NCBI GenBank assembly: GCA_038244535.1
Contig: JBBRTJ010000001.1
Coordinates: 10,861-74,860 of the forward strand
From: Acidimicrobiales bacterium
GTDB taxonomy: Bacteria > Actinomycetota > Acidimicrobiia > Acidimicrobiales > Ilumatobacteraceae
Length of the DNA: 64,000 nt
Direction of reading: 5' to 3'
Shown: positions 1 through 64,000 of the stretch, piece by piece
Position numbering within the stretch: position 1 is the stretch's first letter
How the letters are laid out: the number at the start of each line of letters is the position of its first letter
Notes under the pieces: generated by a model
What the model was told of the DNA's origin: nothing
The model's input: only the letters and a program-made list of their open reading frames with translations
Databases searched by the model: none
Position numbers and translations under genes: made by a program

Positions 1-823
1 TCCGCCGTTCCTGCGCTACCACGTCGCCGACCGCGCCGGGGTGCTCACCCACTCGGCCGACATCGACCTGCCCCGCGGCGTGATGATGCACGACTTCCTG
101 ACCACCCGGCACCACTCGCTGTTCTTCGACCTCCCCGCCGTCATCTCGATGACGGGCGACGGCATGTGGCAGCCCCAGTTCGGCGCGCGCATCGGCGTGG
201 TGCCCCGCCACGGCGGCAACGCCGACGTGCGCTGGTTCGAGATCGACCCTTGCTACGTCTTCCACTTCATGAACGCCTGGGAGGAGGGCGACACGATCGT
301 GGCCTTCGGCTGCCGCATGCCCTCGGTCGACCTCGACTTCCAGCGCGCCACCGAGGGCGCACCCAACGGGATCATCGAGGGCGTCGGCCTCACGAAGTGG
401 ACCATCGACCTGGCTGCGGGCACGGTGAGCGAGGAGCAGCTCGACGATCGCCGCACGGACTTCCCCCGCCTGCACGACGACCGCCTCGGGCTCCCCCACC
501 GCTTCGGTCACGCCTCGGCCACGCTGTCGGGTCCCGGCGGCTTCGGGTTCGACGGCATCGTTCGATACGACCTGAGCAACGGCGAGTCGCAGTCGATCTG
601 CTTCGGGTCGCGAGTCACGATTGGCGAGGCCGTCTTTGCCGCTGACCCCGACGGCACCAACGAGGACGACGGCTGGCTGCTCGTGCACGCCACCGACGTC
701 GACACGATGACCACCGACCTCGTGGTCCTCGACGCCCACGACATCACCGCTGGGCCCGTGGCCAAGGTCCATCTGCCCCAGCGGGTCCCCGCCGGCTTCC
801 ACGGCAACTGGATGCCCTCCTGA
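1..823 (+). CDS. carotenoid cleavage oxygenase (CCO/RPE65 family), 5' end outside the window
   Basis: The frame of ORF 41..823 stays open to the window edge (PPFLRYHVADRAGV...). Family-like motifs: FHFMNAWEE, TDFPR, and C-terminal PAGFHGNW. Confidence 0.85.
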   Translation, partial: PPFLRYHVADRAGVLTHSADIDLPRGVMMHDFLTTRHHSLFFDLPAVISMTGDGMWQPQFGARIGVVPRHGGNADVRWFEIDPCYVFHFMNAWEEGDTIVAFGCRMPSVDLDFQRATEGAPNGIIEGVGLTKWTIDLAAGTVSEEQLDDRRTDFPRLHDDRLGLPHRFGHASATLSGPGGFGFDGIVRYDLSNGESQSICFGSRVTIGEAVFAADPDGTNEDDGWLLVHATDVDTMTTDLVVLDAHDITAGPVAKVHLPQRVPAGFHGNWMPS

Positions 824-844
824 ACCCCTGAGCGGGGTCCGCGA

Positions 845-1867
845 TCAGGCCATCAGGGTCTGGTCGAGCTCGGCGAGCTCGCGCAGCGACACCAGCGAGC
901 GAGCGCCGACGTGGCTGATGACCTCGGCCGCAGCCAACGACGCGAGCCGGCCACACTCGGCAGGGCCGTACCCGTGGGTCCACCCGTAGAGGAACCCCGC
1001 CGCGTACAGGTCACCGGCACCGCTGGTGTCGAGCACCTGCTTGACCGGCTCGGCGTGCACCCGGACCCGCCGGCCCTCGCTCACCACGACCGAACCCTGT
1101 GCGCCCAAGGTGATGGCCGCCACCTCGCAGTGCCGCGCCACCTCGTCGAGGGCCTCGTCGAGGGTGTCGCTCGGGAACAGCGTCATCAGCTCGAGCTCGT
1201 TGGCGAACAGGATGTCGACGTCTCGGGCGACGAGGTCGAGGAACGCCTCGTGGTGGCGCACCACGCAGAACGTGTCGGACAGCGTGAGCGACACCTTGCC
1301 GCCGGCTCCGTGCGCCACCACCGCGGCCTTGCGGTAAGCGGCCATCGCCTCGGGCCGGTCCCACAGGTACCCCTCGAGGAACACGACCCGGCCGCTGGCC
1401 ACCAGGGCCTCGTCGACGTCGTCGGGGCCGAGCAGCTCGCTCACCCCGAGACAGGTGTTCATCGTGCGCTCGCCATCGGGCGTGACCACGATGAGGCAGC
1501 GGCCCGTGGGGACACCGAGCATCGCCGGGGCGTTCCCGAAGGCGACGCCCACCGCCCGCAGGTCGTGCCCGAACACCTCGCCGAGCCCGTCGTCGGCGAC
1601 CTTGCCGACGTAGGCGGCCCGCCCCCCGAACGACGCGATGCCGGTCATGGTGTTGGCGGCTGATCCACCGCTGAGCTCGACACCCGAGCCCATCGCCTCG
1701 TAGAGCTGCAGCGCCCGCTCGGCGTCGATCAGGGTCATGGCCGCCTTGACGAGGCTGTGGTCGGCGAGGAACTCGTCGTCGCCATGGGTGATGACGTCGA
1801 CGAGCGCGTTGCCGATGCCAACGACATCGAAAGCAAACGCCCCGTCAGGGGTAGGGGTCCGAGCCAC
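845..1867 (-). CDS. PfkB-family kinase (adenosine-kinase-like)
   Basis: This is the C-terminal 340 aa of ORF 845..3196, with VVGIGNALVD near the N-terminus and the PfkB signature DTSGAGDLYAAGF. GTG 1867 is the nearest in-frame start upstream of the conserved N-terminus (GTG 1888 is an alternative). The rest of the long ORF is antisense to pepN. Confidence 0.85.
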   Translation of the reverse strand: MARTPTPDGAFAFDVVGIGNALVDVITHGDDEFLADHSLVKAAMTLIDAERALQLYEAMGSGVELSGGSAANTMTGIASFGGRAAYVGKVADDGLGEVFGHDLRAVGVAFGNAPAMLGVPTGRCLIVVTPDGERTMNTCLGVSELLGPDDVDEALVASGRVVFLEGYLWDRPEAMAAYRKAAVVAHGAGGKVSLTLSDTFCVVRHHEAFLDLVARDVDILFANELELMTLFPSDTLDEALDEVARHCEVAAITLGAQGSVVVSEGRRVRVHAEPVKQVLDTSGAGDLYAAGFLYGWTHGYGPAECGRLASLAAAEVISHVGARSLVSLRELAELDQTLMA

Positions 1868-1942
1868 GGCGGTCGAGGGTAGCCCCACCGCCCCTTCGGG
1901 CCGAGGCGGGGCCTTCGATGGTGCTCGGTAGCCTCCTTCGTC

Positions 1943-4516
1943 GTGACCGACAACCCGTACCGCCTGCCTCGTCACGCGCTCCCGCGCCGGTACGAGGTCG
2001 CACTGGCCCCCGACCTGGCCGCCGCTTCTTTCACCGGCACGGCCACGATCACCCTCGACGTGGTCGAGGCCACCGCTGAACTGGTGTGCAACGCGGCCGA
2101 GCTCGACATCCTCGACGCCGCGGTCCTCGACCCAGATGGCACTGGCCGGCCGGTCGGCTTCCACCTCGACGCCCAGACCGAGCGGCTGCACCTCGATCTC
2201 GGGCAGGTCGTCGGCCCCGGACCGATGACCGTTCGCCTCGACTTCGCCGGCACGCTCAACGACAAGCTGCGCGGGTTCTACCGCTCGACCTACACCGGTG
2301 CCGACGGCGCCGCCCACACGATCGCCACCACCCAGATGCAGGCCACCGACTGCCGGCGGGCGTTCCCATGCTGGGACGAACCCGACTTCAAGGCCGTGTT
2401 CGCCATCTCCCTTGTCGTTGACGAGGGCCTCACCGCCATCTCCAACGGGCCCGAGATGGCCCGGACGCCCGCCGGCGAGGGCCAGGTGCGCGTCGCCTTC
2501 GCCGACACCATCGCCATGAGCACGTACCTCGTCGCCTTCGTCGTCGGCGAGCTCGAGACCACCGAACCCGTCGATGTCGGTAGCGTCCCGCTGCGCATCG
2601 TCCACCTCCCGGGCAAGGGCCACCTGACCGCCTTCGCCCAGGCTGCCGGGGCGTTCGCGCTGGCGTGGTTCCAGGACTACTACGGCATCGCCTACCCAGC
2701 CGAAAAGGTTGATCTCGTCGCCATCCCCGACTTCGCCATGGGGGCGATGGAGAACCTCGGGTGCATCACGTTCCGGGAGGCACTGCTCCTGGTCGAGCCG
2801 GGCGCGGCGACGATGGCCGAGGAGCAGGTCGTCGCCGACGTGATCGCGCACGAGCTCGCCCACATGTGGTTCGGCGACCTCGTGACGATGCGGTGGTGGA
2901 ACGGGATCTGGTTGAACGAGGCCTTCGCCACGTTCATGGAGGTCGCCGCCTGCGACGCCTTCCGCCCCGACTGGAAGCGGTGGGTCAGCTTCGGGCTCGA
3001 GCGCACGGCCGCGTTCGAGGTGGACGCCCTGCGCTCCACCCGTCCCGTCGAGTTCGAGGTGCGCAGCCCGGCCGACGCCGAGGGCATGTTCGACGTGCTC
3101 ACCTACGAAAAGGGCGGCGCGCTGCTGCGCATGTTGCAGCAGTACCTCGGCGAAGAGGCCTTCCGCGCCGGCATCGGCCTGTACCTGCGGACCCACCGCT
3201 ACGGCAACACCGAGACCTCTGACCTGTGGGATGCCCTCGAGAAGGCGACCGGCGAGCCGGTGCGCCGCATCATGGACACCTGGATCTGGCAGGGCGGGTT
3301 CCCGGTGATCGACGTGAGCCTCGACGGTGACTCACTCGTGCTGTCCCAGCGTCGCTTCCTGTTCGCCGGGGCGGGCGGCGAGGGCAGCGACGACGGACAC
3401 GCTGACGACGACTCGACCCGATGGGCGATCCCCATACAGCTGCGCCAGCCAGGCGTGGCGGGCAGCGAGTTCAGGGTGCTCCTCGACGGCGACGAGGCCC
3501 GGGTCGAGCTGGCCGACGCCAGCGCCGCGGTTGTCGTGAACTCGGGCGGCAACGGCTTCTACCGGGTCCACTACACCGCCGAGCTCGTGGGCCGGCTCGA
3601 TGGCCACGCCCTCGCCGACATGGACGTGGTCGAGCGCTACGGCCTCGTCGACGACGCGTGGGCCGCGGTCGTCGCCGGGGTCGGCGACGCGGCGGACTTC
3701 TGCGCGCTGGCACGATCGTTCGCCGACGAGCGTGAGCTCGCGGTGTGGCAGGTGGTGCTCGCCGGCCTGCGGTGGTGCGGCCGCTTCGTCGACGGCGCGG
3801 CCCAGGCCTCGTTCCAGGGGTTCGTGCGGGCCTTGGTCGCCCCGTCGCTCCACCGCCTGGGCTGGGAGCGGCAGCCCGACGACGACGACCTCACCAACGC
3901 GCTGCGGGCCCTGCTCGTTCGCACGCTCGGCGTCCTCGGGGCCGATCCCGACACCCAGCGGCGAGCGCGGGCGACTCACGACCAGGCGGTCGTGGATCCT
4001 CACTCGGTTGATCCCTCCGTGGCCGCCGCCGCACTCGGCGTGGTGGCCGCATTCGGTTCCGATGCCGACTACGACGCCTGCCTCGCCGGCTTCCGCACCG
4101 GGGCCACGCCCCAGGAGCAGCTGCGCTACCTCTACGCCCTTGCCGAGTTCCCCGATGCGTCGCAGGTGGCGCGCACGCTCGACTTTGCGCTGTCAGCTGA
4201 GGTCCGGGTGCAGAACGCGCCGTTCCTGATCCAGCGGTGCCTCACCCATCGGGACCACGGCGGGCAGGCGTGGCGCTTCGTGCGCGAGCACTGGTCCGAG
4301 GCCAACGCTCGCTTCCCGGACAGCTCCATCGTCCGCATGGTCGACGGGGTGAAGTGGCTGACCGAGCCCGCCCAACAGGCCGACGTGAGCGCGTTCTTTG
4401 CCGAGCACCCGATCCCCCAGGCCACCAAGACCCTCGAGCAGATCCTCGAGCGGCAGCGGATCAACACCGCGCTGCGAGCGCGGGCAACCGAGCCCCTCGC
4501 CGCTGCCTTCGACTGA
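1943..4516 (+). CDS. pepN: aminopeptidase N (M1 family)
   Basis: 857 aa. GAMEN exopeptidase motif (FAMGAMENLG) and zinc site HELAHMWFGD...WLNEAFA. GTG start. Confidence 0.95.
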   Translation: MTDNPYRLPRHALPRRYEVALAPDLAAASFTGTATITLDVVEATAELVCNAAELDILDAAVLDPDGTGRPVGFHLDAQTERLHLDLGQVVGPGPMTVRLDFAGTLNDKLRGFYRSTYTGADGAAHTIATTQMQATDCRRAFPCWDEPDFKAVFAISLVVDEGLTAISNGPEMARTPAGEGQVRVAFADTIAMSTYLVAFVVGELETTEPVDVGSVPLRIVHLPGKGHLTAFAQAAGAFALAWFQDYYGIAYPAEKVDLVAIPDFAMGAMENLGCITFREALLLVEPGAATMAEEQVVADVIAHELAHMWFGDLVTMRWWNGIWLNEAFATFMEVAACDAFRPDWKRWVSFGLERTAAFEVDALRSTRPVEFEVRSPADAEGMFDVLTYEKGGALLRMLQQYLGEEAFRAGIGLYLRTHRYGNTETSDLWDALEKATGEPVRRIMDTWIWQGGFPVIDVSLDGDSLVLSQRRFLFAGAGGEGSDDGHADDDSTRWAIPIQLRQPGVAGSEFRVLLDGDEARVELADASAAVVVNSGGNGFYRVHYTAELVGRLDGHALADMDVVERYGLVDDAWAAVVAGVGDAADFCALARSFADERELAVWQVVLAGLRWCGRFVDGAAQASFQGFVRALVAPSLHRLGWERQPDDDDLTNALRALLVRTLGVLGADPDTQRRARATHDQAVVDPHSVDPSVAAAALGVVAAFGSDADYDACLAGFRTGATPQEQLRYLYALAEFPDASQVARTLDFALSAEVRVQNAPFLIQRCLTHRDHGGQAWRFVREHWSEANARFPDSSIVRMVDGVKWLTEPAQQADVSAFFAEHPIPQATKTLEQILERQRINTALRARATEPLAAAFD

Positions 4517-4528
4517 CCTCGCCGTCGC

Positions 4529-5665
4529 ATGCGCCACGTCGAGCTCTTCGCGGTGAGCACCGACGAGGTGCAGGTCTGCTGGCGCGGTGCGTCAGTCGTT
4601 GCCGACACGACACTCGAGCTGCGGTCGGCTGGCGACGGCCGCGTCCTCGACGCCATCGAGGTCGGGGCCGGCACCGACTCAGGCTCGCACTGGTTCTCGG
4701 CGGGCCGGCCGGCCCCGGCCGACCGTCGCATCGCGGTCACCATCGACGGTGCACTCGTGGCCGCGTCCGAACTGCTTCCTGCGTTCGCGCCCGCGCCACG
4801 TTCCAAGGTGGCCACGATCTCTGACCTCCACGTCGGCGAGACGGGGTTCGGGCGCTGGCCCCGCCTGCACAGCAACCGCGACCCCGCTCAGGCCCATCCG
4901 GTCTTCTGCGTGCGGGCTGCGCTGGCCGAGATCGAGTGCTGGGGGCCTGATCTGCTCGTCGTCAAGGGCGATCTCGCCCACGACAACCGACGCGAGGAGT
5001 ACGAGCTCGTTGCCCCGCTCTTGGCCGCGATGAGCTGCCGGGTGATCGTGCAGCCGGGCAACCACGACGGCGGCAACCACCGTCACGGCGGTGACATGGC
5101 CGGTGTGCTGCACCGCCACGGCGTCGAGGTGATCGACGGTCTCGCCGTCATCGACCTGCCGGGCATGCGGGTCATCGTGGCCGACACCATGGGTGGCGGG
5201 TTCGAACGCGGGGTCGTTGACGACGCTCGGCGCAGGGCCATCGGCGACGCCGTCGCTGACGCTCCCCCATCGGGCGCCGCGCTCGTCACGCTGCACCACC
5301 ACCTCCAACCTCGGAGGCTGCCGACCTTCGTCCCCCTCGGCATCCCGCACGGCACAGCCGTCGACCTGCTCGACACGATCTCGGACCTGCATCCGCTCAC
5401 GCTGATCACGAGCGGGCACACGCACCGCCACCGGGCTCGCGACCACGGCCGGACCACCGTCACCGAGGTCGGCTCGGTCAAGGACTTCCCCGGCACCTGG
5501 GCCGCCTACGAGACGAACGGCATCCAGCTCACCCAGGTCGTGCGGCGCATCGGGGATCCCGAGGTGCTGGCCTGGACCGACCGGTGCCGGGTGATGTGCG
5601 CCACCGTGTGGGGCCGGTGGGCACCCGGTCGCCTCGACGACCGGTGCCTGTCGCGTTCGATCTGA
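4529..5665 (+). CDS. metallophosphoesterase (calcineurin-like)
   Basis: 378 aa. Motifs ISDLHVGE, VKGDLAHDN, GNHD, SGHTHRH. Confidence 0.8.
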   Translation: MRHVELFAVSTDEVQVCWRGASVVADTTLELRSAGDGRVLDAIEVGAGTDSGSHWFSAGRPAPADRRIAVTIDGALVAASELLPAFAPAPRSKVATISDLHVGETGFGRWPRLHSNRDPAQAHPVFCVRAALAEIECWGPDLLVVKGDLAHDNRREEYELVAPLLAAMSCRVIVQPGNHDGGNHRHGGDMAGVLHRHGVEVIDGLAVIDLPGMRVIVADTMGGGFERGVVDDARRRAIGDAVADAPPSGAALVTLHHHLQPRRLPTFVPLGIPHGTAVDLLDTISDLHPLTLITSGHTHRHRARDHGRTTVTEVGSVKDFPGTWAAYETNGIQLTQVVRRIGDPEVLAWTDRCRVMCATVWGRWAPGRLDDRCLSRSI

Positions 5666-5690
5666 CCCTGGTCCCTGAGGTGGACCTCGG

Positions 5691-6329
5691 TCAGCCGAAG
5701 AGCGAGAACGCGAGTCCGAACAACGCGAGGTGGTAGGTGATCATGATCGCCACCTCGGCCCTGGCGAAGGGCTGCACGAAGCGGTTGACGGCGAGCAGCG
5801 TGTCCGAGGCGAAGAAGACCGCCGCTCCGGCGATGCCCCACCACACGCCGTGACTGAAGGCGGCGACGACCATGGCCGAGATCACGAGCAGGTACATCGA
5901 CACAGGAAGGCCGAGTTGGGGCGAGCCGGTGAACACGCTGCGCAGGATCCGGCGACCGACGATGAGGATGGCCACGGCGACCACGAGGATGCCGACGTTG
6001 GCCAACGCAACGTTCGGATGGCCCGGCAGCAGGAAGCCGACGACGAAGGCGATGTGCCCGATCAGGAACGCGCCCAGGCCGACGACGAACAGGTCAGCGG
6101 GGAGCATGAGCGCGATGTCACCGATGAGGCAGAACGACAGGCCGATCACGAACGCCGTTCGCATCGAGGTCGACGTCGGATCGACCGCCAACGCGACCCC
6201 GAGGATCAGCGCCGTCACCGTGGGCTTGGTGATCCACTCGACGACCTGGCGATGTGCCGTCCGCGACCACCAGTTCGCCAGCGCGAAGGGCACTGCGAGC
6301 CCACACAGCAGCCACGCCGTCTCTGTCAT
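5691..6329 (-). CDS. YhhN-family (lysoplasmalogenase-like) membrane protein
   Basis: 212 aa, multi-TM, YhhN-like pattern. It overlaps the upstream ligase gene by 4 nt. Confidence 0.7.
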   Translation of the reverse strand: MTETAWLLCGLAVPFALANWWSRTAHRQVVEWITKPTVTALILGVALAVDPTSTSMRTAFVIGLSFCLIGDIALMLPADLFVVGLGAFLIGHIAFVVGFLLPGHPNVALANVGILVVAVAILIVGRRILRSVFTGSPQLGLPVSMYLLVISAMVVAAFSHGVWWGIAGAAVFFASDTLLAVNRFVQPFARAEVAIMITYHLALFGLAFSLFG

Positions 6330-7906
6330 CGTCGTTCGCCTTCCCCCGCCACTGTGGTGCGACCCGCCTCGGACTCTGACGCCGGAGCGTAGGGCTCGGC
6401 GTCAGCGCCTGCCGAGATCGTTTCCGCCCAGTTCCGGCGCAGCACCTCCTTCTCGACCTTGCCGAGGGCGTTGCGCGGCAGCTCGGTGACGACCACGACC
6501 TGCTTGGGGACCTGGAACCCGGCGAGGCGGACCCGGGCGGCCTCGCGCACCTCGGCATCGTTGACGGCCTCACCGATCGAGGCCACGACGACAGCGACGA
6601 CCCGCTCGCCGAAGTCATCGTCGGGGACACCGATCACGGCCGACTCGGCGACGCCGGGCAGCGAGTCGAGCACTGCCTCGACCTCGCTCGGGTACACGTT
6701 GAGGCCGCCGGTGATGATCAGGTCCTTCGATCGACCCACGATCGTCAGGTAGCCGTCGGCGTCAAACGTGCCGAGGTCACCGGTGCGGAACCAGCCGTCC
6801 GCGGTGAACTCGGTGGCGGACAGCTCAGGCCGGCGCCAGTAGCCAGCGAACACGTTCGGACCCCGCACCTCGATGCCGCCGACTTCACCGGCCGCGACCG
6901 GACCTCCGGCGGGATCGGCGATGCGCACCTCGACACCGGGGAGTGGCAACCCCACCGTCCCTGGGCGTCGGTCACCGTCGAGGGGGTTCGAGGTGTTGAT
7001 CAGCGTCTCGCTCATCCCGTAGCGCTCGAGCACGACGTGACCGGTGCGGAGGCGAAGCTTCTTGTGCGTCGAGGCGAGCAGCGGCGCCGACCCTGACACG
7101 AACAGGCGGATCGAACGGCATGCGTCAGCGTCGAAGCGGGGATCGGCGAGCAGGCGCGTGTAGTGGGTCGGGACGCCCATCATCACCGTTGTCTGCGGCA
7201 GGGCCCCCAGCACCGCGTCAACGTCGAAGGCGGGCAGCAGGACCATCGCGGTGCCGTTGCGCAGCACGCAGTGCACCGCAACGAACAACCCGTGCACGTG
7301 GAACAAGGGCAGCACGTGCAGCAGCACGTCGTGGGGCCCGAACCCCCATGCGGCGTGCAGCGCGTTGGCGTTGGCCACGAGGTTGGCGTGGCTCAGCAGC
7401 GCGCCCTTCGGACGACCGGTCGTGCCGCTCGTGTAGACGATCGCGGCCAGATCGTCGGGCTGGGCTTCGTGGTCATCCTCGCGCCGCGGGCCAGCACCGG
7501 CCAGCGCCGCCAGCGATCCTCGACCGTCACCGTCGAGCGTCAGCACCCGGCAGGCAACGGGGAGGGACGACCGCCGAGGATCGACGACGACCAGCGCAGG
7601 TTCGGCGTCGCTGACGAGGTGGCCCACCTCGACCTCGGTGTATGCCGTGTTCAGCGGGATGAACACCGCGCCGGCGCGAACGCAGGCCAGGTGCAGCAGC
7701 AGGAAGCTCGGCGACTTGTCGAGCTGCACCACCACCCGATCGCCTGGCCGCACGTCGGCGGCCCGCAGGGCGGCGACAAGGCGACCGGCCCCGTCCCAGG
7801 CATCGCCGTAGGTGAACGTGGGCCCACCAGGCACGGTGACGAACGGGCCTGCCGGGTTGCGGTCGAGCCCGATGCGGATGAGGTCGAGCAAGGTGCGCGG
7901 CGCCAT
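6326..7906 (-). CDS. AMP-dependent acyl/malonyl-CoA synthetase
   Basis: ORF 6326..8212 trimmed to ATG 7906 (MAPRTLLDL...). Adenylate-forming motifs YTSGTTGRPKGA, GYLTIVGRSKD, LPRNALGKV. Confidence 0.88.
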   Translation of the reverse strand: MAPRTLLDLIRIGLDRNPAGPFVTVPGGPTFTYGDAWDGAGRLVAALRAADVRPGDRVVVQLDKSPSFLLLHLACVRAGAVFIPLNTAYTEVEVGHLVSDAEPALVVVDPRRSSLPVACRVLTLDGDGRGSLAALAGAGPRREDDHEAQPDDLAAIVYTSGTTGRPKGALLSHANLVANANALHAAWGFGPHDVLLHVLPLFHVHGLFVAVHCVLRNGTAMVLLPAFDVDAVLGALPQTTVMMGVPTHYTRLLADPRFDADACRSIRLFVSGSAPLLASTHKKLRLRTGHVVLERYGMSETLINTSNPLDGDRRPGTVGLPLPGVEVRIADPAGGPVAAGEVGGIEVRGPNVFAGYWRRPELSATEFTADGWFRTGDLGTFDADGYLTIVGRSKDLIITGGLNVYPSEVEAVLDSLPGVAESAVIGVPDDDFGERVVAVVVASIGEAVNDAEVREAARVRLAGFQVPKQVVVVTELPRNALGKVEKEVLRRNWAETISAGADAEPYAPASESEAGRTTVAGEGERR

Positions 7907-7910
7907 GGGC

Positions 7911-8930
7911 TCAACGATCGTCGACGAGGCGGCGGGCCTCGGCCACGAGGGCGATGGCCACGCGCAGGACGCTACCCCGAGCGGCGAACAGCCGATCGAC
8001 GTCGACGGGCGGGCCGTAGGCCGGATCGGCGAGGTGCGTGGCGTGCTCGAGCAGCGCGGGCGCAAGCCACTCGTACCTGACTGCAGCCGCGCACATCGCC
8101 AGCCGAACGACGCGCTCGTCGCCGGGCCAACCGACGGCGCGCAACCCCGCGAGGTACCGACGGTGCACGGTCTCGTCCAGCTCGGCCAGGCGGTCGATCG
8201 GCCAGGCGGCATCCAGACCGGCGTCGAGGAGCAGGTTGCTCGGATCCTCGCCGAGGGCGCCGACGCCCGTCAGCGCCCAGTCGATGAAGACCACGTCGCC
8301 GGTCGGACGACGGATGACGTTGCGGATCGACGCGTCGAGGTGAGCGACGGCCTGAGGGAACCGGGCCGCCACCGCGCACCACTGCTCGAGCTCGGCGGTC
8401 ATTCGGCAGAGGTCGGGGCGCAGCGCACCGAGGTGCTCGGCCACCACCGGCACGGCCCAGAGAGCGTCGTCATCGAGCAGTGAGCGCCGGAACGGCTTCG
8501 AACGCGGATAGGCGCACAGGACGTCGCGGCTGAGCCAGGCGTCGACGGCCCGGGGCTGGGGTGCCCCCTGGCTCCATCCCAACGCCTCGGCGGCAGCCCC
8601 GAGGTCGTCGAGGGTGAGCGCGCCGCCGGTGCGCCCAGCGACGTCCTCCAACTTGAGCTCGATGCCCTTTCGCTCCGAGCCCACGATGTCGAGCACCTCG
8701 GGCGCGCCGAGGCCGAGGCGGCGGGGGAGGTCGGAGCGGTAGACGAGCGCTTCGCGCTGCCAGTAGTTCCACGCCGTCGGCTCCTCCGACGCGATCCAGT
8801 GGTCCGGGACGTCGTGTCGTACGCCGATGGTCTTGTTGACGTAGGGCAGGCCGCGGTGCCAGTCCCGCCACACGCCGAGCGTGATCCCGTTCGAACGCTG
8901 GTGGACCAGTTCCTCTCGACGCCTGGCCAT
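7911..8930 (-). CDS. phosphotransferase-family protein (APH/choline-kinase fold)
   Basis: 339 aa. Kinase-like catalytic region VVFIDWALTGVGALGEDPSNLLLD. Confidence 0.7.
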   Translation of the reverse strand: MARRREELVHQRSNGITLGVWRDWHRGLPYVNKTIGVRHDVPDHWIASEEPTAWNYWQREALVYRSDLPRRLGLGAPEVLDIVGSERKGIELKLEDVAGRTGGALTLDDLGAAAEALGWSQGAPQPRAVDAWLSRDVLCAYPRSKPFRRSLLDDDALWAVPVVAEHLGALRPDLCRMTAELEQWCAVAARFPQAVAHLDASIRNVIRRPTGDVVFIDWALTGVGALGEDPSNLLLDAGLDAAWPIDRLAELDETVHRRYLAGLRAVGWPGDERVVRLAMCAAAVRYEWLAPALLEHATHLADPAYGPPVDVDRLFAARGSVLRVAIALVAEARRLVDDR

Positions 8931-9038
8931 CGCAGACCACCGTGCCAGCCAGCACCCCGGCGGTCAACTGCACAGGTGGCGGCGCGACGCCCCCGTGGGC
9001 CACACTGCATTGTTGAATCGAGCTCAAGGGGGCTGTCG

Positions 9039-9476
9039 GTGCCGGATGTGACGGTGGGGTTGGAGCGGGCACGAGCGGTCGCCCCCGACGTCATCGCCAC
9101 GCTCGAGCAGGCCGATGCGGCCGCCGCTCATGCCATCGACCCCGCGCTGCTCACGCTGTGCCGGCGCCGGCTGGCCATGCTGCTCGGAGCCGAGCTGCCG
9201 GTGACCAGCGATCCGAAGCTGCTCGCCATCTCGTCTTGGCCGACCTCGCCGCTGTTCGACGACGTCGACCGGGCGTGCTTGGCCTTCACGGAGCAGTTCG
9301 TCATCGACGTGGCCAGTACCACCGATGCCCAGGCCGCCGCGGTGGAAGCACTCATCGGGCCGGCCGCCTTGTACGGGCTCGCCAACGCTCTCTACGTCGT
9401 CGACCAGGTCGAGCGCCTGCAACTGACGCTCGCCGCCGCGCTGCCCGCGCCCACCAGCCAGGAGGCCCTGTCATGA
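9039..9476 (+). CDS. AhpD-like / carboxymuconolactone-decarboxylase-family protein
   Basis: ORF 8799..9476 trimmed to GTG 9039, with AAGGGGG about 6 nt upstream. Its stop overlaps the next start (ATGA at 9473..9476). Confidence 0.6.
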   Translation: MPDVTVGLERARAVAPDVIATLEQADAAAAHAIDPALLTLCRRRLAMLLGAELPVTSDPKLLAISSWPTSPLFDDVDRACLAFTEQFVIDVASTTDAQAAAVEALIGPAALYGLANALYVVDQVERLQLTLAAALPAPTSQEALS

Positions 9477-10003
9477 ACCGTGCCGTTCGTCTGACCGCAC
9501 CCGCCGATGGTCGCCGCCCCGGGGCCGCCTACCAGCCCGAGCTGAGCCAAGCCCTCAGCGCCTACCAGGAAGCCGTCGTGCGCCTCCGCGCCCTCGACTG
9601 GACCACCACCGAGCTGGTGCGGCTGCGCTGCGCTCGCACGCACGACTGCCGGATCTGCTCGACCCTGCGCCTCGTGCCCGCCCTCGAGGCCGGCGTCGAC
9701 GAGGCCTTGCTCGACAAGGTCGACTACTACGAGACCAGCGACCTCAGTGAGCGCCACAAGGTCGCCCTGCGACTCGCGGATGCCCACCTGACAGGGCCGG
9801 CCACGATCACCGAGCAGCTCGCGGCCGATGTGCAGCGGCACTTCTCGCCGGCCGAGATCGTCGAGATCCTGACCGACGTGTCGAAGTGGAGCTACCAGAA
9901 GGCCATGGTGGCCCTGGGGCTCGACGACGTCCCCGATGGCATCACGGTCTTCGACGTCGACGAGGCCGGCAAGGTCAGGTTCGGGGCCGCGGTCGGTTCA
10001 TGA
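9473..10003 (+). CDS. AhpD-like / carboxymuconolactone-decarboxylase-family protein with CxxC
   Basis: ATG 9473 preceded by GGAGG. CRIC motif in a helical CMD-like context. Its stop overlaps the P450 start (ATGA at 10000..10003). Confidence 0.7.
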   Translation: MNRAVRLTAPADGRRPGAAYQPELSQALSAYQEAVVRLRALDWTTTELVRLRCARTHDCRICSTLRLVPALEAGVDEALLDKVDYYETSDLSERHKVALRLADAHLTGPATITEQLAADVQRHFSPAEIVEILTDVSKWSYQKAMVALGLDDVPDGITVFDVDEAGKVRFGAAVGS

Positions 10004-11214
10004 CGGCCGTCGACGGCAGTTCGCCGCTGCTGTTCAACCCGTTCGACCCCGAGTTCCGGGCTGACCCCTACCCGTTCTACGACCGCCTGCGCACCGACGC
10101 TCCGGCCTACGTGACGCCGTTCGGCATGGTCGTGCTGAGCCGCTACCACGACGTTGCCGCCACGCTGCGCAGCACCGACTTCTCGCGCGACATCGAGGCC
10201 AATGCCAACGAGGCAGCCGCACCCATCGGCCCGCGCCGACGCCCGCGCCAAGGCGCCAAGAACATCCTCAGCCTCGACCCGCCTGACCACACTCGGCTGC
10301 GGCGCCTGGTCACCAAGGTGTTCACGCCGTCGGCCATCGATGCGCTGCGACCGCGGGTGCAGCGGCTCGTCGACGACGTGCTCGATCGTGGCGCCGAGCG
10401 CGGGCAGATGGAGCTGGTCGACGAGCTGGCGTTCCCGGTGCCGTTCCAGGTGATCAGCGATCTGCTGGCCATGCCCACCGATCGGGCCGAGGAGCTGCGG
10501 GCTTGGTCGCAGTCGCTTACAGCAGCCCTCGAGCCCACAGCCACCGACGACACCCTCGACGAGGCCGAGGCCGCCATCAACCTGCTCGTGCCCTACCTCG
10601 TCGACATCATCGAGCACCGCCGCACCCACCTCGGCAACGACGTCCTGTCCGGCCTCATCGTGGCTGAGGAAGCCGGCGACCGCCTGTCAGTCGACGAGCT
10701 GATCTCGTTCGTCGTGCTCCTCTACGTGGCCGGTCACGAGACGACGGTCAACCTCATCGGCAACGGCACGCTGGCGCTGCTGCGCCACCCTGACCAGCTT
10801 CGGGCCTGGCACGCCGACCCGTCCCTCGGGGCCAACGCCATCGACGAGCTCCTGCGCTTCGACGGGCCGGTGCAGCTCACCGTGCGCGTGCCGATGGTGC
10901 CGGTGCACTTCGGTGACGTCGAGGTGGCGCCGGGGACGGTGGTCATGACCCTGCTCGGTGCAGCCAACCACGACGCCGAGGTGTTCGACGACCCCCACTC
11001 GCTTCGCCTCGATCGGGCCAACGCCCACCGCCACCTGGCCTTCGCCGCCGGCATCCACTACTGCCTCGGCGCCTCGCTGGCCAAGCTCGAAGCCCAGGTC
11101 GCCATCGGGTCGCTCGTGGCTCGCTTCCCCAACGTGGCGCTGGCCGGCGAGCCCACCTGGCGCGACCGCCTCACCATCCGCGGCGTCGACCACCTCCCCC
11201 TCGCGTTGCGCTAG
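10000..11214 (+). CDS. cytochrome P450
   Basis: I-helix AGHETT, ExxR (ELLRF), heme-thiolate loop FAAGIHYCLGASLA. The N-terminus MTAVDGSSPLLFNPFDPEF is typical of bacterial class I P450s. Confidence 0.93.
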   Translation: MTAVDGSSPLLFNPFDPEFRADPYPFYDRLRTDAPAYVTPFGMVVLSRYHDVAATLRSTDFSRDIEANANEAAAPIGPRRRPRQGAKNILSLDPPDHTRLRRLVTKVFTPSAIDALRPRVQRLVDDVLDRGAERGQMELVDELAFPVPFQVISDLLAMPTDRAEELRAWSQSLTAALEPTATDDTLDEAEAAINLLVPYLVDIIEHRRTHLGNDVLSGLIVAEEAGDRLSVDELISFVVLLYVAGHETTVNLIGNGTLALLRHPDQLRAWHADPSLGANAIDELLRFDGPVQLTVRVPMVPVHFGDVEVAPGTVVMTLLGAANHDAEVFDDPHSLRLDRANAHRHLAFAAGIHYCLGASLAKLEAQVAIGSLVARFPNVALAGEPTWRDRLTIRGVDHLPLALR

Positions 11215-11504
11215 CCAGAGAGCGGCCCTGGCCGCATCCTCCGGGCTGTCTTGGCACTCTCGGTCGCGAGGTTGCTGCTCTACGACAACGTCGCGACGCA
11301 GAGGCTGAGCAAGCTCAGCCCCACGGCATTGCCGGCCTCGACCTTCGTGCCGTGCCGCATCCCGGCATCGGTGGGTAGTTCTCGAGGTCGACACTCGCAC
11401 CGGGGGGCGGCGAGCGCGTAGGTTGCATGACGTTCGGGCGACGCGCCCGGCCAATTCGAACGGAGTGCGACGGGGCATGTCCGTCGCCGTGACGTGGGGG
11501 TTCC

Positions 11505-11900
11505 ATGGCTGAGCAGATCCCGTTGGTCGACTACCTGGTGCTCGGCGATCGGCCGCACCTCGTCGCCCAGGAGTGCGCCAACTGTGGCGCCCGCTACTTC
11601 GACCGCCGCAACGCCTGCGCGTCCTGCTTCACCACGACGTTCCTCCCGGTCGACATCGCCACCGACGGCGAGGTCCGGGCGTTCACCATCGTGACCTTCG
11701 CCGCCCCCGGTGTGCCCGTCCCGTTCGTCGCCGCGGTCATCGACTGCGACGGCACGAGCGTGCGCGGCAACCTCATCAACGTCGCTCCGGATCCGGACCA
11801 CCTCTCGCTCGGGATGAAGGTGCGCCTCACGACCTACTCGCTGGGCACGGACGACAACGGCACCGAGGCCATCGGCTTCGGGTTCGAACCCGTCGCCTGA
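11505..11900 (+). CDS. DUF35 Zn-ribbon/OB-fold protein (thiolase partner)
   Basis: 131 aa. CANCG...CASC zinc ribbon followed by an OB-fold-like region. It sits immediately upstream of an SCP-x type thiolase. Confidence 0.85.
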   Translation: MAEQIPLVDYLVLGDRPHLVAQECANCGARYFDRRNACASCFTTTFLPVDIATDGEVRAFTIVTFAAPGVPVPFVAAVIDCDGTSVRGNLINVAPDPDHLSLGMKVRLTTYSLGTDDNGTEAIGFGFEPVA

Positions 11901-11970
11901 CCACCGCCTCCGACCGACCCCCTTTCCGACCCGACCCGCTGCGCAGCACCCGCACGACAGGAGCCCCACC

Positions 11971-13176
11971 ATGGCCAGTGACGACATCTGGATCCTCGGC
12001 ATCATCATGACCAAGTTCGGCAAGCACCCCGACAAGGACATCATCGACCTCGCGTCCGAAGCCGCCATGGGTGCGCTCGCCGATGCCGGCGTGACCATGG
12101 CCGACATGGGCATCCTGGCGGCCGGCAACCTCATGGGCGGCGGCGGGGTCGGCCAGCAGCTGCAGAAGCAGATCGGCCAGACGGGCATCCCTGTCTACAA
12201 CGTGGCCAACGCGTGTGCCACGGGCGCTACTGCCTTGCGCACCGCGATCATGGCGATCAAGGCCGGCGAGTGCGACATGGGGCTGGCCGTGGGCGTCGAG
12301 AAGCTGGCCGGCGCGGGCCTGCTCGGCGGCGGAGGCCGGGGCAAGAAGGACGGAAACGCGTTCGAACCCACGGGCCGCTACGGCGCGGTTGCGCCTACTG
12401 ACGGCCGCATCGGCACGGACACCATGCCCGGCGTGTTCGCCCAGATCGGCATGGAGTACGGGCACAAGTACGGCGGGGCCACCTTCGAGCTGTTCGCCAA
12501 GATCAGCGAGAAGAACCACTCGCACTCGACCCTCAACCCGCTCGCGGCCTACAGCAAGAAGATGACGCTCGAGCAGATCATGGGCGACGTCATGATCAGC
12601 TACCCCAACACCCGGCCGATGTGCTCGGCCAACTGCGATGGTGCGGCCGCGGCGGTCGTGGTCAGCGGATCAAAGCTCAAGACGCTGTCGCTCGAGCAGC
12701 AGCGCCGAGCGGTCAAGGTGTCGGCCTCGATCCTCACGAGCGATCCGTGGCAGGAGTCCTGCCAGATCCTGCCTGACGTCAACACCCTCACCCGCAACGC
12801 CGCCCGCCAGGCCTACGAGCAGGCCGGCATCGGCCCCGACGACCTCGACCTCGTCGAGCTGCACGACTGCTTCGCCACGGCCGAGCTGGTCCACTACGAC
12901 AACTTGATGCTGTGCCCCGAGGGTGGCGCCGTCGACTTCTTCAACTCCGGTGCCACGTGGCGTGACGGCTCGAAGCCGGTCAACGTGTCGGGCGGGCTCG
13001 AGTCCAAGGGCCATCCGATCGCGGCTACGGGCATCGCCAACATCTGGGAGGTCTGCACGCACCTGCGGGGTGAGGGCGGCGACCGTCAGATCGAGGGTGC
13101 CAGCGTTGGCCTGGCCCACGTGATCGGCCTCGGCTCGGCCTGTGGCGTCCACATCCTGGAGCGTTCGGCGCTCTGA
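11971..13176 (+). CDS. thiolase-family protein (SCP-x / lipid-transfer type)
   Basis: 401 aa. Active-site region NACATGATAL and C-terminal GHPIAATG. Typical pairing with DUF35. Confidence 0.9.
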   Translation: MASDDIWILGIIMTKFGKHPDKDIIDLASEAAMGALADAGVTMADMGILAAGNLMGGGGVGQQLQKQIGQTGIPVYNVANACATGATALRTAIMAIKAGECDMGLAVGVEKLAGAGLLGGGGRGKKDGNAFEPTGRYGAVAPTDGRIGTDTMPGVFAQIGMEYGHKYGGATFELFAKISEKNHSHSTLNPLAAYSKKMTLEQIMGDVMISYPNTRPMCSANCDGAAAAVVVSGSKLKTLSLEQQRRAVKVSASILTSDPWQESCQILPDVNTLTRNAARQAYEQAGIGPDDLDLVELHDCFATAELVHYDNLMLCPEGGAVDFFNSGATWRDGSKPVNVSGGLESKGHPIAATGIANIWEVCTHLRGEGGDRQIEGASVGLAHVIGLGSACGVHILERSAL

Positions 13177-13178
13177 CC

Positions 13179-14372
13179 GTGGTGGACGTCCAGCACGGGC
13201 GGATCGCCTTTCCCGACGGGTTCGTCTGGGGCACCGCCACCGCCGCCCACCAGGTCGAGGGCGGCAACTGGAACAACGACTGGTGGCGCTGGGAGCACCG
13301 GCCCGAGACGAACTGCGTCGAGCCGAGCGGTGATGGCATCGACCACTACCACCGCTCTCGAGACGACCTCGCGCTCCTGGCCGAGCTCGGCTTCGGCTCC
13401 TATCGCTTCTCGATCGAGTGGAGCCGAATCGAGCCCGAGAACGGCGAGATCTCGACGGCCGCGCTCGATCACTACCGCCGCATGTGTGCGGCCTGCCACG
13501 AGGTCGCCATCACCCCGGTCGTCACCTTCCACCACTTCACGACGCCGCGGTGGGTGGCCGACCTCGGCGGTTGGGAGGACCCGGCCACCGCCGATCGCTT
13601 CGCCCGCTTCTGCGCCCGGGCAACCGAGCACCTGGGCGATCTCATCGGGCGGGGCTGCACGCTCAACGAGCCCAACGTCGTGGCCACCATGGGCAACCTG
13701 GCCGGGGTGTTCCCGCCGGGCCGCCAGGACCCCTCGGCCCGTCGGCGCGTCAACGAGGTGTTCGTCGCCGCCCATCGCAAGGCCCTCGACGCCATCAAGA
13801 GCGGCCCTGGTGACTTCCCAGTGGGACTGTGCCTGGCCATGAGCGACTACCAGGCCGTCGATGGCGGCGAGGCCAAGCGCGACCAGATCCGCCACGCCAT
13901 GAACGACGTCTACCTCGACGCCGCCACCGGTGACGACTTCGTCGGCGTGCAGACCTACAGCCGCGACCGAGTCGGCCCCGACGGCGTCGTGCCGCCACCC
14001 GAGGGCGCCGAGCTCACGCTCATGGGCTACGAGTTCTGGCCCGAGGCGCTCGAGGCCACGATCCGCTACGCGTGGAAGCGCACCGACGGCACGCCGATCC
14101 TGGTCACCGAGAATGGCATCGGCACCGCCGACGACACCCGCCGCATCGCGTACTACCGGCGCTCGCTGGCCGGCGTGCGCCGCTGCCTCGATGACGGCAT
14201 CGACGTGCAGGGGTTCACGGCGTGGTCGGCGTTCGACAACTTCGAGTGGGCCCTCGGTTACCGGCCGACCTTCGGCCTGATCGCCGTCGACCGCACGACC
14301 TTTGTCCGCACGCCCAAGCCCAGCGCCTACTGGCTCGGCGAGATCGCCCGCACCAACGCCTTGGCGGGGTGA
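13179..14372 (+). CDS. GH1 beta-glucosidase
   Basis: 397 aa. WGTATAAHQVEG, acid/base TLNEPN, nucleophile VTENGIG. GTG start 2 nt after the thiolase stop. Confidence 0.93.
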   Translation: MVDVQHGRIAFPDGFVWGTATAAHQVEGGNWNNDWWRWEHRPETNCVEPSGDGIDHYHRSRDDLALLAELGFGSYRFSIEWSRIEPENGEISTAALDHYRRMCAACHEVAITPVVTFHHFTTPRWVADLGGWEDPATADRFARFCARATEHLGDLIGRGCTLNEPNVVATMGNLAGVFPPGRQDPSARRRVNEVFVAAHRKALDAIKSGPGDFPVGLCLAMSDYQAVDGGEAKRDQIRHAMNDVYLDAATGDDFVGVQTYSRDRVGPDGVVPPPEGAELTLMGYEFWPEALEATIRYAWKRTDGTPILVTENGIGTADDTRRIAYYRRSLAGVRRCLDDGIDVQGFTAWSAFDNFEWALGYRPTFGLIAVDRTTFVRTPKPSAYWLGEIARTNALAG

Positions 14373-14443
14373 CGCGAAGCCACGCCCACGCTCGCTTCCG
14401 GTGGTGCGGGCCTCGACGAAGCCCCGCCCATCGGCGGCGCTTT

Positions 14444-15226
14444 TCAGGAGGCGAGCGACACGGCGAAGATCTGCCAGGCCAACAGGGACTTCGCCCCGAG
14501 ACTGAGCGCCAGATAGGTCTTCTCACCGAAGGCATAATCGGCCCATCGGCCGACTCCCCGGTACTGAAGCCACTGGTTGAGGCCAAAGCTGAAGAAGAAC
14601 ATGAACTGAACGATGAAGATGGCGTAGACCGCGCCCGGGATCGTCGTCGCTCCGACGAGGTTGACGGCGATTGCCACCCAGGGAGCGATCCCCACGAGCG
14701 TCCCGAACCAGAAGGGGAGCATCGTGGTGGAGGTACGCCCGGGAGGGTTCATTCGTTCCTGGAGCCAGCCGAACAGGATCATCGCGATGTTGGCACCGGC
14801 GATTGCGATCACCGCGTTGATCGAGGTGATGCCGAAGTAGAAGCTGATCAGGATGACCATCACCGTGGCGCTGACGGAGTACTCGACCCATCGGAAGCGG
14901 TTGATGCCGCGCTGCAGGTCCCGCTCGTACACGCCCCGAGCGAAGGTCGCCGTCAGCAGATGATCCAGGCCGGCCAGGCCGAGGAAGACGACGATGGCCC
15001 ATCCGATCCGCACGTCGAACAGGGTCGAGGGGGCTGGCACTGCCGTCCCCGGGGGGCCTTCGGGGAACGACGATGTCACCACGATGGCAAAGTCGCTGGT
15101 CAGCACCAGGATCAGCACAGCCTGACCAAGATGCAAGACGGCCAAACCGACGTTCCAGCGGTGGAGGTTGCCGAGGCGTTCGCTGGTGACCCCCGTCGCG
15201 CTCGCCAGTGGAGTCAATCGGGCCAC
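14444..15226 (-). CDS. heliorhodopsin
   Basis: 7-TM protein with heliorhodopsin hallmarks: NRFRWVEYSVS, MILFGWLQE, LPFWFG, SLGAKSLLAWQIF (Lys codon at 14489..14491). ORF 14444..15349 trimmed to GTG 15226, which has GAAGGAG 4 nt upstream. Confidence 0.9.
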   Translation of the reverse strand: MARLTPLASATGVTSERLGNLHRWNVGLAVLHLGQAVLILVLTSDFAIVVTSSFPEGPPGTAVPAPSTLFDVRIGWAIVVFLGLAGLDHLLTATFARGVYERDLQRGINRFRWVEYSVSATVMVILISFYFGITSINAVIAIAGANIAMILFGWLQERMNPPGRTSTTMLPFWFGTLVGIAPWVAIAVNLVGATTIPGAVYAIFIVQFMFFFSFGLNQWLQYRGVGRWADYAFGEKTYLALSLGAKSLLAWQIFAVSLAS

Positions 15227-15373
15227 GGTGCTCCTTCGAAGTTCGTCGTACGCACCCAGGAAGCGGCGCCCTGGGAGGGTACGAGCAGGTCGGGCGACCT
15301 GTCCAGCGTGCTCAGCCGCCAGTGATGGCCGCCACCGGGTGCATCCCATGCCATGGACGGCCCGGAACGCAGA

Positions 15374-15410
15374 AGAGCCGATCGCCTCGTCGAGGAGGGC
15401 GATCGGCTCT
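15374..15410 (-). terminator. 13-bp perfect stem hairpin downstream of tRNA-Ala
   Basis: AGAGCCGATCGCC (15374..15386) pairs with GGCGATCGGCTCT (15398..15410) across an 11-nt loop. On the minus strand it follows the tRNA 3' end and precedes the heliorhodopsin promoter region. There is no clear U-tract. Confidence 0.5.
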
Positions 15411-15426
15411 GTCAGGCCTTACCGGG

Positions 15427-15499
15427 TGGAGGTGCGGGGAATCGAACCCCGGGCCTCAACAGTGCGATTGTTGCGCTCTGCCAACTGAGCTACACCCCC
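15427..15499 (-). tRNA. tRNA-Ala (anticodon CGC)
   Basis: Hand-folded cloverleaf. Acceptor GGGGGTG/CACCTCC with G3:U70, D-arm TAGCTCAGTTGGCAGAGC, anticodon loop ATCGCAC, T-arm CGGGGTTCGATTCCCCG, discriminator A. CCA is not encoded. Confidence 0.93.
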
Positions 15500-15510
15500 G
15501 CAGGGCTCGC

Positions 15511-16005
15511 TCAGGTTAGCCCGCCCTCGAGGGCGCGTTGCAGACGTTGCTGGAGCACGGCGTTGGTGATGTCACCTCGAGTGCGCTCGACCACGGCTCG
15601 CAGCGCGTCGAGGGTTCGGCGCAGCCCTCCGGTCAGCGCGTCGGGCGCATCGACCACCACGAGAGCGCCGAACGCCTCGTCCATCGAGGCCAGAAGCTGC
15701 TCGGCCCGTTCGAGATCGCCCTCGCGCAGCCGGTCGAGGGCGTGGCGGCGCAGCTCGCTGGCCGCCTCGGCCACGCCGTTGAGCCAGGCCGGGTCGGCCA
15801 CACCGAGCTCGTCGGGACCGGGCACGGTCGCGCCGGCCACGAGGGCCATCGTGGCGCGAGCCTCGACGTACTCCTTGGCCGCGTCGTGCAGGAAGCCGGC
15901 ATGGGCCACCTGGGGGAAGGGCCTGAGGGCCGACTGGGCCTCGCGAAGGTGGTGTTCGGCCTCCGCCGTCTTGGCCGCGACGACGTCGGGTTGGCCGAGG
16001 TGCAC
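15511..16005 (-). CDS. translin-family protein (canonical-start minimum; likely extends to about 16149)
   Basis: 164-aa ORF from GTG 16005. The same frame stays open upstream and encodes a family-like N-terminal helix (LDAAVGAISERLAVSSQAREVGLASCRAVIRASSSAIRAV), but with no ATG/GTG/TTG. See findings. Confidence 0.7.
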   Translation of the reverse strand: MHLGQPDVVAAKTAEAEHHLREAQSALRPFPQVAHAGFLHDAAKEYVEARATMALVAGATVPGPDELGVADPAWLNGVAEAASELRRHALDRLREGDLERAEQLLASMDEAFGALVVVDAPDALTGGLRRTLDALRAVVERTRGDITNAVLQQRLQRALEGGLT

Positions 16006-16160
16006 CGCCCGGATGGCGCTGCTCGAGGCCCGGATGACCGCCCGACACGATGCCAGCCCGACTTCGCGGGCTTGGCTGCTGACGGCCAGGCGCTCGGAGA
16101 TGGCGCCAACTGCGGCGTCGAGCGATCCCTCGGGCGCCGAGCCGTTCAGGACGCCCGACC

Positions 16161-16811
16161 TCAGGCGGCGTGCGACCAGGCGAAGCGGCTGGACCGCTGC
16201 ACCTCGACGCGGCGGAGCTGGACGAGCAGCGCGAGGTAAGCGACGAGGACCAGATCAAGGCCGACGTGGACGACCAGCAGCGGGCCCATGCCCGGCACGC
16301 CGAGCCCGAGGGCCAACGTCGCAAAGGCCAGCGCACCCAGGATCATGAGGACGTTCTGGCGCCGGCGCTTGGCAGCATCTCGCGACATGCGGGCGCGGTA
16401 GGCCGGAGCGGGCCGGCGGGCCGGAGCAGCCCGGTACGCGGGAGCGCCTCGGTACGCCGAAGTGGAGCGACGCGATGCCATGTCGTGACCACGGACCTCG
16501 TAGCGATCGTCGTCGTACTGGTCGTCAGCGTTGTCGTAGCTGTCGTAGCGATCGGCGGAGGCCACAGGCCCCCGAAGTTGGCGAGCTGGAGCGTAGGCCG
16601 GAGCGGTGCGAGATGAGCGCGTCGGCGGGGTCCGGTAGGCGGCGCCCATCGGGCGCGCACCGCGGCCGGCGGTGCGACTCAGCGTGGAGAGCTGTCGACC
16701 GAAGCTGCTGACGGAGTCGCCGGGGCGCCCGCTCGTTCGAGAGCGGAGGAACGGTGGCAGAAGCACCAGCGCCCACATCACAGCGAGAATCACGACAACC
16801 AACAGCGTCAC
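16161..16811 (-). CDS. hypothetical membrane protein (N-terminal TM, Arg/Ala/Tyr-rich linker, two C-terminal TMs)
   Basis: 216-aa ORF with a GTG start and hydrophobic segments at both ends. The linker carries APAYR-like peptide repeats. I recognised no family. Confidence 0.55.
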   Translation of the reverse strand: MTLLVVVILAVMWALVLLPPFLRSRTSGRPGDSVSSFGRQLSTLSRTAGRGARPMGAAYRTPPTRSSRTAPAYAPARQLRGPVASADRYDSYDNADDQYDDDRYEVRGHDMASRRSTSAYRGAPAYRAAPARRPAPAYRARMSRDAAKRRRQNVLMILGALAFATLALGLGVPGMGPLLVVHVGLDLVLVAYLALLVQLRRVEVQRSSRFAWSHAA

Positions 16812-16994
16812 GCTCCGTGCCTGCCTTTACCTGTCGGGTGACCGTAATCACAACGGTGTAAGCCGCGGTGGATGGTCACGTCGGATCGGGTGCGGACCTC
16901 AGGCGGAGCACCTGGGGACCCTCACTGTCTACTAGCCCCGTCACGAGACCGCAACGCGCCACTGAGCCCCGGGGCCCGCCACCGACACCAGCGC

Positions 16995-17480
16995 TCAGGC
17001 CGATTCAGCCCGCTTGTACACCCCGGAACGGCCGCCGGTCTTCTCCCACAGGGCCAGCTCGCCGATGACCATGGCCCGATCGGCCGACTTGCACATGTCA
17101 TAGATCGTGAGAGCGGCGAGCGAGCAGGCGTGGAGGGCCTCCATCTCGACCCCGGTCCGATCGACGGTGTCGACGTGGGCCTCGATGGCGATGTGGTCGT
17201 CGCCGATCTCGAAGTTGATGTACACCGAGCCGACCAGCAGCGGATGGCACAGCGGGATCATGTCGGCGGTCCGCTTAGCGGCCTGGATGCCGGCGACGCG
17301 TGCCACGGCCAGCACGTCACCCTTCTTGACCTCGCGGTTGGCGATGGCCGCCGTGGTCTCGGGCTTCATGAACACCTTGCAGCGGGCAACGGCCCGGCGG
17401 TGCGTCGGATCTTTCGGCGTGACGTCGACCATCCGGGCTCGGCCCAGCGGATCGAGGTGGGTGAAGTTCAGGTCCGACAC
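16995..17480 (-). CDS. moaC: cyclic pyranopterin monophosphate synthase
   Basis: 161 aa. Full-length MoaC pattern (RMVDVTPK, MIPLCHPL, EALHACSLAALTIYDMCK). Confidence 0.95.
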   Translation of the reverse strand: MSDLNFTHLDPLGRARMVDVTPKDPTHRRAVARCKVFMKPETTAAIANREVKKGDVLAVARVAGIQAAKRTADMIPLCHPLLVGSVYINFEIGDDHIAIEAHVDTVDRTGVEMEALHACSLAALTIYDMCKSADRAMVIGELALWEKTGGRSGVYKRAESA

Positions 17481-17546
17481 GAAGACCGAGCCTAGTGGTC
17501 GAGCCGCTCCCGACCCGCCGGACCCGCCCCCGGTACGGTTCGCCCA

Positions 17547-18290
17547 ATGTCAGCACTGCCCCCGCCGCTGCCGCCGACGCCGCCACCACCACCACCGAGG
17601 CCCGCACCCCCTGCCGCGTCCTTTCGGTCGCTGCGGGGGCTCACCGTGGCCCTCACCGCGGTCTACTCAGTCATGGTGGTCGTGCTGCTCCTCGGCGCCG
17701 GCGCGCTCCTGCATCGCCGGACCCTGCTCGTGAGCTACTTCGACGGCGAGAACGTCACCTACGACCAGCTCCACCGCGCCGACGGTCTCGTCGGGACCAC
17801 CGTGGGCCTCTGGCTGCTGCTCGGCATCACCGTGTTCGTCTTGTCGATCGTGTGGCTGTACCGGGCCTACCGGAACATCACCGCCCTGCACGTGAGCCCC
17901 ATGCGCACGAGCGCGGGCTGGGCCATCGGCGCCTGGTTCATCCCCGTCGCCAACCTCATGCTGGTCCCCCGGCTGATCCTTGACACCTGGCGGGCCGCTG
18001 ATCCGGCGGCCGCTCACAACCCCGAATGGCAGAAGCTGCCGCGGTTGGGGTCCGTGGTGGTGTGGTGGTCACTGCTGGCCGCGGGAGCCCTGGCCAACAG
18101 GATCGGCAACCTCCAGACGCTCAGGGAGCCTGAAGGCGCCAAGAGCCACGAGCTGTGGCTCATCGCGTCACACCTGCTGTACGTCGTGGCCGCCGTGCTC
18201 GCCATCACCTCGATCCGAGCCGTGGCGGCGCGCCAGCACCGGCGCGCCGAACAACAAGGAGCAGCCGATGGAGCCCATGACCATCCCTGA
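17547..18290 (+). CDS. DUF4328-domain membrane protein
   Basis: 247 aa. Pro-rich N-terminus, then a TM core with WFIPVANLMLVP, typical of DUF4328. Confidence 0.75.
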   Translation: MSALPPPLPPTPPPPPPRPAPPAASFRSLRGLTVALTAVYSVMVVVLLLGAGALLHRRTLLVSYFDGENVTYDQLHRADGLVGTTVGLWLLLGITVFVLSIVWLYRAYRNITALHVSPMRTSAGWAIGAWFIPVANLMLVPRLILDTWRAADPAAAHNPEWQKLPRLGSVVVWWSLLAAGALANRIGNLQTLREPEGAKSHELWLIASHLLYVVAAVLAITSIRAVAARQHRRAEQQGAADGAHDHP

Positions 18291-19338
18291 GAGCGATGCA
18301 GAGCTGACCCCGGCATGGTTCAGCGCCGTGCTGGGACAGCGGGTGGACACCGTGCAGATCGAGGCGCTCGGCGAGGGCGTCGGGGTCATGGCAACCGTGC
18401 GCCGGGTGCACCTGACCGGCGCCGGCGCCCTGCCGGCCTCGGTCATCGTCAAGCTGCCCGCACCACCTGGCCCGAACCGCGAGACGGCCTCGACGTACGG
18501 GTTCTACGCCCGCGAGGTCGAGTTCTACCGCCAGGCCGCACCGAGCATGGACCTGCGGGTGCCGGGCTGCTTCCATGCCGACTCGGCTGGCGACGGCTCG
18601 GGCGTCCCGTTCGTGATCGTGCTCGAAGACGTGCGCGACGCCACCTCGGTCGATCAGCTTGCCGGCTGCACGCTGGCCCAGGCCGAGCTCGTGAGCGACG
18701 AGGTCGCCAAGCTCCACGCCCGCTGGTGGGATGCCCCCGACCTCGACTTGCTCGACTGGCTGCCATCGGTCGACAACCCGGCCTACCGCGGGTTCCAGGC
18801 CGCCATCGAGCCGTTGCAGCCCGTGCTGCGGGCCAAGTACGGCGACGCTCTCGACGAGCGGGGCTGGTCGCTCATGAGCAGGCTCGAGGGCGGCGGCTAC
18901 CTCGAGTACCTCGCCTACTGGGAGCGGACCGGGCCGATGACGTTCGCCCACTACGACCTGCGGCTCGACAACGTGCTGTTCGAGGCCGACCGCGTGTGCC
19001 TGCTCGACTGGCAGCTCGCGGTGCGCCATCGGGGCACGTTCGACCTTGCCTACTTCCTCGGCCAGAACGTCACGCCCGAGTTCCGCCGCACCCACCAGGA
19101 GCGGCTGCTGCGCCGGTACCACGACGCCCTGACCGGGCTCGGCGTCACGGGCTACTCGTTCGAGCACTGCTACGACGACTACCGCGGCGCCATGGTCATG
19201 CACGTCGCCTCGGCACTGCAGCTCGCCACCCTCGAACCGGGCAACGAGCGAGGGCAGCGGCTCCTCGACGCGATGTGCACGTCGGGATGGACAGCGGCGT
19301 GCGAGCTCGACAGCGGACAGGTGATCTTCGGGAGCTGA
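18268..19338 (+). CDS. phosphotransferase-family protein (ecdysteroid-kinase/APH-like)
   Basis: ORF 17980..19338 trimmed to ATG 18268, with AAGGAG 6 nt upstream. Kinase-like CLLDWQLAVRHRGTFDLAYFL. Confidence 0.8.
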   Translation: MEPMTIPESDAELTPAWFSAVLGQRVDTVQIEALGEGVGVMATVRRVHLTGAGALPASVIVKLPAPPGPNRETASTYGFYAREVEFYRQAAPSMDLRVPGCFHADSAGDGSGVPFVIVLEDVRDATSVDQLAGCTLAQAELVSDEVAKLHARWWDAPDLDLLDWLPSVDNPAYRGFQAAIEPLQPVLRAKYGDALDERGWSLMSRLEGGGYLEYLAYWERTGPMTFAHYDLRLDNVLFEADRVCLLDWQLAVRHRGTFDLAYFLGQNVTPEFRRTHQERLLRRYHDALTGLGVTGYSFEHCYDDYRGAMVMHVASALQLATLEPGNERGQRLLDAMCTSGWTAACELDSGQVIFGS

Positions 19339-19350
19339 TGGGCTGCTCCT

Positions 19351-20394
19351 TCAGCCGCCGATCTGGCTCATGGACTTGGTGGGGCGGATGAAGTGGACCT
19401 GACCGATGCTGTGCCCGGCCCACTTCGTCCCCACCGCCCGCACGATCTCGGCGTGGACGTCGTCGTCGCTGCCACCGCTGCGGATGATGGCCCGCAGGTC
19501 GAACGAGCGGGTGGCGAACAGGCAGGTGCGCAGCTCGCCTTCGGCGGTCAGGCGGACGCGGTCGCAGTCGCCGCAGAACGGCTTGGTCACGCTCGGGATG
19601 ACGCCGACCATGCCCTTGCCGTCGACGTAGCGCCAACGATCGGCTGGCGCCGAACCACGGGCCGCCACGGGCTCGAGCGGGAACGCAGCGGAGAGCAACG
19701 CCACGATCTCGTCCTGGCCGACGACGGTTCGCTGCTCCCACTCGCCCTGGGCGTCGAGCGGCATGAACTCGATGAAGCGGAGCTCGACGTCGGTGTCGCG
19801 CGCCCACGCGGCCAACGCCACGATCTCGTGATCGTTGGTGCCCCGCTCGACGACGCAGTTGACCTTGACCGGGCTGAAGCCGGCCTCCTTGGCCGCTTCG
19901 ATGCCGTCGAGCACCGCGGCGAGTTCGTCACGCCGCGTGATGCGCAAAAACGTGTCGCGATCAAGGGTGTCGAGGCTGACGTTCACCCGGTCGAGCCCCG
20001 CGTCGCGCAGCTCGTGGGCCAGCAGGCGGAAGGTGGCGCCGTTGGTGGTGAGCGAGAGATCCGGCTTCTGGCCGGCGACGGGCGTGTCGGCCGAGGCAGG
20101 TACGCGAAGCCGGCTCAGCTTGTCGACGAGCACCGGGAGGTGGGCCCTGACCGTCGGCTCGCCGCCGGTCAGGCGAATGCCGTCGACGTTGCAGCGCTCG
20201 ACGAAGACCCGGGCCAACCGCTCGATCTCTTCGAAGGTGAGCAGCTCCTGGCGGGGCAGCCACTGCATGCCCTCCGCCGGCATGCAGTAGTGGCACCGGA
20301 AGTTGCAGCGGTCGGTCACCGAGATGCGCAGGTCGCGCACCGTGCGCCCGAACGGATCGACGAGGTCGCGAGGATCCGAGTCGGCCGAGTGCAT
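19351..20394 (-). CDS. moaA: GTP 3',8-cyclase (radical SAM)
   Basis: 347 aa. CNFRCHYC radical-SAM cluster motif and C-terminal CGDCDRVRLTAEG second-cluster motif. Confidence 0.95.
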   Translation of the reverse strand: MHSADSDPRDLVDPFGRTVRDLRISVTDRCNFRCHYCMPAEGMQWLPRQELLTFEEIERLARVFVERCNVDGIRLTGGEPTVRAHLPVLVDKLSRLRVPASADTPVAGQKPDLSLTTNGATFRLLAHELRDAGLDRVNVSLDTLDRDTFLRITRRDELAAVLDGIEAAKEAGFSPVKVNCVVERGTNDHEIVALAAWARDTDVELRFIEFMPLDAQGEWEQRTVVGQDEIVALLSAAFPLEPVAARGSAPADRWRYVDGKGMVGVIPSVTKPFCGDCDRVRLTAEGELRTCLFATRSFDLRAIIRSGGSDDDVHAEIVRAVGTKWAGHSIGQVHFIRPTKSMSQIGG

Positions 20395-20401
20395 GCCGAG
20401 A

Positions 20402-20428
20402 GGCTACGGGCGCCGCCCGCCCGTAGCC
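20402..20428 (-). promoter_or_regulatory. 11-bp perfect stem hairpin in the moaA leader
   Basis: GGCTACGGGCG (20402..20412) pairs with CGCCCGTAGCC (20418..20428) across a 5-nt loop. It ends 7 nt upstream of the moaA ATG and lies between a GAGGGGGAG stretch and the start codon. Confidence 0.4.
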
Positions 20429-20453
20429 ACTCCCCCTCGGTCCCACCACACGA

Positions 20454-20573
20454 GCAATCCGACGTTTTGACCGTCAAGTTCCCCGGAATGCGGGCAATCC
20501 GACGTTTTGACCGTCAAGTTCCCCGGAATGCGGGCAATCCGACGTTTTAACCGTCAAACTCCCCGCGACGGCC
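20454..20573. repeat. 40-bp tandem repeat x3 (two identical copies plus one diverged)
   Basis: GCAATCCGACGTTTTGACCGTCAAGTTCCCCGGAATGCGG occurs at 20454..20493 and identically at 20494..20533. The third copy starts at 20534 and has a few substitutions. Each copy carries the palindrome TTGACCGTCAA. Confidence 0.9.
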
Positions 20574-20577
20574 AGGC

Positions 20578-22356
20578 TCAGCCCTTGCAGAACGCCACCT
20601 GGTCATGGACGGCGTTGGGAGTGCTGTCACCCGTGGTCAGCAGCGCGTCCACCGACAGCGTGACGATGTACGCGCACTTCGGCAGGGTCGTGACGACGAA
20701 GCCGTTGGTGGCCGTGCCGAACTGCTCTCCGACCACCGGGGCCGGCAGGGTGAAGCCATAGGGCCCGCCCGGGCCGGTCAAGGTGATCGACACCGCCCCG
20801 AGGTTGGGGTGGGCGGCGGTGAAGAGCACGTGCAGCTGGTCGGCAATCCCGATGCAGCCGTGCGTCACGAGCTCGAGCACGTCGAGTGACGCCACCGCGA
20901 GCTGCCCCGACACCTGCGAGGGCGCCCACGACCCACCGTTGTTGACGTGGTCGTAGAGCGTGTTGTCGATGGCGAGCGTCTCGCACTCACCGGCGGCGAT
21001 CTCGGTCAGGGCGTTCCCGGCCTCTCGCACCCGAAGGCGGATGCCGAACAGGCGGTCGAGGGCGAACCCGGCGCCGCTGGTGCTGTTGCCGGCCGAGACA
21101 CCACCGACGTCGACCGTGCCCCATGCCGCCATGGTCGTGGTGGCGAGGCGGATCATGTCGAGGTTCGGCGTGAACAGCCCGGTCAACAGGTTGTTGTCCT
21201 GCGGCATGGCGATCCAACCCTGGGCGTCAGGGACCACGACGATCACGTTGGGTGCCGGAGATCCGTTGACCACGACCGACTTCACGTCGATGCTCATCCC
21301 GACGAGTCGCTCCCAGGTGCCGATCTTGGTGGCCGCGATCTGCGACGGCAGCACCGCGGTCCATGGGCCGGCGGGCAAGGCCCGCGTCTCGAAGCGGTAC
21401 TCGAGGGGCTGGCCGTTGCGGGTCGTGCCGATGGGACCGTTCAGGCGGAGGTCGGAGTAGAAGGCCCGCTGATCGGCCAGCGTCAGGCCGCTTCCAGCCG
21501 CACCGCTGTCGATGTCGACCTGGATGTCGAGCCCACCGATGAAGCGGAAGACGGGTACCACCTCGGTGATGGGCGGCTGGCTCTTGACGCACAGGTCGAG
21601 GCACAGGCATGGTCCGACGTTCTGGCGGCCGGGGCTGCGGCCCATGGACGGCGCCTCGGTGAGCAGCGCCGTACCGCCGAACGAGGTGACCGACATGTAC
21701 ACGTCGGGGCCGGGCCACAGCTCGACGTTGAGCCACGAGAAGATCGTCTTTTCGAAGTCGGCGGGCGCGTACCAGATGCGGTAGTGACCAGTCGTGTCGG
21801 TCATGGCACTGCCAAGGGCATCGTCTTGCAGCCAGTCTCGGTCGAAGGCCTTGACGGTGGCGCCGATGACGGGCGTGTCGGTGCCGCAGACGGTCACGGT
21901 GCCGCAGATCGACCACAGGCCGAGGTGGCCGAGGACGTAGCACCACGACCGCGAGGGGATCTCGTAGGAGAACGCGGCGATGGCGCCCTGCTCCTGCTGG
22001 CGCCACTGCGGTTGGAACGTGGTGACGGCGACCTGGCGCGGGCGGGGCGGCACGTGACCAGCGACCGTGCCGCAGTAGAGGTCGATGTCGAGCGCGCCGC
22101 CGCCGTAGCCCTCGGGCAACGCGACGGTGAAGGTGCCGTCGGCGCCGACGGTGCTCGTGGCCAGGAGCGCTCCGGCCTTGGCCGTCACGGCGTCGTCGTC
22201 GAGGAGGTGAAGGGTCTGGTTCGGGTCGGCGGCGGCCCGGTGGACGAGGGTCTCGTCGAGCTTGGCGTCGTAGAGGCGCACGATCGTGCCTTCGAGGAAC
22301 AGGTCGCAGTCATCGCAGGTGTAAGCGACGAGCCGACCCTTCAGTGTGTAGGCCAT
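20578..22356 (-). CDS. hypothetical Cys-rich 592-aa protein with transthyretin/CarboxypepD_reg-like N-terminal modules
   Basis: ATG 22356 preceded by AAGGAG at 5-nt spacing. Clean long ORF, no signal peptide. Two short beta-sandwich-like modules (GTIVRLYD...ADGTFTV; VIGATVKAFD...DTTGHYRIWY). I recognised no catalytic motif. Confidence 0.8.
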   Translation of the reverse strand: MAYTLKGRLVAYTCDDCDLFLEGTIVRLYDAKLDETLVHRAAADPNQTLHLLDDDAVTAKAGALLATSTVGADGTFTVALPEGYGGGALDIDLYCGTVAGHVPPRPRQVAVTTFQPQWRQQEQGAIAAFSYEIPSRSWCYVLGHLGLWSICGTVTVCGTDTPVIGATVKAFDRDWLQDDALGSAMTDTTGHYRIWYAPADFEKTIFSWLNVELWPGPDVYMSVTSFGGTALLTEAPSMGRSPGRQNVGPCLCLDLCVKSQPPITEVVPVFRFIGGLDIQVDIDSGAAGSGLTLADQRAFYSDLRLNGPIGTTRNGQPLEYRFETRALPAGPWTAVLPSQIAATKIGTWERLVGMSIDVKSVVVNGSPAPNVIVVVPDAQGWIAMPQDNNLLTGLFTPNLDMIRLATTTMAAWGTVDVGGVSAGNSTSGAGFALDRLFGIRLRVREAGNALTEIAAGECETLAIDNTLYDHVNNGGSWAPSQVSGQLAVASLDVLELVTHGCIGIADQLHVLFTAAHPNLGAVSITLTGPGGPYGFTLPAPVVGEQFGTATNGFVVTTLPKCAYIVTLSVDALLTTGDSTPNAVHDQVAFCKG

Positions 22357-22429
22357 GGGGGGACTCCTTGTTCGACGGGCGGCGGTGCCCGCGTCTCACA
22401 AGAGGTCGCGCGTCAGGCGCTGATACGCC

Positions 22430-23683
22430 TCACAGGTCGAGGATCATCACCGAGACGTCGCCACCGGCCGCCACGCCGTCGCCGTCGGGTAGTAGCGCCA
22501 AGCCGTTGGCAGCCGAGGTGGCCGCGAGCTGGTGGCTGCCCTGAGCCCCCGTCGAGCGCACGTGCCAGCGGCCGTCGGGGGCAAACGCGCCGAACACCCG
22601 AACCAGGTGGAGCTTGCCGTCCGGCCGCCGCCGCAACGGCTCGTCGGCCACGGCCATGGTGGTGGGGCGATCGAGCTGTTGGTGACCCATCAGCTTGCGC
22701 AGCGCCGGGCGGGCGAGCACCTCGAACGACACGAGTGAGCTGACCGGGTTGCCGGGCAGGCCGAAGACCGGCACCTCACCCTCTGGGCCTTCGATCACGC
22801 CGAACGCAAAGGGCTTGGCCGGCTTGATGGCGATCTGCATCCAGCGCATCGTTCCGAGGCGATCGAGGACCACCTTGATGAGGTCGAAGTCGCCCATGCT
22901 CACGCCACCGCTCGTGACGATGGCGTCGCAGCTCGACACTGCGCTCTCGATGGCGTCGGTGATCAGGTCTTCGTCGTCGCGCACCAGGCCCAGGTCGACC
23001 GGCAGGCACCCGGCCTGGCGCACGAGGCCGAGCAACATCGTGCGGTTCGACTCGCGGATCTGGCCGGGCTCGAGCGGCCCGTCGCCCTCGATCAGCTCGT
23101 CGCCGGTGCTCAGCACCCCGACGCGCGCCTGGGGCACGACCGGGAGCCTCACGACCCCGAGCGAGGCCAACACGCCCAGGTGACTCGGGCGCAGCACGGT
23201 GCCCGCTTCGAGCACGACATCACCGATCCCGATGTCGCTGCCCGCCCGCCTGACCGCATCGCCTGCACTGACGCCATGGCCGAGGCGCACGCGGCTCCCG
23301 CCATCGAGCGGTTCGGACTCCTCGACCATCACGACGGCATCGGCCCCGGGAGGCATCGGCGCGCCCGTCATGATCCGCACGCACGTGCGGGCCGTGACCA
23401 TGAGGCTTGGTGGCGCGCCGGCGGCCAGGGTGCCGACCACGGTGAGCTCGACGGGTGACTCGTCGGCGCCGGTGGTGTCGGCCGCCTGCACGGCGAAGCC
23501 GTCGACGGCGGAGTTGGCGAACGGCGGCACCTCCTCGTGGGCCACGACCGCCTCGGCGATCACGCACCCGAGCGCTTCGTTGAGGGGCACGGCGGTGGGC
23601 GCCAGCGCAGTGACGGCATCGAGCACGTACAGGCGGGCCTCGTCGAGAGGGATCACGACGGCGACGGTAGTGGCACGATGCAT
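22430..23683 (-). CDS. moeA: molybdopterin molybdotransferase
   Basis: ORF 22430..24001 trimmed to ATG 23683. MoeA pattern: PPFANSAVDGFAV, RIMTGAPMP, TSGGVSMGDFD, GLPGNPVSS. Confidence 0.92.
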   Translation of the reverse strand: MHRATTVAVVIPLDEARLYVLDAVTALAPTAVPLNEALGCVIAEAVVAHEEVPPFANSAVDGFAVQAADTTGADESPVELTVVGTLAAGAPPSLMVTARTCVRIMTGAPMPPGADAVVMVEESEPLDGGSRVRLGHGVSAGDAVRRAGSDIGIGDVVLEAGTVLRPSHLGVLASLGVVRLPVVPQARVGVLSTGDELIEGDGPLEPGQIRESNRTMLLGLVRQAGCLPVDLGLVRDDEDLITDAIESAVSSCDAIVTSGGVSMGDFDLIKVVLDRLGTMRWMQIAIKPAKPFAFGVIEGPEGEVPVFGLPGNPVSSLVSFEVLARPALRKLMGHQQLDRPTTMAVADEPLRRRPDGKLHLVRVFGAFAPDGRWHVRSTGAQGSHQLAATSAANGLALLPDGDGVAAGGDVSVMILDL

Positions 23684-23685
23684 CG

Positions 23686-24222
23686 ATGGCGCAGGGAGAG
23701 GTGACGGGTCGCTGGGCTTCGTCGGACGGCCAGAGCACCGAGGAGCTACGGGTCCGCTTCGAGCACGGCGGGTGGACGGCCGAGGGCGTCGCCAGCGGCG
23801 CCGACGTCCACTACGCGCTCCGCTTCGACGCCGCCTGGTCACTGCGCCAGCTCCTGGTCTTCCGCGACCTCGACGAGCCGGACCTGTGGCTCGGCACCGA
23901 CGGCACCGGTGCGTGGGGCGAGGTGCGCGGGGCGCGCCGGCCCGACCTCGAGGGTTGCGCCGGCGTCCACCTGACCATCTCGCCGTTCCCGCTGGCCTCA
24001 CTCGCCATCACCTGGGCCGACCATCCCGCCCGTCGAGGCGAGGTGCTGGTAGCCGAGGTCGACGTCGAGTCGCTCGGCGTCGTGGCCACCACGGCCCGAT
24101 GGGAGCGCCGCGGGCGGGCTTGGTCGGTGACCACCGGCGACGGCGCCGTCGAGCACCGCTTCGAGCTGGACGACGACGGCTTGCCCGGCGACGTCGAGGG
24201 GCGCTTCCGCCGCCTCAGGTGA
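23686..24222 (+). CDS. putative glycolipid-binding domain protein (DUF1089-like)
   Basis: 178 aa. The pattern YALRFDAAW...DGTGAW...LEGCAGVHLTISPFPLA...DDDGLPGDVEGRF resembles that family. Its start lies 2 nt from the divergent moeA start. Confidence 0.65.
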   Translation: MAQGEVTGRWASSDGQSTEELRVRFEHGGWTAEGVASGADVHYALRFDAAWSLRQLLVFRDLDEPDLWLGTDGTGAWGEVRGARRPDLEGCAGVHLTISPFPLASLAITWADHPARRGEVLVAEVDVESLGVVATTARWERRGRAWSVTTGDGAVEHRFELDDDGLPGDVEGRFRRLR

Positions 24223-24676
24223 GCTCGTACAGCACGTCCGGCTGGCCCTCCTCGTTGCCGCTGCCGTCGCCGAACTCGAGGGCGACGAAGCCCCGGGCCT
24301 CGTAGAACCGGCGGGCGCGGGCGTTGGCCGTGAACGTGTAGAGGCGGACCGGCCTCGGCAGCCGGGTCAGCGCCTCGCTCAACAGGGCACTGCCGAAGCC
24401 GGCGCCGAGGCGGTCGGGGGCGACGTACAGCGCGTCGATCCAGGCGACACCGTCGTGCACCGTGGTGGCCGCCATCGCGCCGATCGGTGCCTCGGCCGTC
24501 AAGCCATCGAGGGCGACGATGACCTCGGGCGGACCCTCGATCAGACCGGCGATCCAGCCGCGTACCTCGTCGTCGGTGTGGGCGAGCGTCGCCGGAACAT
24601 GAGCCTTGAACGATGCCAGGTAGACCGCCGCCACCGCCTCGGCGTCGGCGGTGGTCGCGGCGCGCACGATCATCAC
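24215..24676 (-). CDS. GNAT-family N-acetyltransferase
   Basis: 153 aa. Acetyl-CoA binding region RLGAGFGSALL...ARRFYEARGF. It overlaps the galU stop by 4 nt. Confidence 0.8.
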   Translation of the reverse strand: MMIVRAATTADAEAVAAVYLASFKAHVPATLAHTDDEVRGWIAGLIEGPPEVIVALDGLTAEAPIGAMAATTVHDGVAWIDALYVAPDRLGAGFGSALLSEALTRLPRPVRLYTFTANARARRFYEARGFVALEFGDGSGNEEGQPDVLYELT

Positions 24677-25554
24677 AGGCCGCGGCGCCGCACGATCTCC
24701 ATCAGCGCTTCGCGAAAGGGCCCACCAAGCTCGGGGTGATCGATCGCCACCTCGACCGTGGCTCGCAGCCAGTCGAGCTTGTTGCCGGTGTCGAAGCGGC
24801 CGGTGGTGAACGGCAAACCAAAGAACGGCTCGCGCGTGAGCAGCAGCGCCATCGCATCGGTGAGCTGGATCTCGCCGCCGGCACCAGGCGGCACCGACTC
24901 GATGCAGTCGAACACACCCGGGTTGAGCAGGTAGCGCCCCATGATGGCAAGGTCGCTCGGGGCATCGGCAGCCTTGGGCTTCTCGACCATGCCGGCCAGG
25001 GGAACGAGCCCGTCTTCACGGGTCGGCCCGGCGGGCGCCACCACCCCGTAGAGGCTGATCTGGTCGGGCGGGAAGGTCTTGAGCGCGATGACCGAGCCGC
25101 CGGTGCGCTCGTTGGCGTCGGCCATGTCGGACAGCAGCGTCGAGCCCTCGGCCATGAGGTCGTCGGGGAGCAGCACGGCGAACGGCTCGTCGCCCACGAA
25201 CGCCTTGCCCATGAGCACGGCGTGGCCGAGCCCCCGGGGGAACGGCTGGCGCACGAAGTGGATCTTGGCCATCTCAGAGATCGCTCGGAGCCGATCGATC
25301 TCGGCGTGCCGGCCGGATGCCTCGAGCGAGGCCTCGAGTTCGGGCGAGCGATCGAAGTGATCCTCGACGGCCTTCTTCGAGCGGCCCGTGACGATGAGGA
25401 TCTCGGTGATCCCGGCATGCACGGCCTCCTCCACCACCCACTGGATGCCGGGCTTGTCGACCAGGGGCAGCAGCTCCTTCGGGACGGCCTTGGTGGCAGG
25501 CAGGAAGCGGGTGCCGAGGCCGGCGGCGGGGATGATGGCTTTGCGGGCACGCAT
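24673..25554 (-). CDS. galU: UTP--glucose-1-phosphate uridylyltransferase
   Basis: 293 aa. AIIPAAGLGTRFLPATKAVPKELLP and VEKP motifs. Confidence 0.95.
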   Translation of the reverse strand: MRARKAIIPAAGLGTRFLPATKAVPKELLPLVDKPGIQWVVEEAVHAGITEILIVTGRSKKAVEDHFDRSPELEASLEASGRHAEIDRLRAISEMAKIHFVRQPFPRGLGHAVLMGKAFVGDEPFAVLLPDDLMAEGSTLLSDMADANERTGGSVIALKTFPPDQISLYGVVAPAGPTREDGLVPLAGMVEKPKAADAPSDLAIMGRYLLNPGVFDCIESVPPGAGGEIQLTDAMALLLTREPFFGLPFTTGRFDTGNKLDWLRATVEVAIDHPELGGPFREALMEIVRRRGL

Positions 25555-25667
25555 GGCATCGACGTTACGGCCATGAGCCCCCTGGCTCGCACCGAGGGCC
25601 GATCGGTCGGTAGCCTTAGCAGTCGACCGTTACGAGTGCTAACTGCGACACGCCCCCGGAGATTGCG

Positions 25668-26138
25668 ATGCCGACCTACGTCTACCGCTTCGTCCACAGC
25701 GACGAGACCATCGAGGTGCAGCAGGCGTTCAGCGACGACACCCTCACCGAGGCCACGCACCCCGTCGATGGCACGATGCGGGCCGTCCGCAAGGTGTTCA
25801 CCCCGGTCGGCGTGGCGTTCAAGGGCAGCGGCTTCTACAAGACCGACTCCAAGGGCGGCTCGAAGAGCTCCTCGACCTCCGCCTCGTCGACGTCGTCGTC
25901 AGAATCGGGCTCGGGCAGCAGCACGCCGGCCGCCACACCCGCATCAACCTCGGACAGCTCGTCGAGCGGGTCATCGGGCGCCTCGAACGGCTCGCCGGGC
26001 GGGTCATCAGGATCGGGCGGCTCATCAGGATCGACCAGCTCACCGAGCACCACCCCCTCCAGCACGGGCAGTTCGGGCACCGCGCCGTCGAGCGCCGTTC
26101 ACACCCACCGCCACGGCGGTGGGTCGCACTCGCACTGA
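25668..26138 (+). CDS. FmdB-like small protein lacking the zinc-ribbon cysteines, with a Ser/Gly-rich tail
   Basis: N-terminus MPTYVYRF...VQQAFSDDTLTE...RKVFTPVGVAFKGSGFYKTDSK matches the FmdB family frame, but all four Cys positions are substituted. The tail is about 90 aa of S/G/T low complexity and ends HTHRHGGGSHSH. Confidence 0.7.
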   Translation: MPTYVYRFVHSDETIEVQQAFSDDTLTEATHPVDGTMRAVRKVFTPVGVAFKGSGFYKTDSKGGSKSSSTSASSTSSSESGSGSSTPAATPASTSDSSSSGSSGASNGSPGGSSGSGGSSGSTSSPSTTPSSTGSSGTAPSSAVHTHRHGGGSHSH

Positions 26139-26139
26139 C

Positions 26140-26889
26140 GTGGAGGCCCGTGCCGACATCGGCATCTTCGGCGGCTCCGGGTTCTATGAGTTCATGACGG
26201 ATGCCGACGAGATCACCGTCGACACCCCGTACGGGCCGCCGGCGGCACCCATCACGATCGCCACCGTCGCCCGTCGCCGCGTCGCCTTCCTCCCCCGTCA
26301 CGGGCGCCGCCACGAGCACGCCCCCGCCGCCATCCCCTACCGGGCCAACGTGTGGGCCATGCACCACCTCGGGGTGCGGTCGCTGCTCGCCCCCTGCGCC
26401 GTCGGTTCCCTGCAGCCCAACCTGCACCCTGGCGACTTCGTGGTGATCGACGACCTCGTCGACCGCACGTGGGGGCGGGCCGACACCTACCACGACGACT
26501 TCGCGGCGGGTGCCATCCACGTCGCCTTTGGCCGGCCTTACGACGAAGGGCTGCGTGCGGTGGTCTTGGCCGCCGGCCGGGCCATCGGGGTCACGATCCA
26601 CGACGGTGGCACCGCGGTGGTCATCCAAGGGCCGCGGTTCTCGACCCGGGCCGAATCCAGGTGGTTTCGCCAGCAGGGGTGGGCCGTGGTCAACATGACC
26701 GGCTACCCCGAGGCGGTGCTCGCGGCCGAGCTCGGTCTGCCGTATGCCGCCATCGCCCTGGTGACCGACTACGACGCCGGGATCGACGGCTTCGAACCAG
26801 TCACCCAGGACGAGGTCTTCGCCGTCTTCCAACGCAACGTTCACCGAGTGCGCGAACTGCTGATCGAGGCCATTCCACAGCTGCCGTAG
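26140..26889 (+). CDS. mtnP: S-methyl-5'-thioadenosine phosphorylase
   Basis: C-terminal part of ORF 24613..26889, taken from GTG 26140. IGIFGGSGFY, FLPRHG, VVNMTGYPEA, LVTDYD. Confidence 0.9.
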   Translation: MEARADIGIFGGSGFYEFMTDADEITVDTPYGPPAAPITIATVARRRVAFLPRHGRRHEHAPAAIPYRANVWAMHHLGVRSLLAPCAVGSLQPNLHPGDFVVIDDLVDRTWGRADTYHDDFAAGAIHVAFGRPYDEGLRAVVLAAGRAIGVTIHDGGTAVVIQGPRFSTRAESRWFRQQGWAVVNMTGYPEAVLAAELGLPYAAIALVTDYDAGIDGFEPVTQDEVFAVFQRNVHRVRELLIEAIPQLP

Positions 26890-26915
26890 TGGCTCCCGCG
26901 GCGGTGGCCCCACGC

Positions 26916-27062
26916 GGGGCCAGATCGGTTCTCGGTACCCTGCGTCGCACCCGTGCGACGGATCGCCGAGAACGAGCAGGCCCGGGGCCCGCGCCGGGGC
27001 AGACCGGTTCTCGGTGCTCGGCGTCGCGTCGGTGCAACGGATGACGCCGAGAGCCGAGTTCT
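26916..27062. repeat. two tandem, roughly 80-bp, imperfect copies of a hairpin-forming intergenic element
   Basis: Both copies begin GGGGC(C)AGA(T/C)CGGTTCTCGGT. Copy A has nested inverted repeats GTTCTCGG/CCGAGAAC and CGTCGCA/TGCGACG. Copy B has CTCGGCGTC/GACGCCGAG and CTCGG/CCGAG. Confidence 0.55.
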
Positions 27063-27172
27063 GTGGTGGTCGCGCCGGTGGTCGCTGTCGACACCACCTC
27101 GCCGAGGCGCCGCTAGCGTTGCCACTGCTTCCCCTTCCGGTCGCCGGCATCGGCTCGAACCTGGAGGTCCCC

Positions 27173-27619
27173 GTGCTCAGTCGCCTTGCCCGCCCGCGCC
27201 GCGCGCTCCGATGGTGGTTGGCGGGCCATCCGGCGGTGGCCAAGGGGATGGTCGTAGCGGCCGCGCTGGTCTCCGGGTTGCTGACCTACCACGTTCTCGC
27301 CGTGCCGCCGGCAACCACCGCCCCGGCCGCGACTCCGCCGGTGGCCGCGGACACGCCCGGTGTCGGCCACCGAGCGGTGGTACCGGTCGGGTCAGCGGGG
27401 ATCACCATCCCGATCACAACCGGGCTCGCCCCGCAGGTCGGCGACGTGGTTGACCTGTGGGTCGGATCCCCGACGGCTGCGGTCGTCGCTCGCCGCGGGG
27501 TCGTCAGCGCCGTGGGTGATGGTGCCGCGCTCGTGGCCGTCGACCAACACGACGTGGCTCTCGTGGTGGGGGCACTCGATGCAGGACGGGCGGTGGTGCT
27601 CGTGGTCCTCAGCGGGTGA
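27173..27619 (+). CDS. SAF-domain (CpaB-like) membrane-anchored protein
   Basis: ORF 27014..27619 trimmed to GTG 27173, with GGAGG 5 nt upstream. Basic N-terminus plus a TM, then a small beta domain. This context (FmdB, MTAP) is typical of actinobacteria. Confidence 0.6.
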   Translation: MLSRLARPRRALRWWLAGHPAVAKGMVVAAALVSGLLTYHVLAVPPATTAPAATPPVAADTPGVGHRAVVPVGSAGITIPITTGLAPQVGDVVDLWVGSPTAAVVARRGVVSAVGDGAALVAVDQHDVALVVGALDAGRAVVLVVLSG

Positions 27620-27655
27620 GCGGTCGGATGCTGCTGAGTGATCGAGGCGGGAGGC

Positions 27656-28375
27656 TCAGGCGGTGCTCGGCACGATGCGGGGGCGCCAGGCCCGAGGGGC
27701 GTCGAAGTGATGGCCGATCACGTCGGCCCCGGCCAGCGCGGCGAGGAACGACTCCGGCCCGTCGAAGTCGTCCATCTCGACGTACGCCGAGCCGATCGCC
27801 TCGGGCACGTGGGCGTCGCTCCCCGCACCGCCGGGCAGGCCCCGCTCGCCCGCGAAGGCCGCGGCGCGGGCGTTCAGGCTGCGCAGCGACGTCTTGGCGT
27901 TCAGCACCTCGATGGCATCGAGCAGACCGGCATCGGCCAGGGCGACCAGCGCATCCTCGTGCAGGTTGTGGCGCATCGGGTCGAACGGATGGGGCACGTA
28001 CACGAGGCCGCCCTGGTCACGGATCCGGCGCGCCGCTTCGGTCGGGGCGAGCCCGAACGGGATGTGCTCGGTGAGGAAGAGCCCGATGAGCTCACCGGCA
28101 TGGGTTCGCACCTCCTCACCCACCACCACCCGGCACGGCAAGCGGTCGGCGAGCTGCACGGCGCCCTTGATGGCGTGGTGGTCGGTGATTCACAGCACGT
28201 CGAGGCCCGCCTCGATCACGGCCTGCTCGACCTCGTCGGGTGTGGTGGTGGCGTCACCGGACCACATGGTGTGGCTGTGCAGATCGACGCGGACGGCACC
28301 TGGGCGCCGCTCGACGGCCAGGTGGGGATGGCGAGCCACGGCCACCGCCAGGGGCGCGGGACGGGCGCCGCCCAT
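27656..28375 (-). pseudogene. PHP-domain phosphoesterase interrupted by one in-frame TGA (28190..28192)
   Basis: ORFs 28190..28375 and 27656..28159 share a frame. Read-through gives VDLHSHTMWSGD...EAGLDVL-TGA-ITDHHAIKG..., a contiguous PHP N-terminal motif. ATG 28375 overlaps the stop of the upstream small gene. Confidence 0.7.
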
Positions 28376-28710
28376 CAGCGCTTGCGACGAAAGATGCGCC
28401 CGAAGAAGCCCGGCTTCTGGCCAGCCTGGACCTCGGCCAGCACCTGAGGGCCAACCGAGTTGATGATGTCCTCGGCCTCGTCCAGCACGGCGGCCGCCGA
28501 CCCATCATCGAGCCCCGGGGGCTCGGGCGGCGTCGGCGGCGAGATCAGCGTGCCGTGAGCCCAGTTGACGTCGGCGAGGCGGCGCTCGTACTTGCCGCAG
28601 TTGTCCGGACAACGCCAGGGGGCGTCGGGGGCCAGGTCGAGGTTGCACTTCCGAACGGTCTCGCCGTTCGGGTAGGTGCGGCTCTCGTAGTTCTTGCACT
28701 CCTCACGCAT
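28375..28710 (-). CDS. conserved-looking small Cys4 protein
   Basis: 111 aa from ATG 28710 (MREECKNYESRTYPNGETVRKCNLDLAPDAPWRCPDNCGKYERR...). Four Cys sit in the first 38 aa and the C-terminus is basic. It lies 47 nt downstream of sufB, and its stop overlaps the PHP start. Confidence 0.65.
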   Translation of the reverse strand: MREECKNYESRTYPNGETVRKCNLDLAPDAPWRCPDNCGKYERRLADVNWAHGTLISPPTPPEPPGLDDGSAAAVLDEAEDIINSVGPQVLAEVQAGQKPGFFGRIFRRKR

Positions 28711-28757
28711 GGGCACGGCGCAAAGTCTGCCCGACGCCGAACCCCCTGCGGCACCGC

Positions 28758-30158
28758 TCAGCCGACCGAGCCCTCCATCTGCAGCTCGATCAGGCGGCTC
28801 CACTCGACCGCGTACTCCATCGGCAGCGTGCGGGTCACCGGCTCGATGAAGCCGTTGACGATCAGACCCATGGCCTGCTCTTGCGAGAGCCCACGGGACT
28901 GCAGGTAGAAGAGCTGCTCGTCGGCCACCTTCGACACGGTGGCCTCGTGGCCGATCTGCGCATCGCGCTCGCCCACCTCCATGTAGGGCAGGGTGCGGCT
29001 CGTCGACTCCTCGTCGAGGATGAGGGCGTCGCACTGCACGTGGCTCTTGCAGCCCGTGGCGCCCTCCTCGACCCGCACCAGACCGCGGTAGGTGGTGATG
29101 CCGCCGTCCTTGCTGATCGACTTCGACACGATCTTGGACGTGGTCTCGGGGGCGGCGTGCACCATCTTGGCGCCCGCATCCTGATGCTGGCCGGGGCCGG
29201 CGTACGCCACGCTCAGCACTTCTCCCGTGGCCTTGGGGCCGACGAGGTAGACGCTCGGGTACTTCATGGTGAGCTTCGAGCCGATGTTGCCATCGATCCA
29301 CTCCATGTGGCCCTCGGTCTCGACCCGGGCCCGCTTGGTGACGAGGTTGTAGACGTTGGGCGACCAGTTCTGGATGGTGGTGTAGGTGACACGCGCCGAC
29401 GGCTTGACCACGATCTCGACCACGGCCGAGTGCAGCGAGTCCGACGTGTACACGGGGGCCGAGCAGCCCTCGATGTAGTGAACCTTGGAGCCCTCGTCGG
29501 CGATGATCAGCGTCCGCTCGAACTGGCCGGCGTTCTCGGAGTTGATGCGGAAGTAGGCCTGCAGCGGCATCTCGCACTCGACGCCCGGCGGCACGTAGAT
29601 GAACGAGCCGCCCGACCACACCGAGCTGTTGAGGGCCGAGAACTTGTTGTCGCCGGGAGTGATGACGGTGCCGAAGTAGCGCTTGACCAGCTCGGGGTAC
29701 TCGCGCAGGGCCGTGTCCATGTCGCAGAACAGGATCCCCAGCGCCTCGAGGTCCTCCCGGTTCCGGTGGTAGACGACTTCGGATTCATACTGTGCGGTGA
29801 CCCCGGCGAGGTACTTGCGCTCGGCTTCAGGGATGCCGAGCTTTTCGTAGGTGGCCTGCATCTGGGCCGGGAGCTCGCTCCACTCGTCGACCTGATGGTT
29901 GGTCGGCTTGATGTAGTAGTAGATGTCCTGGAAGTCGATGTCGGGCATGTTCTTGGCGAACCACGGCGCCATCGGCTTGCGGTCGAAGGTGCGCAGGCTG
30001 CGGAGGCGGAAGTCGCGCATCCACTGCGGCTCGCCCTTCCACCACGAGATCTGCTCGACCACGTCGGCGTTGATGCCCTTCTCGGGCCGAAAGACGTACT
30101 CCTCCTCGTCAGCCCAACCCAGCTTGTAGCGACCGAGGTCCAGGTCCGTGGCAGTCAT
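28758..30158 (-). CDS. sufB: Fe-S cluster assembly scaffold protein SufB
   Basis: 466 aa. Full-length SufB pattern ([37 protein letters not shown]). Confidence 0.95.
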
Positions 30159-30178
30159 CGAAGAACGCTCCCGACGTA

Positions 30179-30212
30179 GGGGATTTGCACTACCGCCATA
30201 GTAACAATCCCC
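30179..30212. promoter_or_regulatory. AT-enriched palindromic patch in the sufB / LLM divergent intergenic region
   Basis: GGGGATT (30179..30185) pairs with AATCCCC (30206..30212), flanking TGCACTACCGCCATAGTAAC. On the sufB strand it contains TACTAT, a plausible -10 hexamer. Confidence 0.35.
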
Positions 30213-30267
30213 CCCGCCTCTGCCACCGTCCGGGCCGAGACCATGGCCGAACGGCGATGATGACGTC

Positions 30268-31314
30268 GTGCACCTGTTCTGGTTCGTGCCGTCGATGGGC
30301 GACGAGGCTCGGCTCGGCGATCCCGGCTCCGCCCTCGCTCCAACCCTCGATCACCTCGTCGCCGTGGCGCGGACTGCCGAGGCCGCGGGGTTCGAGGGGA
30401 TGCTCGTGCCCACCGGCGAGCTGTGCCACGACGCCTGGATCGTGGCCGCCTCGCTCGCCCAGCACACCGAGAGCCTGAAGTTCCTGGTCGCCTTCCGACC
30501 GGGCTTCGTGAACCCCCCGGTGGCCGCCCGCACCGCCGCCACGCTCGACTGGCTCACCGGCGGGCGCGTGCTGCTCAACGTGGTCACCGGCGGCCACGAC
30601 CACGAGCTGGCCAAGGACGGTGACTTCCTCGACCACGACGGGCGGTACCGCCGCACCGCGGAGTTCCTCGAGCTCGTCCTGCGCAGCTGGCACGAACAGG
30701 GATGGGACCATGACGGCGAGTTCTTCAGGGTCGTCGACGGAGGCATCGCGCAGCGACCGGTGCAGCAGCCTCACCCGCGCATCTACCTCGGCGGCTCGTC
30801 CGACGCAGCCATGGATGCAGCCGCCCGCTTCGCCGACGTGTACCTGATGTGGGGCGAGCCGGTCGAGCGCATGGCGCCCCGTGCTGCGGCCGCCAAGGCA
30901 CTGGCGGCCTAGCGGTACGGCCGCACGCTCGACGTCGGCACGCGGTTCCAGCTCGTGGTGCGTGACACCGACGACGAGGCGCGGGCGGCCGCCGAGGACC
31001 TGGTCAGCCACATCTCCGAGGAGTACCGCGAGCGCATCCGCAGCCACGCCGACCGCACCGACTCCGAGGGGCAGCGGCGTCAGAACGAGCTGCGCTCGTT
31101 CGGCTCGGAGTGGCTGAGCGATGCGCTGTGGAACGGTTTCGCGCGGGCCCGCATGGGAGCTTCTGTCGCGCTCGTCGGCAGCGGCGAGACGGTCAAGGCC
31201 GAGCTCGACCGCTTCGTCGCCGCGGGCATCGACACCTTCATCCTGTCCGGTTACCGCCACGACGAGGAGGCAGAGCGCGCCGGACGGCTGCTGCTCCCGC
31301 TCGTCAACGAGTGA
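30268..31314 (+). pseudogene. LLM-class flavin-dependent monooxygenase (SsuD-like) interrupted by one in-frame TAG (30910..30912)
   Basis: ORFs 30268..30912 and 30955..31314 share a frame. The sequence across the stop (...AAAKALAA-TAG-RYGRTLDVGTRFQLVVRDTDDEA...) is contiguous with the LLM/SsuD fold. Confidence 0.75.
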
Positions 31315-31633
31315 CGGATGCCTTGGCCGCTCGTTGGCCCGCGACTCCCCCGGCCACGACGACGACGAGCCCGGTGCCCATCAGGATCAGCACGACGGGC
31401 CAGGCGTTGGCCATCGCCGCGAACCCGGCCGCGATGAACGCCATCGATCCCACCAGCATCGGCACGTAGCTGACGGTGTGGGCCGCCTGCCACGCCTGAT
31501 CGGACGACATCGTGGTGCGGGTGCGGATGCCGGCGTAGTGGTTGCGGCCGAGCGACCCTGACTTCGCCAGGCTGGCGGTGAAGCCCACAGCGATGCCTCC
31601 GATGACGATGAGCAGCCCGGCGATCCAGTTCAC
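31304..31633 (-). CDS. SdpI/YhfL-family membrane protein
   Basis: ORF 31304..31849 trimmed to GTG 31633. GRNHYAGIRTRTTMSSDQAW motif between TM helices. Confidence 0.6.
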   Translation of the reverse strand: MNWIAGLLIVIGGIAVGFTASLAKSGSLGRNHYAGIRTRTTMSSDQAWQAAHTVSYVPMLVGSMAFIAAGFAAMANAWPVVLILMGTGLVVVVAGGVAGQRAAKASVTR

Positions 31634-31874
31634 GGCGTCGACGCTACCGAGCCGCCCACCGCTACCCCTCCGACCTGCCGGCAGGCGGCCGCTCGCACTT
31701 TCCGTCGCGACGTCGCTGTAGAGCAGCAACGACGCGACGGAGAGCGGCGGAGGGGTGGGGCCGACGCTACGGGGCGGACCTCGCCGCGGTCCGTCTGACT
31801 CGGCGGCCAACCTCAGGTTCGGCGACGGGGTAGCGGAGCCGACCCACATGGCGGTCGCGATTGGGCGGGCGCCG

Positions 31875-32186
31875 TCAGTCCATCTCGATGAAGATGCACT
31901 CGCCGGGGCAGTTGTCGGCGGCCAGGACCGTGGCCCCGTGGTGGCGGGGCGGCACCCACGCCAGGCTCCCCGAGCTGCCCGGATCGTTGCCGGGTACGCC
32001 GGCTTCGCACACGTAGGCGATGCCGTCTTCGAGCTGCACGAACACGTCGGGGCAGTGGTCGAGGCACAGGCCGTCGCCCGTGCAGAGGTCTTGGTCGATC
32101 CACACCCGCACCCAGACGACGCTATCGGCGGCCTCCAACGGTCGGGGCACCGGAGCGGCCGCCGTTAGCGTCTCGCCCGATGTCAC
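31875..32186 (-). CDS. ferredoxin (single-cluster type)
   Basis: CTGDGLCLDHCP ... CPGECI cluster ligands. GTG 32186 has a G-rich SD-like stretch upstream. A shorter form from GTG 32111 (VRVWIDQDLC...) is possible. Confidence 0.85.
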   Translation of the reverse strand: MTSGETLTAAAPVPRPLEAADSVVWVRVWIDQDLCTGDGLCLDHCPDVFVQLEDGIAYVCEAGVPGNDPGSSGSLAWVPPRHHGATVLAADNCPGECIFIEMD

Positions 32187-34225
32187 CCTCGCCCCCCGCC
32201 GCCAAGCGCCTGCCCACCGCCGTCGCCCGCCACACCCGCACCATCACTGACGACTGGGCGTGGCTGCGGGCCAAGGACGATCCCGACACCCTTGCTTACC
32301 TCGAGGCCGAGAACGCCTACGCCGACGCTTGGATCGCTCCGCTGCAGCCGTTGCGCGACGCCATCTTCGACGAGATCAAGCGGCGCACGAAGGAGACCGA
32401 CCTGTCCGTCCCGGCCCGCAAAGGCCCGTGGTGGTACTACTCGCGCACCATCGAGGGGCTCGACTACGCCCTGCACTGCCGGCGGGCCACGTTCGACGAC
32501 ACCAGCCCCGAGCACGTGCTCGTCGACGAGAACCTCGAAGCCGGCGATCACGACTACTTCGAGCTCGGCGGGTTCGACGTCAGCCCGAGCGGCCATCTGC
32601 TGCTGTGGTCGACCGACACGACCGGGGCCGAGGAGCTCACGCTGCGCATCCGTGACCTGCGCACCGGCGCCGACCTCGCCGACCGGATCGAGCGGACCAC
32701 CTACGGCACGGCGTGGTCAGCCGATGAACGGTTGGTGTTCTACACGGTGCCCGACGACGCCATGCGGGCCTTCCAGGTGTGGCGCCACGAGGTCGGCCGG
32801 GCCGACAGCAGTGGCGATGTGCTCGTCTTCCAAGAGGACGACGACCGCTTCTCGGTCGGCGTCGAGGCGAGCCGCAGCGACGCCATGGTCTTCGTCGTCG
32901 TCGGGAGCCGCACGACGAGTGAGGTGTGGTTCGTCCCCGCAGCCGCGCCCACCGAACCGCTGACGGTGATCGCTCCCCGCCAGATCGGCATCGAGTACGA
33001 GGTCGACCACCAGGGCGACCGGTTCGTGATCCTGACCAACGCCGGCGACTCCGAGGACTTCACCGTGGTCACGGCCCCCGTGACCGACCCGGGTCCCGAG
33101 CGGTGGACGACGCTCGTGGCCCACGTCGCCGGCCGCCGCATCGACGACGCCCACGCCTTTGCTACGCACCTCGTGCTGGCCGAGTGGTTCGAGGCGAGGC
33201 AGCGCCTGCGGGTGCTGTTCGCGGACGGCACCGATCGGGTGATCTCCTTCGACGAGGACGTCCACAGCGTCGAGCTGGGCGCCAACGCCGAGTACGACAC
33301 CACGAACCTGCGTTTCACCTACCAGTCGCTCGTGACCCCGCCGACGGTCTTCGACGAGGACGTCGTCACCGGCGAGCGTGTGCTGCGCAAGCGCCAACAG
33401 GTGCTTGGCGGCTACGACCAGGACGACTACGAGAGCTTCCGCACGTGGGCACCTGCCGACGACGGGACGCTCGTGCCGGTCGACGTCGTGCGCCGCCGCG
33501 GCATCGCCACCCCGTCGCCGCTCGTGGTCTACGGCTACGGCAGCTACGAGTCGAGCATGCCGCCGTGGTTCTCGATCGCCCGGCTCTCGCTCCTCGACCG
33601 AGGGGCGGCGTGGGCGCTGGCCCACACCCGCGGCGGCGGCGAGCTGGGCCGGCAGTGGTACGTCCACGGCCGCCTCGCCGAGAAGCGCAACACCTTCACC
33701 GACGCGATCGCCGTGGCCGAGCACCTCGTGGCCACCGGCGTCGCGACGCGAGCCGGTCTTGCGCTCCGCGGCGCATCAGCCGGTGGGCTCCTCGTCGGCG
33801 CCACCATCAACCTGCGCCCGGACCTTTTCGCCGCGGCGGTCGCCCAGGTGCCCTTCGTCGACGTGGTGAACACGATGCACGACACGTCGCTGCCGCTCAC
33901 GACCAGCGAGTACGAGGAGTGGGGCAACCCCGCTGACCCCGTGGTCGAGGCCTACCTCGAGAGCTATTCGCCGTATGAGAACGTCAGCAGTGCTCGCTAC
34001 CCCGCGCTGCTGGTGACGGCCGGCTTCAACGACCCGCGGGTCAGCTACCACGAGCCCGCCAAGTGGGTGGCCAAGCTGCGGGCCACCACCGATCCCGCCA
34101 GTGGCCCGTTGCTGTTGTGGACCGAGCTCGGCGCCGGCCACGGCGGCCCGTCCGGCCGCTACGACTCCTGGCGCGAGGAAGCCAAGATCCTCGCCTTCGT
34201 GCTTCAGGTCCTGGGCTGCGACTGA
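32180..34225 (+). CDS. ptrB: oligopeptidase B (S9A prolyl oligopeptidase family)
   Basis: 681 aa. N-terminal WLRAKDDPDTLAYLEAEN, catalytic GASAGGLL, and GHGG near the C-terminus. Confidence 0.93.
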   Translation: MSPSPPAAKRLPTAVARHTRTITDDWAWLRAKDDPDTLAYLEAENAYADAWIAPLQPLRDAIFDEIKRRTKETDLSVPARKGPWWYYSRTIEGLDYALHCRRATFDDTSPEHVLVDENLEAGDHDYFELGGFDVSPSGHLLLWSTDTTGAEELTLRIRDLRTGADLADRIERTTYGTAWSADERLVFYTVPDDAMRAFQVWRHEVGRADSSGDVLVFQEDDDRFSVGVEASRSDAMVFVVVGSRTTSEVWFVPAAAPTEPLTVIAPRQIGIEYEVDHQGDRFVILTNAGDSEDFTVVTAPVTDPGPERWTTLVAHVAGRRIDDAHAFATHLVLAEWFEARQRLRVLFADGTDRVISFDEDVHSVELGANAEYDTTNLRFTYQSLVTPPTVFDEDVVTGERVLRKRQQVLGGYDQDDYESFRTWAPADDGTLVPVDVVRRRGIATPSPLVVYGYGSYESSMPPWFSIARLSLLDRGAAWALAHTRGGGELGRQWYVHGRLAEKRNTFTDAIAVAEHLVATGVATRAGLALRGASAGGLLVGATINLRPDLFAAAVAQVPFVDVVNTMHDTSLPLTTSEYEEWGNPADPVVEAYLESYSPYENVSSARYPALLVTAGFNDPRVSYHEPAKWVAKLRATTDPASGPLLLWTELGAGHGGPSGRYDSWREEAKILAFVLQVLGCD

Positions 34226-34352
34226 GCACCCGCGCCTTGGACACGACCGGCAGCCCTCACTGAGCTCACCACGCGGCTCGGCTGTACCTCGGGGGGCGGG
34301 CCGCTGTTCTTCGGTTCACGGTTGTCGAGTTGCCGCGGCCGTCGGGCTGCGG

Positions 34353-35627
34353 TCACGGCTGAGGTGGCGTCCGGTCGCAGACGACTTGGTTCCGACCGTT
34401 GCTCTTGGCGCGGTACAGCGCTGCGTCGGCGCGTTGAAGGGTGTCGTGCAGGGCTCGGTGGTGCTCGGCTGCGCCGAGGCTGATGGTCACGCCGGCGACC
34501 ATGTTCGGCGAGCTCTCGACGACCAACTCGGCGATGGCGACGCGCAGTGCTTCGGCGCGGCCCGCCGCAGCGGCCAGGTCTGCTCCGGGCAGCAGAACGG
34601 CGAACTCCTCACCACCGAACCGGGCCAGAAGATCGATGGTTCGAAGGTGACTGGTGAGCGCGGCGCCGACTGCGCACAGCACGATGTCGCCACCGTCGTG
34701 ACCGTGAGTGTCGTTGACTGCCTTGAAGTGATCGATGTCGATCATCAGCACTGCCGCTGGCACATGATTGACCGCACATGCCTTCAACAGCCGATCGGCG
34801 CGAGAGTCGAAACCCCGACGGTTCGTCAGCTTCGTCAGCGGATCGGTGTCCGCCTCGCGCCGCAGGTCTTCCTCGCGACGCTGCATCTCGGTGGTGTCGC
34901 GGGTCACGATGATGAACCCTTCAGGTTCACCTTTCTCATCGACCACTGTCGAAATCATTGTGTCGGTGTAGAACGTTTCGCCTGGCGAACTGAGCGCCCA
35001 TCCCTCAGTGCGCCGCCACCCGGCGAATATCGCGGCGTCAAGAACGTCAGAGAGCCGTTCGACCGACACCACTTGGTCCAGAGGGCGGCCTACTGCTTGC
35101 GACGCTTTGAGGCCGAACAAGCGCTCACCAGATGCGTTCCACGAGTCGATGAGTCCAGCACGGTCGATGGTGTAGATCGCGTATTCGCGGACCATCTCGA
35201 CGATGAGGCGAATGCGGTCGCGTTCGTGGCTCAGCTCATGCTCGCGGTGCACCAGTTCCGTCACATCGCTGATCACGGCGACGTAGTAGCCCGGACGAGG
35301 TCGATGAACAGACACCTCTACCGTGGCGACGGTGCCGTTCACCTCGAGCCTCGAACGGTGGTTTGCCACTACCACGGTCCCGCCTTCGTCGGCCCTCACC
35401 AGCGCGCCGAGATCGGGCACCAACGGGGCGAGCAGAGTGAAGGCGTTGCCCATGACCGCCGACCCTACGAACGGGCTCAGCAACTGCACCGACATGGGGG
35501 TGGCTCGAGTCACGGATCCTGTCGAGTCGAACGCGACGACGCCGACAGGGAGCAGGTAGAGCAACTCGTAGAGCTCTTCGAGCTCATTGTTCAACGAGCC
35601 GGACCCAGACGGTTCGTTCAGGTCCAT
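34353..35627 (-). CDS. diguanylate cyclase with two PAS domains (PAS-PAS-GGDEF)
   Basis: 424 aa. DPLTKLTNRRGF, DIDHFKAVNDTHGHDGGD, active site RFGGEEFAV. Two PAS-like segments lie upstream. The ATG overlaps the PYP gene by 10 nt. Confidence 0.92.
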   Translation of the reverse strand: MDLNEPSGSGSLNNELEELYELLYLLPVGVVAFDSTGSVTRATPMSVQLLSPFVGSAVMGNAFTLLAPLVPDLGALVRADEGGTVVVANHRSRLEVNGTVATVEVSVHRPRPGYYVAVISDVTELVHREHELSHERDRIRLIVEMVREYAIYTIDRAGLIDSWNASGERLFGLKASQAVGRPLDQVVSVERLSDVLDAAIFAGWRRTEGWALSSPGETFYTDTMISTVVDEKGEPEGFIIVTRDTTEMQRREEDLRREADTDPLTKLTNRRGFDSRADRLLKACAVNHVPAAVLMIDIDHFKAVNDTHGHDGGDIVLCAVGAALTSHLRTIDLLARFGGEEFAVLLPGADLAAAAGRAEALRVAIAELVVESSPNMVAGVTISLGAAEHHRALHDTLQRADAALYRAKSNGRNQVVCDRTPPQP

Positions 35628-35977
35628 TGCACGAGGAGGAATCGTCGTGCGGCGTCGCGGCGCGTCAGCAATCGCAACCGCACTGAGGTCGGCTTCATCC
35701 GTAAGGTGAAGACGTAGTCAATGGTTGCATCGAGCTCACTCTCGGTCTCGAACCGATGCGCGACCATGAAGTTGTTCGTGCATGGGGCGACCTCACTGAA
35801 GAAAAGCCGACCGACGACTCGCTCCGGTGAAAGGCCAGAACGAGTCGACTCGGTTCGGTTGTACATGACAACACGATGATCGGCATCCATGGCAATGACA
35901 CCGAACGTGGTGTCCTGCAACTGAGAATCGGAGGATGAGGTCAACTGGTCGTACAGATCGATCTCATCGAACTCCAC
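35618..35977 (-). CDS. pyp: photoactive yellow protein (PYP) homologue
   Basis: 119 aa, GTG start. It aligns from memory to Halorhodospira PYP along its length: FGVIAMDADHRVVMYNRTE (Tyr39/Glu43 = Tyr42/Glu46), GRLFFSEVAPCTNN (Cys66 = Cys69), and YVFTLRMKPTSVRL. Confidence 0.85.
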   Translation of the reverse strand: MEFDEIDLYDQLTSSSDSQLQDTTFGVIAMDADHRVVMYNRTESTRSGLSPERVVGRLFFSEVAPCTNNFMVAHRFETESELDATIDYVFTLRMKPTSVRLRLLTRRDAARRFLLVQWT

Positions 35978-36010
35978 TGACGCAGCGTATCACCGGGGGA
36001 CGTCGGTGCA

Positions 36011-36038
36011 AGGTCCCGGTCATGAGGTCCCGGTCATG
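36011..36038. repeat. perfect 14-bp tandem duplication upstream of the PYP gene
   Basis: AGGTCCCGGTCATG at 36011..36024 is repeated at 36025..36038. Confidence 0.9.
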
Positions 36039-36344
36039 ATGGCCAGTGCTTGTTGACCACCACTGCCCGTGGGAGATCCCAGCGTTCCAGGGGTGCCGAT
36101 TGGTTGTTCGAACGTGAACAGATCGGGGCGACATCGATCAACTGCCCCACTGTGGGGTGGGCGGGGATCGCTCGCCGCGTGGCGAGCTGAGTCACTCGGA
36201 AGGCGACCGGATCATCGAGGCCCGGAACCGTTCCTCGATGGTCTAGCGCCGCGAATCGGCTGCGCTCCATCGGCTGTGACCACGGCTCGAAATGGGCGAA
36301 CTGGCCGAAGGCTCATCAGTCTCCAGCACCAGTCCGTCTGACCG

Positions 36345-36728
36345 TCAGTCCAACGCCGCGATCAAGACGAGCACGAGCAGACCGAGGTTGCGCACGACGG
36401 TCCAGGGGCCAATGGGTCTGGTGGACAGGCGCCCGAAGCAGGCGCACGGCGGCCGCTCCCCCCGCGCCAGCTTCACGATGACGAACGCCGTGAACGCGGC
36501 GAGGAGCGCGGCGGCGGCGAGGTCGGTCCACGGCGTGCCGAGGCCGGTGGCCACCGCGGCCCCGAGACCGAGCTCGAGCCACGGGACGCCGATCGCGAGC
36601 ACGGCTGGGATGCCGAGGTCGCGCGCCTGTGACCGCCAGGTGTGATCGGCGAGCTTGAGCGCGCCCGAAGCGAGCAGGACCGCACCCACCAGTACCCCGG
36701 CACCGGTGGCGACCAGGCCTCCGCTCAT
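36345..36728 (-). CDS. MauE/DoxX-family membrane protein
   Basis: 127 aa, 4 TM, CACFG motif typical of MauE-like proteins. Confidence 0.7.
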   Translation of the reverse strand: MSGGLVATGAGVLVGAVLLASGALKLADHTWRSQARDLGIPAVLAIGVPWLELGLGAAVATGLGTPWTDLAAAALLAAFTAFVIVKLARGERPPCACFGRLSTRPIGPWTVVRNLGLLVLVLIAALD

Positions 36729-36741
36729 CGCCCTGGCCGGC

Positions 36742-37224
36742 TCACGACTGCAGACCGCCGAGCTTCCCCTTGTGGAACAACATCGGACTCGACTCCTGCT
36801 CGGGCGCCGAGAGGGAAGTGACGCGGCCCATCACGAACCAATGATCACCGGCCTCGACCACCTGCTCGATGGTGCAGTCCATCCACGCGTGGATGCCGTC
36901 GAGAATCGGCGCACCGCTCGGCGCTGGGGTCCACGCCACGCCCTCGAACTTGTCGTCGCCCTCCTTGGCGAAACGCCAGCAGAGCTCGGCCTGATCGATC
37001 GTGAGCACGTTGACGCAGAACACACCGTGGCGCTCGATGTCGGGCCAGCTCGAGCTGTTGCGGGCCGGCAGGAACCCGACGAGGGGCGGATCAAGCGACA
37101 CCGACGTGAACGATCCGATGGTCAGACCAACCGGCTTGCCGTCGGGCGCCGCCGTCACGACCGTGACCCCGGTGGGGAAGTGGCCGAGGACGCGGCGGAA
37201 CTCCTTGCCGTCGATGGTGGTCAT
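36742..37224 (-). CDS. flavin reductase (FMN-binding split-barrel)
   Basis: 160 aa. FRRVLGHFPTGVTVVT, GSFTSVSLDPPLV. Confidence 0.88.
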   Translation of the reverse strand: MTTIDGKEFRRVLGHFPTGVTVVTAAPDGKPVGLTIGSFTSVSLDPPLVGFLPARNSSSWPDIERHGVFCVNVLTIDQAELCWRFAKEGDDKFEGVAWTPAPSGAPILDGIHAWMDCTIEQVVEAGDHWFVMGRVTSLSAPEQESSPMLFHKGKLGGLQS

Positions 37225-37233
37225 GGATCGACG

Positions 37234-38073
37234 CTACGTGAACGAGAGGGTGAGGCCCTCGGATGCGGCGATGACCTCGAACCCGGCGTGGTCGCCGAAG
37301 GCGCGGGCACACGCCAGCACCTCGTCGAGGGCGTCGTCGGAGCGCCCGGGGTCGTGGTGGAACAGCGCCAGGGTCTTGACGCCCGCTTCCTTGGCCAACC
37401 ACAGCGCATAGTCATAGGAGCAGTGACCCCAGGTGCGCTTCATCTCGAACTCGGCTCGCGTGTACTGGGCGTCGTGGATGAGCAGGTCGGCCCCCTGGGC
37501 CAGTTCGAGGGCGGACTCGGCGATGCCGAACGAGCCGTCGTGCGGTTGCTGGTGGTCGCTGAGGTAGGCCACCGAAGTGCCCTCCCAGGTGACCCGATAG
37601 CCGTTGGTGCGACCGACGTGGGGGATCTCGCCGCTGAGCACCTCGGCCTCGCCGATCTGCATCACGCCCGGGGGCCGCTCGATGAAGCGGATGGCACCAG
37701 GCAGATCCGTCACCGTGATCGGGAAGTACGGCTCGCGCATGAACAGGTCGAAGGCGTCGCGCACGCTCGAGCCGTTGACCGGCGCCGGCGCGTAGATGTC
37801 GAGCTCGGACCCGGGCCGCAGCACCGGCACGAAGAAGGGCAGCCCCTGGATGTGGTCCCAATGAAGATGCGACACCAGCACGGTTCCGCGGAAGGTGCCG
37901 TCGCACGGCTGAGACTCGCCGAAGTACCGAAGGCCGGTGCCCATGTCGAGCACGATCGGAGGCTGGCCCGCCACCTCGAGCGCTACACACGACGTGCTGC
38001 CGCCATAGCGGCGAACGGATGGCCCGCAGCACGGCGTTGATCCCCTGACCCCATAGAACGTCACGTTGAGCAA
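37234..38073 (-). CDS. MBL-fold metallo-hydrolase
   Basis: C-terminal part of ORF 37234..39564. TTG 38073 is preceded by AAGGGGGA. HLHWDH (HxHxDH) motif, FHHDP. Confidence 0.85.
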   Translation of the reverse strand: MLNVTFYGVRGSTPCCGPSVRRYGGSTSCVALEVAGQPPIVLDMGTGLRYFGESQPCDGTFRGTVLVSHLHWDHIQGLPFFVPVLRPGSELDIYAPAPVNGSSVRDAFDLFMREPYFPITVTDLPGAIRFIERPPGVMQIGEAEVLSGEIPHVGRTNGYRVTWEGTSVAYLSDHQQPHDGSFGIAESALELAQGADLLIHDAQYTRAEFEMKRTWGHCSYDYALWLAKEAGVKTLALFHHDPGRSDDALDEVLACARAFGDHAGFEVIAASEGLTLSFT

Positions 38074-38160
38074 GTGGTCCCCCTTGGGTAGCGGACGATA
38101 CGTACCCCGAGGGAGACGTGGCAATGTCGCGAGGTGTGACGGATGTAGCACCGGGGTGGG

Positions 38161-39660
38161 GTGCAGCGTACGGTTCCCGCCATGAGCGTGACGACCACGG
38201 CCACCCCGCCGGCTCCCACGGTGGCGCCCCCGTTGCCCGACGGCCTCGTAGCCGTGGTGAAGCGTGAGTGCGCCACCTGCGTGCTGGTCACCCCGGTCCT
38301 GGCCCAGCTGGCCTCCGCACCGAGCGTGACGCTGTCGGTGTTCACCCAGGACGACCCGGACTTTCCGGATGGCATCAGCAGCATGCACGATGACGACCTC
38401 GCACTGAGCTGGCACCACGACATCGAGACCGTGCCCACGCTGCTGCGGGTAGAGGGTGGACGCGAGGTGGGCCGCATCGTCGGCTGGAGCCGCCCGGAGT
38501 GGGAGGCCTTCACCGGCGTCGCCGACCTCGGCCCGGGGCTGCCTGAGTGGCGGCCGGGCTGCGGTTCGCTCAGCGTCGACCCGAACCTGGCCGACGACCT
38601 CCGAGTGCGCTTCACCGGGTCGACCCTGCGGGGCCGGCGAGTCGAGCTGGCCAGCCTCGAGGACGAGTGGGAGGCGATGTTCGACCGCGGCTGGACCGAC
38701 GGCCTGCCCGTCGTGCCCCCCACCGAGGCCCGCGTGCTGCGGATGTTGGAAGGCACGACCCGCCACCCCCAGGACGTCGTTGCCATCGTGCCGCCCGACC
38801 TGGTCGCCGTCACGGTCGAGAAGGTCGCCGTCAACGCGGTGATGGCGGGCTGCAAGCCCGAGTACCTGCCTGTGGTGCTCGCGGCCGTCGAGGCCGCCTG
38901 CAACGACGAGTTCAACATCCACGGCGTGCTCGCCACCACGATGCCGGTGGGGCCACTGATCATCGTCAACGGGCCCATCCGCCGGGCCATCGGGATGAAC
39001 AGCGGCATCAACGTGCTCGGCCAGGGCAACCGGGCCAACTCCACCATTGGCCGGGCCTTGCAGCTCGTGATCCGCAACGTCGGCGGCGGACGGCCGAACG
39101 AGGTCGATCGCGCCACCCACGGCAACCCCGGCAAGGTCGGGTGGTGCGTCCCCGAGGACGAGGAGGGATCGCCGTGGACGCCGCTGTCGGTGGCCCGAGG
39201 GTTCCCGGCCGGTATGAGCACCGTGACGCTGTTCCCGGCCGAGGGCCCGCGGTGCGTGGTCGATCAGCTCGCCCGTGACGCCGGCCAGCTCGCGACCTCG
39301 TTCGCCGCCGCCCTGCGCACCGTGCACCACCCGAAGCTGCCACTCGGCTTTGACGCCGTGCTCGTCGTCGGCCCCGAGCACGCTCGCGTGTTCGCCGATG
39401 CCGGCTGGAACCGCGAGCAGCTCGTGGCCGAGCTCGACGCCCGCCTGCAGCTCCCCGGATCCGAGATCATCCGTGGTGCCGGGGGCATGGCCGAGGGGAT
39501 CCCCGAGCGCCTGCGCGACGCCACGCTGCCCAAGTTCCGCCCTGGCGGCCTCCTGGTGGTGCACGCCGGTGGCGGAGCGGGCCTGTTCTCGACCGTCATC
39601 GGTGGCTGGGCCAACGGCGCCATCGGGAGCCAGCCGGTCACCAAGGAGATCACCTCATGA
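38161..39660 (+). CDS. thioredoxin-fold N-terminal domain fused to an uncharacterised ~370-aa domain
   Basis: 499-aa ORF (ATG 38182 is an alternative start). KRECATCVLV CxxC plus a downstream ETVPTL cis-Pro loop give a Trx fold. I did not recognise the rest. Its stop overlaps the next start (ATGA at 39657..39660). Confidence 0.75.
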   Translation: MQRTVPAMSVTTTATPPAPTVAPPLPDGLVAVVKRECATCVLVTPVLAQLASAPSVTLSVFTQDDPDFPDGISSMHDDDLALSWHHDIETVPTLLRVEGGREVGRIVGWSRPEWEAFTGVADLGPGLPEWRPGCGSLSVDPNLADDLRVRFTGSTLRGRRVELASLEDEWEAMFDRGWTDGLPVVPPTEARVLRMLEGTTRHPQDVVAIVPPDLVAVTVEKVAVNAVMAGCKPEYLPVVLAAVEAACNDEFNIHGVLATTMPVGPLIIVNGPIRRAIGMNSGINVLGQGNRANSTIGRALQLVIRNVGGGRPNEVDRATHGNPGKVGWCVPEDEEGSPWTPLSVARGFPAGMSTVTLFPAEGPRCVVDQLARDAGQLATSFAAALRTVHHPKLPLGFDAVLVVGPEHARVFADAGWNREQLVAELDARLQLPGSEIIRGAGGMAEGIPERLRDATLPKFRPGGLLVVHAGGGAGLFSTVIGGWANGAIGSQPVTKEITS

Positions 39661-40178
39661 GCACGATCATCATCGACCCGACCGGTGAGCGATCCGTGGT
39701 CGAGCGGACCCTGACCGAGCGGCCCGTCTCGCTCGAGGGCAGGGTCGTCGGCCTGCTCGACATCTCCAAGCCTCGAGGCGACATCTTCTTGAACCGCATC
39801 GAGGAGCGCCTGACCGGTCTCGGCGCGAAGGTGCTGCGCTTCAAGAAGCCGACCTTCACCAAGCCCGCCCCCGTCGACCTGCGCCATGAGATCGCGATGC
39901 AGTGCGAGGTGGTCATCGAAGCGCTCGCCGATTGAGGCAGCTGCACGTCGTGCAGTGTGCACGACATCGCTGATCTCGAATCCCGCGGCATCCCGAGCGC
40001 CTTCGTGGCGACGGTCGAGTTCATCACCGCCGCCGAGGCCCAGTCGGCCTCGCTCGGCTTGGCCACGGCCCGGGTCTTCACGCCGCACCCCGTGCAGGAC
40101 CGCACCGACGCCGAGATGGTCGAGTACGCCGACTCCGTCTTCGACGAGATCGTGAGCAAGGTCACCCGTACTCCCTAG
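39657..40178 (+). CDS. probable selenoprotein, UGSC-motif family (Sec at TGA 39933..39935)
   Basis: ORFs 39657..39935 and 39957..40178 share a frame. Read-through gives ...VVIEALAD-U-GSCTSCSVHDIADLESRG.... A stable hairpin starts 11 nt after the TGA. Confidence 0.75.
39947..39965 (+). promoter_or_regulatory. SECIS-like hairpin
   Basis: GTCGTGCA (39947..39954) pairs with TGCACGAC (39958..39965), loop GTG. An alternative nested stem CTGCAC/GTGCAG exists. The position relative to the UGA fits a bacterial SECIS. Confidence 0.5.
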
Positions 40179-40262
40179 GCGGCGCGTATCTTGCCGCCGC
40201 CTACCGCCTCATGAACCGATGTGCGGGCACCCCCGTGCTCAGTCGACAAGGAGCGTGCTGTC

Positions 40263-42107
40263 ATGGGTTTTCCTGTTGCCGGTGGAGTTGGCCTGGCCAC
40301 GTGGACCGACGCGGCCGGAGCGGGCTCGCTTGTACCGGTTGACTACTTTCCCGGGTTGATACGGGACAGCGCGCAGCAGGCGTGGACGCAGTACCACGAC
40401 GACTTGGTGACGGCGCTGAGCAAGGAGCTCGGCATCGGCGACCTGGTCACGTCCGGCGTCACCTTGTACGACATCAACATCACGATCGCCCCAGACGTCT
40501 CGCTGAGCGTCGACCGCGACGGCAACGGTGACCTGTTGGTGACCCTGACCACGGGCGGATGCTCCATCACGGCGACGGCCACCCAACCGACAGCCCTCGG
40601 CAGTTGGGCCGACCCGCGGTTCTCCTTCGACTTCGCCCTCGACCTCACCTATCGCATCGACCTGCCGCCGACCACGGGGCCGGTGTCGGCCACCGGGTTC
40701 ACCGAGGTGCACGTCCTGTCGCCCCACATCGACTCGCACAACCTCGTCGCCGACGTGGTGATGTTCTTCAACTCGATCTGGGACCTGTTGAGCGGTGACG
40801 GGTTCGTGCAGATGCTGGAGCGCTGGATCGCCAGCACCGACTTCGCATCATTGGTGAACCCTCTGCTGCAACCGCTCAACGACAAGCTGACCGAGCTGGC
40901 GGGTCAGGGCTTCTGGTTCCTGAACGCCGTGATCGACCGGCTCGACGGTGGAGCGGGTGGCCTGCATGGCCTGAGCATCCCGGGTGCGCCGCAGGACCGC
41001 CTCGACGTGATGCTCCTGACCCAGGGCTACGACAACAGCGGCGTGATCACGGGCGACATCACCTGGCCCGCAGCGCTTGGTCGCCCTGTGCCGACAGGTT
41101 CGTTCGAGGCGGTGGCGCTCTCGAGCCAGGTGCTCGCCGACGCAGCTGCCGTCAGCATCGGGATCGCACTGGCCGACCCTCAAGCGGCTACCCGCCTCGT
41201 GCCCAAGGTCGAGGCGCCGGCGGGGACGACGTTCACGTCGGCCGACCGGGTGCCGCTCAACCCGCAGGCACTGCCGCTGCGCCAGTCGATGCTCATGCGA
41301 GCGATGAACGTCGACGACGTGATGCTGAACCCGCAGCCGATGCCGCCGGGCGTGGATGTGACGACGGTGGCGAGTGACGTCGAGGCACAGAGCATGGCCG
41401 CCGACGTGCGCGCCGGAGTCGCCTCACGGTTCATCACGGCCCTCGGGAGCGCCAACTTCGCGGCGCTCGCCACGCTGTTCGAGCAGGGGCCGATCACGTT
41501 CGACATCCACGGGATCGTCACGCTCCCGGGCGAACCCGGCGCGCTGTTCGGCAGCGAGAAGCACGTTGGTCAAGTGGCACGCATCTCGGTGCTCGACGAC
41601 GCCACCACCTGTCGACGCCACTACGTCCTCGACCAGGTGCCGATCGGGCCGAAGTTGCCCATGCGGTGCGATCTCGCGCCGGGTTGGGTGTGGTCGGGCG
41701 GGCAGAGCGTCGCCTGCTCCCCCGACGGCTGGGACGGCTCCGTCACCGTCGGACCAGCGGTCGACTTCAGCGCTCGCATCCGCCCCCACGACCACGTGAG
41801 CTTCGAGACCGTCCGCGAGGTGCACGAGGAGTCGAGGTTCGCCGTCAACGCTGTGCGCCAGTTCGCCGCCTCGTCGACGTTGGCGCAAGCGGCCGTCGAG
41901 ATGCCGGTATCAGTCGAGATGCCGGTATCAGCGGCGATCTCCACCGAACGCGTCGTCTCCATCCCTGTCCGCAACACCGTCTCGGTGGTGAGCGAGCACG
42001 GCGCGGTGATCGCCGAGGCGCTCGTGCGTCACGATCCGTCGGGGGCCGGAGTCGTGCCGAGCATCGACTTCACGGTCGCCGCCTTCACCGCTCCCATCAT
42101 CCGTTAG
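40263..42107 (+). CDS. hypothetical 614-aa protein, no recognised domains
   Basis: ORF 40221..42107 trimmed to ATG 40263, with AAGGAG 9 nt upstream. No signal peptide or TM is apparent. Contains an in-frame tandem VEMPVS-VEMPVS. Confidence 0.75.
   Translation: MGFPVAGGVGLATWTDAAGAGSLVPVDYFPGLIRDSAQQAWTQYHDDLVTALSKELGIGDLVTSGVTLYDINITIAPDVSLSVDRDGNGDLLVTLTTGGCSITATATQPTALGSWADPRFSFDFALDLTYRIDLPPTTGPVSATGFTEVHVLSPHIDSHNLVADVVMFFNSIWDLLSGDGFVQMLERWIASTDFASLVNPLLQPLNDKLTELAGQGFWFLNAVIDRLDGGAGGLHGLSIPGAPQDRLDVMLLTQGYDNSGVITGDITWPAALGRPVPTGSFEAVALSSQVLADAAAVSIGIALADPQAATRLVPKVEAPAGTTFTSADRVPLNPQALPLRQSMLMRAMNVDDVMLNPQPMPPGVDVTTVASDVEAQSMAADVRAGVASRFITALGSANFAALATLFEQGPITFDIHGIVTLPGEPGALFGSEKHVGQVARISVLDDATTCRRHYVLDQVPIGPKLPMRCDLAPGWVWSGGQSVACSPDGWDGSVTVGPAVDFSARIRPHDHVSFETVREVHEESRFAVNAVRQFAASSTLAQAAVEMPVSVEMPVSAAISTERVVSIPVRNTVSVVSEHGAVIAEALVRHDPSGAGVVPSIDFTVAAFTAPIIR
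41895..41930 (+). repeat. perfect 18-bp in-frame tandem duplication
   Basis: GTCGAGATGCCGGTATCA at 41895..41912 is repeated at 41913..41930. Confidence 0.9.
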
Positions 42108-42181
42108 CTCCCCCGCCGCCGGTGACGACCAGGCCACCAGCCGCCGTCGCCGTCGCTGGGGTCGCCAGTAGGGTCAGACAG

Positions 42182-43183
42182 ATGCACCGCCCCCAGCGAG
42201 GGCTGTTCGCCCCCCGAATCGCGGCGACGGTCGTGGTGATCGCTGCGGCGAGCGCCACCATGGCGATCACCGTCCCAGTCGCCGTGGCCGCGCCCGTGAA
42301 ACCGACGACGACCACCACGACCACGCCCCGGCCGCCCGCCGTGAACCTTCCCAAGGTCTTCCTCCTCGGCGACTCCATCATGGCCGGGCTGCCCTTCGGC
42401 ACCGGCCTGAAGGCTCTCCAGGGTTCGTACGCAGTCACGATCGACGCCCAGGTCTGCCGCCGCCTCACCGGTGCGAGCTGCTCCTACCAGGGAAAGACCC
42501 CGGCCAACGCGCTCACCGTCGCCCAGACCAATCGCACCAAGCTTGCGGGGCAGGTCGTGGTCGTGATGGCGGGCTACAACGACAGCTCGGTGGCCGCCCC
42601 ACTGGCCACCTTCATGCAGCTGTTCGAGGCGGCCGGCGTGCGCGAGGTGGTGTGGGCGACCTACCGCAACCTCAAGGGCGTCTACAACGCCTCGAACGCC
42701 ACCTTGCTGGCCGCCCCCGCCACCTACCCGAAGCTGACCGTGGCCGACTGGGACGCCTTCTCGAAAGGCAAGACCACGTGGTTCGGCAGCGACGGCCTCC
42801 ACCTGACCGGCGCGGGCTCGGCGGCGCTCGGAGCGTTCCTGCACGACCAGATCGAACTGGCCCTGGCCGCCAGCGGTCCCGGAGCGGGCACCACCACGTC
42901 CGGGCCGGTGGCCACTGCTGCGCCGGCCTCCAGCGCGGTGACGCTGTCGGGCGCCGGCCTCGCCTCGACGGCGCCGGGTGCGGCCGGCCCCGACGCCCGG
43001 CCCGCTGGCCTTCCGATCGGCGGCGCCGCCGGCCCACCGGACCCAGCCGGAAGCAGCAGCCCCGACCTGAGCCTCGCCTCGATGGGCGGCGCCGCGCTGG
43101 CGATGGCTGTGCTCATCGGGGGCGTGGCCTGGATCATGGTGCGCCGGCGCACCAACCCGTTCGACTTCGACACGGAGTCGTGA
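42182..43183 (+). CDS. secreted SGNH/GDSL-family hydrolase with a C-terminal membrane anchor
   Basis: ORF 41666..43183 trimmed to ATG 42182. Signal peptide, Thr/Pro linker, FLLGDSIMAG (block I), GYNDS, DGLHLT (block V), and a C-terminal TM. Confidence 0.8.
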   Translation: MHRPQRGLFAPRIAATVVVIAAASATMAITVPVAVAAPVKPTTTTTTTPRPPAVNLPKVFLLGDSIMAGLPFGTGLKALQGSYAVTIDAQVCRRLTGASCSYQGKTPANALTVAQTNRTKLAGQVVVVMAGYNDSSVAAPLATFMQLFEAAGVREVVWATYRNLKGVYNASNATLLAAPATYPKLTVADWDAFSKGKTTWFGSDGLHLTGAGSAALGAFLHDQIELALAASGPGAGTTTSGPVATAAPASSAVTLSGAGLASTAPGAAGPDARPAGLPIGGAAGPPDPAGSSSPDLSLASMGGAALAMAVLIGGVAWIMVRRRTNPFDFDTES

Positions 43184-43246
43184 ACGGCGCCCCCCGGGCG
43201 CTCACGGGGGAGTCGGAGGGCTCCTGAACGACGCCCGCGGGCGCGC

Positions 43247-44110
43247 TCAGGGGAGCCGAAGGGCTCCGTCGCGGCACTCGACGAGCCCATCGGCGAGCAG
43301 TCCGGCGATGATCCGCTCGGCCCGCTCGGGATCGGTCGCCAACCCGGTGGCCCCGCCCACGGCTGCGCCCACGAGAGGCCCCGCGACCAGCGCCGCCAGC
43401 ACTCGGCCCCGAGCCTGGCGGTCACTGCCCGCGTACGCCGCTTGCCGACCGCTCACGCCGGCCGAGCCGTGGGCCGGATCGGGCTCGGGGTGACCGGCGG
43501 CCGACCACGCACAGCCAGCCGCCAAAGGGCACCCGCCGCAGGCCCACGCCCGGGCGGTGCACACCGTCGCTCCGAGATCCAGCATCGCCTGGTTCCACGC
43601 CCACGCCTGCCCCGGGGGCAGCAGCGCATCGGCCGCTGACTGGACCTCCCGCGGCGAGAGGCGCCGCCCGGCGCGACGCGCCAGGACCCGGGCCACGTTG
43701 GTGTCGACCACGGCCGCATCGGCCTCGAAGGCAAAGGCCAACAGGGCACGCGCCGTGTAGGCGCCGACACCGGCCAGCGCGACGAGCCCCTCGTAGGTGT
43801 GCGGCAGACGTCCACCGAGATCGTCACGGATGACCCGGGCGGCCTCATGCAGCCGCTGCGCGCGGCGCGGGTAGCCCAGCCCCTGCCATTCGCGCAGCAC
43901 GTCGCCGAGCGCGGCGCCTGCGCACGCCGACGGGGTCGGCCATCGCTGCAGGAACGACTCGTAGCGCTTCACCACCCGGGCGGCCTGCGTCTGCTGCAAC
44001 ATGACCTCGCTCACCAGGATCGCCCACGGGTCGCGGGTGTGCCGCCACGGCAGGTCGACCCGCCGCCCGCCGCCCCAGCTCAGCAGGGCGCGTTGCTCAG
44101 CGAGCGACAC
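43247..44110 (-). CDS. mutY: A/G-specific adenine DNA glycosylase (MutY-like, HhH-GPD)
   Basis: 287 aa, GTG start. MLQQTQ, HhH LAGVGAYTARA, Fe-S loop C-x6-C-x2-C-x5-C (CTARAWACGGCPLAAGC). Confidence 0.85.
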   Translation of the reverse strand: MSLAEQRALLSWGGGRRVDLPWRHTRDPWAILVSEVMLQQTQAARVVKRYESFLQRWPTPSACAGAALGDVLREWQGLGYPRRAQRLHEAARVIRDDLGGRLPHTYEGLVALAGVGAYTARALLAFAFEADAAVVDTNVARVLARRAGRRLSPREVQSAADALLPPGQAWAWNQAMLDLGATVCTARAWACGGCPLAAGCAWSAAGHPEPDPAHGSAGVSGRQAAYAGSDRQARGRVLAALVAGPLVGAAVGGATGLATDPERAERIIAGLLADGLVECRDGALRLP

Positions 44111-44859
44111 AGGTGCACCGTCGTGACGTAGGGAAGCGTGAACGGTTGAGGGATGCCGGCGACGCGTCGACGCACCCCGTCGAACACCTCGGCCTGCTCG
44201 GACGCGGGACGTGACGCGACGTAGCTCCGGGTGGCCACGAGATCGAGCAGGCCCTCGAGATCGAGCACCTGCTCGTGGGGGAACCGACGCTCGACCACCG
44301 ACCCGTACGCGCCGCTCCGGCCGATCTCATCCGCCCAATCGATGTCCCGCTCCCACGGAAGCTCGACTCCCGCCTTGATCACGTCGTCAAGCTGGAAGAA
44401 CCATGGGAGCGCGTCGGACCGGTCGTTCCAGAGCAGTGCGAGCCCGCCGCCGGGGCGAAGGACCCGCGCCACCTCGTGGAGGAACGCCGGCCGCTCGAAC
44501 CAGTGCGCCGCATGGGCCGCCACCACCACGTCGACCGAGGCGTCGGCGAACGGCATCGTCTCGGCCGTTCCCTCGTGGACCACGACGCCGGGCGTGCTGG
44601 CGACGAGCTCGGCGCGCATGTTGGCCAGCGGCTCGACGGCGGTCAGCGACGAGCCGAACGGGACGAGGAGCCGCGTGAGCTTGCCGGTCCCGGCGCCGAG
44701 GTCGACCACCACCCGGCCGGGTTCAATGGACAGCTCGTCGGCCATCCAACCGACGGCGGCGGCTGGGTACGAGGGCCGGGCCCGCTCGTACCTGCCGGCA
44801 ACCCGGTCGAAGCTGGTGGCCGCAACGGGGACGCCGTGAGGCCGAGGCCCGTTGCTCAC
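44080..44859 (-). CDS. class I SAM-dependent methyltransferase
   Basis: ORF 44080..44919 trimmed to GTG 44859, which overlaps the upstream stop (GTGA). VVDLGAGTGKLT motif I. Confidence 0.85.
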   Translation of the reverse strand: MSNGPRPHGVPVAATSFDRVAGRYERARPSYPAAAVGWMADELSIEPGRVVVDLGAGTGKLTRLLVPFGSSLTAVEPLANMRAELVASTPGVVVHEGTAETMPFADASVDVVVAAHAAHWFERPAFLHEVARVLRPGGGLALLWNDRSDALPWFFQLDDVIKAGVELPWERDIDWADEIGRSGAYGSVVERRFPHEQVLDLEGLLDLVATRSYVASRPASEQAEVFDGVRRRVAGIPQPFTLPYVTTVHLCRSLSNAPC

Positions 44860-45371
44860 GCCCAGGGATCGGTGCCGTCGTACGGGCGGCGCCGGACCGG
44901 CGCGGCGTCGCGCTTCCACACCATCACGCGGCGACGGAAGAAGCAGACCTCCTGGCCGTCCTGGTTGAAGCCCTTGGTCTCGACGGTCACGATGCCCCGA
45001 TCAGGCTTGGAACTGCTCTCTTTGACCTCGAGCACCTTGGTCTCGGCGTAGATGGTGTCGCCGTGGAACGTCGGGTGCTTGTGCTGGAGGGTCTCGACCT
45101 CGAGGTTGGCGATGGCGGCACCGCTCACGTCGGGCACGCTCATCCCCAGCACCAGCGAGTACACGAGGTTGCCGACCACGACGTTGCGACCGTGAACCGT
45201 CTCGTGCTCGGCGAACCAGGCGTTGGTGTGCAACGGGTGGTGGTTCATCGTGAGCATGCAGAACAGGTGGTCGTCAGCTTCGGTGATGGTCTTGCCGGGC
45301 CAGTGCTTGTACACGTCTCCGGGGGTGAAGTCCTCGAGGTAGCGGCCGAACGGACGCTCGTACACGGTCAT
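44856..45371 (-). CDS. MaoC-family (R)-specific enoyl-CoA hydratase (itaconyl/mesaconyl-CoA hydratase-like)
   Basis: 171 aa. Hot-dog fold pattern FTPGDVYKHWPGKTITEADDHLFCMLTMNHHPLH. Confidence 0.88.
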   Translation of the reverse strand: MTVYERPFGRYLEDFTPGDVYKHWPGKTITEADDHLFCMLTMNHHPLHTNAWFAEHETVHGRNVVVGNLVYSLVLGMSVPDVSGAAIANLEVETLQHKHPTFHGDTIYAETKVLEVKESSSKPDRGIVTVETKGFNQDGQEVCFFRRRVMVWKRDAAPVRRRPYDGTDPWA

Positions 45372-45382
45372 GGGCGGGCACC

Positions 45383-46603
45383 CTACCGACCGGGCTTCTC
45401 CTCATCGCCAGCCGCACCGGCGTTGGACAGCCCGGTCGCCGGCTCCTCCAGGTGGCCGTACTGCTCGATCCACTCGAGGCGGTTCGGCGCCGTGCCGATG
45501 GCCTCGAACGCGGCGGTGCGATCACGGGGGCCGAGGCGCAGGGTCACGTAACTGATCGCCCCGAGCGGGATCGGGAGCCAGAAGGCTGCGAGGCGGTAGG
45601 TGACCACGCCGATGGCGGCGGTGCTGGGCTCCATCCCGAACGCGACGAGCGTCGACGTGAGCACGGCCTCGACCACGCCGAGGCCGCCTGGGGTGATCGG
45701 GATGGCAGCCGAGACGTTGGCCAGGCAGAAGGCGAGGAGGATCCCGTCGATGGGCGGCTGGCCCCCGAACGCGCGCAGGAACACGTAGAGCGAGGCCGCA
45801 TCGAGGAGCCAGTTGGCCACCGCCCACAGCGCAGCGCGGCGCAGCAGCACCGGATCGCGCATCATGTCTCGAAGCCGGTCGGCGATGCTGCTGACCAGCT
45901 CGACGGCCTTGTCCTCCTTGACGAAGCGGACCTTGCGAGCCACGGCCCGCACGGCTCGCTCAGCTTGAGCACGACCCTTGAGCAGCCCGATGACGATCAG
46001 CCCGAACGCGGCCATGAGCAAGATGCCGATGATGCCCACGGTGGCGTAGGCGGCGTTGACACCCTGGAAGGGGATGGTCCACAGCAGGGCCAACCAGAGC
46101 ATCAGGTTGAGCACCACCGCCGACCCGACGCCGACGGTGGCCAGCGCGAAGCCGGCGTTGGCTGGCTCGACGCCGCTGGCGGTCATCAGGCGAAAGCCGA
46201 GGGCTGAACCGGCAGCCGAACCGCCGGGGACCAGGTTGGTCACGGTCTTCGTGGCGAGCTGAATGCGCACGAGGCGGAAGAGCTTGAGCTTGTCGTCACT
46301 CGGAAGGGCCACCCAGGTGAGGCGGGAGTATGCGGCAAAGGCCGCCAACTGGAAGCCGAGGCCCAGCACCAGCAGCACCGGGTTCAGCTCGGACAGCGTG
46401 TCGAGGGCGCTCCTGAAGCCGCCCAGCTGCGGAAGGATCAGGTTGTTGAAGACCAGCCAGAACAGAACGATCTGGATGGTCCGCTTGATCCCTCGGCGGC
46501 GCCCGGCGGCCTTCGGGCCATCGACCAGCGCCATGCGGATGCCCCGCGCGGGCGTGTCGAGCGGCGCGCCAGGCGCCGCGTCGCCGGCCGGTTCGTCGGG
46601 CAT
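45383..46603 (-). CDS. UPF0104 / lysylphosphatidylglycerol-synthase-TM-like flippase-domain membrane protein
   Basis: ORF 45383..47164 trimmed to ATG 46603. Multi-TM, with ITPGGLGVVEAVL motif. Confidence 0.8.
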   Translation of the reverse strand: MPDEPAGDAAPGAPLDTPARGIRMALVDGPKAAGRRRGIKRTIQIVLFWLVFNNLILPQLGGFRSALDTLSELNPVLLVLGLGFQLAAFAAYSRLTWVALPSDDKLKLFRLVRIQLATKTVTNLVPGGSAAGSALGFRLMTASGVEPANAGFALATVGVGSAVVLNLMLWLALLWTIPFQGVNAAYATVGIIGILLMAAFGLIVIGLLKGRAQAERAVRAVARKVRFVKEDKAVELVSSIADRLRDMMRDPVLLRRAALWAVANWLLDAASLYVFLRAFGGQPPIDGILLAFCLANVSAAIPITPGGLGVVEAVLTSTLVAFGMEPSTAAIGVVTYRLAAFWLPIPLGAISYVTLRLGPRDRTAAFEAIGTAPNRLEWIEQYGHLEEPATGLSNAGAAGDEEKPGR

Positions 46604-46647
46604 CCCCCCATAGCTAGCCGATCCAGGCCCGTTCAGGAAGGACCTCC

Positions 46648-47676
46648 TCACGAACCGAGCTGCTCGACGAGCTCGACCAGCGTGCTCACGAGCGCCGGGC
46701 GGAGCTCGCTCGGCGACTTGCCGAGGCGCACGACCACCGCGTCGAGCGCAGGGATGACCAGCGTGTACTGCCCCTCGTAGCCGTGGGCGCCGAACGTGCC
46801 GAGCTCGCCCAGCGGCCCGTTCCAGAGCCACCACTGAGCGCCGTAGCCGTGCTCCTCCTCGGGTGGCGTGGGCGTCGGCGTGCGGGCCTGGTCGACCCAA
46901 CCGACAGGCAGGACCTGCCGGCCATCCCACCGGCCGTTGCGCAAGTAGAGGGTGCCGAACCGGGCGAAGTCTCGGGCGGTGGCGTACAGGAACGACGAGC
47001 CGATGAACGTGCCAGCCGCGTCGAAGCGGGGATCGGCGGACCGCATGCCGATCGGGCCGAACAGACGGTCGGCGAGGTAGCGGCGCAGGCCGGCCTCGCC
47101 ACCGCCGATCGCCGCCGAGGCGATGCGAGCCAGGACGTTGGTCGTGCCGGAGGAGTAGTTCCACACCGTTCCCGGCTCGTGGTCGAGGGGGAGCGAGGCC
47201 GCGTAGGAGGCGACGTCGCCATGGCCGGCGCCGAACAGCATCTCGATGCAGTGCGAGGTCTCCGCGTCGACGTAGTCCTCGTTGAAGCGCAGCCCGCCCG
47301 ACATCGTGAGCAGGTGACGCACCGTGATGGCGGAACGCCCGTCACCCGGCGCCTGCCACTCGGGCACCGGCGCGGGCTCGTCGAGGTGCACGAGCCCGTC
47401 GGCCACGCACAGCCCGATGAGAGCCTGCGTGACGCTCTTGCCCATCGACCACGAGATCAGCGGCTCGGCCAGATCGGTGCTCGGCCCGTAGCCCTCCCAC
47501 ACGATTCGACCGTGGCGCACGACCACCAGCGCCAGCGTGAGCCCGAGCTCGGGTGGTTGCAACAGCAACTTCTCTGCGGCCGGAAGGTTGGCCTGCTGGG
47601 CGGACGGGGCGATGGGCCACGCCTCAGTCGGCCACGGCACGCCATCAGGTTGGGAGGGCAGGGGTAGGAAGCTCAT
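46648..47676 (-). CDS. serine hydrolase (beta-lactamase/PBP4* family)
   Basis: ATG 47676 overlaps the upstream stop (ATGA). SxxK motif SMGKS, with HLLTMSGGL. Confidence 0.85.
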   Translation of the reverse strand: MSFLPLPSQPDGVPWPTEAWPIAPSAQQANLPAAEKLLLQPPELGLTLALVVVRHGRIVWEGYGPSTDLAEPLISWSMGKSVTQALIGLCVADGLVHLDEPAPVPEWQAPGDGRSAITVRHLLTMSGGLRFNEDYVDAETSHCIEMLFGAGHGDVASYAASLPLDHEPGTVWNYSSGTTNVLARIASAAIGGGEAGLRRYLADRLFGPIGMRSADPRFDAAGTFIGSSFLYATARDFARFGTLYLRNGRWDGRQVLPVGWVDQARTPTPTPPEEEHGYGAQWWLWNGPLGELGTFGAHGYEGQYTLVIPALDAVVVRLGKSPSELRPALVSTLVELVEQLGS

Positions 47677-48266
47677 GGGACCACCCCACGATCGATCCAC
47701 TTCGGGATCGGGGTCGGCACAGGGTGGTCGAGGGCGGCGAGCACCGCTTCCACCGTCGACGCTCGGCGCAGGAGCGCGGCGTGCTCAGGCCGGATGAAAC
47801 CTTCGGCGACGGCCCGCTCGACCTGTTCGAACATCGGCCCGTAGAACCCATCGACGTCGAGCACGACGGCCGGCTTGGTGTGGTAGCCGAGCTGACCCCA
47901 CGTCACGATCTCGAACAGCTCCTCGAGCGTGCCGAAGCCGCCGGGCAAGGCAACGACGGCCTCCGCGAGATCGGCCATGAGCGCCTTGCGCTCGTGCATC
48001 GAGCCGACCACCTTGAGCTCCGTCAGCCGGTCGTGGCCGATCTCGACCCCAACGAGCGCTTCAGTGATCACGCCGACCACCCGACCACCGGCGCCGAGCG
48101 CGGCGTCAGCGACGACGCCCATCAGCCCGACGTTGCCGCCGCCGTAGACGAGCGTCATGCCCCGGCGGGCGATGGCGCCGCCGAGCTCAGCCGCGACCGT
48201 CGCGTACGCCGGGCTCCTCCCGGTACTGGAGCCGCAGAACACGCACACCGTCGTCACACTCACCAT
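47673..48266 (-). CDS. LOG-family nucleotide 5'-monophosphate nucleosidase
   Basis: VCVFCGSS, GGGNVGLMG, PGGFGTLEE motifs. The start is ATG 48266 or GTG 48290. Confidence 0.9.
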   Translation of the reverse strand: MVSVTTVCVFCGSSTGRSPAYATVAAELGGAIARRGMTLVYGGGNVGLMGVVADAALGAGGRVVGVITEALVGVEIGHDRLTELKVVGSMHERKALMADLAEAVVALPGGFGTLEELFEIVTWGQLGYHTKPAVVLDVDGFYGPMFEQVERAVAEGFIRPEHAALLRRASTVEAVLAALDHPVPTPIPKWIDRGVVP

Positions 48267-48301
48267 GGGAGTCTCGCGAACCACGAGCACGAGTTCGGGC
48301 G

Positions 48302-49939
48302 ATGAGCGGGCCGCCGGTAGCGTTCTTCGCCGTGACGACCCCCGATCTCACCAACGCCGCAGCCGTGATCGACCTCGCCGAGAGGGTGGTGGGCAAGGGC
48401 ATCCGAGCCCTCGTCTCCGCCGGCGGCCCCGACGTTGCACAGGTTCTCGCCTACGACCTCGCCCACTCCTCCGCCGCCCTCGAGACGGCCAGGTCGATGC
48501 TCGACTACGGAGCCAAGGGCGACATCGAGGCCCGCATCACGTGTGCCTTCGTGGCCGACGCCGTGCACGAGCTGCGGGCCCGGGTGATGGGCCGCGAAGC
48601 GCTCTGGGGGCTCGACGGCGATGCCCTCGCCGACACCAACGGCTTCCTGGCCGAGTACCGCGATCCGTCGTTCCTGGCCTCGCTGGCCGGCGATGCCGGT
48701 CCTCGCCACCTCGATCCTGACTTCGAGATGGTGCAGGACACCTTCCGCCGCTTCGCCAACGACAAGATCGCCCCGGTGGCCGAGCACGTGCACCGCCACA
48801 ACGCCGACGTGCCTGAAGACATCATCTCGGGGCTGGCCGAGATGGGAGCGTTCGGGCTCAGCGTGCCCGAGGAGTACGGCGGGTTCGCCGGCGGTGGCGA
48901 GGGCGACTACCTCGGCATGGTGGTGGCCACCGAGGAGCTGAGCCGTGGCTCGCTCGGCATCGGCGGCTCGCTCATCACCCGTCCCGAGATCCTGACCCGG
49001 GCCCTCGTGAAGGGCGGCACCGAGGAGCAGAGGCAGACCTGGCTGCCCAAGCTGGCCACAGCCGAGGTGATGGCCGCGGTCGCGGTGACCGAACCCGACT
49101 TCGGCTCCGACGTGGCCGGCCTGAAGGTGACCGCGACCCGTGGCGCCGGTCCCGACGGTGAAGCGGGCTGGCTCATCAACGGGGTCAAGACGTGGTGCAC
49201 GTTCGGGGCGCGGGCCGACGTGCTCATGCTGCTGGCCCGCACCGACCCTGATCGCTCCAAGACCCACAGGGGCCTGTCGCTGTTCGTCGTGCCCAAGCCC
49301 CGGGGCGAGAGCCATGGCTTCGAGTTCGAGCAGGCCGGCGGCGGCAAGATGGAGGGTCGCCCGATCGACACCATCGGCTACCGCGGCATGCACTCCTACG
49401 AGATCGCCTTCGACGCCTGGTGGGTGTCCGAGGCCTGTCTGATCGGGGGCGAGGACGGACTCGGTCGCGGTTTCTACTACCAGATGGAGGGCTTCGAGAA
49501 TGGCCGGCTGCAGACCGCGGCACGCGCCGTCGGGGTGATGCAGGCCGCCTACGAGGCCGCCGTCGACTACGCCGCCAACCGGACGGTGTTCGCCAAGTCG
49601 GTCGGCGACTACCAGCTCACCCGGGTGAAGCTGGCCCGTATGGCAGTCATCATCCAAGCGAGCCGCCAGTTCAGCTACTCGGTGGCTCGCCTGATGGCCA
49701 AGGGCGAGGGCGCGCTCGAGGCGAGCATGGTCAAGGCCTACGTGTGCAAGGCCGCCGAGTGGGTGACCCGCGAGGCCCTGCAGATCCATGGTGGGTACGG
49801 GTACGCCGAGGAGTACGCGGTGTCGCGCCTGTTCGTCGACGCCCGCGTGCTGTCGATCTTCGAGGGCGCCGACGAGACGCTGTGCCTCAAGGTGATCGCT
49901 CGCCGCCTCGTCGAGCAGGCAGGCACCACCGCGGCCTGA
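48302..49939 (+). CDS. acyl-CoA dehydrogenase with an N-terminal extension
   Basis: 545 aa. ACAD middle and C-terminal domain pattern (TEPDFGSD, WCTFG, IHGGYGYAEEY). Confidence 0.92.
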   Translation: MSGPPVAFFAVTTPDLTNAAAVIDLAERVVGKGIRALVSAGGPDVAQVLAYDLAHSSAALETARSMLDYGAKGDIEARITCAFVADAVHELRARVMGREALWGLDGDALADTNGFLAEYRDPSFLASLAGDAGPRHLDPDFEMVQDTFRRFANDKIAPVAEHVHRHNADVPEDIISGLAEMGAFGLSVPEEYGGFAGGGEGDYLGMVVATEELSRGSLGIGGSLITRPEILTRALVKGGTEEQRQTWLPKLATAEVMAAVAVTEPDFGSDVAGLKVTATRGAGPDGEAGWLINGVKTWCTFGARADVLMLLARTDPDRSKTHRGLSLFVVPKPRGESHGFEFEQAGGGKMEGRPIDTIGYRGMHSYEIAFDAWWVSEACLIGGEDGLGRGFYYQMEGFENGRLQTAARAVGVMQAAYEAAVDYAANRTVFAKSVGDYQLTRVKLARMAVIIQASRQFSYSVARLMAKGEGALEASMVKAYVCKAAEWVTREALQIHGGYGYAEEYAVSRLFVDARVLSIFEGADETLCLKVIARRLVEQAGTTAA

Positions 49940-49974
49940 CCACCTCAACGCCTGAGAGGTGCTTCACTGCCACC

Positions 49975-51696
49975 ATGGCAGGCAAGGTGGTGGCAACGAT
50001 CGTGTTGGTGGTGGCGCCGGTGCTGGCCGCGCTGGGGGCCCTGGCCGGCGCCGCAGCCGGTGACAGCGAGCGGGTCACAGCGATGTGGATCGGCGGGCAG
50101 CTGCGCGCCGACGGGCAGGCCCGGGTCACCGAGGTGATCGACTACGACTTCGGCAGTCAGGCGCGCCACGGCATCTTTCGTGACGTGCCCGGGCTGGTGA
50201 CCGACGAACCGGTCACCGTTGCGATGGACGGGTCGTCCGTGCCCGTGACGCAGACTTCGGCGGGCCAGAGCACGGATCTGCGCATCGGCGATCCCGATCG
50301 CACGATCACCGGCCGCCACCGCTACGAGATCACCTACACGGTGAGCGACCTGACGGTGGGGTCCAAGTTCGGTTGGGATGCCGTCGGCAACGCCTGGCAA
50401 GTGCCGATCGAGAACATCGAGGTGAACCTCGTGTCGCCCCAGGCCCTCGACAACCCCCGCTGCGTGCAAGGGCGGGCCGCCTCCCAGGACAGCTGCCAGG
50501 TCGCGGCACCGGTCGCAGGCCAGCTGCAGGTCCGCCTCGGCAACGTCAGTGCCGGCGAGGGCATGACGATCTACGCCACGCTCGGTGCCCGCCTCACCGC
50601 GACGCCGGCGCGGCCTCCCGCCCCGTCGGGTCCTGCGAACGACCCCGGAGCCAGCCTCCTGGCCATCATGGGCGCCGCGTTCGCCTCGACACTGGCCCTG
50701 GCCGTCGTCGGAGCCGTCGTGGTGCGCCGTCTTGGACGTGAGCGGGTCTTTACCGGCGGGGCCACCGAAGCCGCGTACGCCACGAGCGGCACCGAGGTCC
50801 GCATGACCACGGCGGAACTGGCCGAGCTGGCCACGATCGAGTTCGCCCCGCCGCGAGAGCTCACGCCCGCCCAGGGCGGTGCCCTGCTGGCCGAGCAGGT
50901 CCGCGACGACCACAAGGTGGCTTGGCTCCTGCACGAGGCCGTCGAGGGCTACGTCGACATCACCGGAGACCCGCCCGATCTCACGCTGGTCCGCCTCGAG
51001 CACCCCGCGGGTCCCGCCACGCCGATCCTCGACGCCGCCTTCGTCGGGCGCACGAGCGTCCCCCTCGGCAAGCACGACGCCGACGTGGCCAAGGCGTGGG
51101 TGGCCATCGACCGGGGGCTGAAGGGCTGGCTGAAGGGCAGCGAGCTGTGGGACCCGCGGGGGGACCGCCATCGTGCGCTCGCCATCGGATTCGGGATCGC
51201 GGTCGCGGTCCTGGGCACGCTGGCGGTCATGGGCGGTGCGGCCATTGCCGTCCGCCAAGGACCGGCCTGGCTCGTGCTCACCGCCGCTGGTGGCGCTGTC
51301 CTCGGCTTCGGCTGGGCCGCGGCGACCCGATCCGGCGAGCTGCGGGTCCGCACGCCGATCGGCTCAGGCCTCTGGCTGCGGGTCGAGTCGTTCCGACGGT
51401 TCCTGGCTGCGTCGGAGGCCGAGCACGTGCGAGCCGCCGCCGAGCATGGCAACCTCCGCGAGTACTCCGCATGGGCGGTCGCCGTGGGCGAGGTCGACCA
51501 CTGGACCGCTGCCGTCAAGGCCGCGGGGCTCCCCGCCGCCGCCGTCGGGGGCACGGTCCTGCTGGCTCCCTACCTGGGAGGCGCGATGCACGGCTCGGTC
51601 ACGACACCGACATCGAGCGGGGGCGGCGGCATGAGCGGTGGCTTCGGCGGCGGGGTCGGCGGCGGCGGAGGTGGTGGCGGCGGCGGGTCCTGGTGA
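49975..51696 (+). CDS. DUF2207-domain membrane protein
   Basis: ORF 49420..51696 trimmed to ATG 49975. N-terminal TM, beta-rich ectodomain (RHRYEITYTV), internal TMs, and a poly-Gly C-terminus typical of DUF2207. Confidence 0.8.
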   Translation: MAGKVVATIVLVVAPVLAALGALAGAAAGDSERVTAMWIGGQLRADGQARVTEVIDYDFGSQARHGIFRDVPGLVTDEPVTVAMDGSSVPVTQTSAGQSTDLRIGDPDRTITGRHRYEITYTVSDLTVGSKFGWDAVGNAWQVPIENIEVNLVSPQALDNPRCVQGRAASQDSCQVAAPVAGQLQVRLGNVSAGEGMTIYATLGARLTATPARPPAPSGPANDPGASLLAIMGAAFASTLALAVVGAVVVRRLGRERVFTGGATEAAYATSGTEVRMTTAELAELATIEFAPPRELTPAQGGALLAEQVRDDHKVAWLLHEAVEGYVDITGDPPDLTLVRLEHPAGPATPILDAAFVGRTSVPLGKHDADVAKAWVAIDRGLKGWLKGSELWDPRGDRHRALAIGFGIAVAVLGTLAVMGGAAIAVRQGPAWLVLTAAGGAVLGFGWAAATRSGELRVRTPIGSGLWLRVESFRRFLAASEAEHVRAAAEHGNLREYSAWAVAVGEVDHWTAAVKAAGLPAAAVGGTVLLAPYLGGAMHGSVTTPTSSGGGGMSGGFGGGVGGGGGGGGGGSW

Positions 51697-51795
51697 TCCG
51701 ATGGTGGTGCCGGTCCCCCGCACCACCCGAGCCCGACGACGCACCGCGGGTATTCCACCGCGGCCAGGAGGGTCGTTCTCGTAGCGTCCGCACTC

Positions 51796-53019
51796 ATGGC
51801 GATCGAGGTCCGCACCATCACCGATGACGAGGTCGAGCCCTGGGTCGCCGCGCTGCGCAACGGCTTCCTGGGGTTCGCCGATCCCGGCGAGGCCGAGTTC
51901 CGCCGAGAGAGCATGAACCTCGACCGCACGTGGGGCGCCTTCCACGGCAGCAAGATCGTGTCAACGCTGCGCTCGTGGGACGGCGAGGTCACCGTGCCCG
52001 GTGGAGCTGTCGTCCCCGCCGCCGCGCTCACCGCGGTCACGGTGCTCGCCACGCATCGCCGCCGAGGGCTGATGTCCGAGATGCTCCTGGCCGACCTCGA
52101 GCACGCCCGTGAGCTGGGTGAGCCCCTCGGCATGCTCATCGCCGCCGAGTGGCCGATCTACGGGCGCTTCGGGTACGGACGGGCCACCGAGACCGCCACC
52201 TGGACCATCCGGACCGGGAACGCCAGCTTCCGCGAGCCGGTCGACGCCGACGTCGAGCTGATCTCCAACGCGGACCTGCGCGCCATCGCCCCCGACCTGT
52301 TCGACCGCCATCGCCGGCAGTCCATTGGCGAGATCGTGCGCAAGGAGCGCTACTGGGACCCCAACCTCGGGATCGTGGCGTGGCCGGGCGAACCCATCAA
52401 GCCCTCGTTCTGCGCGGTGTGCCGCGACTCCGAAGACCAGCCCATCGGCTACCTCCACTACCGGATCAAGGACGACTGGGACGAGCGCCGACCGAACTCC
52501 ACTCTCGAGGTCGAGGAGCTGATCGCACTCACACCCGCCGCCGAGGCCCGCCTCTGGCGCTACGCCTGCGAGGTCGACTGGGTCGTCACCGTCGAGGCCG
52601 CCAACCGGCGCGTCGACGAGCCGCTGCCGTTCCTCCTGGCCGACGGCAGGGGCGCCTACCAGAAGTCGCGTGGCGACCACCTCTGGGTTCGCCTCCTCGA
52701 CGTGCCGGCCGCCCTCGCCGCCCGCACCTACCAGGGCAGCGGCACCGTGACCCTCGAGGTCATCGACGCCACCGGTCTCAGCGGGGGTCGTTACCGCCTC
52801 GACGCATCGCCCGCCGGCGCGTCGTGCACCCGCACGTCGGCGGCCACGGCCGATCTCACGCTCCCCCTCGAATCGCTGGGCGCCGCCTACCTCGGCGGCA
52901 CCTCACTCGCCCTGCTTGCCGCGGCCGGCCTCGTGGCCGAAGACCGACCGGGGGCACTGACACTCGCCGATCGCCTCCTGCGCGCCGACACCACCCCGTG
53001 GTGCACCACCTGGTTCTGA
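51796..53019 (+). CDS. Eis-like GNAT acetyltransferase with an SCP2-like C-terminal domain
   Basis: 407 aa. VLATHRRRGLMSEML acetyl-CoA site, and a three-domain length typical of Eis-family proteins. Confidence 0.85.
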   Translation: MAIEVRTITDDEVEPWVAALRNGFLGFADPGEAEFRRESMNLDRTWGAFHGSKIVSTLRSWDGEVTVPGGAVVPAAALTAVTVLATHRRRGLMSEMLLADLEHARELGEPLGMLIAAEWPIYGRFGYGRATETATWTIRTGNASFREPVDADVELISNADLRAIAPDLFDRHRRQSIGEIVRKERYWDPNLGIVAWPGEPIKPSFCAVCRDSEDQPIGYLHYRIKDDWDERRPNSTLEVEELIALTPAAEARLWRYACEVDWVVTVEAANRRVDEPLPFLLADGRGAYQKSRGDHLWVRLLDVPAALAARTYQGSGTVTLEVIDATGLSGGRYRLDASPAGASCTRTSAATADLTLPLESLGAAYLGGTSLALLAAAGLVAEDRPGALTLADRLLRADTTPWCTTWF

Positions 53020-53028
53020 CGCTGGACC

Positions 53029-54504
53029 TCAGGGCGCCCGCCGGTAGAGCGTCAGGGTCGGGTTGGCCAGCACGACCTCGAACTGGTCGCGGTAGCGAGC
53101 CCACGCTTCCTGCTGGGCTGGGGTCAGGGTGTGGTCGATCAGCACGTACTGCAAACGAGCGATCCGATCGGTCAGAGGCTTGCCCTCCTGATCGAACGTG
53201 CCCCAGTTCTGGGCCGCGAACGGCGTGGGGATCTCGTAGATCTCGGCCCGGTGGCTGAGCTGGGTGAGGAACCGGTAGGGGACGGCGAGGTTCGCCCCCG
53301 ACGGGATGGCCGCCAGCGCCTGGTTCACGTCGGAGCGCTCACCGGCCGGGATGGTCACCGTGGGCCACGGCTCGCGGGCAAAGGGCAGGGGACCCCAGAG
53401 GTAGGCGCCGTACAACGAGCAGACGACGAGCGCGACGACGGCGCCCGCCTGCGCGTCGGACCGGCGCAGCTTGCCCACGGCGGCGATCGCCGCGATGACC
53501 ATGATCGGGGCGAACAACAGGCTGTAGTGGTACTTGATGTCGTGCTGGTAGTAAAAGGTGCTGACGAGGTTCGAAGCCAGCACCAACGCCCCGAGCACGG
53601 CGAAGCGGGGCGCCAAGAAGGCGAGGCCGGCCACCGGGACGACCAGCTGCACGACGTAGAAGCCCCGACCACCGGACACCAGGTAACGGGCGACCTCGAG
53701 CGGATCGGTGAAGGTCGTGCGCAGCAGCCCACCGAACCCTCCGAACGGGATCCGCCACGAGTTGAGCGACCCGACCCCGTTCAGCCAGCGCAGGCTGATG
53801 AGCGCCAGGATCGTCCACGCGACGCTGCCCGCCACCACCGACCAGCCGACGCGGCGGTTGTGGAACAGGGCGCACATCACGCCGAGGGGGGCGACGACCA
53901 GCACCATGTCTTCCTTGATGAGGCACAGCACGACGCAGCAGGCCACGAACCAGCGCCACTTGTCGTTGAGCATGGCCAGCACTGCGCCGGCCAACACCGG
54001 AGCAGCGAGGGCGTCGGGGTGGAACTGCTCGAGGTTCGTCCACGCCAGGGTCGGGTAGAGGAGCACCGTGGTGCTGGCCAGCACCGCCATCCACGGTTGG
54101 GGCAGGAAGTGCCGGCCGATCAAGTACACGGGGATCGCCGTGGCGGCCAGCGCCAGGGTCTGGATGATGACGAGGAAGTTGGGGCCGGCCCCCAGCGCGT
54201 AGAACGGCACCAGCGGTAGCAGCATGATCGACGAGTGGTCGCCGAACAGGTTGCGGCCCATCACGGTCACGAACGGCTCGTGGAAGCGGCTCAGCAGCCA
54301 CAGCCCCTGGTCGTAGATGCCGAGGTCGAAGCCGTACGAGCGGTAGTCGCGGTGCATGCCCACGGTCGTGGTGCCGAGCACCAGCGCGTACCAGGCCACG
54401 ATGCAGCCGACGACGGCACCTGAGATCATCGCGGCGGGCGAGCGCTGTGCGGTGGGACGCCGCGCCGTGGCCGCGTCCGGCCTCGCCTGCTTCGAGATGG
54501 CCAC
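53029..54504 (-). CDS. DUF2079-domain integral membrane protein
   Basis: ORF 53029..54765 trimmed to GTG 54504 (ATG 54429 is an alternative). YGFDLGIYDQ and FGDHSS motifs, many TMs. Confidence 0.8.
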   Translation of the reverse strand: MAISKQARPDAATARRPTAQRSPAAMISGAVVGCIVAWYALVLGTTTVGMHRDYRSYGFDLGIYDQGLWLLSRFHEPFVTVMGRNLFGDHSSIMLLPLVPFYALGAGPNFLVIIQTLALAATAIPVYLIGRHFLPQPWMAVLASTTVLLYPTLAWTNLEQFHPDALAAPVLAGAVLAMLNDKWRWFVACCVVLCLIKEDMVLVVAPLGVMCALFHNRRVGWSVVAGSVAWTILALISLRWLNGVGSLNSWRIPFGGFGGLLRTTFTDPLEVARYLVSGGRGFYVVQLVVPVAGLAFLAPRFAVLGALVLASNLVSTFYYQHDIKYHYSLLFAPIMVIAAIAAVGKLRRSDAQAGAVVALVVCSLYGAYLWGPLPFAREPWPTVTIPAGERSDVNQALAAIPSGANLAVPYRFLTQLSHRAEIYEIPTPFAAQNWGTFDQEGKPLTDRIARLQYVLIDHTLTPAQQEAWARYRDQFEVVLANPTLTLYRRAP

Positions 54505-54543
54505 TGCGCGAAAGTAGTGCCCACCGAGCCTGCGAGGACGTCG

Positions 54544-56247
54544 ATGGCGACCAAGGACAAGCACCGGTTCCCGATCGGGCAAGGGCTCCTCCCGATCGAC
54601 AAGCCCTGCATCTCGATGGACGTGCTCGCCGGGTGCACGCTGGCTGCACTGGCGATCCCGGAGGTGATGGGGTATTCGAACATCGCCGGCATGCCCGTGG
54701 TCACCGGGCTCTACACCCTGGTGCTGCCAATGCTCGCGTTCGCGTTCCTCGGCTCGTCGCGCCACCTCGTGGTGGGCGCCGACTCGGCCACCGCCGCCGT
54801 CATGGCCGCTGGCCTCGCCGGGCTGGCCGCCACCGGATCGACCCAGTACATCGCCCTCGCCGGCCTGCTGGCCCTCATGGCGGGGTGCCTGCTGATCCTG
54901 GCCCGGCTGGCCAAGCTCGGCTTCATCGCCGACTTCCTCTCACGCACCGTGCTGATCGGGTTCCTCACCGGCGTCGGCATCCAGGTGGCGATGGGCCAGC
55001 TCAACGGCATCCTCGGCGTGAAGGCGGCGGGCGATACCACCCTGTCGAAGTTCTGGAACACGCTGAAGACCATCCCCGACACCAGCGTCACCACGCTGGC
55101 CGTGAGCCTCGGGGTCATCATCACCATCGTCGGGCTCAGGGCGATCAACAAGAGGATCCCCGGGCCGCTGATCGCGGTGGTGGGCTCGATCGTCATCAGC
55201 TACGCCGCCGACCTGTCGACCCACGGCGTGACGACGCTCGGCAAGGTGGAGGGCGGCTTGCCGAGCATCACCTTGCCGGCCGGGCTCAGCTGGACCGAGC
55301 TCGCCGAGCTGCTCCCCACCGCATTGTCGGTCTTCGTGATCATCCTGGCCCAGAGCGCGGCAACGTCTCGGGCCTACGCCGCCAAGTACAATGAGGGCTT
55401 CAGCGAGAACGTCGACCTGATCGGCCTCGGCGTCGGTTCCATCGCGGCCGGCCTGTCAGGCACCTACGTCGTCAACGGCAGCCCGACCAAGACCCAGATG
55501 GTGGACGGCGCCGGGGGGCGCAGCCAGCTCGCCCAGCTGACGGCCGCGGTGCTCGTGGTGATCGTGCTGCTGTTCCTCACGGGACCGCTCCAGTACATGC
55601 CATCAGCGGTGCTCGCCGCGGTGGTCTTCCTGATCGGCGTCGAGCTCGTCGACATCGCCGGCATGGCCAAGGTCTTCCGCCTCCGCCGCGACGAGTTCGT
55701 GGTGGCCCTCCTGACGGCGGTGACGGTCGTGGTCGTCGGCGTCGAGCAGGGCATCATCTTGGCCATCGTGGTGTCGATCATCGACCACGTCCGCCGGGGC
55801 TACCACCCCCTCACCGCCGTGGTGGTGCCGGCCACTGCGACCGTCGATCGGTGGCACGGCGTCCCCGCCGGGCCCGAGGCCCGCACCGAGCCTGGCCTCA
55901 TCGTGTACCGGTTCAGTGCGGGGCTGTACTACGCCAACTCGAACTCGTTCGCCGAGCCCATCGTGGGCTTCCTCAACGACGACAGCGGAGACACCGTGCG
56001 GTGGTTGTGCATCGACGGTGTGGCCATCAACGACGTCGACTTCACTGCCGGTGAGGTGCTGCGCCAGATCCACGGCGAGTGCCAGGAGCACCACGTGCGC
56101 CTCGTGTTCGCCGAGTTGCTGATCGAGGTGCGCGCTGAGCTGGACCGCTACGGCATCACCGACCTGGTCGGGGCCGATGCCTTCTACGACACGGTCCAAC
56201 AGGTGGTCGCCGCCTACCGGTCGACGAGCACCGCACCACCGGCCTGA
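54544..56247 (+). CDS. SulP-family anion transporter with a C-terminal STAS domain
   Basis: ALAIPEVMGYSNIAGMP signature, about 11 TMs, STAS-like C-terminus. The start is ATG 54544 (54517 is an alternative). Confidence 0.92.
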   Translation: MATKDKHRFPIGQGLLPIDKPCISMDVLAGCTLAALAIPEVMGYSNIAGMPVVTGLYTLVLPMLAFAFLGSSRHLVVGADSATAAVMAAGLAGLAATGSTQYIALAGLLALMAGCLLILARLAKLGFIADFLSRTVLIGFLTGVGIQVAMGQLNGILGVKAAGDTTLSKFWNTLKTIPDTSVTTLAVSLGVIITIVGLRAINKRIPGPLIAVVGSIVISYAADLSTHGVTTLGKVEGGLPSITLPAGLSWTELAELLPTALSVFVIILAQSAATSRAYAAKYNEGFSENVDLIGLGVGSIAAGLSGTYVVNGSPTKTQMVDGAGGRSQLAQLTAAVLVVIVLLFLTGPLQYMPSAVLAAVVFLIGVELVDIAGMAKVFRLRRDEFVVALLTAVTVVVVGVEQGIILAIVVSIIDHVRRGYHPLTAVVVPATATVDRWHGVPAGPEARTEPGLIVYRFSAGLYYANSNSFAEPIVGFLNDDSGDTVRWLCIDGVAINDVDFTAGEVLRQIHGECQEHHVRLVFAELLIEVRAELDRYGITDLVGADAFYDTVQQVVAAYRSTSTAPPA

Positions 56248-56328
56248 CGCACGAGCGACGCGCTCACCTGTGGTCTCGGCGTCGCAGCAGACCGCGGTGC
56301 GCCCCACCGCCCGGGGCATACTTCCGCG

Positions 56329-56559
56329 GTGGCGATCGATCCCCAGGAACGGCAGCGGTGGGCGCGCCAAGTCGCGGCCCTTGCCTCGGTCGATGAGCCA
56401 GCCGGGAGTCAGGTCACCGGTGACGCGCGTCGGCGCTACGTCGCCCAACTGAACGAGACACGCGTTGCCGCGGGGCGGGCGGCGGTCGTCAACGACGAGG
56501 ACGAGTTCCCGGAACTGGGGCTGCACCGCCGTGCGTGCGCCCTCGGACTGGTCCGCTGA
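56329..56559 (+). CDS. possible small protein upstream of the NTase-fold gene
   Basis: 76-aa ORF with a GTG start. It overlaps the next gene by 29 nt. No family recognised; supported only by position and codon bias. Confidence 0.3.
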   Translation: MAIDPQERQRWARQVAALASVDEPAGSQVTGDARRRYVAQLNETRVAAGRAAVVNDEDEFPELGLHRRACALGLVR

Positions 56560-57037
56560 GATCGCCCGTCTGCTCGACCGAGCCGAGGTCGGGTGGACGG
56601 TCATTGGGGCACTCGCCGCCGATCAGTACCGGCTGCAACCTCGTGCCACGACCGATGCCGACTTCCTTGTTCGCCGCTCACCCGCACTTCGCGAGGCCCT
56701 CGAGTCGTCGGGGTACTCGGTGCGGGTCATGAACGACCCCGACGGTGAGCCCTACGCCTTCTTCGTCCGTGGCGACGACATGAAGGCCGACGTTCTGGTG
56801 GCCGAGACGCGCTACCAGGAGGGGGCGATCGCTCGATCGCTGCGCACCTTCCTGACCATCGAGGACGTGCTCGTGCACAAGCTCATCGCCTGGCGAGCAA
56901 AGGATCAAGACGACATCCGGTCGATCTTGCAGGCAGGGCAACCGTACGACGTGGCCTACGTCGAGCGATGGGCGAAGGAGTGGGCGGTGCTCGATCGTTG
57001 GGCTGAGATGATCGAGACGCCAGCCGATCCGGGGTAG
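56531..57037 (+). CDS. nucleotidyltransferase-fold protein (DUF2204/AbiEii-like minimal NTase)
   Basis: ORF 56465..57037 trimmed to GTG 56531. VIGALAADQY ... TTDADFLV resembles the NTase G-x / DxD signature. Confidence 0.55.
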   Translation: MRAPSDWSAEIARLLDRAEVGWTVIGALAADQYRLQPRATTDADFLVRRSPALREALESSGYSVRVMNDPDGEPYAFFVRGDDMKADVLVAETRYQEGAIARSLRTFLTIEDVLVHKLIAWRAKDQDDIRSILQAGQPYDVAYVERWAKEWAVLDRWAEMIETPADPG

Positions 57038-57041
57038 CGCC

Positions 57042-57734
57042 TCAGACCATCGCGAGGAGATCGTGGAGGCTGGCGATGCGCTCGTGGCCGGCGTCGGGGT
57101 GGTCACCGTAGGGGTCGAGGTGCAACGGCACCAGACCAGCGGCCTCGGCCCCTCGAACGTCGTTGCGCACGCTGTCGCCGACATAGGCGACCCGCCCTGG
57201 CGCCAGGCCCAGCACCTCGAGCGCGGGCTCGAAGATCCGGGGGTCGGGCTTCATCACGCCGACCACCTCGGAGTCGACCACCACCCTCACGGGCACGCCG
57301 GCTCCCGGCCCGACCTGGCAGACCCCGAGGGCGGCCAGGACCCCTTCGATCTGGCCGCTCGCATTGGACACCACCCCGATCGGGACGCCGCGAACGCGCA
57401 GCTGGTGGAGCGCGGCGACGGACTCGGCCAGCGGGAACCGCCACACGTATGGCGCCCACACCCGCCGCAGCGCGACCAGGGCGGGCTCGACGCGCTCCTC
57501 GGGCACGCCGCACATGCGCAGCACTCGCCGCTTGTAGACGTCCCAATCGTCGTGCGCGGTGGCGTCGACGTCCTGGGCTCGCATCCCCGCGTAGTGCGCC
57601 CGCACGACGTCCTCGACCCGAGGGTCGCCGCCGAAGGCCCGACACACCGGAGCGATGGCGATCGGATCGGGCACGACCAGCACGCCACCGGCATCGAACA
57701 GCACGGCGTCGAACCGAGGCCCCCCACCCGACAC
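57042..57734 (-). CDS. HAD-superfamily hydrolase (non-canonical motif I)
   Basis: 230 aa. LFDAGGVL in place of DxDG. Motif III/IV VAYVGDSVRNDVRGAEAAG. Confidence 0.75.
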   Translation of the reverse strand: MSGGGPRFDAVLFDAGGVLVVPDPIAIAPVCRAFGGDPRVEDVVRAHYAGMRAQDVDATAHDDWDVYKRRVLRMCGVPEERVEPALVALRRVWAPYVWRFPLAESVAALHQLRVRGVPIGVVSNASGQIEGVLAALGVCQVGPGAGVPVRVVVDSEVVGVMKPDPRIFEPALEVLGLAPGRVAYVGDSVRNDVRGAEAAGLVPLHLDPYGDHPDAGHERIASLHDLLAMV

Positions 57735-57735
57735 G

Positions 57736-58875
57736 TCAGGCCGTCCCTTCCGCCAGCGCCTTGATGCCCTCGACGGTGCGCTGCATGTTGCGAGCCAACA
57801 GGTGGCGGCGCCACCCGAGGATGGCCTGCTCGCGCTCGGGCTCCTGCTCGATCATGGTCGAGGTGCCGGACACACCGGGACCAATGGTCACGTGCTGGCG
57901 CAACCGCGTCCGCTCGCCCGAGGCGCCGAGGGTGTCGAGCTCGAAGCGCCAGGACGCCCCGGGTCGTTCCGGGTCGACGACGTTCCAGGCGAACACCCGA
58001 GGCGCGACGCGCTCGACGATGTAGGACGTCGTCTCCCAGTCGAGGCCCTTCATGCGGTTGCGTCCGACGAACATCGTGTCGTCGATGCGTTCGACCTCGT
58101 AGAGCTCGTCGCTGAAGCGGGCCGGGATGGTCACGTCGGACACGAGCTCCCAGACCACGCGTGGCCGCGCGTCGATGTCGATCTCGACGGTGACACCGGG
58201 GCCGTCGGCGAGGTGCACGATCGCATCGGCGGGCGAGTGCTCGGCCGTGTAGCCCCAGCGGTCGTAGTAGGTGATGTCCTTGGCTGGGCGGCGCTTGGCC
58301 CGGTGGAAGTCACCTCCGGTGGTGTGGGCCACCGGGAGCAGCGCAAGCTGGCTCACGCCGCCAGGGATGCCGAGCAGTGCCGCCATCTCGTCACGTCGCG
58401 CCAGGTGCATCGAGGTCCACGCCGTGCCCAGCCCGCGGGCCCGAGCGGCGAGGCAGAACGACCACGCGGCCTGAAGGACCGAGTCGAACAACCCCGGCGT
58501 GCCCCGGCCGTCGTGCTCGCCCCAGATGGTGACGAGCACCAGCACGGGCACCTCGTCGAGGTGCTCGGCCAAGTGGGCCCCCGACGCCACGACGCGCTCG
58601 CGGGTGCTGCCCGTGCCGCGCAAACGCGCCGCGAGATCCATGATCGCCGTGCCCCCCGAGGCCCGGTAGAGCTCGGCCACCTTGGCCTTCACCTCCGGGT
58701 CGCGGATCACCAGCCAGCGCCGACTCGCGAGATCGCCCCCGGTCGGCGCCTGCTCGGCCAGGTCGATGCACTCGCGCACCAGTTCGTCGGCCACCGGTCG
58801 GGTGAGGTCGAGGCGGCGGCGCACTGACCTGGTCGTGGCGAGGACCTCGTCGACGGAGGCCAGGTCGATGGCCAA
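57736..58875 (-). CDS. nitroreductase-family domain fused to an SRPBCC (START/polyketide-cyclase-like) domain
   Basis: 379 aa. The N-terminal ~215 aa is nitroreductase-like (TRSVRRRLD..., AAWSFCLAARARGLG). The C-terminal ~160 aa is SRPBCC-like (VWELVSDVTIPARFS...). Confidence 0.8.
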   Translation of the reverse strand: MAIDLASVDEVLATTRSVRRRLDLTRPVADELVRECIDLAEQAPTGGDLASRRWLVIRDPEVKAKVAELYRASGGTAIMDLAARLRGTGSTRERVVASGAHLAEHLDEVPVLVLVTIWGEHDGRGTPGLFDSVLQAAWSFCLAARARGLGTAWTSMHLARRDEMAALLGIPGGVSQLALLPVAHTTGGDFHRAKRRPAKDITYYDRWGYTAEHSPADAIVHLADGPGVTVEIDIDARPRVVWELVSDVTIPARFSDELYEVERIDDTMFVGRNRMKGLDWETTSYIVERVAPRVFAWNVVDPERPGASWRFELDTLGASGERTRLRQHVTIGPGVSGTSTMIEQEPEREQAILGWRRHLLARNMQRTVEGIKALAEGTA

Positions 58876-58876
58876 C

Positions 58877-59815
58877 TCAGGCTTCAGAGCGCTTGAGGCC
58901 GGCCCGCTCGCCCCGGGTGAGGAACTTGAGGGCCATCTTGCGGCTGGCCTCGTCGATCATCTCGTCGCCGAACATGACCGCGCCCTTGCCCTCGTCCTCG
59001 GTCGCCTCGCGGTAGGCGTCAAGGATCTTCCACGCGTGGTCGAACTGCTCCTGGGTGGGACTGAACACCTCGTTCAAGATCGTCACCTGGTCAGGGTGGA
59101 GGGCCCACTTGCCGTCGTAGCCGAGCGTGCGAGTGCGCTTGCAGTAGTCGCGGAAGGCATCGCTGTCGCGGATGTACAGGAACGGCCCGTCGATGACCTG
59201 GAGCCCGTTGGCCCGCCCAGCCATCAGGATCTTGGAGAACACGTAGTGGAAGTGGTCGCCGGGGTAGTCGTGGATCTGCACGCCACCGGTGAGCACCGGC
59301 ATCTCCATCGAGGCCGCGAAGTCGGCAGGGCCGAAGATGATCGTCTCGAGGCGCTTCGATGCCGCACAGATCTCCTCGACGTTGATCAGGCCGCGGGCGG
59401 TCTCGATCTGGGCCTCGATGCCGATGTGGCCGACCGGCAGCCCGGCGGCCTGCTCGACCTGGGAGAGCAAGAGGTCCATGGCGATCACCTGAGCGGCCGA
59501 CTCGACCTTGGGGAGCATGATCTCGTCCAGCCGGGGACCGGCGGTGCCGACCACCTCCATGACGTCGTAGGCCGTCCACTTGGTGGACCAGTCGTTGACC
59601 CGCACGCACAGGACCTTGTCGCCCCAGTCCTGCGTGCGGATCGCCGCTGCCACCTTGCCGCGAGCGGCTTCCTTCTCCTTCGGGGCCACGGCGTCCTCGA
59701 GGTCGAGGAACACCATGTCGGCGGGGATGCTGGGGCCCTTCCCGAGCATCTTCTCGCTCGACCCAGGGATCGAGAGGCAGGAGCGGCGCGGGAGGTCACG
59801 AGATCGAGCGGACAT
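58877..59815 (-). CDS. HpcH/CitE-family acyl-CoA lyase (malyl/citramalyl-CoA lyase-like)
   Basis: VFLDLEDAV, MLPKVES, GPADFAAS, WALHPDQV. ATG 59815 (GTG 59821 is an alternative). Confidence 0.9.
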   Translation of the reverse strand: MSARSRDLPRRSCLSIPGSSEKMLGKGPSIPADMVFLDLEDAVAPKEKEAARGKVAAAIRTQDWGDKVLCVRVNDWSTKWTAYDVMEVVGTAGPRLDEIMLPKVESAAQVIAMDLLLSQVEQAAGLPVGHIGIEAQIETARGLINVEEICAASKRLETIIFGPADFAASMEMPVLTGGVQIHDYPGDHFHYVFSKILMAGRANGLQVIDGPFLYIRDSDAFRDYCKRTRTLGYDGKWALHPDQVTILNEVFSPTQEQFDHAWKILDAYREATEDEGKGAVMFGDEMIDEASRKMALKFLTRGERAGLKRSEA

Positions 59816-59860
59816 GGGCACAATCCTACGAGCCGCCCCCCGAGCGGAGCGAACGGCACC

Positions 59861-61174
59861 ATGCCTGAAGATGGAGAGGCAGATCCGCGAGACTTCTCCT
59901 TCGTGGCAACCCGTGGCCGAGCGCGCCTGCGTCGAGGGACCCTTGCCGCGAGCCTCGGGCTCGCGCTGGTCGTCGCCACCACCACGACCGCCTCCGCCGC
60001 GCCGGCCACCACCCCCGCGCCGAGCACCCCGACGACGGTGGCTGCTTCAACGTCGACGGGCGGTGCCATCACCCCTGGCAGCGCCCCGGCCGTGCTGGCC
60101 AAGTCCTGGATGGTCGTCGATGGTGCCACGGGCCAGGTGCTCGGCGGCAAGGACGTGCACACCGCTCGGCTGACGGCCAGCACCGTCAAGGTCATGACCG
60201 CGCTCACGGCGCTTCGACTGATCGGTCCGAACGCCAAGGTGACGGTCAGCGCCCTCGCTGCCGGCCGCACGGCGATGCGCCTCGGCATCCCTCCGGGTCA
60301 GGTGTGGCCGATGCGTGACCTCATGGCGTCGATGTTGGTGGTCTCGGCCAACGACGCGGCCTACGCCCTCGCCGAAGGGGCCGCCGGCTCGGTCGATTCG
60401 TTCGCCAAGGCGATGACCGACACCGGCCGCCGGCTCGGGCTGCAGGACAGCACCTTCCTCGACCCGGCCGGCCTCGACGGTCGCGACTCCGCCATCGGCG
60501 CCAGCATGATGAGCGCCTATGACCTCGCCGTCCTCGGCCGGGCCGCGCTTGCTGATCCGGTCATCGGGCCCATGGTCGGGAGCAAGGTGATCGACCTGGT
60601 GGGCCCTGACGGCGCGGCCCACCACCTCGTCAACCACAACCGACTCCTGGGCTCCTACAGCGGGGCCCTGGGCGTGAAGACGGGGTTCACGTCGGCGGCC
60701 GGCGGCACGTTCATCACCGCCGCCAAGCGGGGCGACCGGACCATCGTGGTGGCCATCGCTGGTGCCGGGGGCAGCGTTCTCGTTGCGGGCTCCGCGTTGC
60801 TCGACTGGGCCTTCACCCAGCCCGTGCCGGCGGCCGGCACCACCACGACCGAGGTCCTTCCCCCGGCCACGCAGATCGCCCAGATGCCCGCTCCCGCGGG
60901 CATCACGCCGGTGGCCGTGGACGACTCTGGCAGCGGTGACGGCAACCGCAGCGCCGGCGCCGAAGCACCCGCCGGCGCCGGCAGCACTCACCTCACCGCC
61001 ACCACGTCGGGGGGCAGCCCGCTGCCCGTGCCCGTCGTCGCCCTCCTGCTGGTGGCGCTGGCTGGCGCGGGAGCGGTCGTGCTGCGCCGCCGCTCCATGC
61101 GCCAACGCGCCGCCCTCACCCGCTACGACCACGTACTCGGCGGACTGCTCCTCCTCGAGAGCCCGCGCCGCTAG
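59861..61174 (+). CDS. D-alanyl-D-alanine carboxypeptidase (S11) with a C-terminal TM
   Basis: ORF 58682..61174 trimmed to ATG 59861. Signal peptide, then SxxK (STVK), SxN (SAND) and KTG (KTGF). Confidence 0.9.
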   Translation: MPEDGEADPRDFSFVATRGRARLRRGTLAASLGLALVVATTTTASAAPATTPAPSTPTTVAASTSTGGAITPGSAPAVLAKSWMVVDGATGQVLGGKDVHTARLTASTVKVMTALTALRLIGPNAKVTVSALAAGRTAMRLGIPPGQVWPMRDLMASMLVVSANDAAYALAEGAAGSVDSFAKAMTDTGRRLGLQDSTFLDPAGLDGRDSAIGASMMSAYDLAVLGRAALADPVIGPMVGSKVIDLVGPDGAAHHLVNHNRLLGSYSGALGVKTGFTSAAGGTFITAAKRGDRTIVVAIAGAGGSVLVAGSALLDWAFTQPVPAAGTTTTEVLPPATQIAQMPAPAGITPVAVDDSGSGDGNRSAGAEAPAGAGSTHLTATTSGGSPLPVPVVALLLVALAGAGAVVLRRRSMRQRAALTRYDHVLGGLLLLESPRR

Positions 61175-61276
61175 CTCACCGCTCGCGCACGCTCGCCGCG
61201 TGCGCGTTGTGGGCGCCCCCGCCCGACGCCGTCGGCAGTGGTGGCCGCTCGCTCAGCTGCCCACCCGGTTGTGGAC

Positions 61277-61843
61277 CTACTGGCGGGAGGCGACGAGCAC
61301 GCCGATCGGTAGGAGCTGCTCCTGGCTCGGTACCGGCTTGACACCATCGACGGTCAGCGTCACGAGATCCGGGCCGAGCGCCAACAGCAGCGTCGCTCCC
61401 GTGGCCGTCGCCTGGTAGGCGGCACCCTGACCGAGCGTCGGCACCTTCGCCCCCGGGTCCTTGCGCAGCACCCCGAGCACGAAGGCGGCTGCTCCCCCGG
61501 CCGGCTGGGTCACGCCGAGGGTCACGGTGCCGCCGTCAGATGCCCGCCACAGGCACCCCGTCGGGCTGACCGTCGCCGTCACCGTCGGCTGCAGCACGCC
61601 CTGCAGCTCCTGGGGCTGCACCGTGGCGCAGGCGCCGGTGGTGTCACCACCGATCGAGGTGAGGGGCTGGCGCGCTGCGGTGGACGAGGTCGCGCCCCCT
61701 GCGGCCGCCGTCGTCGACGGCACCGTCGTCGTGGCGGCCGATCCGGACGAGCTCGATGACGAGCACGACGTGACCGTGGCGAGCGCGCCGACGAGGGCCA
61801 GCGGCGCGAGGCAAGCACGAGCGCTGAGTCGGCGCCGACTCAC
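61277..61843 (-). CDS. lipoprotein of unknown function
   Basis: GTG 61843 overlaps the upstream stop (GTGA). Lipobox LATVTSC followed by a Ser/Thr linker. Confidence 0.65.
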   Translation of the reverse strand: MSRRRLSARACLAPLALVGALATVTSCSSSSSSGSAATTTVPSTTAAAGGATSSTAARQPLTSIGGDTTGACATVQPQELQGVLQPTVTATVSPTGCLWRASDGGTVTLGVTQPAGGAAAFVLGVLRKDPGAKVPTLGQGAAYQATATGATLLLALGPDLVTLTVDGVKPVPSQEQLLPIGVLVASRQ

Positions 61844-62517
61844 AACGTGTCGTGCAGGAACGCCACGGTGGCGGTCCACGCGTCGGCCGCGGCTGCCGCG
61901 TCGTAGACGTCCTGCCGCGTGTCGTTGAAGAAGGCGTGCTGGGTGCCGGGGTGGATCGTGAACGAGGCGTCCTTGCCCAGCGCGGTGAGGCGCTCGGCCA
62001 GCTCGCCGACAGCAGCAGGCGACGCGAAGTCGTCGAGCTCGGCGTAGTGACCACGCACCGGTGCGGCGAGAGCCGACCAGTCGGGCTGCGCACCCGGCCA
62101 GCCGATCACCCCGTAGAACGGGGCCACGGCGGCAACGGCGTCGGGGCGCTGGCAGGCCACGACGAGAGCGAGGGCGCCGCCCATGCAGAAGCCGACCACG
62201 CCGATGTGCTCGCGGCCGCCCCGAGCCACCAGCTCGTCGACTGCGCCGGAGAGGTCCTTGCCCGCCTCGGCCAGGTTCAGGCCCATCATCAGCTTCCCGG
62301 CGCCATCAGGCTCGGTGGCCGACTCGCCGTGGTAGAGGTCGGGAGCGAGGGCCACGAAGCCCTCGGACGCGAGCCGGTCGCACACGTCGCGGATGTGCGG
62401 CACGAGGCCCCACCACTCCTGGATGACGAGCACGCCAGGCCCGTTCCCACCGCCCGGGAGGGCCAAGTAGCCCTGAGCCGTGCCGCCGTTGCTCTTGAAG
62501 TTCACGATCGCACCCAT
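61840..62517 (-). CDS. dienelactone hydrolase family protein
   Basis: ORF trimmed to ATG 62517. GVLVIQEWWGL, nucleophile elbow GFCMGG, and a C-terminal HAF motif. Confidence 0.88.
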   Translation of the reverse strand: MGAIVNFKSNGGTAQGYLALPGGGNGPGVLVIQEWWGLVPHIRDVCDRLASEGFVALAPDLYHGESATEPDGAGKLMMGLNLAEAGKDLSGAVDELVARGGREHIGVVGFCMGGALALVVACQRPDAVAAVAPFYGVIGWPGAQPDWSALAAPVRGHYAELDDFASPAAVGELAERLTALGKDASFTIHPGTQHAFFNDTRQDVYDAAAAADAWTATVAFLHDTL

Positions 62518-62559
62518 CGACGGCGACCGTACACTCCGGCCCGACGAAGGAGACGGCGA

Positions 62560-62769
62560 GTGGCCGACCACGAGATGGTGGGAAAGATCGGACGGGTCAC
62601 CGGGAACATCAAGCCCGGCGCGCTCGGCGAGGTCATGGTCCCGGTCCGTGGTGGCACCGAGGCGTTCAACGCCTACGCCGCTGAAGGCGAAGACGTCATC
62701 CCCACGGGCACCAGGGTCGTCGTGGTCGAGTACTACCCGCCCCGGACGGTCGTCGTCACGAAGATGTAG
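62560..62769 (+). CDS. NfeD-like OB-fold small protein
   Basis: Tail of ORF 61852..62769. GTG 62560 has GAAGGAGA 6 nt upstream. GKIGRVTGNIKPGALGEVMVPVRGGTEAFNAYA pattern. It lies directly upstream of a flotillin gene. Confidence 0.7.
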   Translation: MADHEMVGKIGRVTGNIKPGALGEVMVPVRGGTEAFNAYAAEGEDVIPTGTRVVVVEYYPPRTVVVTKM

Positions 62770-62816
62770 GTGGGTTCCAAGCGCGCTCGACAGAGCGCAG
62801 GAAGCAGTGTGGAGTG

Positions 62817-64000
62817 ATGGAACTTGGCGTGATTGCGCTGGTGGTGCTGGGGATCGTGGTGGTGCTGGTCCTCGTGTTCAAGTCGATGTGGCGAGTCGCC
62901 GAACCCAACGAGGCCCTGATCATCTCGGGCCTCCACCAAGAGAAGCCCGTCGAGGGCGATGGCGGCACCAGCGGCATGCTGGGCTTCAAGATCGTGACCG
63001 GCAAGGGCACGTTGGTGCTCCCTGGGGTGCAGACCGTGCGGCGGCTCAGTCTCGACTTGCGCGAGGCCGACCTCGCCATCGACTGCGTGACCCATCAGGG
63101 GATCCCGCTCGGCATCCGCGGTGTGGTGATCTACAAGGTCGGCGACGACTTCGCGTCGATCGCCAACGCCGCCCGGCGGTTCCTCGACCAGCAGGACAAG
63201 ATGGACCAGCGGGTGCACAACGTGTTCTCGGGTCACCTGCGCGCCATCGTCGGCAACATGACCGTCGAGGAGATGATCCGCGACCGCGAGAAGCTCACCT
63301 CGCTCACGCGGTCGTCGTCGGGCTCTGAGATGGAGAAGCTCGGCCTGATCGTCGACTCGCTCCAGGTCCAAGAGATCGATGACCCGACGGGGTACATCAC
63401 CAACCTCGGTCGTCCCCACGCGGCGGCCATCGAGCGCGACGCCCGCATCGCCCAGGCGAACGCCGAGCAGAGCGCCACCGAGGCCGAGCAGAGCGCCGAG
63501 GCCAACAAGGCCCTGGCCCGCCGTGACTCCTCGATCAAGCAGGCAGGGTTCCAGGCCGAGATCGACCGTGCGTCGGCCACGGCCCGTCAGGCCGGCCCGT
63601 TGTCCGAGGCTGCCGCCAAGCAAGAGGTGGTGGTGCAGGAGACCAAGGTTGCCGAGCTCGAGGGCCAGCGCGAGGAGCAGCGCCTCCAGGTCTCGGTGCG
63701 CAAGCCCGCCGACGCCAAGGCCTACGAGCAGACGACGCTGGCCAAGGCCGACCGCGACGCCCGCGTGTCGGCCGCCGAGGCCCAAGCCCAAGAGGTCGAG
63801 CTGCAAGCCGGCGCCAACGCCCAGCGGGTCAAGCTCGAAGCCGGCGCCGAGGCCGACCGGGTCAAGCTCGCCGCCGGCGCCGAGGCCGAGCACGTCCGGG
63901 TCGAAGCCGGCGCCCGAGCCGAAGCGGTGCGGGCCATCGGCGACGCCGAAGCGGCCTCCACCCTGGCGCGCGGCACGGCCACGGCCGAAGCGGCCCGGGC
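62817..64000 (+). CDS. flotillin / SPFH (band 7) protein, 3' end outside the window
   Basis: Not in the ORF track because the frame runs off the window. My own translation from ATG 62817: MELGVIALVVLGIVVVLVLVFKSMWRVAEPNEALIISG..., an SPFH core followed by an Ala/Glu-rich coiled coil. Confidence 0.88.
   Translation, partial: MELGVIALVVLGIVVVLVLVFKSMWRVAEPNEALIISGLHQEKPVEGDGGTSGMLGFKIVTGKGTLVLPGVQTVRRLSLDLREADLAIDCVTHQGIPLGIRGVVIYKVGDDFASIANAARRFLDQQDKMDQRVHNVFSGHLRAIVGNMTVEEMIRDREKLTSLTRSSSGSEMEKLGLIVDSLQVQEIDDPTGYITNLGRPHAAAIERDARIAQANAEQSATEAEQSAEANKALARRDSSIKQAGFQAEIDRASATARQAGPLSEAAAKQEVVVQETKVAELEGQREEQRLQVSVRKPADAKAYEQTTLAKADRDARVSAAEAQAQEVELQAGANAQRVKLEAGAEADRVKLAAGAEAEHVRVEAGARAEAVRAIGDAEAASTLARGTATAEAAR

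Follow-up and report, generated by a model that had tools for sequence, protein, structure and literature searches.

A heliorhodopsin gene downstream of tRNA-Ala

The window, by which we mean the whole 64,000-nucleotide stretch of DNA analyzed here, contains a heliorhodopsin (HeR) coding sequence of 260 amino acids at positions 14444..15226 on the minus strand, running from a GTG start to a TGA stop. The full open reading frame (14444..15349, −) is 301 amino acids long and shortens to 260 when counted from GTG 15226, the codon to which the initial annotation had trimmed it. The trimming agrees with the public gene call, likewise of 260 amino acids, and with close homologues, which begin at the equivalent position behind CGAAGGAGCACCGTG. 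A Shine-Dalgarno sequence, GAAGGAG (15231..15237, −), can be read directly 4 nt before the GTG. CGAAGGAGCACCGTG also precedes the HeR start in the homologous loci L008, L148 and L150, and locus L151 carries the near-identical CGAAGGAGCAGCGTG in its place.

On one side, a gene of the GH1 beta-glucosidase family (13179..14372, +; PF00232, E=3.1e-81) converges on HeR; on the other lies a tRNA-Ala gene with anticodon CGC (15425..15499, −), detected by both ARAGORN and Rfam (tRNA, 65.6 bits). The initial annotation had described both correctly. Upstream of the tRNA, a gene at 15511..16005 (−) had been called translin-like, a label that holds for NCBIfam models of the PRK14562 type (NF011160, E=4.6e-54) but not for Pfam Translin, whose match is not significant (E=0.26). 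As had also been claimed, no crt or blh genes occur within about 10 kb of HeR.

HeR is an intact member of the heliorhodopsin family

The reading frame at 14444..15226 encodes a heliorhodopsin, an ordinary, intact member of its family. Pfam PF18761 (Heliorhodopsin) matches with E=3.9e-91 and 305 bits (cut-off 26.7) over profile positions 1–241 of 242, the NCBIfam equivalog NF038020 ("HeR") scores 252.9 bits (cut-off 100), and the PDB chains of 48C12 are recovered with E=1.6e-61 and 45% identity over 240 columns, matches far beyond chance that confirm the identity first proposed from sequence motifs. HeR is one more among thousands (5350 matches at E<=1e-40), and standard annotation would already name the gene.

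All motifs quoted in support of the original proposal (FRWVEYS, MILFGWLQE, LPFWFG, LHLGQ, LDHLL and SLGAKSLLAWQIF) are found in the translation, and the residues singled out in them align with 48C12, for which structures are available (PDB 6SU3, 6SU4, 6UH3; Pushkarev 2018; Kovalev 2020, PMC7049168). Lys246 (codon AAG, 14489..14491, −) aligns with the Schiff-base retinal lysine K241; of 104 related HeRs, 103 also carry lysine here and the last has a gap. With Ser242, the equivalent of S237, Lys246 makes up the SxxxK motif of helix 7. Glu115 of FRWVEYS (helix 3; codon GAG, 14882..14884, −) aligns with the Schiff-base counterion E107 and is invariant across the 104 relatives, and H32 and H89, the two conserved histidines of LHLGQ and LDHLL, correspond to the Schiff-base cavity residues His23 and His80. 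Together with N101, R104, E149, Q213 and E230, these positions of 48C12 (H23, H80, E107, S237 and K241) are all conserved.

Differences from 48C12 are found near the counterion and the helix C–D polar cluster (Ser76 to Ala, Ser112 to Ala) and at the fenestration (Asn207 to Phe, Ala210 to Gly, Cys166 to Thr); the host here, unlike that of 48C12, is high-GC. Relative to 48C12, S76A, S112A and N207F mark the clade to which HeR belongs. Ser76 helps to stabilize the counterion in 48C12 (PMC7049168). Its counterpart here is Ala85, alanine also occupies this position in 90 of the 104 relatives, and S76A is already known as a variant at clade level (bioRxiv 10.1101/2024.05.16.594530); it is not a reason for leaving the protein out of the heliorhodopsin family.

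An AF2 model (pLDDT 88) contains seven helices and two strands (residues 47–52 and 67–73), predicted to form the long AB beta-hairpin loop that is also seen in 48C12, and matches 6su3 with a TM score of 0.88 and an rmsd of 2.0 Å. Its ten best PDB matches are all HeRs (TM 0.86–0.88), whereas no type-1 rhodopsin scores above about 0.65. The host is a monoderm, the relatives of the genome being labeled Ilumatobacteraceae/Acidimicrobiales (Actinomycetota). A positive-inside count of 13 Lys/Arg residues on the N-terminal-side segments versus one on the opposite side predicts a cytoplasmic N-terminus, consistent with the inverted topology ascribed to the family at the outset.

HeRs of the Geodermatophilaceae, such as BagHR of Blastococcus aggregatus, resemble the present protein in carrying S76A and in being less than 49% identical to 48C12 (bioRxiv 10.1101/2024.05.16.594530), and the HeR of one Geodermatophilaceae bin is 73% identical to it. 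Because the Geodermatophilaceae proteins have been assigned to subfamily 1/group A (bioRxiv 10.1101/2024.05.16.594530), HeR probably belongs there as well.

HeR as a proposed single-gene transcription unit

The strong hairpin that had been noted at the tRNA-Ala gene is a 13-bp perfect stem (15374..15410, −) followed by UUCUGCGUU. It coincides with inverted repeat I3, folds with a dG of −43 kcal/mol (z=−4.25) and separates the tRNA transcript from HeR. A second hairpin lies just beyond the HeR stop (14419..14442) and is followed on the plus strand by UUUU; it thus resembles a terminator closing the convergent GH1 gene, possibly acting in both directions. A scan for E. coli-type promoters and terminators found nothing, and both flanking hairpins were confirmed by folding after this empty scan. 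Alignment of the upstream regions pointed to a promoter-like element, TGGACA-N18-TACCCT (15276..15305, −), which lies under the threshold of the scan; a TAnnnT element occupies the aligned position in nearly all close homologues. Neither the strict nor a relaxed form of the SigK-type motif CATCC-N17-CGAA is present within about 250 nt upstream of HeR, the strict form occurring in 4 of 108 related loci, and an Rfam search of the HeR leader returned only the tRNA and no other known RNA element.

HeR has no close same-strand neighbor. We suggest that HeR, equipped with a sigma-70-like promoter and a Shine-Dalgarno sequence of its own, forms a single-gene transcription unit, which the tRNA-Ala hairpin would insulate upstream and which the convergent GH1 gene and the terminator hairpin would bound downstream.

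Genes next to HeR are not conserved

The initial annotation had regarded the genomic context of HeR as informative. We compared the neighborhoods of 80 GTDB loci and 16 loci of the same order by tblastn with 12 window neighbors, none of which was consistently found beside HeR, and unbiased clustering of 1038 flank ORFs yielded, as the commonest recurring family, an SDR present in 13 of the 96 loci. GH1 occurred near HeR in 1 of the 80 and 1 of the 16 loci, several kb away both times. As none of the neighbors described for the window recurs across these 96 loci, the context must be considered uninformative, contrary to the earlier view. Published surveys give a similar picture, with the majority of HeR genes standing on their own (PMC11109279; bioRxiv 10.1101/2024.05.16.594530), and the Geodermatophilaceae HeR genes likewise have varied neighborhoods and are often opposed to their neighbors (bioRxiv 10.1101/2024.05.16.594530).

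None of ten published HeR neighbor classes is adjacent to HeR here, nor does a same-strand gene abut it, as is the case in operons of HeR with a GS, photolyase, ABC transporter, SDR or other partner (PMC11109279, PMC8612252). Most actinobacterial HeR genes are solitary, with neighbors that vary even among close homologues, and this pattern argues that genomic context will not disclose the role of the HeR clade studied here. Taken alone, the gene carries little weight; its value, a modest one, is that of a clean case of a general pattern.

Origin of the HeR gene

The tRNA-Ala gene is the last member of an order-wide block, MoeA-MoaA-MoaC-SepX/GlpR-like-translin-like-tRNA-Ala, whose synteny is preserved in 6 to 7 relatives, and synteny with the relatives stops at this tRNA. 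In blastn comparisons, positions 14443..15345 (−) are 84–88% identical to HeR loci of other Actinomycetota classes, while the flanks on either side are unrelated to those loci; the genes that flank them match the present genome at 25–55% identity or not at all. Phylogenetically, HeR is found within an 11-row clade with 100% support that includes 5 Thermoleophilia and 4 Actinomycetes rows, and it falls outside a 40-row Acidimicrobiia clade (AU test, p=0.02, a modest value for a group picked post hoc, after the tree was seen). HeR is thus probably a xenologue, which groups with HeRs of Thermoleophilia and Actinomycetes instead of those of its own family. This grouping, together with the confinement of homology to 14443..15345, points to the transfer of a promoter-plus-gene unit. 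We suggest that a unit of about 0.9 kb entered an Ilumatobacteraceae-type genome horizontally and was placed just past the end of the conserved gene block. Having arrived as such a single unit, HeR would have any partner encoded elsewhere.

Alternatively, HeR could have been inherited vertically, its odd position in the tree and the loss of shared neighbors reflecting mis-binning, wrong labels or fast local rearrangement. A search of 37 genomes of the family recovered HeR in 20, every one of a different genus, the AU support for misplacement is slight, and taxon labels of metagenome bins may be wrong, one close relative being labeled Acidobacteriota. However, HeRs of the same family are at most 75% identical to the present one, as compared to 82–85% for Thermoleophilia-labeled HeRs on contigs of 18–74 kb; the flanking genes on these contigs are just distant kin of those in the genome studied here; the nucleotide homology ends exactly at the edges of the gene; and the HeRs of the family are spread over at least five separate clades. 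We therefore regard vertical inheritance as unlikely.

As to the route of entry, the 3′ half of the tRNA is not repeated anywhere in the 64 kb (allowing up to 3 mismatches), no integrase or transposase genes were seen between 9.9 and 24 kb, and no meaningful repeats or mobile-element genes flank the HeR unit. Of the 96 loci, 6 have a tRNA gene no more than 1.5 kb from HeR, about the chance expectation from the tRNA density in the flanks. An integrative island targeted to the tRNA was rejected on these grounds. GC content dips to 63.5% at HeR from about 70%, which could simply reflect membrane-protein composition.

Tentatively, and with the odds rather against it, one may envisage that HeR travels between Actinomycetota classes as a self-sufficient promoter-plus-gene unit of about 0.9 kb, without mobile-element or partner genes. 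If so, HeRs of this clade must act alone or on something that every recipient already owns, and the search for a general HeR function would narrow to universally conserved targets.

Compared to the similar HeR loci, dS is 0.31–0.44 and dN/dS 0.18–0.19, and HeR is under purifying selection. These values bear on whether HeR might be a silent or decaying passenger without a current role, as could be suspected from the lack of a linked partner and of a dedicated retinal enzyme, and from the frameshifted HeR genes of some actinomycetes (bioRxiv 10.1101/2024.05.16.594530). Given that the frame is intact, that all key residues are kept and that the promoter-like element and Shine-Dalgarno sequence are conserved along with the low dN/dS, we consider a passenger gene very improbable.

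Retinal supply and other candidate photoreceptors

The carotenoid oxygenase that the initial annotation had placed in the vicinity of HeR is indeed an RPE65-type gene, CCO1, of which the window's left edge leaves the 3′ part (1..823, +; whole gene C1:10340-11677 in the genome; PF03055 matches the part inside the window with E=4.9e-68 and the complete gene with E=2.9e-129). However, it is one of three RPE65-family carotenoid cleavage oxygenase paralogues in the genome, and it is not the one that most resembles the enzymes of rhodopsin-bearing relatives. Those compared are the oxygenase encoded 5 kb away from the type-1 rhodopsin of one relative and the only oxygenases of two small relatives that have a rhodopsin; they are 36–39% identical to CCO1 and 49–59% to CCO3 (C6:15364-16680), which is encoded on a contig other than that of the window. 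CCO1 is therefore not favored as the retinal enzyme; of the three paralogues, CCO3 is the predicted best candidate.

In the nearest homologous loci, L151 and L008, the HeRs are 86–87% identical to the present protein and share a partly homologous upstream region, including the promoter-like element and the Shine-Dalgarno sequence. In contrast to the present locus, both have a gene for the retinal-forming dioxygenase Blh back-to-back with HeR. No Blh was found in the window or elsewhere in the genome, either with an HMM or by tblastn with the Blh of a near relative; as a positive control, the identical model finds Blh in five relatives. The genome encodes a beta-carotene pathway (crtB, crtI and a lycopene cyclase) and a CrtZ-like hydroxylase. 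Because Blh is absent from the genome, retinal may be formed via this pathway with the help of one of the three RPE65-type oxygenases, or the environment may provide it. Whether such oxygenases or uptake supply retinal is a worthwhile question. Across the order, every type-1 rhodopsin found occurs together with HeR, although 21 of 26 HeR carriers have no Blh. The present genome, too, has a type-1 rhodopsin, with a DTE motif, on another contig.

A photoactive yellow protein (PYP) module had been reported 20 kb from HeR, and a PYP homologue of 119 amino acids is found at this distance (35618..35977, −). It matches TIGR02373 with E=2.6e-23 and 82 bits, under the cut-off of 143, and a PAS fold with E=2.9e-6; the chromophore-pocket Tyr, Glu and Cys (VAPCT) are present as judged by eye. 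Its gene overlaps the next one downstream, which encodes a PAS-GGDEF diguanylate cyclase (34353..35627, −; GGDEF E=1.6e-41, PAS E~1e-9). With this homologue in the window as a candidate second photoreceptor, the notion of two unrelated light sensors stands at the level of gene content.

Function of HeR

By analogy with characterized relatives, HeR is most likely a non-pumping retinal photosensor that acts on an unlinked partner. All-trans retinal would be bound at Lys246 with Glu115 as the counterion, and a slow photocycle without ion pumping would produce a conformational change that another protein may read via the arginine-rich cytoplasmic loops. Light-dependent binding and modulation of another protein have been proposed for the family members AbHeR, TfHeR and OcHeR, which regulate glutamine synthetase (PMC9529153), photolyase (PMC9769723) and the OmrDE ABC transporter (PMC11109279), respectively. 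Unlike in these systems, where the partners share an operon with HeR, the present gene shares its transcription unit with no other gene. Overall, we hold with good though not full confidence that this is a functional, stand-alone and probably transferred HeR of the 48C12-type group, belonging to a high-GC Actinomycetota clade, and that it serves as a non-pumping photosensor.

A Geodermatophilaceae HeR with S76A absorbs at 559 nm and showed no pumping (bioRxiv 10.1101/2024.05.16.594530), properties that we carry over by inference; the host here is a member of the Acidimicrobiia and not of the Actinomycetes. The same observation speaks against light-driven or light-gated ion transport. Proton transport has been reported for viral HeRs (cited in PMC12873467 and PMC11109279), with which HeR has its fold and Schiff-base region in common. 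Yet HeR belongs to the 48C12-type bacterial group and the genome already owns the DTE-motif type-1 rhodopsin, making a transporter highly unlikely.

The differences at the fenestration bear on a "two-antenna" role recently proposed for HeRs in general (bioRxiv 10.1101/2025.11.27.691015), in which the lateral fenestration would take up an external xanthophyll that serves as second chromophore in light harvesting, rather than HeR acting mainly as a signaling switch. The host makes carotenoids and has the CrtZ-like hydroxylase, and residues of the proposed carotenoid site are kept (F162 as F172, G169 as G179, F206 as F211), and positions 166 (T176) and 210 (G215) hold small residues. That proposal itself rests on docking, however, and no energy-conserving HeR output is known, such that we deem light harvesting improbable here and continue to favor a photosensor. 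Moreover, the site residue Asn207, conserved according to the preprint, is replaced by Phe in HeR and in 86 of the 104 relatives, placing a bulky side chain where the carotenoid chain has been modeled to pass.

Identification of a heliorhodopsin gene

The open reading frame 14444..15349 on the minus strand encodes 301 residues and contains an in-frame GTG at 15226, from which a 260-residue product would be translated (14444..15226). By three sequence searches this product is a heliorhodopsin (HeR): Pfam family PF18761 matched end to end (E=3.9e-91, 305 bits), the NCBIfam HeR equivalog model gave 252.9 bits (cut-off 100) and the solved chains of the reference heliorhodopsin 48C12 matched with E=1.6e-61. 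The gene had been recognized as a heliorhodopsin gene in the initial annotation, which had proposed the Pfam search; this observation is confirmed and its interpretation supported. Every HeR motif quoted there is found in the product, and the retinal Lys codon lies exactly at the position given there, 14489..14491. As a member of a known family, the protein is ordinary and would be named by automatic annotation. What our analysis adds (a probable horizontal origin, a clade signature, the lack of a retinal-forming dioxygenase [Blh] and co-occurrence with a type-1 rhodopsin) is modest and mostly fits published patterns.

The start at GTG 15226, already chosen in the initial annotation by trimming the longer frame, is well supported. 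The called gene in a public protein collection (P0002) is the identical 260-residue sequence, close homologues start at the same aligned position, with the string CGAAGGAGCACCGTG common to several, and a Shine-Dalgarno sequence (GAAGGAG, 15237..15231, minus strand) precedes the GTG. Were the ATG at 15349 used instead, only ~20–25 nt would separate it from the hairpin of the upstream tRNA gene, leaving no space for a promoter. Just upstream of the Shine-Dalgarno sequence we observed an inverted repeat, CGAAC(G)TTCG (15239-15247), which is a perfect 10-bp palindrome in the homologous loci L148 and L008 and falls one base short of this in the window; the repeat may be bound by a regulator or merely reflect shared ancestry.

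Residues, fold and proposed function

The numbering of 48C12 was carried over via a HMMER alignment and a 105-row MAFFT alignment. Conserved residues of 48C12 (window HeR in parentheses) are H23 (H32), H80 (H89), N101 (N109), R104 (R112), E107 (E115), E149 (E157), Q213 (Q218), E230 (E235), S237 (S242) and K241 (K246). The window protein differs from 48C12 at S76, which in 48C12 helps to keep the counterion in place (PMC7049168) and is replaced by Ala (A85), as well as at S112 (A120), C166 (T176), N207 (F212) and A210 (G215). Each of these five substitutions occurs in 68–95 of 104 close relatives and is the majority state of the ~90 closest, and they therefore mark a clade rather than this particular HeR; S76A has been noted before in Geodermatophilaceae HeRs (bioRxiv 10.1101/2024.05.16.594530).

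An AlphaFold2 model (31-row alignment; pLDDT 88) has seven helices and a long AB β-hairpin. Its best ten matches in the PDB are all HeRs (TM 0.86–0.88, rmsd ~2 Å), with type-1 rhodopsins next in rank at TM ~0.65 or below. Going by the model helices, 13 Lys/Arg residues fall on the N-terminus and the BC, DE and FG loops versus one on the opposite side, which predicts the inverted topology with the N-terminus inside that the initial annotation had expected.

The structures of 48C12 and TaHeR are established (PMC7049168), HeRs are known to bind and regulate glutamine synthetase, photolyase and an ABC exporter (PMC9529153, PMC9769723, PMC11109279), and a Geodermatophilaceae HeR that has S76A in common with the window protein does not pump and has its maximum at 559 nm (bioRxiv 10.1101/2024.05.16.594530). 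On the basis of these precedents, the window HeR is most likely a non-transporting retinal photosensor. In such a sensor, the cytoplasmic face would change in the course of a slow photocycle and thereby modulate a partner encoded elsewhere. We consider it improbable that the protein works with a carotenoid "second antenna" (bioRxiv 10.1101/2025.11.27.691015): most of the proposed antenna-site residues are present, but this large Actinomycetota clade has Phe at N207, described in that 2025 preprint as a conserved Asn of the putative carotenoid site.

The HeR transcription unit

A tRNA-Ala(CGC) gene (15425..15499, minus strand) lies upstream of HeR on the same strand, followed at its 3′ side by a 13-bp perfect hairpin and then UUCUGCGUU (15374..15410, minus strand; ΔG −43 kcal/mol, z=−4.25). 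Between this hairpin and the GTG lies a promoter-like TGGACA-N18-TACCCT sequence (15305..15276, minus strand). It received no score in a consensus promoter scan; almost all of the closest homologues have a TAnnnT element at the corresponding position, from which we infer that TGGACA-N18-TACCCT serves as the HeR promoter. No SigK-type promoter was found ahead of the window HeR. An Rfam search of the HeR leader returned nothing besides the tRNA. Downstream, the convergent β-glucosidase-family (GH1) gene (13179..14372, plus strand) ends 71 nt from HeR, with an intervening hairpin (14419..14442) followed by UUUU on the GH1 strand. Given the tRNA hairpin and putative promoter on one side and the convergent gene with its hairpin on the other, HeR looks monocistronic.

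Evidence favoring horizontal acquisition

Among 61 genomes (the window's genome and 60 relatives), HeR is present in 26, including 20 of 37 within the family, and the family HeRs are only 42–75% identical to the window HeR. The best matches (82–87% identical) carry the labels Gaiellales, Solirubrobacterales, Thermoleophilia or Actinomycetes, several on contigs of 18–74 kb. In a maximum-likelihood tree, the window HeR belongs to a clade of 11 rows (SH-aLRT 100), five of them Thermoleophilia and four Actinomycetes, and falls outside the 40-row clade to which most HeRs of Acidimicrobiia and Ilumatobacteraceae belong; constraining it into the latter, a group picked post hoc from the tree, cost 63 log-likelihood units (AU p=0.02). 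Genes flanking HeR on the Thermoleophilia contigs have matches of 25–55% in the window's genome or none, and nucleotide identity of 84–88% is confined to 14443..15345, a stretch that begins at the first base past the stop codon and reaches 119 nt ahead of the start; beyond it the identity is lost. Versus the two nearest homologues, dS is 0.31–0.44 and dN/dS 0.18–0.19. Moreover, the nearest homologues (86–89% identity), although almost the same gene, occupy other settings, either back-to-back with a Blh gene (L151:6416-7336 and L008:1312-2229) or adjoining an IS481-type transposase fragment (L150:584-919). Together, the tree, the unrelated flanks, the bounded identity, dN/dS and the varied settings favor horizontal acquisition, probably of a promoter-plus-gene unit that is kept under purifying selection, with the caveats of bin labels, a post hoc test and a comparison limited to genomes of other genera.

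Genomic context

The initial annotation had regarded the neighborhood as informative, a claim that did not hold up. A search for 12 window neighbors in 80 HeR loci (one genome per species) and 16 same-family or same-order HeR loci returned only stray P450 and GH1 paralogues. When all flank ORFs were clustered, no family occurred in more than 13 of the 96 loci; the top two, SDR and ABC exporter, are both among ten published HeR neighbor classes, and the majority of HeR genes in the same survey stand alone (PMC11109279). A tRNA lies within 1.5 kb of HeR at 6/96 loci, as many as the tRNA density of the flanks predicts, so the tRNA adjacency is attributable to chance.

A block MoeA-MoaA-MoaC-SepX/GlpR-like-translin-like-tRNA-Ala(CGC) is kept across Acidimicrobiales families (window 15425-24001; related loci L134-L140), broken twice in the window, by DUF4328 and APH/EcKL-type kinase-like genes (17547-19338) and by a 592-residue Cys-rich gene (20578-22356). 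The block ends at tRNA-Ala, and none of HeR, GH1 and thiolase follows the tRNA in 7/7 relatives examined; HeR thus holds the first position of a variable region. No duplicated tRNA end was found, nor an integrase or transposase nearby. Within the block, the open frame of the translin-like gene (15511-16251) runs well upstream of GTG 16005 and NCBIfam profile matches begin at about profile position 55, so GTG 16005 may not be its true start.

At four other Actinomycetota loci (L044, L057, L063 and L074), a same-strand gene of ~530 residues, absent from the window, begins a few bases past the HeR stop codon. On visual inspection, its product resembles an NAD(P)-binding NmrA/SDR-like protein extended at the C-terminus, and the pair may represent a genuine HeR operon variant.

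Retinal supply and other light-related genes

The window's genome (3.5 Mb, 171 contigs, 97.6% complete) contains one HeR and, outside the window, one type-1 rhodopsin (contig C104:6652-7575) with the DTE motif RYVDWLLTVPLLLAE and the retinal Lys in DVIAKPVFG. No blh or crt gene adjoins the latter, its neighbors being trehalose and glycogen genes and a P-type ATPase. Carotenoid genes are located on C67 (crtB, crtI, a second desaturase and a CrtZ-like hydroxylase) and C74 (lycopene cyclase). No Blh was found in this genome with a model that detects Blh in five relatives; three RPE65-family oxygenases are encoded.

All 14 type-1 rhodopsin carriers among the 61 genomes also have HeR. Blh occurs in 5/61, all five with both rhodopsins, and lies at most ~2.2 kb from the type-1 gene in three of them; 21 of the 26 HeR carriers lack it, and both Blh and RPE65 oxygenases are missing from three nearly complete genomes that encode the two rhodopsins. 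In a same-family genome (locus L156, G002:C24), the type-1 rhodopsin gene has an RPE65 oxygenase gene 5 kb away. This enzyme and the only oxygenases encoded by two small rhodopsin-bearing relatives are 49–59% identical to CCO3 (C6:15364-16680 of the window's genome) and only 36–39% to its paralogue CCO1 at the left window edge (1..823, plus strand). This makes CCO3 a candidate for retinal formation independent of Blh, and CCO1 is disfavored as the best candidate. The window also encodes a PYP homologue (35618..35977; TIGR02373 E=2.6e-23, under the equivalog cut-off), which keeps the chromophore Cys and overlaps a PAS-GGDEF gene.

Follow-up and report, generated by a model that had tools for sequence, protein, structure and literature searches.

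A photoactive yellow protein gene overlapping a diguanylate cyclase gene in an Acidimicrobiales genome: a candidate blue-light cassette with a putative PYP-docking domain

In Ppd of Thermochromatium tepidum and Ppr of Rhodospirillum centenum, photoactive yellow protein (PYP) provides the input to a c-di-GMP or kinase output within one polypeptide, in which PYP and a bacteriophytochrome are joined to GGDEF/EAL domains or to a histidine kinase. In Idiomarina loihiensis, a free-standing PYP is encoded beside a diguanylate cyclase, which ties light to c-di-GMP and biofilm, and blue light reduces biofilm formation according to the accounts of this work cited in PMC12826048 and PMC9664959. Xing et al. 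(2022) described clade C PYPs as “often found adjacent to” GGDEF proteins and listed actinobacterial PYPs (PMC9664959), while Dohmen et al. (2025) reported a GGDEF gene downstream of pyp in 29 out of 113 predicted pyp operons, with Actinomycetes among the hosts listed (PMC12826048). The only PYP with a biochemically demonstrated, neighbour-encoded partner is Rc-PYP of R. capsulatus, which binds the adjacent-gene product PBP, a dimeric protein of 142 aa built as a helix followed by a sheet (bioRxiv 10.1101/2021.06.01.446672). Signaling from a stand-alone PAS sensor to a separately encoded effector is also found in CetB/CetA of Campylobacter (discussed in PMC9664959), with the difference that the cofactor is FAD and the effector a chemoreceptor.

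The locus considered here lies within a stretch of 64,000 nt, hereafter the window, of the Acidimicrobiales bacterium GCA_038244535.1 (contig JBBRTJ010000001.1, positions 10,861-74,860 of the forward strand), a host which agrees with the actinobacterial-type genome recognized in an earlier note made from the sequence; the names of SufB clusters also place it in the Acidimicrobiales. Like the published clade C and pyp-GGDEF operons, it encodes a single-domain PYP that has Tyr42, Glu46, Cys69 and Met100 but has lost Phe92 and Trp119; also like them, the GGDEF gene stands immediately 3′ of pyp, which it often overlaps in those operons, and blue-light control of c-di-GMP is proposed. The earlier note had considered the arrangement undescribed, a view which fails because pyp-GGDEF operons, clade C pairs and actinobacterial PYPs have all been published (PMC9664959, PMC12826048). 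The free-standing PYP beside a diguanylate cyclase is shared with I. loihiensis, whose PYP, however, belongs to clade A, unlike the clade C type of the window. In contrast to Ppr and Ppd, the cassette consists of two genes without a phytochrome and has a PAS-like domain, hereafter domain X, instead; Pfam found no PHY or GAF domain in the cassette proteins. What appears to be new is the Acidimicrobiia host together with the presence of X at the start of the gene which follows pyp. Acidimicrobiia are absent from both published PYP lists (Xing 2022, Dohmen 2025), in which there are only three Actinomycetes, and neither the shared N-terminal partner domain nor SpoIIE partners are mentioned in the main texts of PMC9664959 and PMC12826048, SpoIIE being present in the neighbour columns of Data Set S3 of Xing et al. 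(PMC9664959). By itself the cassette adds little, as one more pyp-GGDEF pair from a class new to the PYP lists.

An overlapping pair of pyp and cyclase genes

The pyp gene (35618-35977, minus strand) encodes a protein of 119 aa (MEFDEIDLYD...LLVQWT) of clade C type, and its GTG start is supported by the relatives, which start at the same residue. The ORF had been proposed to encode a PYP homologue, and this is confirmed by PDB matches and by the fold of a model, while the match to a PYP-specific HMM lies well above chance. The PYP-specific model TIGR02373 (photo_yellow) matches residues 3-117 of 119 with 82.4 bits (E 2.6e-23), against 27.7 bits for the generic PAS model of Pfam; the 82.4 bits are below the equivalog cutoff of 143, in a model which recovers only ~20% of PYP homologues (Xing et al., PMC9664959). 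All the best PDB sequence matches are PYP or Ppr-PYP (E 1e-16 to 1e-13), the first being the PYP domain of Ppr (1mzu, E 1.2e-16). The AF2 model of the protein (pLDDT 88.9) superimposes on 2PHY with a TM of 0.90 and an rmsd of 2.0 Å over 122 columns, and comparison with this holo-PYP reveals both the ~125-aa PAS core and the PYP-specific N-terminal cap. Likewise, the first 38 Foldseek matches to the model are all PYP or PYP-derived (Ppr-PYP, FAST), while generic PAS domains reach a TM of at most 0.70. Clade C traits are seen in the change of Phe92 to Ile and of Trp119 to Phe or Tyr and in the retained Met100, whereas the presence of Phe96 departs partially from the clade C description of Xing 2022. 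The protein is 50-60% identical to the PYPs of Burkholderia and Caballeronia and to WP_170286145 of Nocardioides rubriscoriae, which carries the clade C label, and the N. rubriscoriae locus among the relatives (L046) is assigned to clade C in Data Set S3 of Xing et al. From its sequence and modeled fold, the window protein is judged to be a true member of the PYP family, of clade C type.

The end of pyp and the start of the cyclase gene overlap by 10 nt (ATGGACCTGA, 35618-35627, minus strand), and direct reading confirms that the pyp TGA (35618-35620) lies inside the cyclase gene, whose ATG stands at 35625-35627, as previously stated. An identical 10-nt overlap is present in the closest relative (locus L002). 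A GGDEF gene is found immediately 3′ of pyp, on the same strand and with no gap, both here and in about 50 related loci, and tight packing of pyp and its partner is observed in 76 of 80 related loci. In the same proportion (76/80), the conserved X motif of the partner ORF starts 11-78 nt past the pyp stop, and the partner start codons mostly overlap pyp (-4, -8, -10, -11, -14) or follow it by 1-4 nt. The cyclase may instead start at a TTG located 23 nt past the pyp stop. The 10-nt overlap implies co-transcription and probably coupled translation rates, so that the co-translation of the two genes, earlier held to be almost certain, is retained here as a tight and probably translational coupling.

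The cyclase gene (34353-35627, minus strand) encodes 424 aa with an X (PAS-like)-PAS-GGDEF organization, as assigned from Pfam and the catalytic motifs. Its GGDEF catalytic domain (aa 259-414; 34386-34853, minus strand) covers positions 1-161 of the 161 of the Pfam model with 142 bits (E 1.6e-41), and the GGEEF active-site motif (aa 338-342; 34602-34616, minus strand) can be read directly, hence the intact site earlier reported for the 424-aa protein lies in a full-length domain. The motifs DPLTKLTNRR, DIDHFKAVND, GHDGGD and ADAALYRAKSNGR make up the GG(D/E)EF and Mg/GTP-binding set, from which the cyclase is predicted to be catalytically intact. An RxxD I-site, RTID (aa 329-332; 34632-34643, minus strand), was found five residues before GGEEF with the pattern R..D.{5}GGEEF, the whole stretch reading RTID-LLARF-GGEEF (aa 329-342). 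Among 48 orthologous partners, GGEEF is present in 44 and the RxxD I-site in 33. The second PAS domain is canonical (aa 138-248; 34884-35216, minus strand) and is matched by the Pfam models PAS_4 (38.9 bits), PAS and PAS_9. The earlier count of two PAS domains was right, albeit not obvious from the sequence: Pfam finds only the one at aa 138-248, and the N-terminal 135 aa are PAS by predicted fold.

Domain X and its association with pyp

Domain X (aa 1-135; 35223-35627, minus strand) has no Pfam match and is regarded, on the basis of AF2, Foldseek and conservation, as a divergent PAS-fold domain and a candidate PYP-docking module. Its AF2 model, obtained from only 10 sequences, has a pLDDT of 77.8 and a PAS topology, with a five-stranded antiparallel sheet and N- and C-terminal helices. 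The top Foldseek matches are all PAS domains, with E ≤ 1e-4 to WalK, FixL, FlrB, CitA, LOV-HK and PYP and a TMq of 0.45-0.59. In hhalign comparisons, X gave 68% against PYP (56 columns) and 14% against the second PAS (105 columns), a weak sequence signal which leans slightly towards PYP; X may be either a degenerate PYP paralogue or a generic PAS domain. Furthermore, the X homologues fell on the PYP half of the fused PYP+X chain when aligned with MAFFT, which is taken as a sign of similar PAS cores in X and PYP.

A downstream partner of PYP has been sought since the 1980s. Of 80 related loci, from at least nine phyla, about 76 have immediately behind pyp a gene which opens with an X of ~130 aa, and the X-bearing gene continues into GGDEF, HisKA/HATPase, SpoIIE or GAF-SpoIIE outputs, or into nothing further; X is also joined to EAL outputs. 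This comparative result, that a clade C pyp is nearly always followed by X whatever the enzyme behind it, is worth more than the cassette. When 1.84 billion representatives were searched exhaustively with phmmer, only 216 X proteins were recovered, nearly all of which carry X at residues ~5-130, and the outputs in the 107 X proteins scanned were GGDEF (42), HATPase (13), EAL (9) and SpoIIE (8). Word-indexed protein searches returned 1 protein for X alone and 9 for an X profile, mostly fragmentary. Two independent natural fusions with the order PYP-X-PAS-GGDEF were found (L047 and P0166), in which PYP directly precedes X, and some loci (L009, L012 and L021) contain two pyp genes each, every one of them followed by its own X gene. 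The distances among PYPs and among X domains covary (Mantel r 0.66, p 0.001), a correlation which is expected because any two co-inherited neighbouring genes would show the same.

Because the same N-terminal domain follows pyp whatever the output domain, X is taken to be the link to PYP, and gene order together with the fusions suggests that PYP binds X directly. We tentatively propose, at slightly less than even confidence, that X serves as a PAS domain dedicated to PYP docking and forms with the clade C PYP a modular split photoreceptor, shuffled onto at least four outputs (GGDEF, EAL, histidine kinase and SpoIIE/PP2C phosphatase) in nine or more phyla, with two separate lineages of actinobacteria among them. 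If true, X would provide the PYP field with a general partner module recognizable from sequence, and optogenetics with a naturally transferable, light-controlled protein pair.

For the window, we consider it rather probable that the two genes form a blue-light cassette in which a p-coumaroyl-PYP docks on X and gates c-di-GMP synthesis. PYP would dock non-covalently on the N-terminal, PAS-like X of the cyclase, and blue light would isomerize the chromophore, leading to a partly unfolded signaling state of PYP and to an altered PYP-X contact. The signal could then run through the helix after X (aa 123-133) and the second PAS to the GGDEF dimer, whose altered geometry would change the rate of c-di-GMP synthesis; the RxxD I-site would add product inhibition.

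Alternatively, PYP and the cyclase could be co-expressed with PYP not acting via X, which would then be an ordinary homodimerization PAS, while PYP would contact the second PAS, the GGDEF domain or an unlinked partner. This is unlikely, since X follows pyp even in proteins without a second PAS and GGDEF, forms a small and nearly always N-terminal family and is directly preceded by PYP in the natural fusions, although N-terminal PAS domains commonly mediate dimerization and the Foldseek matches to X include the dimeric PAS domains of FixL and WalK. It also draws on the reverse check, a small sample of four informative contexts approached from X, in which pyp is in the operon in two; of the two without pyp immediately upstream, one X gene lies on a short contig, where it comes after a GGDEF gene, and the other, frameshifted, has no pyp within 3 kb.

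The identity of X with the PBP of R. capsulatus was considered and rejected (no X-HMM match; hhalign 0.7%). The X HMM found no match in 32 Rhodobacteraceae-type pyp loci, including a conserved 141-aa acidic neighbour (28/32), which was taken as the PBP orthologue from its size, acidity and adjacency, and hhalign between X and this neighbour gave a probability of 0.7%. The Rc-PYP/PBP pair follows the same logic as PYP and X, but PBP is not homologous to X and has no enzymatic output domain.

Chromophore pocket and chromophore supply

Alignment to Hhal PYP places Cys66 (VAPCT; codon 35780-35782, minus strand) at Cys69, the p-coumarate thioester site, and Tyr39-Asn-Arg-Thr-Glu43 (MYNRTE; 35849-35863, minus strand) at Tyr42...Glu46, the hydrogen-bond partners of the chromophore phenolate. 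This Cys/Tyr/Glu triad, already pointed out from the window sequence, is conserved in 194-196 of 196 relatives (Cys69 equivalent 196/196, Tyr42 194/196, Glu46 196/196). The residues aligned with Hhal Thr50 and Arg52, Ser47 and Leu49, had been correctly read as substitutions; as oddities they do not stand, being typical of the family, with Leu52 in 180 and Ser50 in 118 of the 196 relatives and Leu52 as the published consensus. The pocket equivalents of Ile31, Phe62, Val66, Ala67, Pro68, Cys69, Thr70, Phe96 and Met100 are all retained. From these residues, a p-coumarate thioester on Cys66 is expected, hydrogen-bonded to Tyr39 and Glu43. The chromophore, absorbance and photocycle of the window PYP are assumed, because no clade C PYP has been characterized (PMC9664959). 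By the trend described in PMC12826048, a Ser at position 50 would predict an absorbance maximum shifted to the blue, at about 434 nm.

Within the 64-kb window, no MIO (ASGDL) lyase motif was found, and the only adenylate-forming (AMP-binding) ligase is the ORF 6326-8212 (minus strand), ~28 kb from the cassette. Its candidacy as a p-coumaroyl-CoA ligase (pCL) was rejected, as it belongs to the malonyl-CoA synthase subfamily (694.7 bits vs a cutoff of 558). The reported lack of a tyrosine ammonia-lyase (TAL) or pCL near the cassette thus holds within the 64-kb window. Elsewhere, plasmid 1 of Burkholderia sp. PAMC 28687 carries in this order an aromatic ammonia-lyase, PYP, an X-type cyclase, EAL and an AMP-binding ligase, and MIO-motif lyases are located 1.5-2 kb from pyp in five related loci (L009, L021, L028, L039 and L073).

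A window with neither TAL nor pCL speaks against a photoreceptor role and would fit a PYP homologue which does not serve its host as a p-coumarate photoreceptor but is apo, binds another ligand or uses Cys66 in redox chemistry, and hence conveys a chemical or redox signal and not light; redox sensing was in fact proposed for some methylobacterial Ppr-PYPs, and clade C PYPs are uncharacterized to date (Xing et al., PMC9664959). However, TAL is missing from 90-95% of pyp neighbourhoods in the literature, and p-coumarate could be taken up. We regard such a chemical or redox role as improbable, given that the whole p-coumarate pocket is conserved, that the model, N-terminal cap included, superimposes on holo-PYP with a TM of 0.90 and that members of the subfamily adjoin ammonia-lyase and AMP-ligase genes. 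The Acidimicrobiales relatives presumably derive from metagenomes of illuminated waters or soils.

Composition and surroundings of the cassette

A low-GC, low-GC3 island (34450-36300) coincides with the cassette, with a GC of 0.57-0.65, from about 34.6 to 36.3 kb, compared to ~0.70. The two cassette genes have a GC3 of 0.70 and 0.76 vs 0.82-0.95 for the other credible genes of the window and ~0.9 for the neighbours, which together with the GC dip agrees with the weaker GC3 bias first seen in their codon choice. In addition, the similarity to the closest relative is limited to positions 34329-35999 of the window, that is, to the cassette only. Because of the low GC3 and of a closest relative sharing the cassette only, a recent transfer is likely, and the composition and the confined similarity point to the cassette as a likely recent acquisition in a high-GC Acidimicrobiales genome, in line with the horizontal acquisition suspected in the earlier note. 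The donor was likely not a proteobacterium but a relative of lower GC within the Acidimicrobiales, and the cassette has likely moved laterally within Actinomycetota in recent times. Signs of mobile elements are weak, with no tRNA or IS-like ORF noticed between the genes flanking the island. An inverted repeat (34259-34277 / 36174-36192) of 19 nt at 89% is no better than chance pairs nearby.

The non-coding region upstream of pyp (35978-36344, minus strand) is the presumed promoter and contains a 14-bp perfect tandem repeat (36011-36038) and a CCCCGGTGATAC box, which precedes the pyp start codon both in the window and in its closest relative. Having neither a Pfam match nor conservation, a 78-aa ORF in this region (36034-36270) was regarded as non-coding. 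A promoter scan restricted to the sigma-70 consensus found none, an Rfam scan of 33.8-37.0 kb gave no match and terminator-like matches are no more frequent than expected by chance. The cassette could be a passenger of recent arrival that is weakly expressed or in decay and serves no purpose in its host, as its atypical composition, its unrelated metabolic neighbours and the undetected consensus promoter might suggest. We consider this very improbable, since neither reading frame is disrupted, every catalytic and pocket residue is in place, an identical copy was found in an independent run, dozens of homologues exist at 63-89% identity and the scan covered the sigma-70 consensus only. The same module is found in cultured hosts such as Burkholderia sp. 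PAMC 28687, Caballeronia, Nocardioides rubriscoriae and Tunturiibacter.

The PYP gene and its pocket

The 119-aa protein encoded next to the cyclase is a member of the PYP family. Its gene, pyp (35618..35977, minus strand), starts with GTG and ends with a TGA located inside the ORF of the diguanylate cyclase (34353..35627, minus strand; ATG start, 424 aa), the overlap being the 10-nt stretch ATGGACCTGA. The PYP-specific NCBIfam model TIGR02373, which retrieves just ~20% of PYP homologues (PMC9664959), covers residues 3-117 with 82.4 bits (E 2.6e-23), short of the 143-bit equivalog cutoff and well ahead of the best generic PAS model (27.7 bits), as the earlier note's reading of the protein as a PYP would have it. 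Among solved structures, the top sequence matches are the PYP domain of Ppr and the Halorhodospira PYP (E 1e-16 to 1e-13), while the first non-PYP match has an E > 0.5. An AlphaFold2 model (52 input sequences, pLDDT 88.9, pTM 0.85) superimposes on 2PHY with a TM of 0.90 and an rmsd of 2.0 A over 122 columns, N-terminal cap included; PYP and PYP-derived proteins (Ppr-PYP, FAST) make up its structural matches 1-38, and no ordinary PAS domain exceeds a TM of 0.70.

The coordinates in the earlier note are all correct: the Cys66 codon lies at 35780-35782 (minus strand) and the MYNRTE motif is present. Among 196 non-redundant PYP relatives, the equivalents of Cys66 and Glu43 (Cys69 and Glu46 in Hhal numbering) are invariant (196/196) and Tyr42 is found in 194, with Phe in the remaining 2; the loss of this triad in orthologues, which would have spoken against a PYP, was hence not seen. 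Ile/Val31, Phe62, Phe63, Val66, Ala67, Pro68, Thr70, Tyr94 and Met100 are retained in the relatives too. Ser and Leu do occupy the positions of Thr50 and Arg52, but they are not departures, since they are the norm among the relatives: position 52 is Leu in 180/196, and position 50 is Ser in 118 and Ala in 77. Leu52, Ser47 and Leu49 are also the consensus across the whole PYP family (PMC12826048). Phe92 and Trp119 are lost and Met100 is retained, a pattern that fits the clade C described by Xing et al. (PMC9664959), who assigned the same label to the PYP of Nocardioides rubriscoriae, the source of a related locus (L046).

Clade C, in which no member has been characterised, frequently adjoins GGDEF proteins, and Actinobacteria are among the PYP phyla (Xing et al. 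2022, PMC9664959). Dohmen et al. 2025 (PMC12826048) list Actinomycetes and, of 113 predicted pyp operons, count 29 with GGDEF downstream. The earlier suggestion that the arrangement was undescribed is therefore wrong, free-standing pyp genes beside or in operon with GGDEF having been published (PMC9664959, PMC12826048). The actinobacterial PYPs in both supplements are from three Actinomycetes, Geodermatophilus, Nocardioides, Pseudonocardia, and neither supplement has an entry for Acidimicrobiia. A protein search returned dozens of homologues at 63-89% identity, one of which carries an Ilumatobacteraceae annotation; among genomic loci, the nearest come from Acidimicrobiales/Actinomycetota MAGs. 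A shared partner domain or SpoIIE partners do not appear in the main texts of either study (PMC9664959, PMC12826048); SpoIIE is present in the neighbour columns of Data Set S3 of Xing et al. (PMC9664959). The pyp-GGDEF pair is already known; the part worth pursuing is the regularity of the partner domain.

The partner domain X

The cyclase keeps all its enzyme motifs. The GGDEF domain (aa 259-414; Pfam, 142 bits) is complete and includes DPLTKLTNRR, DIDHFKAVND, GHDGGD, the active-site GGEEF (34602-34616, minus strand) and ADAALYRAKSNGR, with an RxxD I-site, RTID, five residues ahead of GGEEF. The sole PAS domain found by Pfam spans aa 138-248, and residues 1-135, here called domain X, have no Pfam match. 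A model of domain X, built from 10 input sequences only (pLDDT 77.8, pTM 0.68), predicts a PAS topology with one helix ahead of it (10-25) and a linker helix behind it (123-133), and its top Foldseek matches are all PAS domains (WalK, FixL, FlrB, CitA, LOV-HK and PYP itself).

Across 80 genomic loci gathered by two motifs of the window PYP's subfamily, the pyp-X order is conserved: a homologue of X opens the gene directly after pyp in ~76, and the LxFLYxxPVG motif of X begins 11-78 nt past the pyp stop in 76 of the 80 partner ORFs, whose start codons mostly overlap this stop or come ≤4 nt later. X is followed by PAS-GGDEF in ~50 loci, by histidine kinase modules in several, and by PAS only or nothing in some. 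When 1.84 billion cluster representatives were searched exhaustively with phmmer, no more than 216 X proteins turned up, X occupying residues ~5-130 in nearly all of them; the outputs among the 107 scanned were GGDEF (42), HATPase (13), EAL (9), SpoIIE (8) and MarR (1). A small check in the reverse direction gave a mixed picture: pyp was in the operon in two of four informative X-first contexts; in another, on a short contig, X comes after a GGDEF gene, and the last, a frameshifted X, has no pyp within 3 kb.

Natural fusions exist as well, PYP-X-PAS-GGDEF being a single chain in two independent proteins, one from Tagaea sp. (L047:9341-11008) and one of 558 aa (P0166). A sister Tagaea locus (L055) has them as two genes that overlap by 4 nt; losing the stop codon would thus seem an easy route to fusion. 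Several Acetobacteraceae loci contain two pyp genes, each followed by its own X gene. In three such MAGs (L009, at ~10000-13500, L012 and L021), pyp1, X-PAS, pyp2 and X-PAS-GGDEF stand in tandem, the X-PAS protein (~380 aa) has no output domain, and a TAL-like gene with a MIO motif lies 1.5-2 kb upstream. The distances of PYP covary with those of X (Mantel r 0.66, p 0.001), and PYP clades follow output type, which indicates that PYP and X are inherited together.

In a second actinobacterial lineage, X is followed by SpoIIE/PP2C, with or without GAF, the partner being X-SpoIIE or X-PAS-GAF-SpoIIE-HATPase_c_2 and not a cyclase (L029:10218-11504, L069:10354-12009 and L071:5205-8123, from Acidimicrobiales, Ilumatobacter and Actinomycetes MAGs). 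This suggests that these PYPs provide light input to partner-switching phosphatase and sigma-factor circuits. At two further loci (L078:1919-5099, L082:234-2196), a second X-domain gene, this one with GGDEF-EAL, comes after X-PAS-GGDEF in the operon, hence one PYP may serve a cyclase and a phosphodiesterase together. An ORF upstream of another X gene (L118:1-657), joining an acyl-CoA dehydrogenase C-terminal domain to the last 50 GGDEF residues, is probably a chimeric metagenome assembly.

A candidate light-responsive module

On the best-supported reading, the cassette is a module that links blue light to c-di-GMP. Holo-PYP, once loaded with its chromophore, would dock directly on domain X of the dimeric cyclase; the light-induced signalling state would change the PYP-X contact, and this change would in turn alter GGDEF activity, in a direction set by the sign of the presumed light dependence.

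The one proven partner of a PYP is the PYP-binding protein PBP of R. capsulatus, a dimeric 142-aa protein that binds the PYP encoded alongside it (bioRxiv 10.1101/2021.06.01.446672). In 28 of the 32 Rhodobacteraceae-type pyp loci retrieved from metagenomes (L084-L115), a conserved acidic protein of ~141 aa is encoded directly upstream of pyp (e.g., L092:2547-2972) and is probably the PBP family. Membership of X in this family was ruled out by the lack of an HMM match to the 141-aa neighbour and an hhalign probability of 0.7%, the orthologue having been picked by genomic context because the PBP sequence is published as an image only. Domain X would follow the same logic as PBP, a PYP partner encoded beside pyp, but belongs to another family.

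As the earlier note stated, no lyase or p-coumaroyl ligase lies nearby: the 64-kb window has no HAL/PAL/TAL-type MIO motif, and its only AMP-binding enzyme (6326..8212) is a malonyl-CoA synthase (694.7 bits against a cutoff of 558). Published pyp neighbourhoods include TAL in only 5-10% of cases and p-coumaroyl-CoA ligase in ~30% (PMC12826048, PMC9664959), so this absence is no strong argument against p-coumarate as the chromophore. At five loci of the subfamily, pyp has MIO-type lyase genes 1.5-2 kb away. Plasmid 1 of Burkholderia sp. PAMC 28687, a cultured Antarctic lichen isolate, carries the complete set (L120, NZ_CP014508.1 43325-50549), annotated in the order aromatic amino acid ammonia-lyase, PYP, X-type diguanylate cyclase (domain X, 147 bits), EAL protein and AMP-binding protein, the first four on the same strand and the AMP-binding ligase on the opposite one. 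The PGAP label 'phosphonate transporter' on several of these PYPs is a misannotation.

Origin and surroundings of the cassette

The cassette is compositionally anomalous, with a GC3 of 0.70 for pyp and 0.76 for the cyclase against 0.82-0.95 for the window's other credible genes, which bears out the weaker GC3 bias noticed earlier, and GC dips to 0.57-0.65 across ~34.6-36.3 kb. Its closest genomic relative, an Acidimicrobiales MAG (L002; PYP 84% identical), is similar to the window only over 34329-35999, and the flanks of L002 match nothing in the 64-kb window. In other hosts the GC3 of the cassette equals that of its flanks, and the window cassette's GC of ~0.62 is in line with the lower-GC hosts L002-L004 (0.63-0.66). 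A distance tree places the window PYP in one group with four further copies from Actinomycetota and one from Gemmatimonadales, each of them paired with X-PAS-GGDEF. Because of the composition, the similarity confined to the cassette, the matching low-GC hosts and the tree grouping, the cassette is probably a recent arrival from a lower-GC Acidimicrobiales, in agreement with the horizontal acquisition proposed earlier. Relatives are also carried by 16 large plasmids or chromids.

Upstream of the pyp GTG, at a distance of 34-61 nt, stands a perfect 14-bp tandem duplication (36011-36038; AGGTCCCGGTCATG twice on the plus strand, CATGACCGGGACCT twice on the gene's strand), which might serve as an operator or promoter element or be the scar of an insertion. 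It is missing from L002, which has only CCCCGGTGATAC in common, just before the start. A 19-nt inverted repeat, 89% complementary, surrounds the low-GC cassette, with arms 76-94 nt past the cyclase stop (34259-34277) and ~200 nt upstream of pyp (36174-36192); its significance is doubtful, since the region has other chance pairs of equal quality.

The flanking genes encode an S9 prolyl oligopeptidase, a ferredoxin, a luciferase-like monooxygenase, MauE/DoxX, a flavin reductase and an MBL-fold protein, none of them light- or signalling-related. The window's SufB falls in a 90%-identity cluster that bears the names Acidimicrobiia or Acidimicrobiales bacterium. Pfam gives no match at E ≤ 1e-4 for two long ORFs with strong GC3 bias at 38161-39660 and 40221-42107 (plus strand; 499 and 628 aa). 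The luciferase-like monooxygenase is apparently divided between two plus-strand ORFs (30268-30912 and 30955-31314), the first covering Pfam positions 1-211 of 314, and this split may reflect a frameshift, a pseudogene or a sequencing error.
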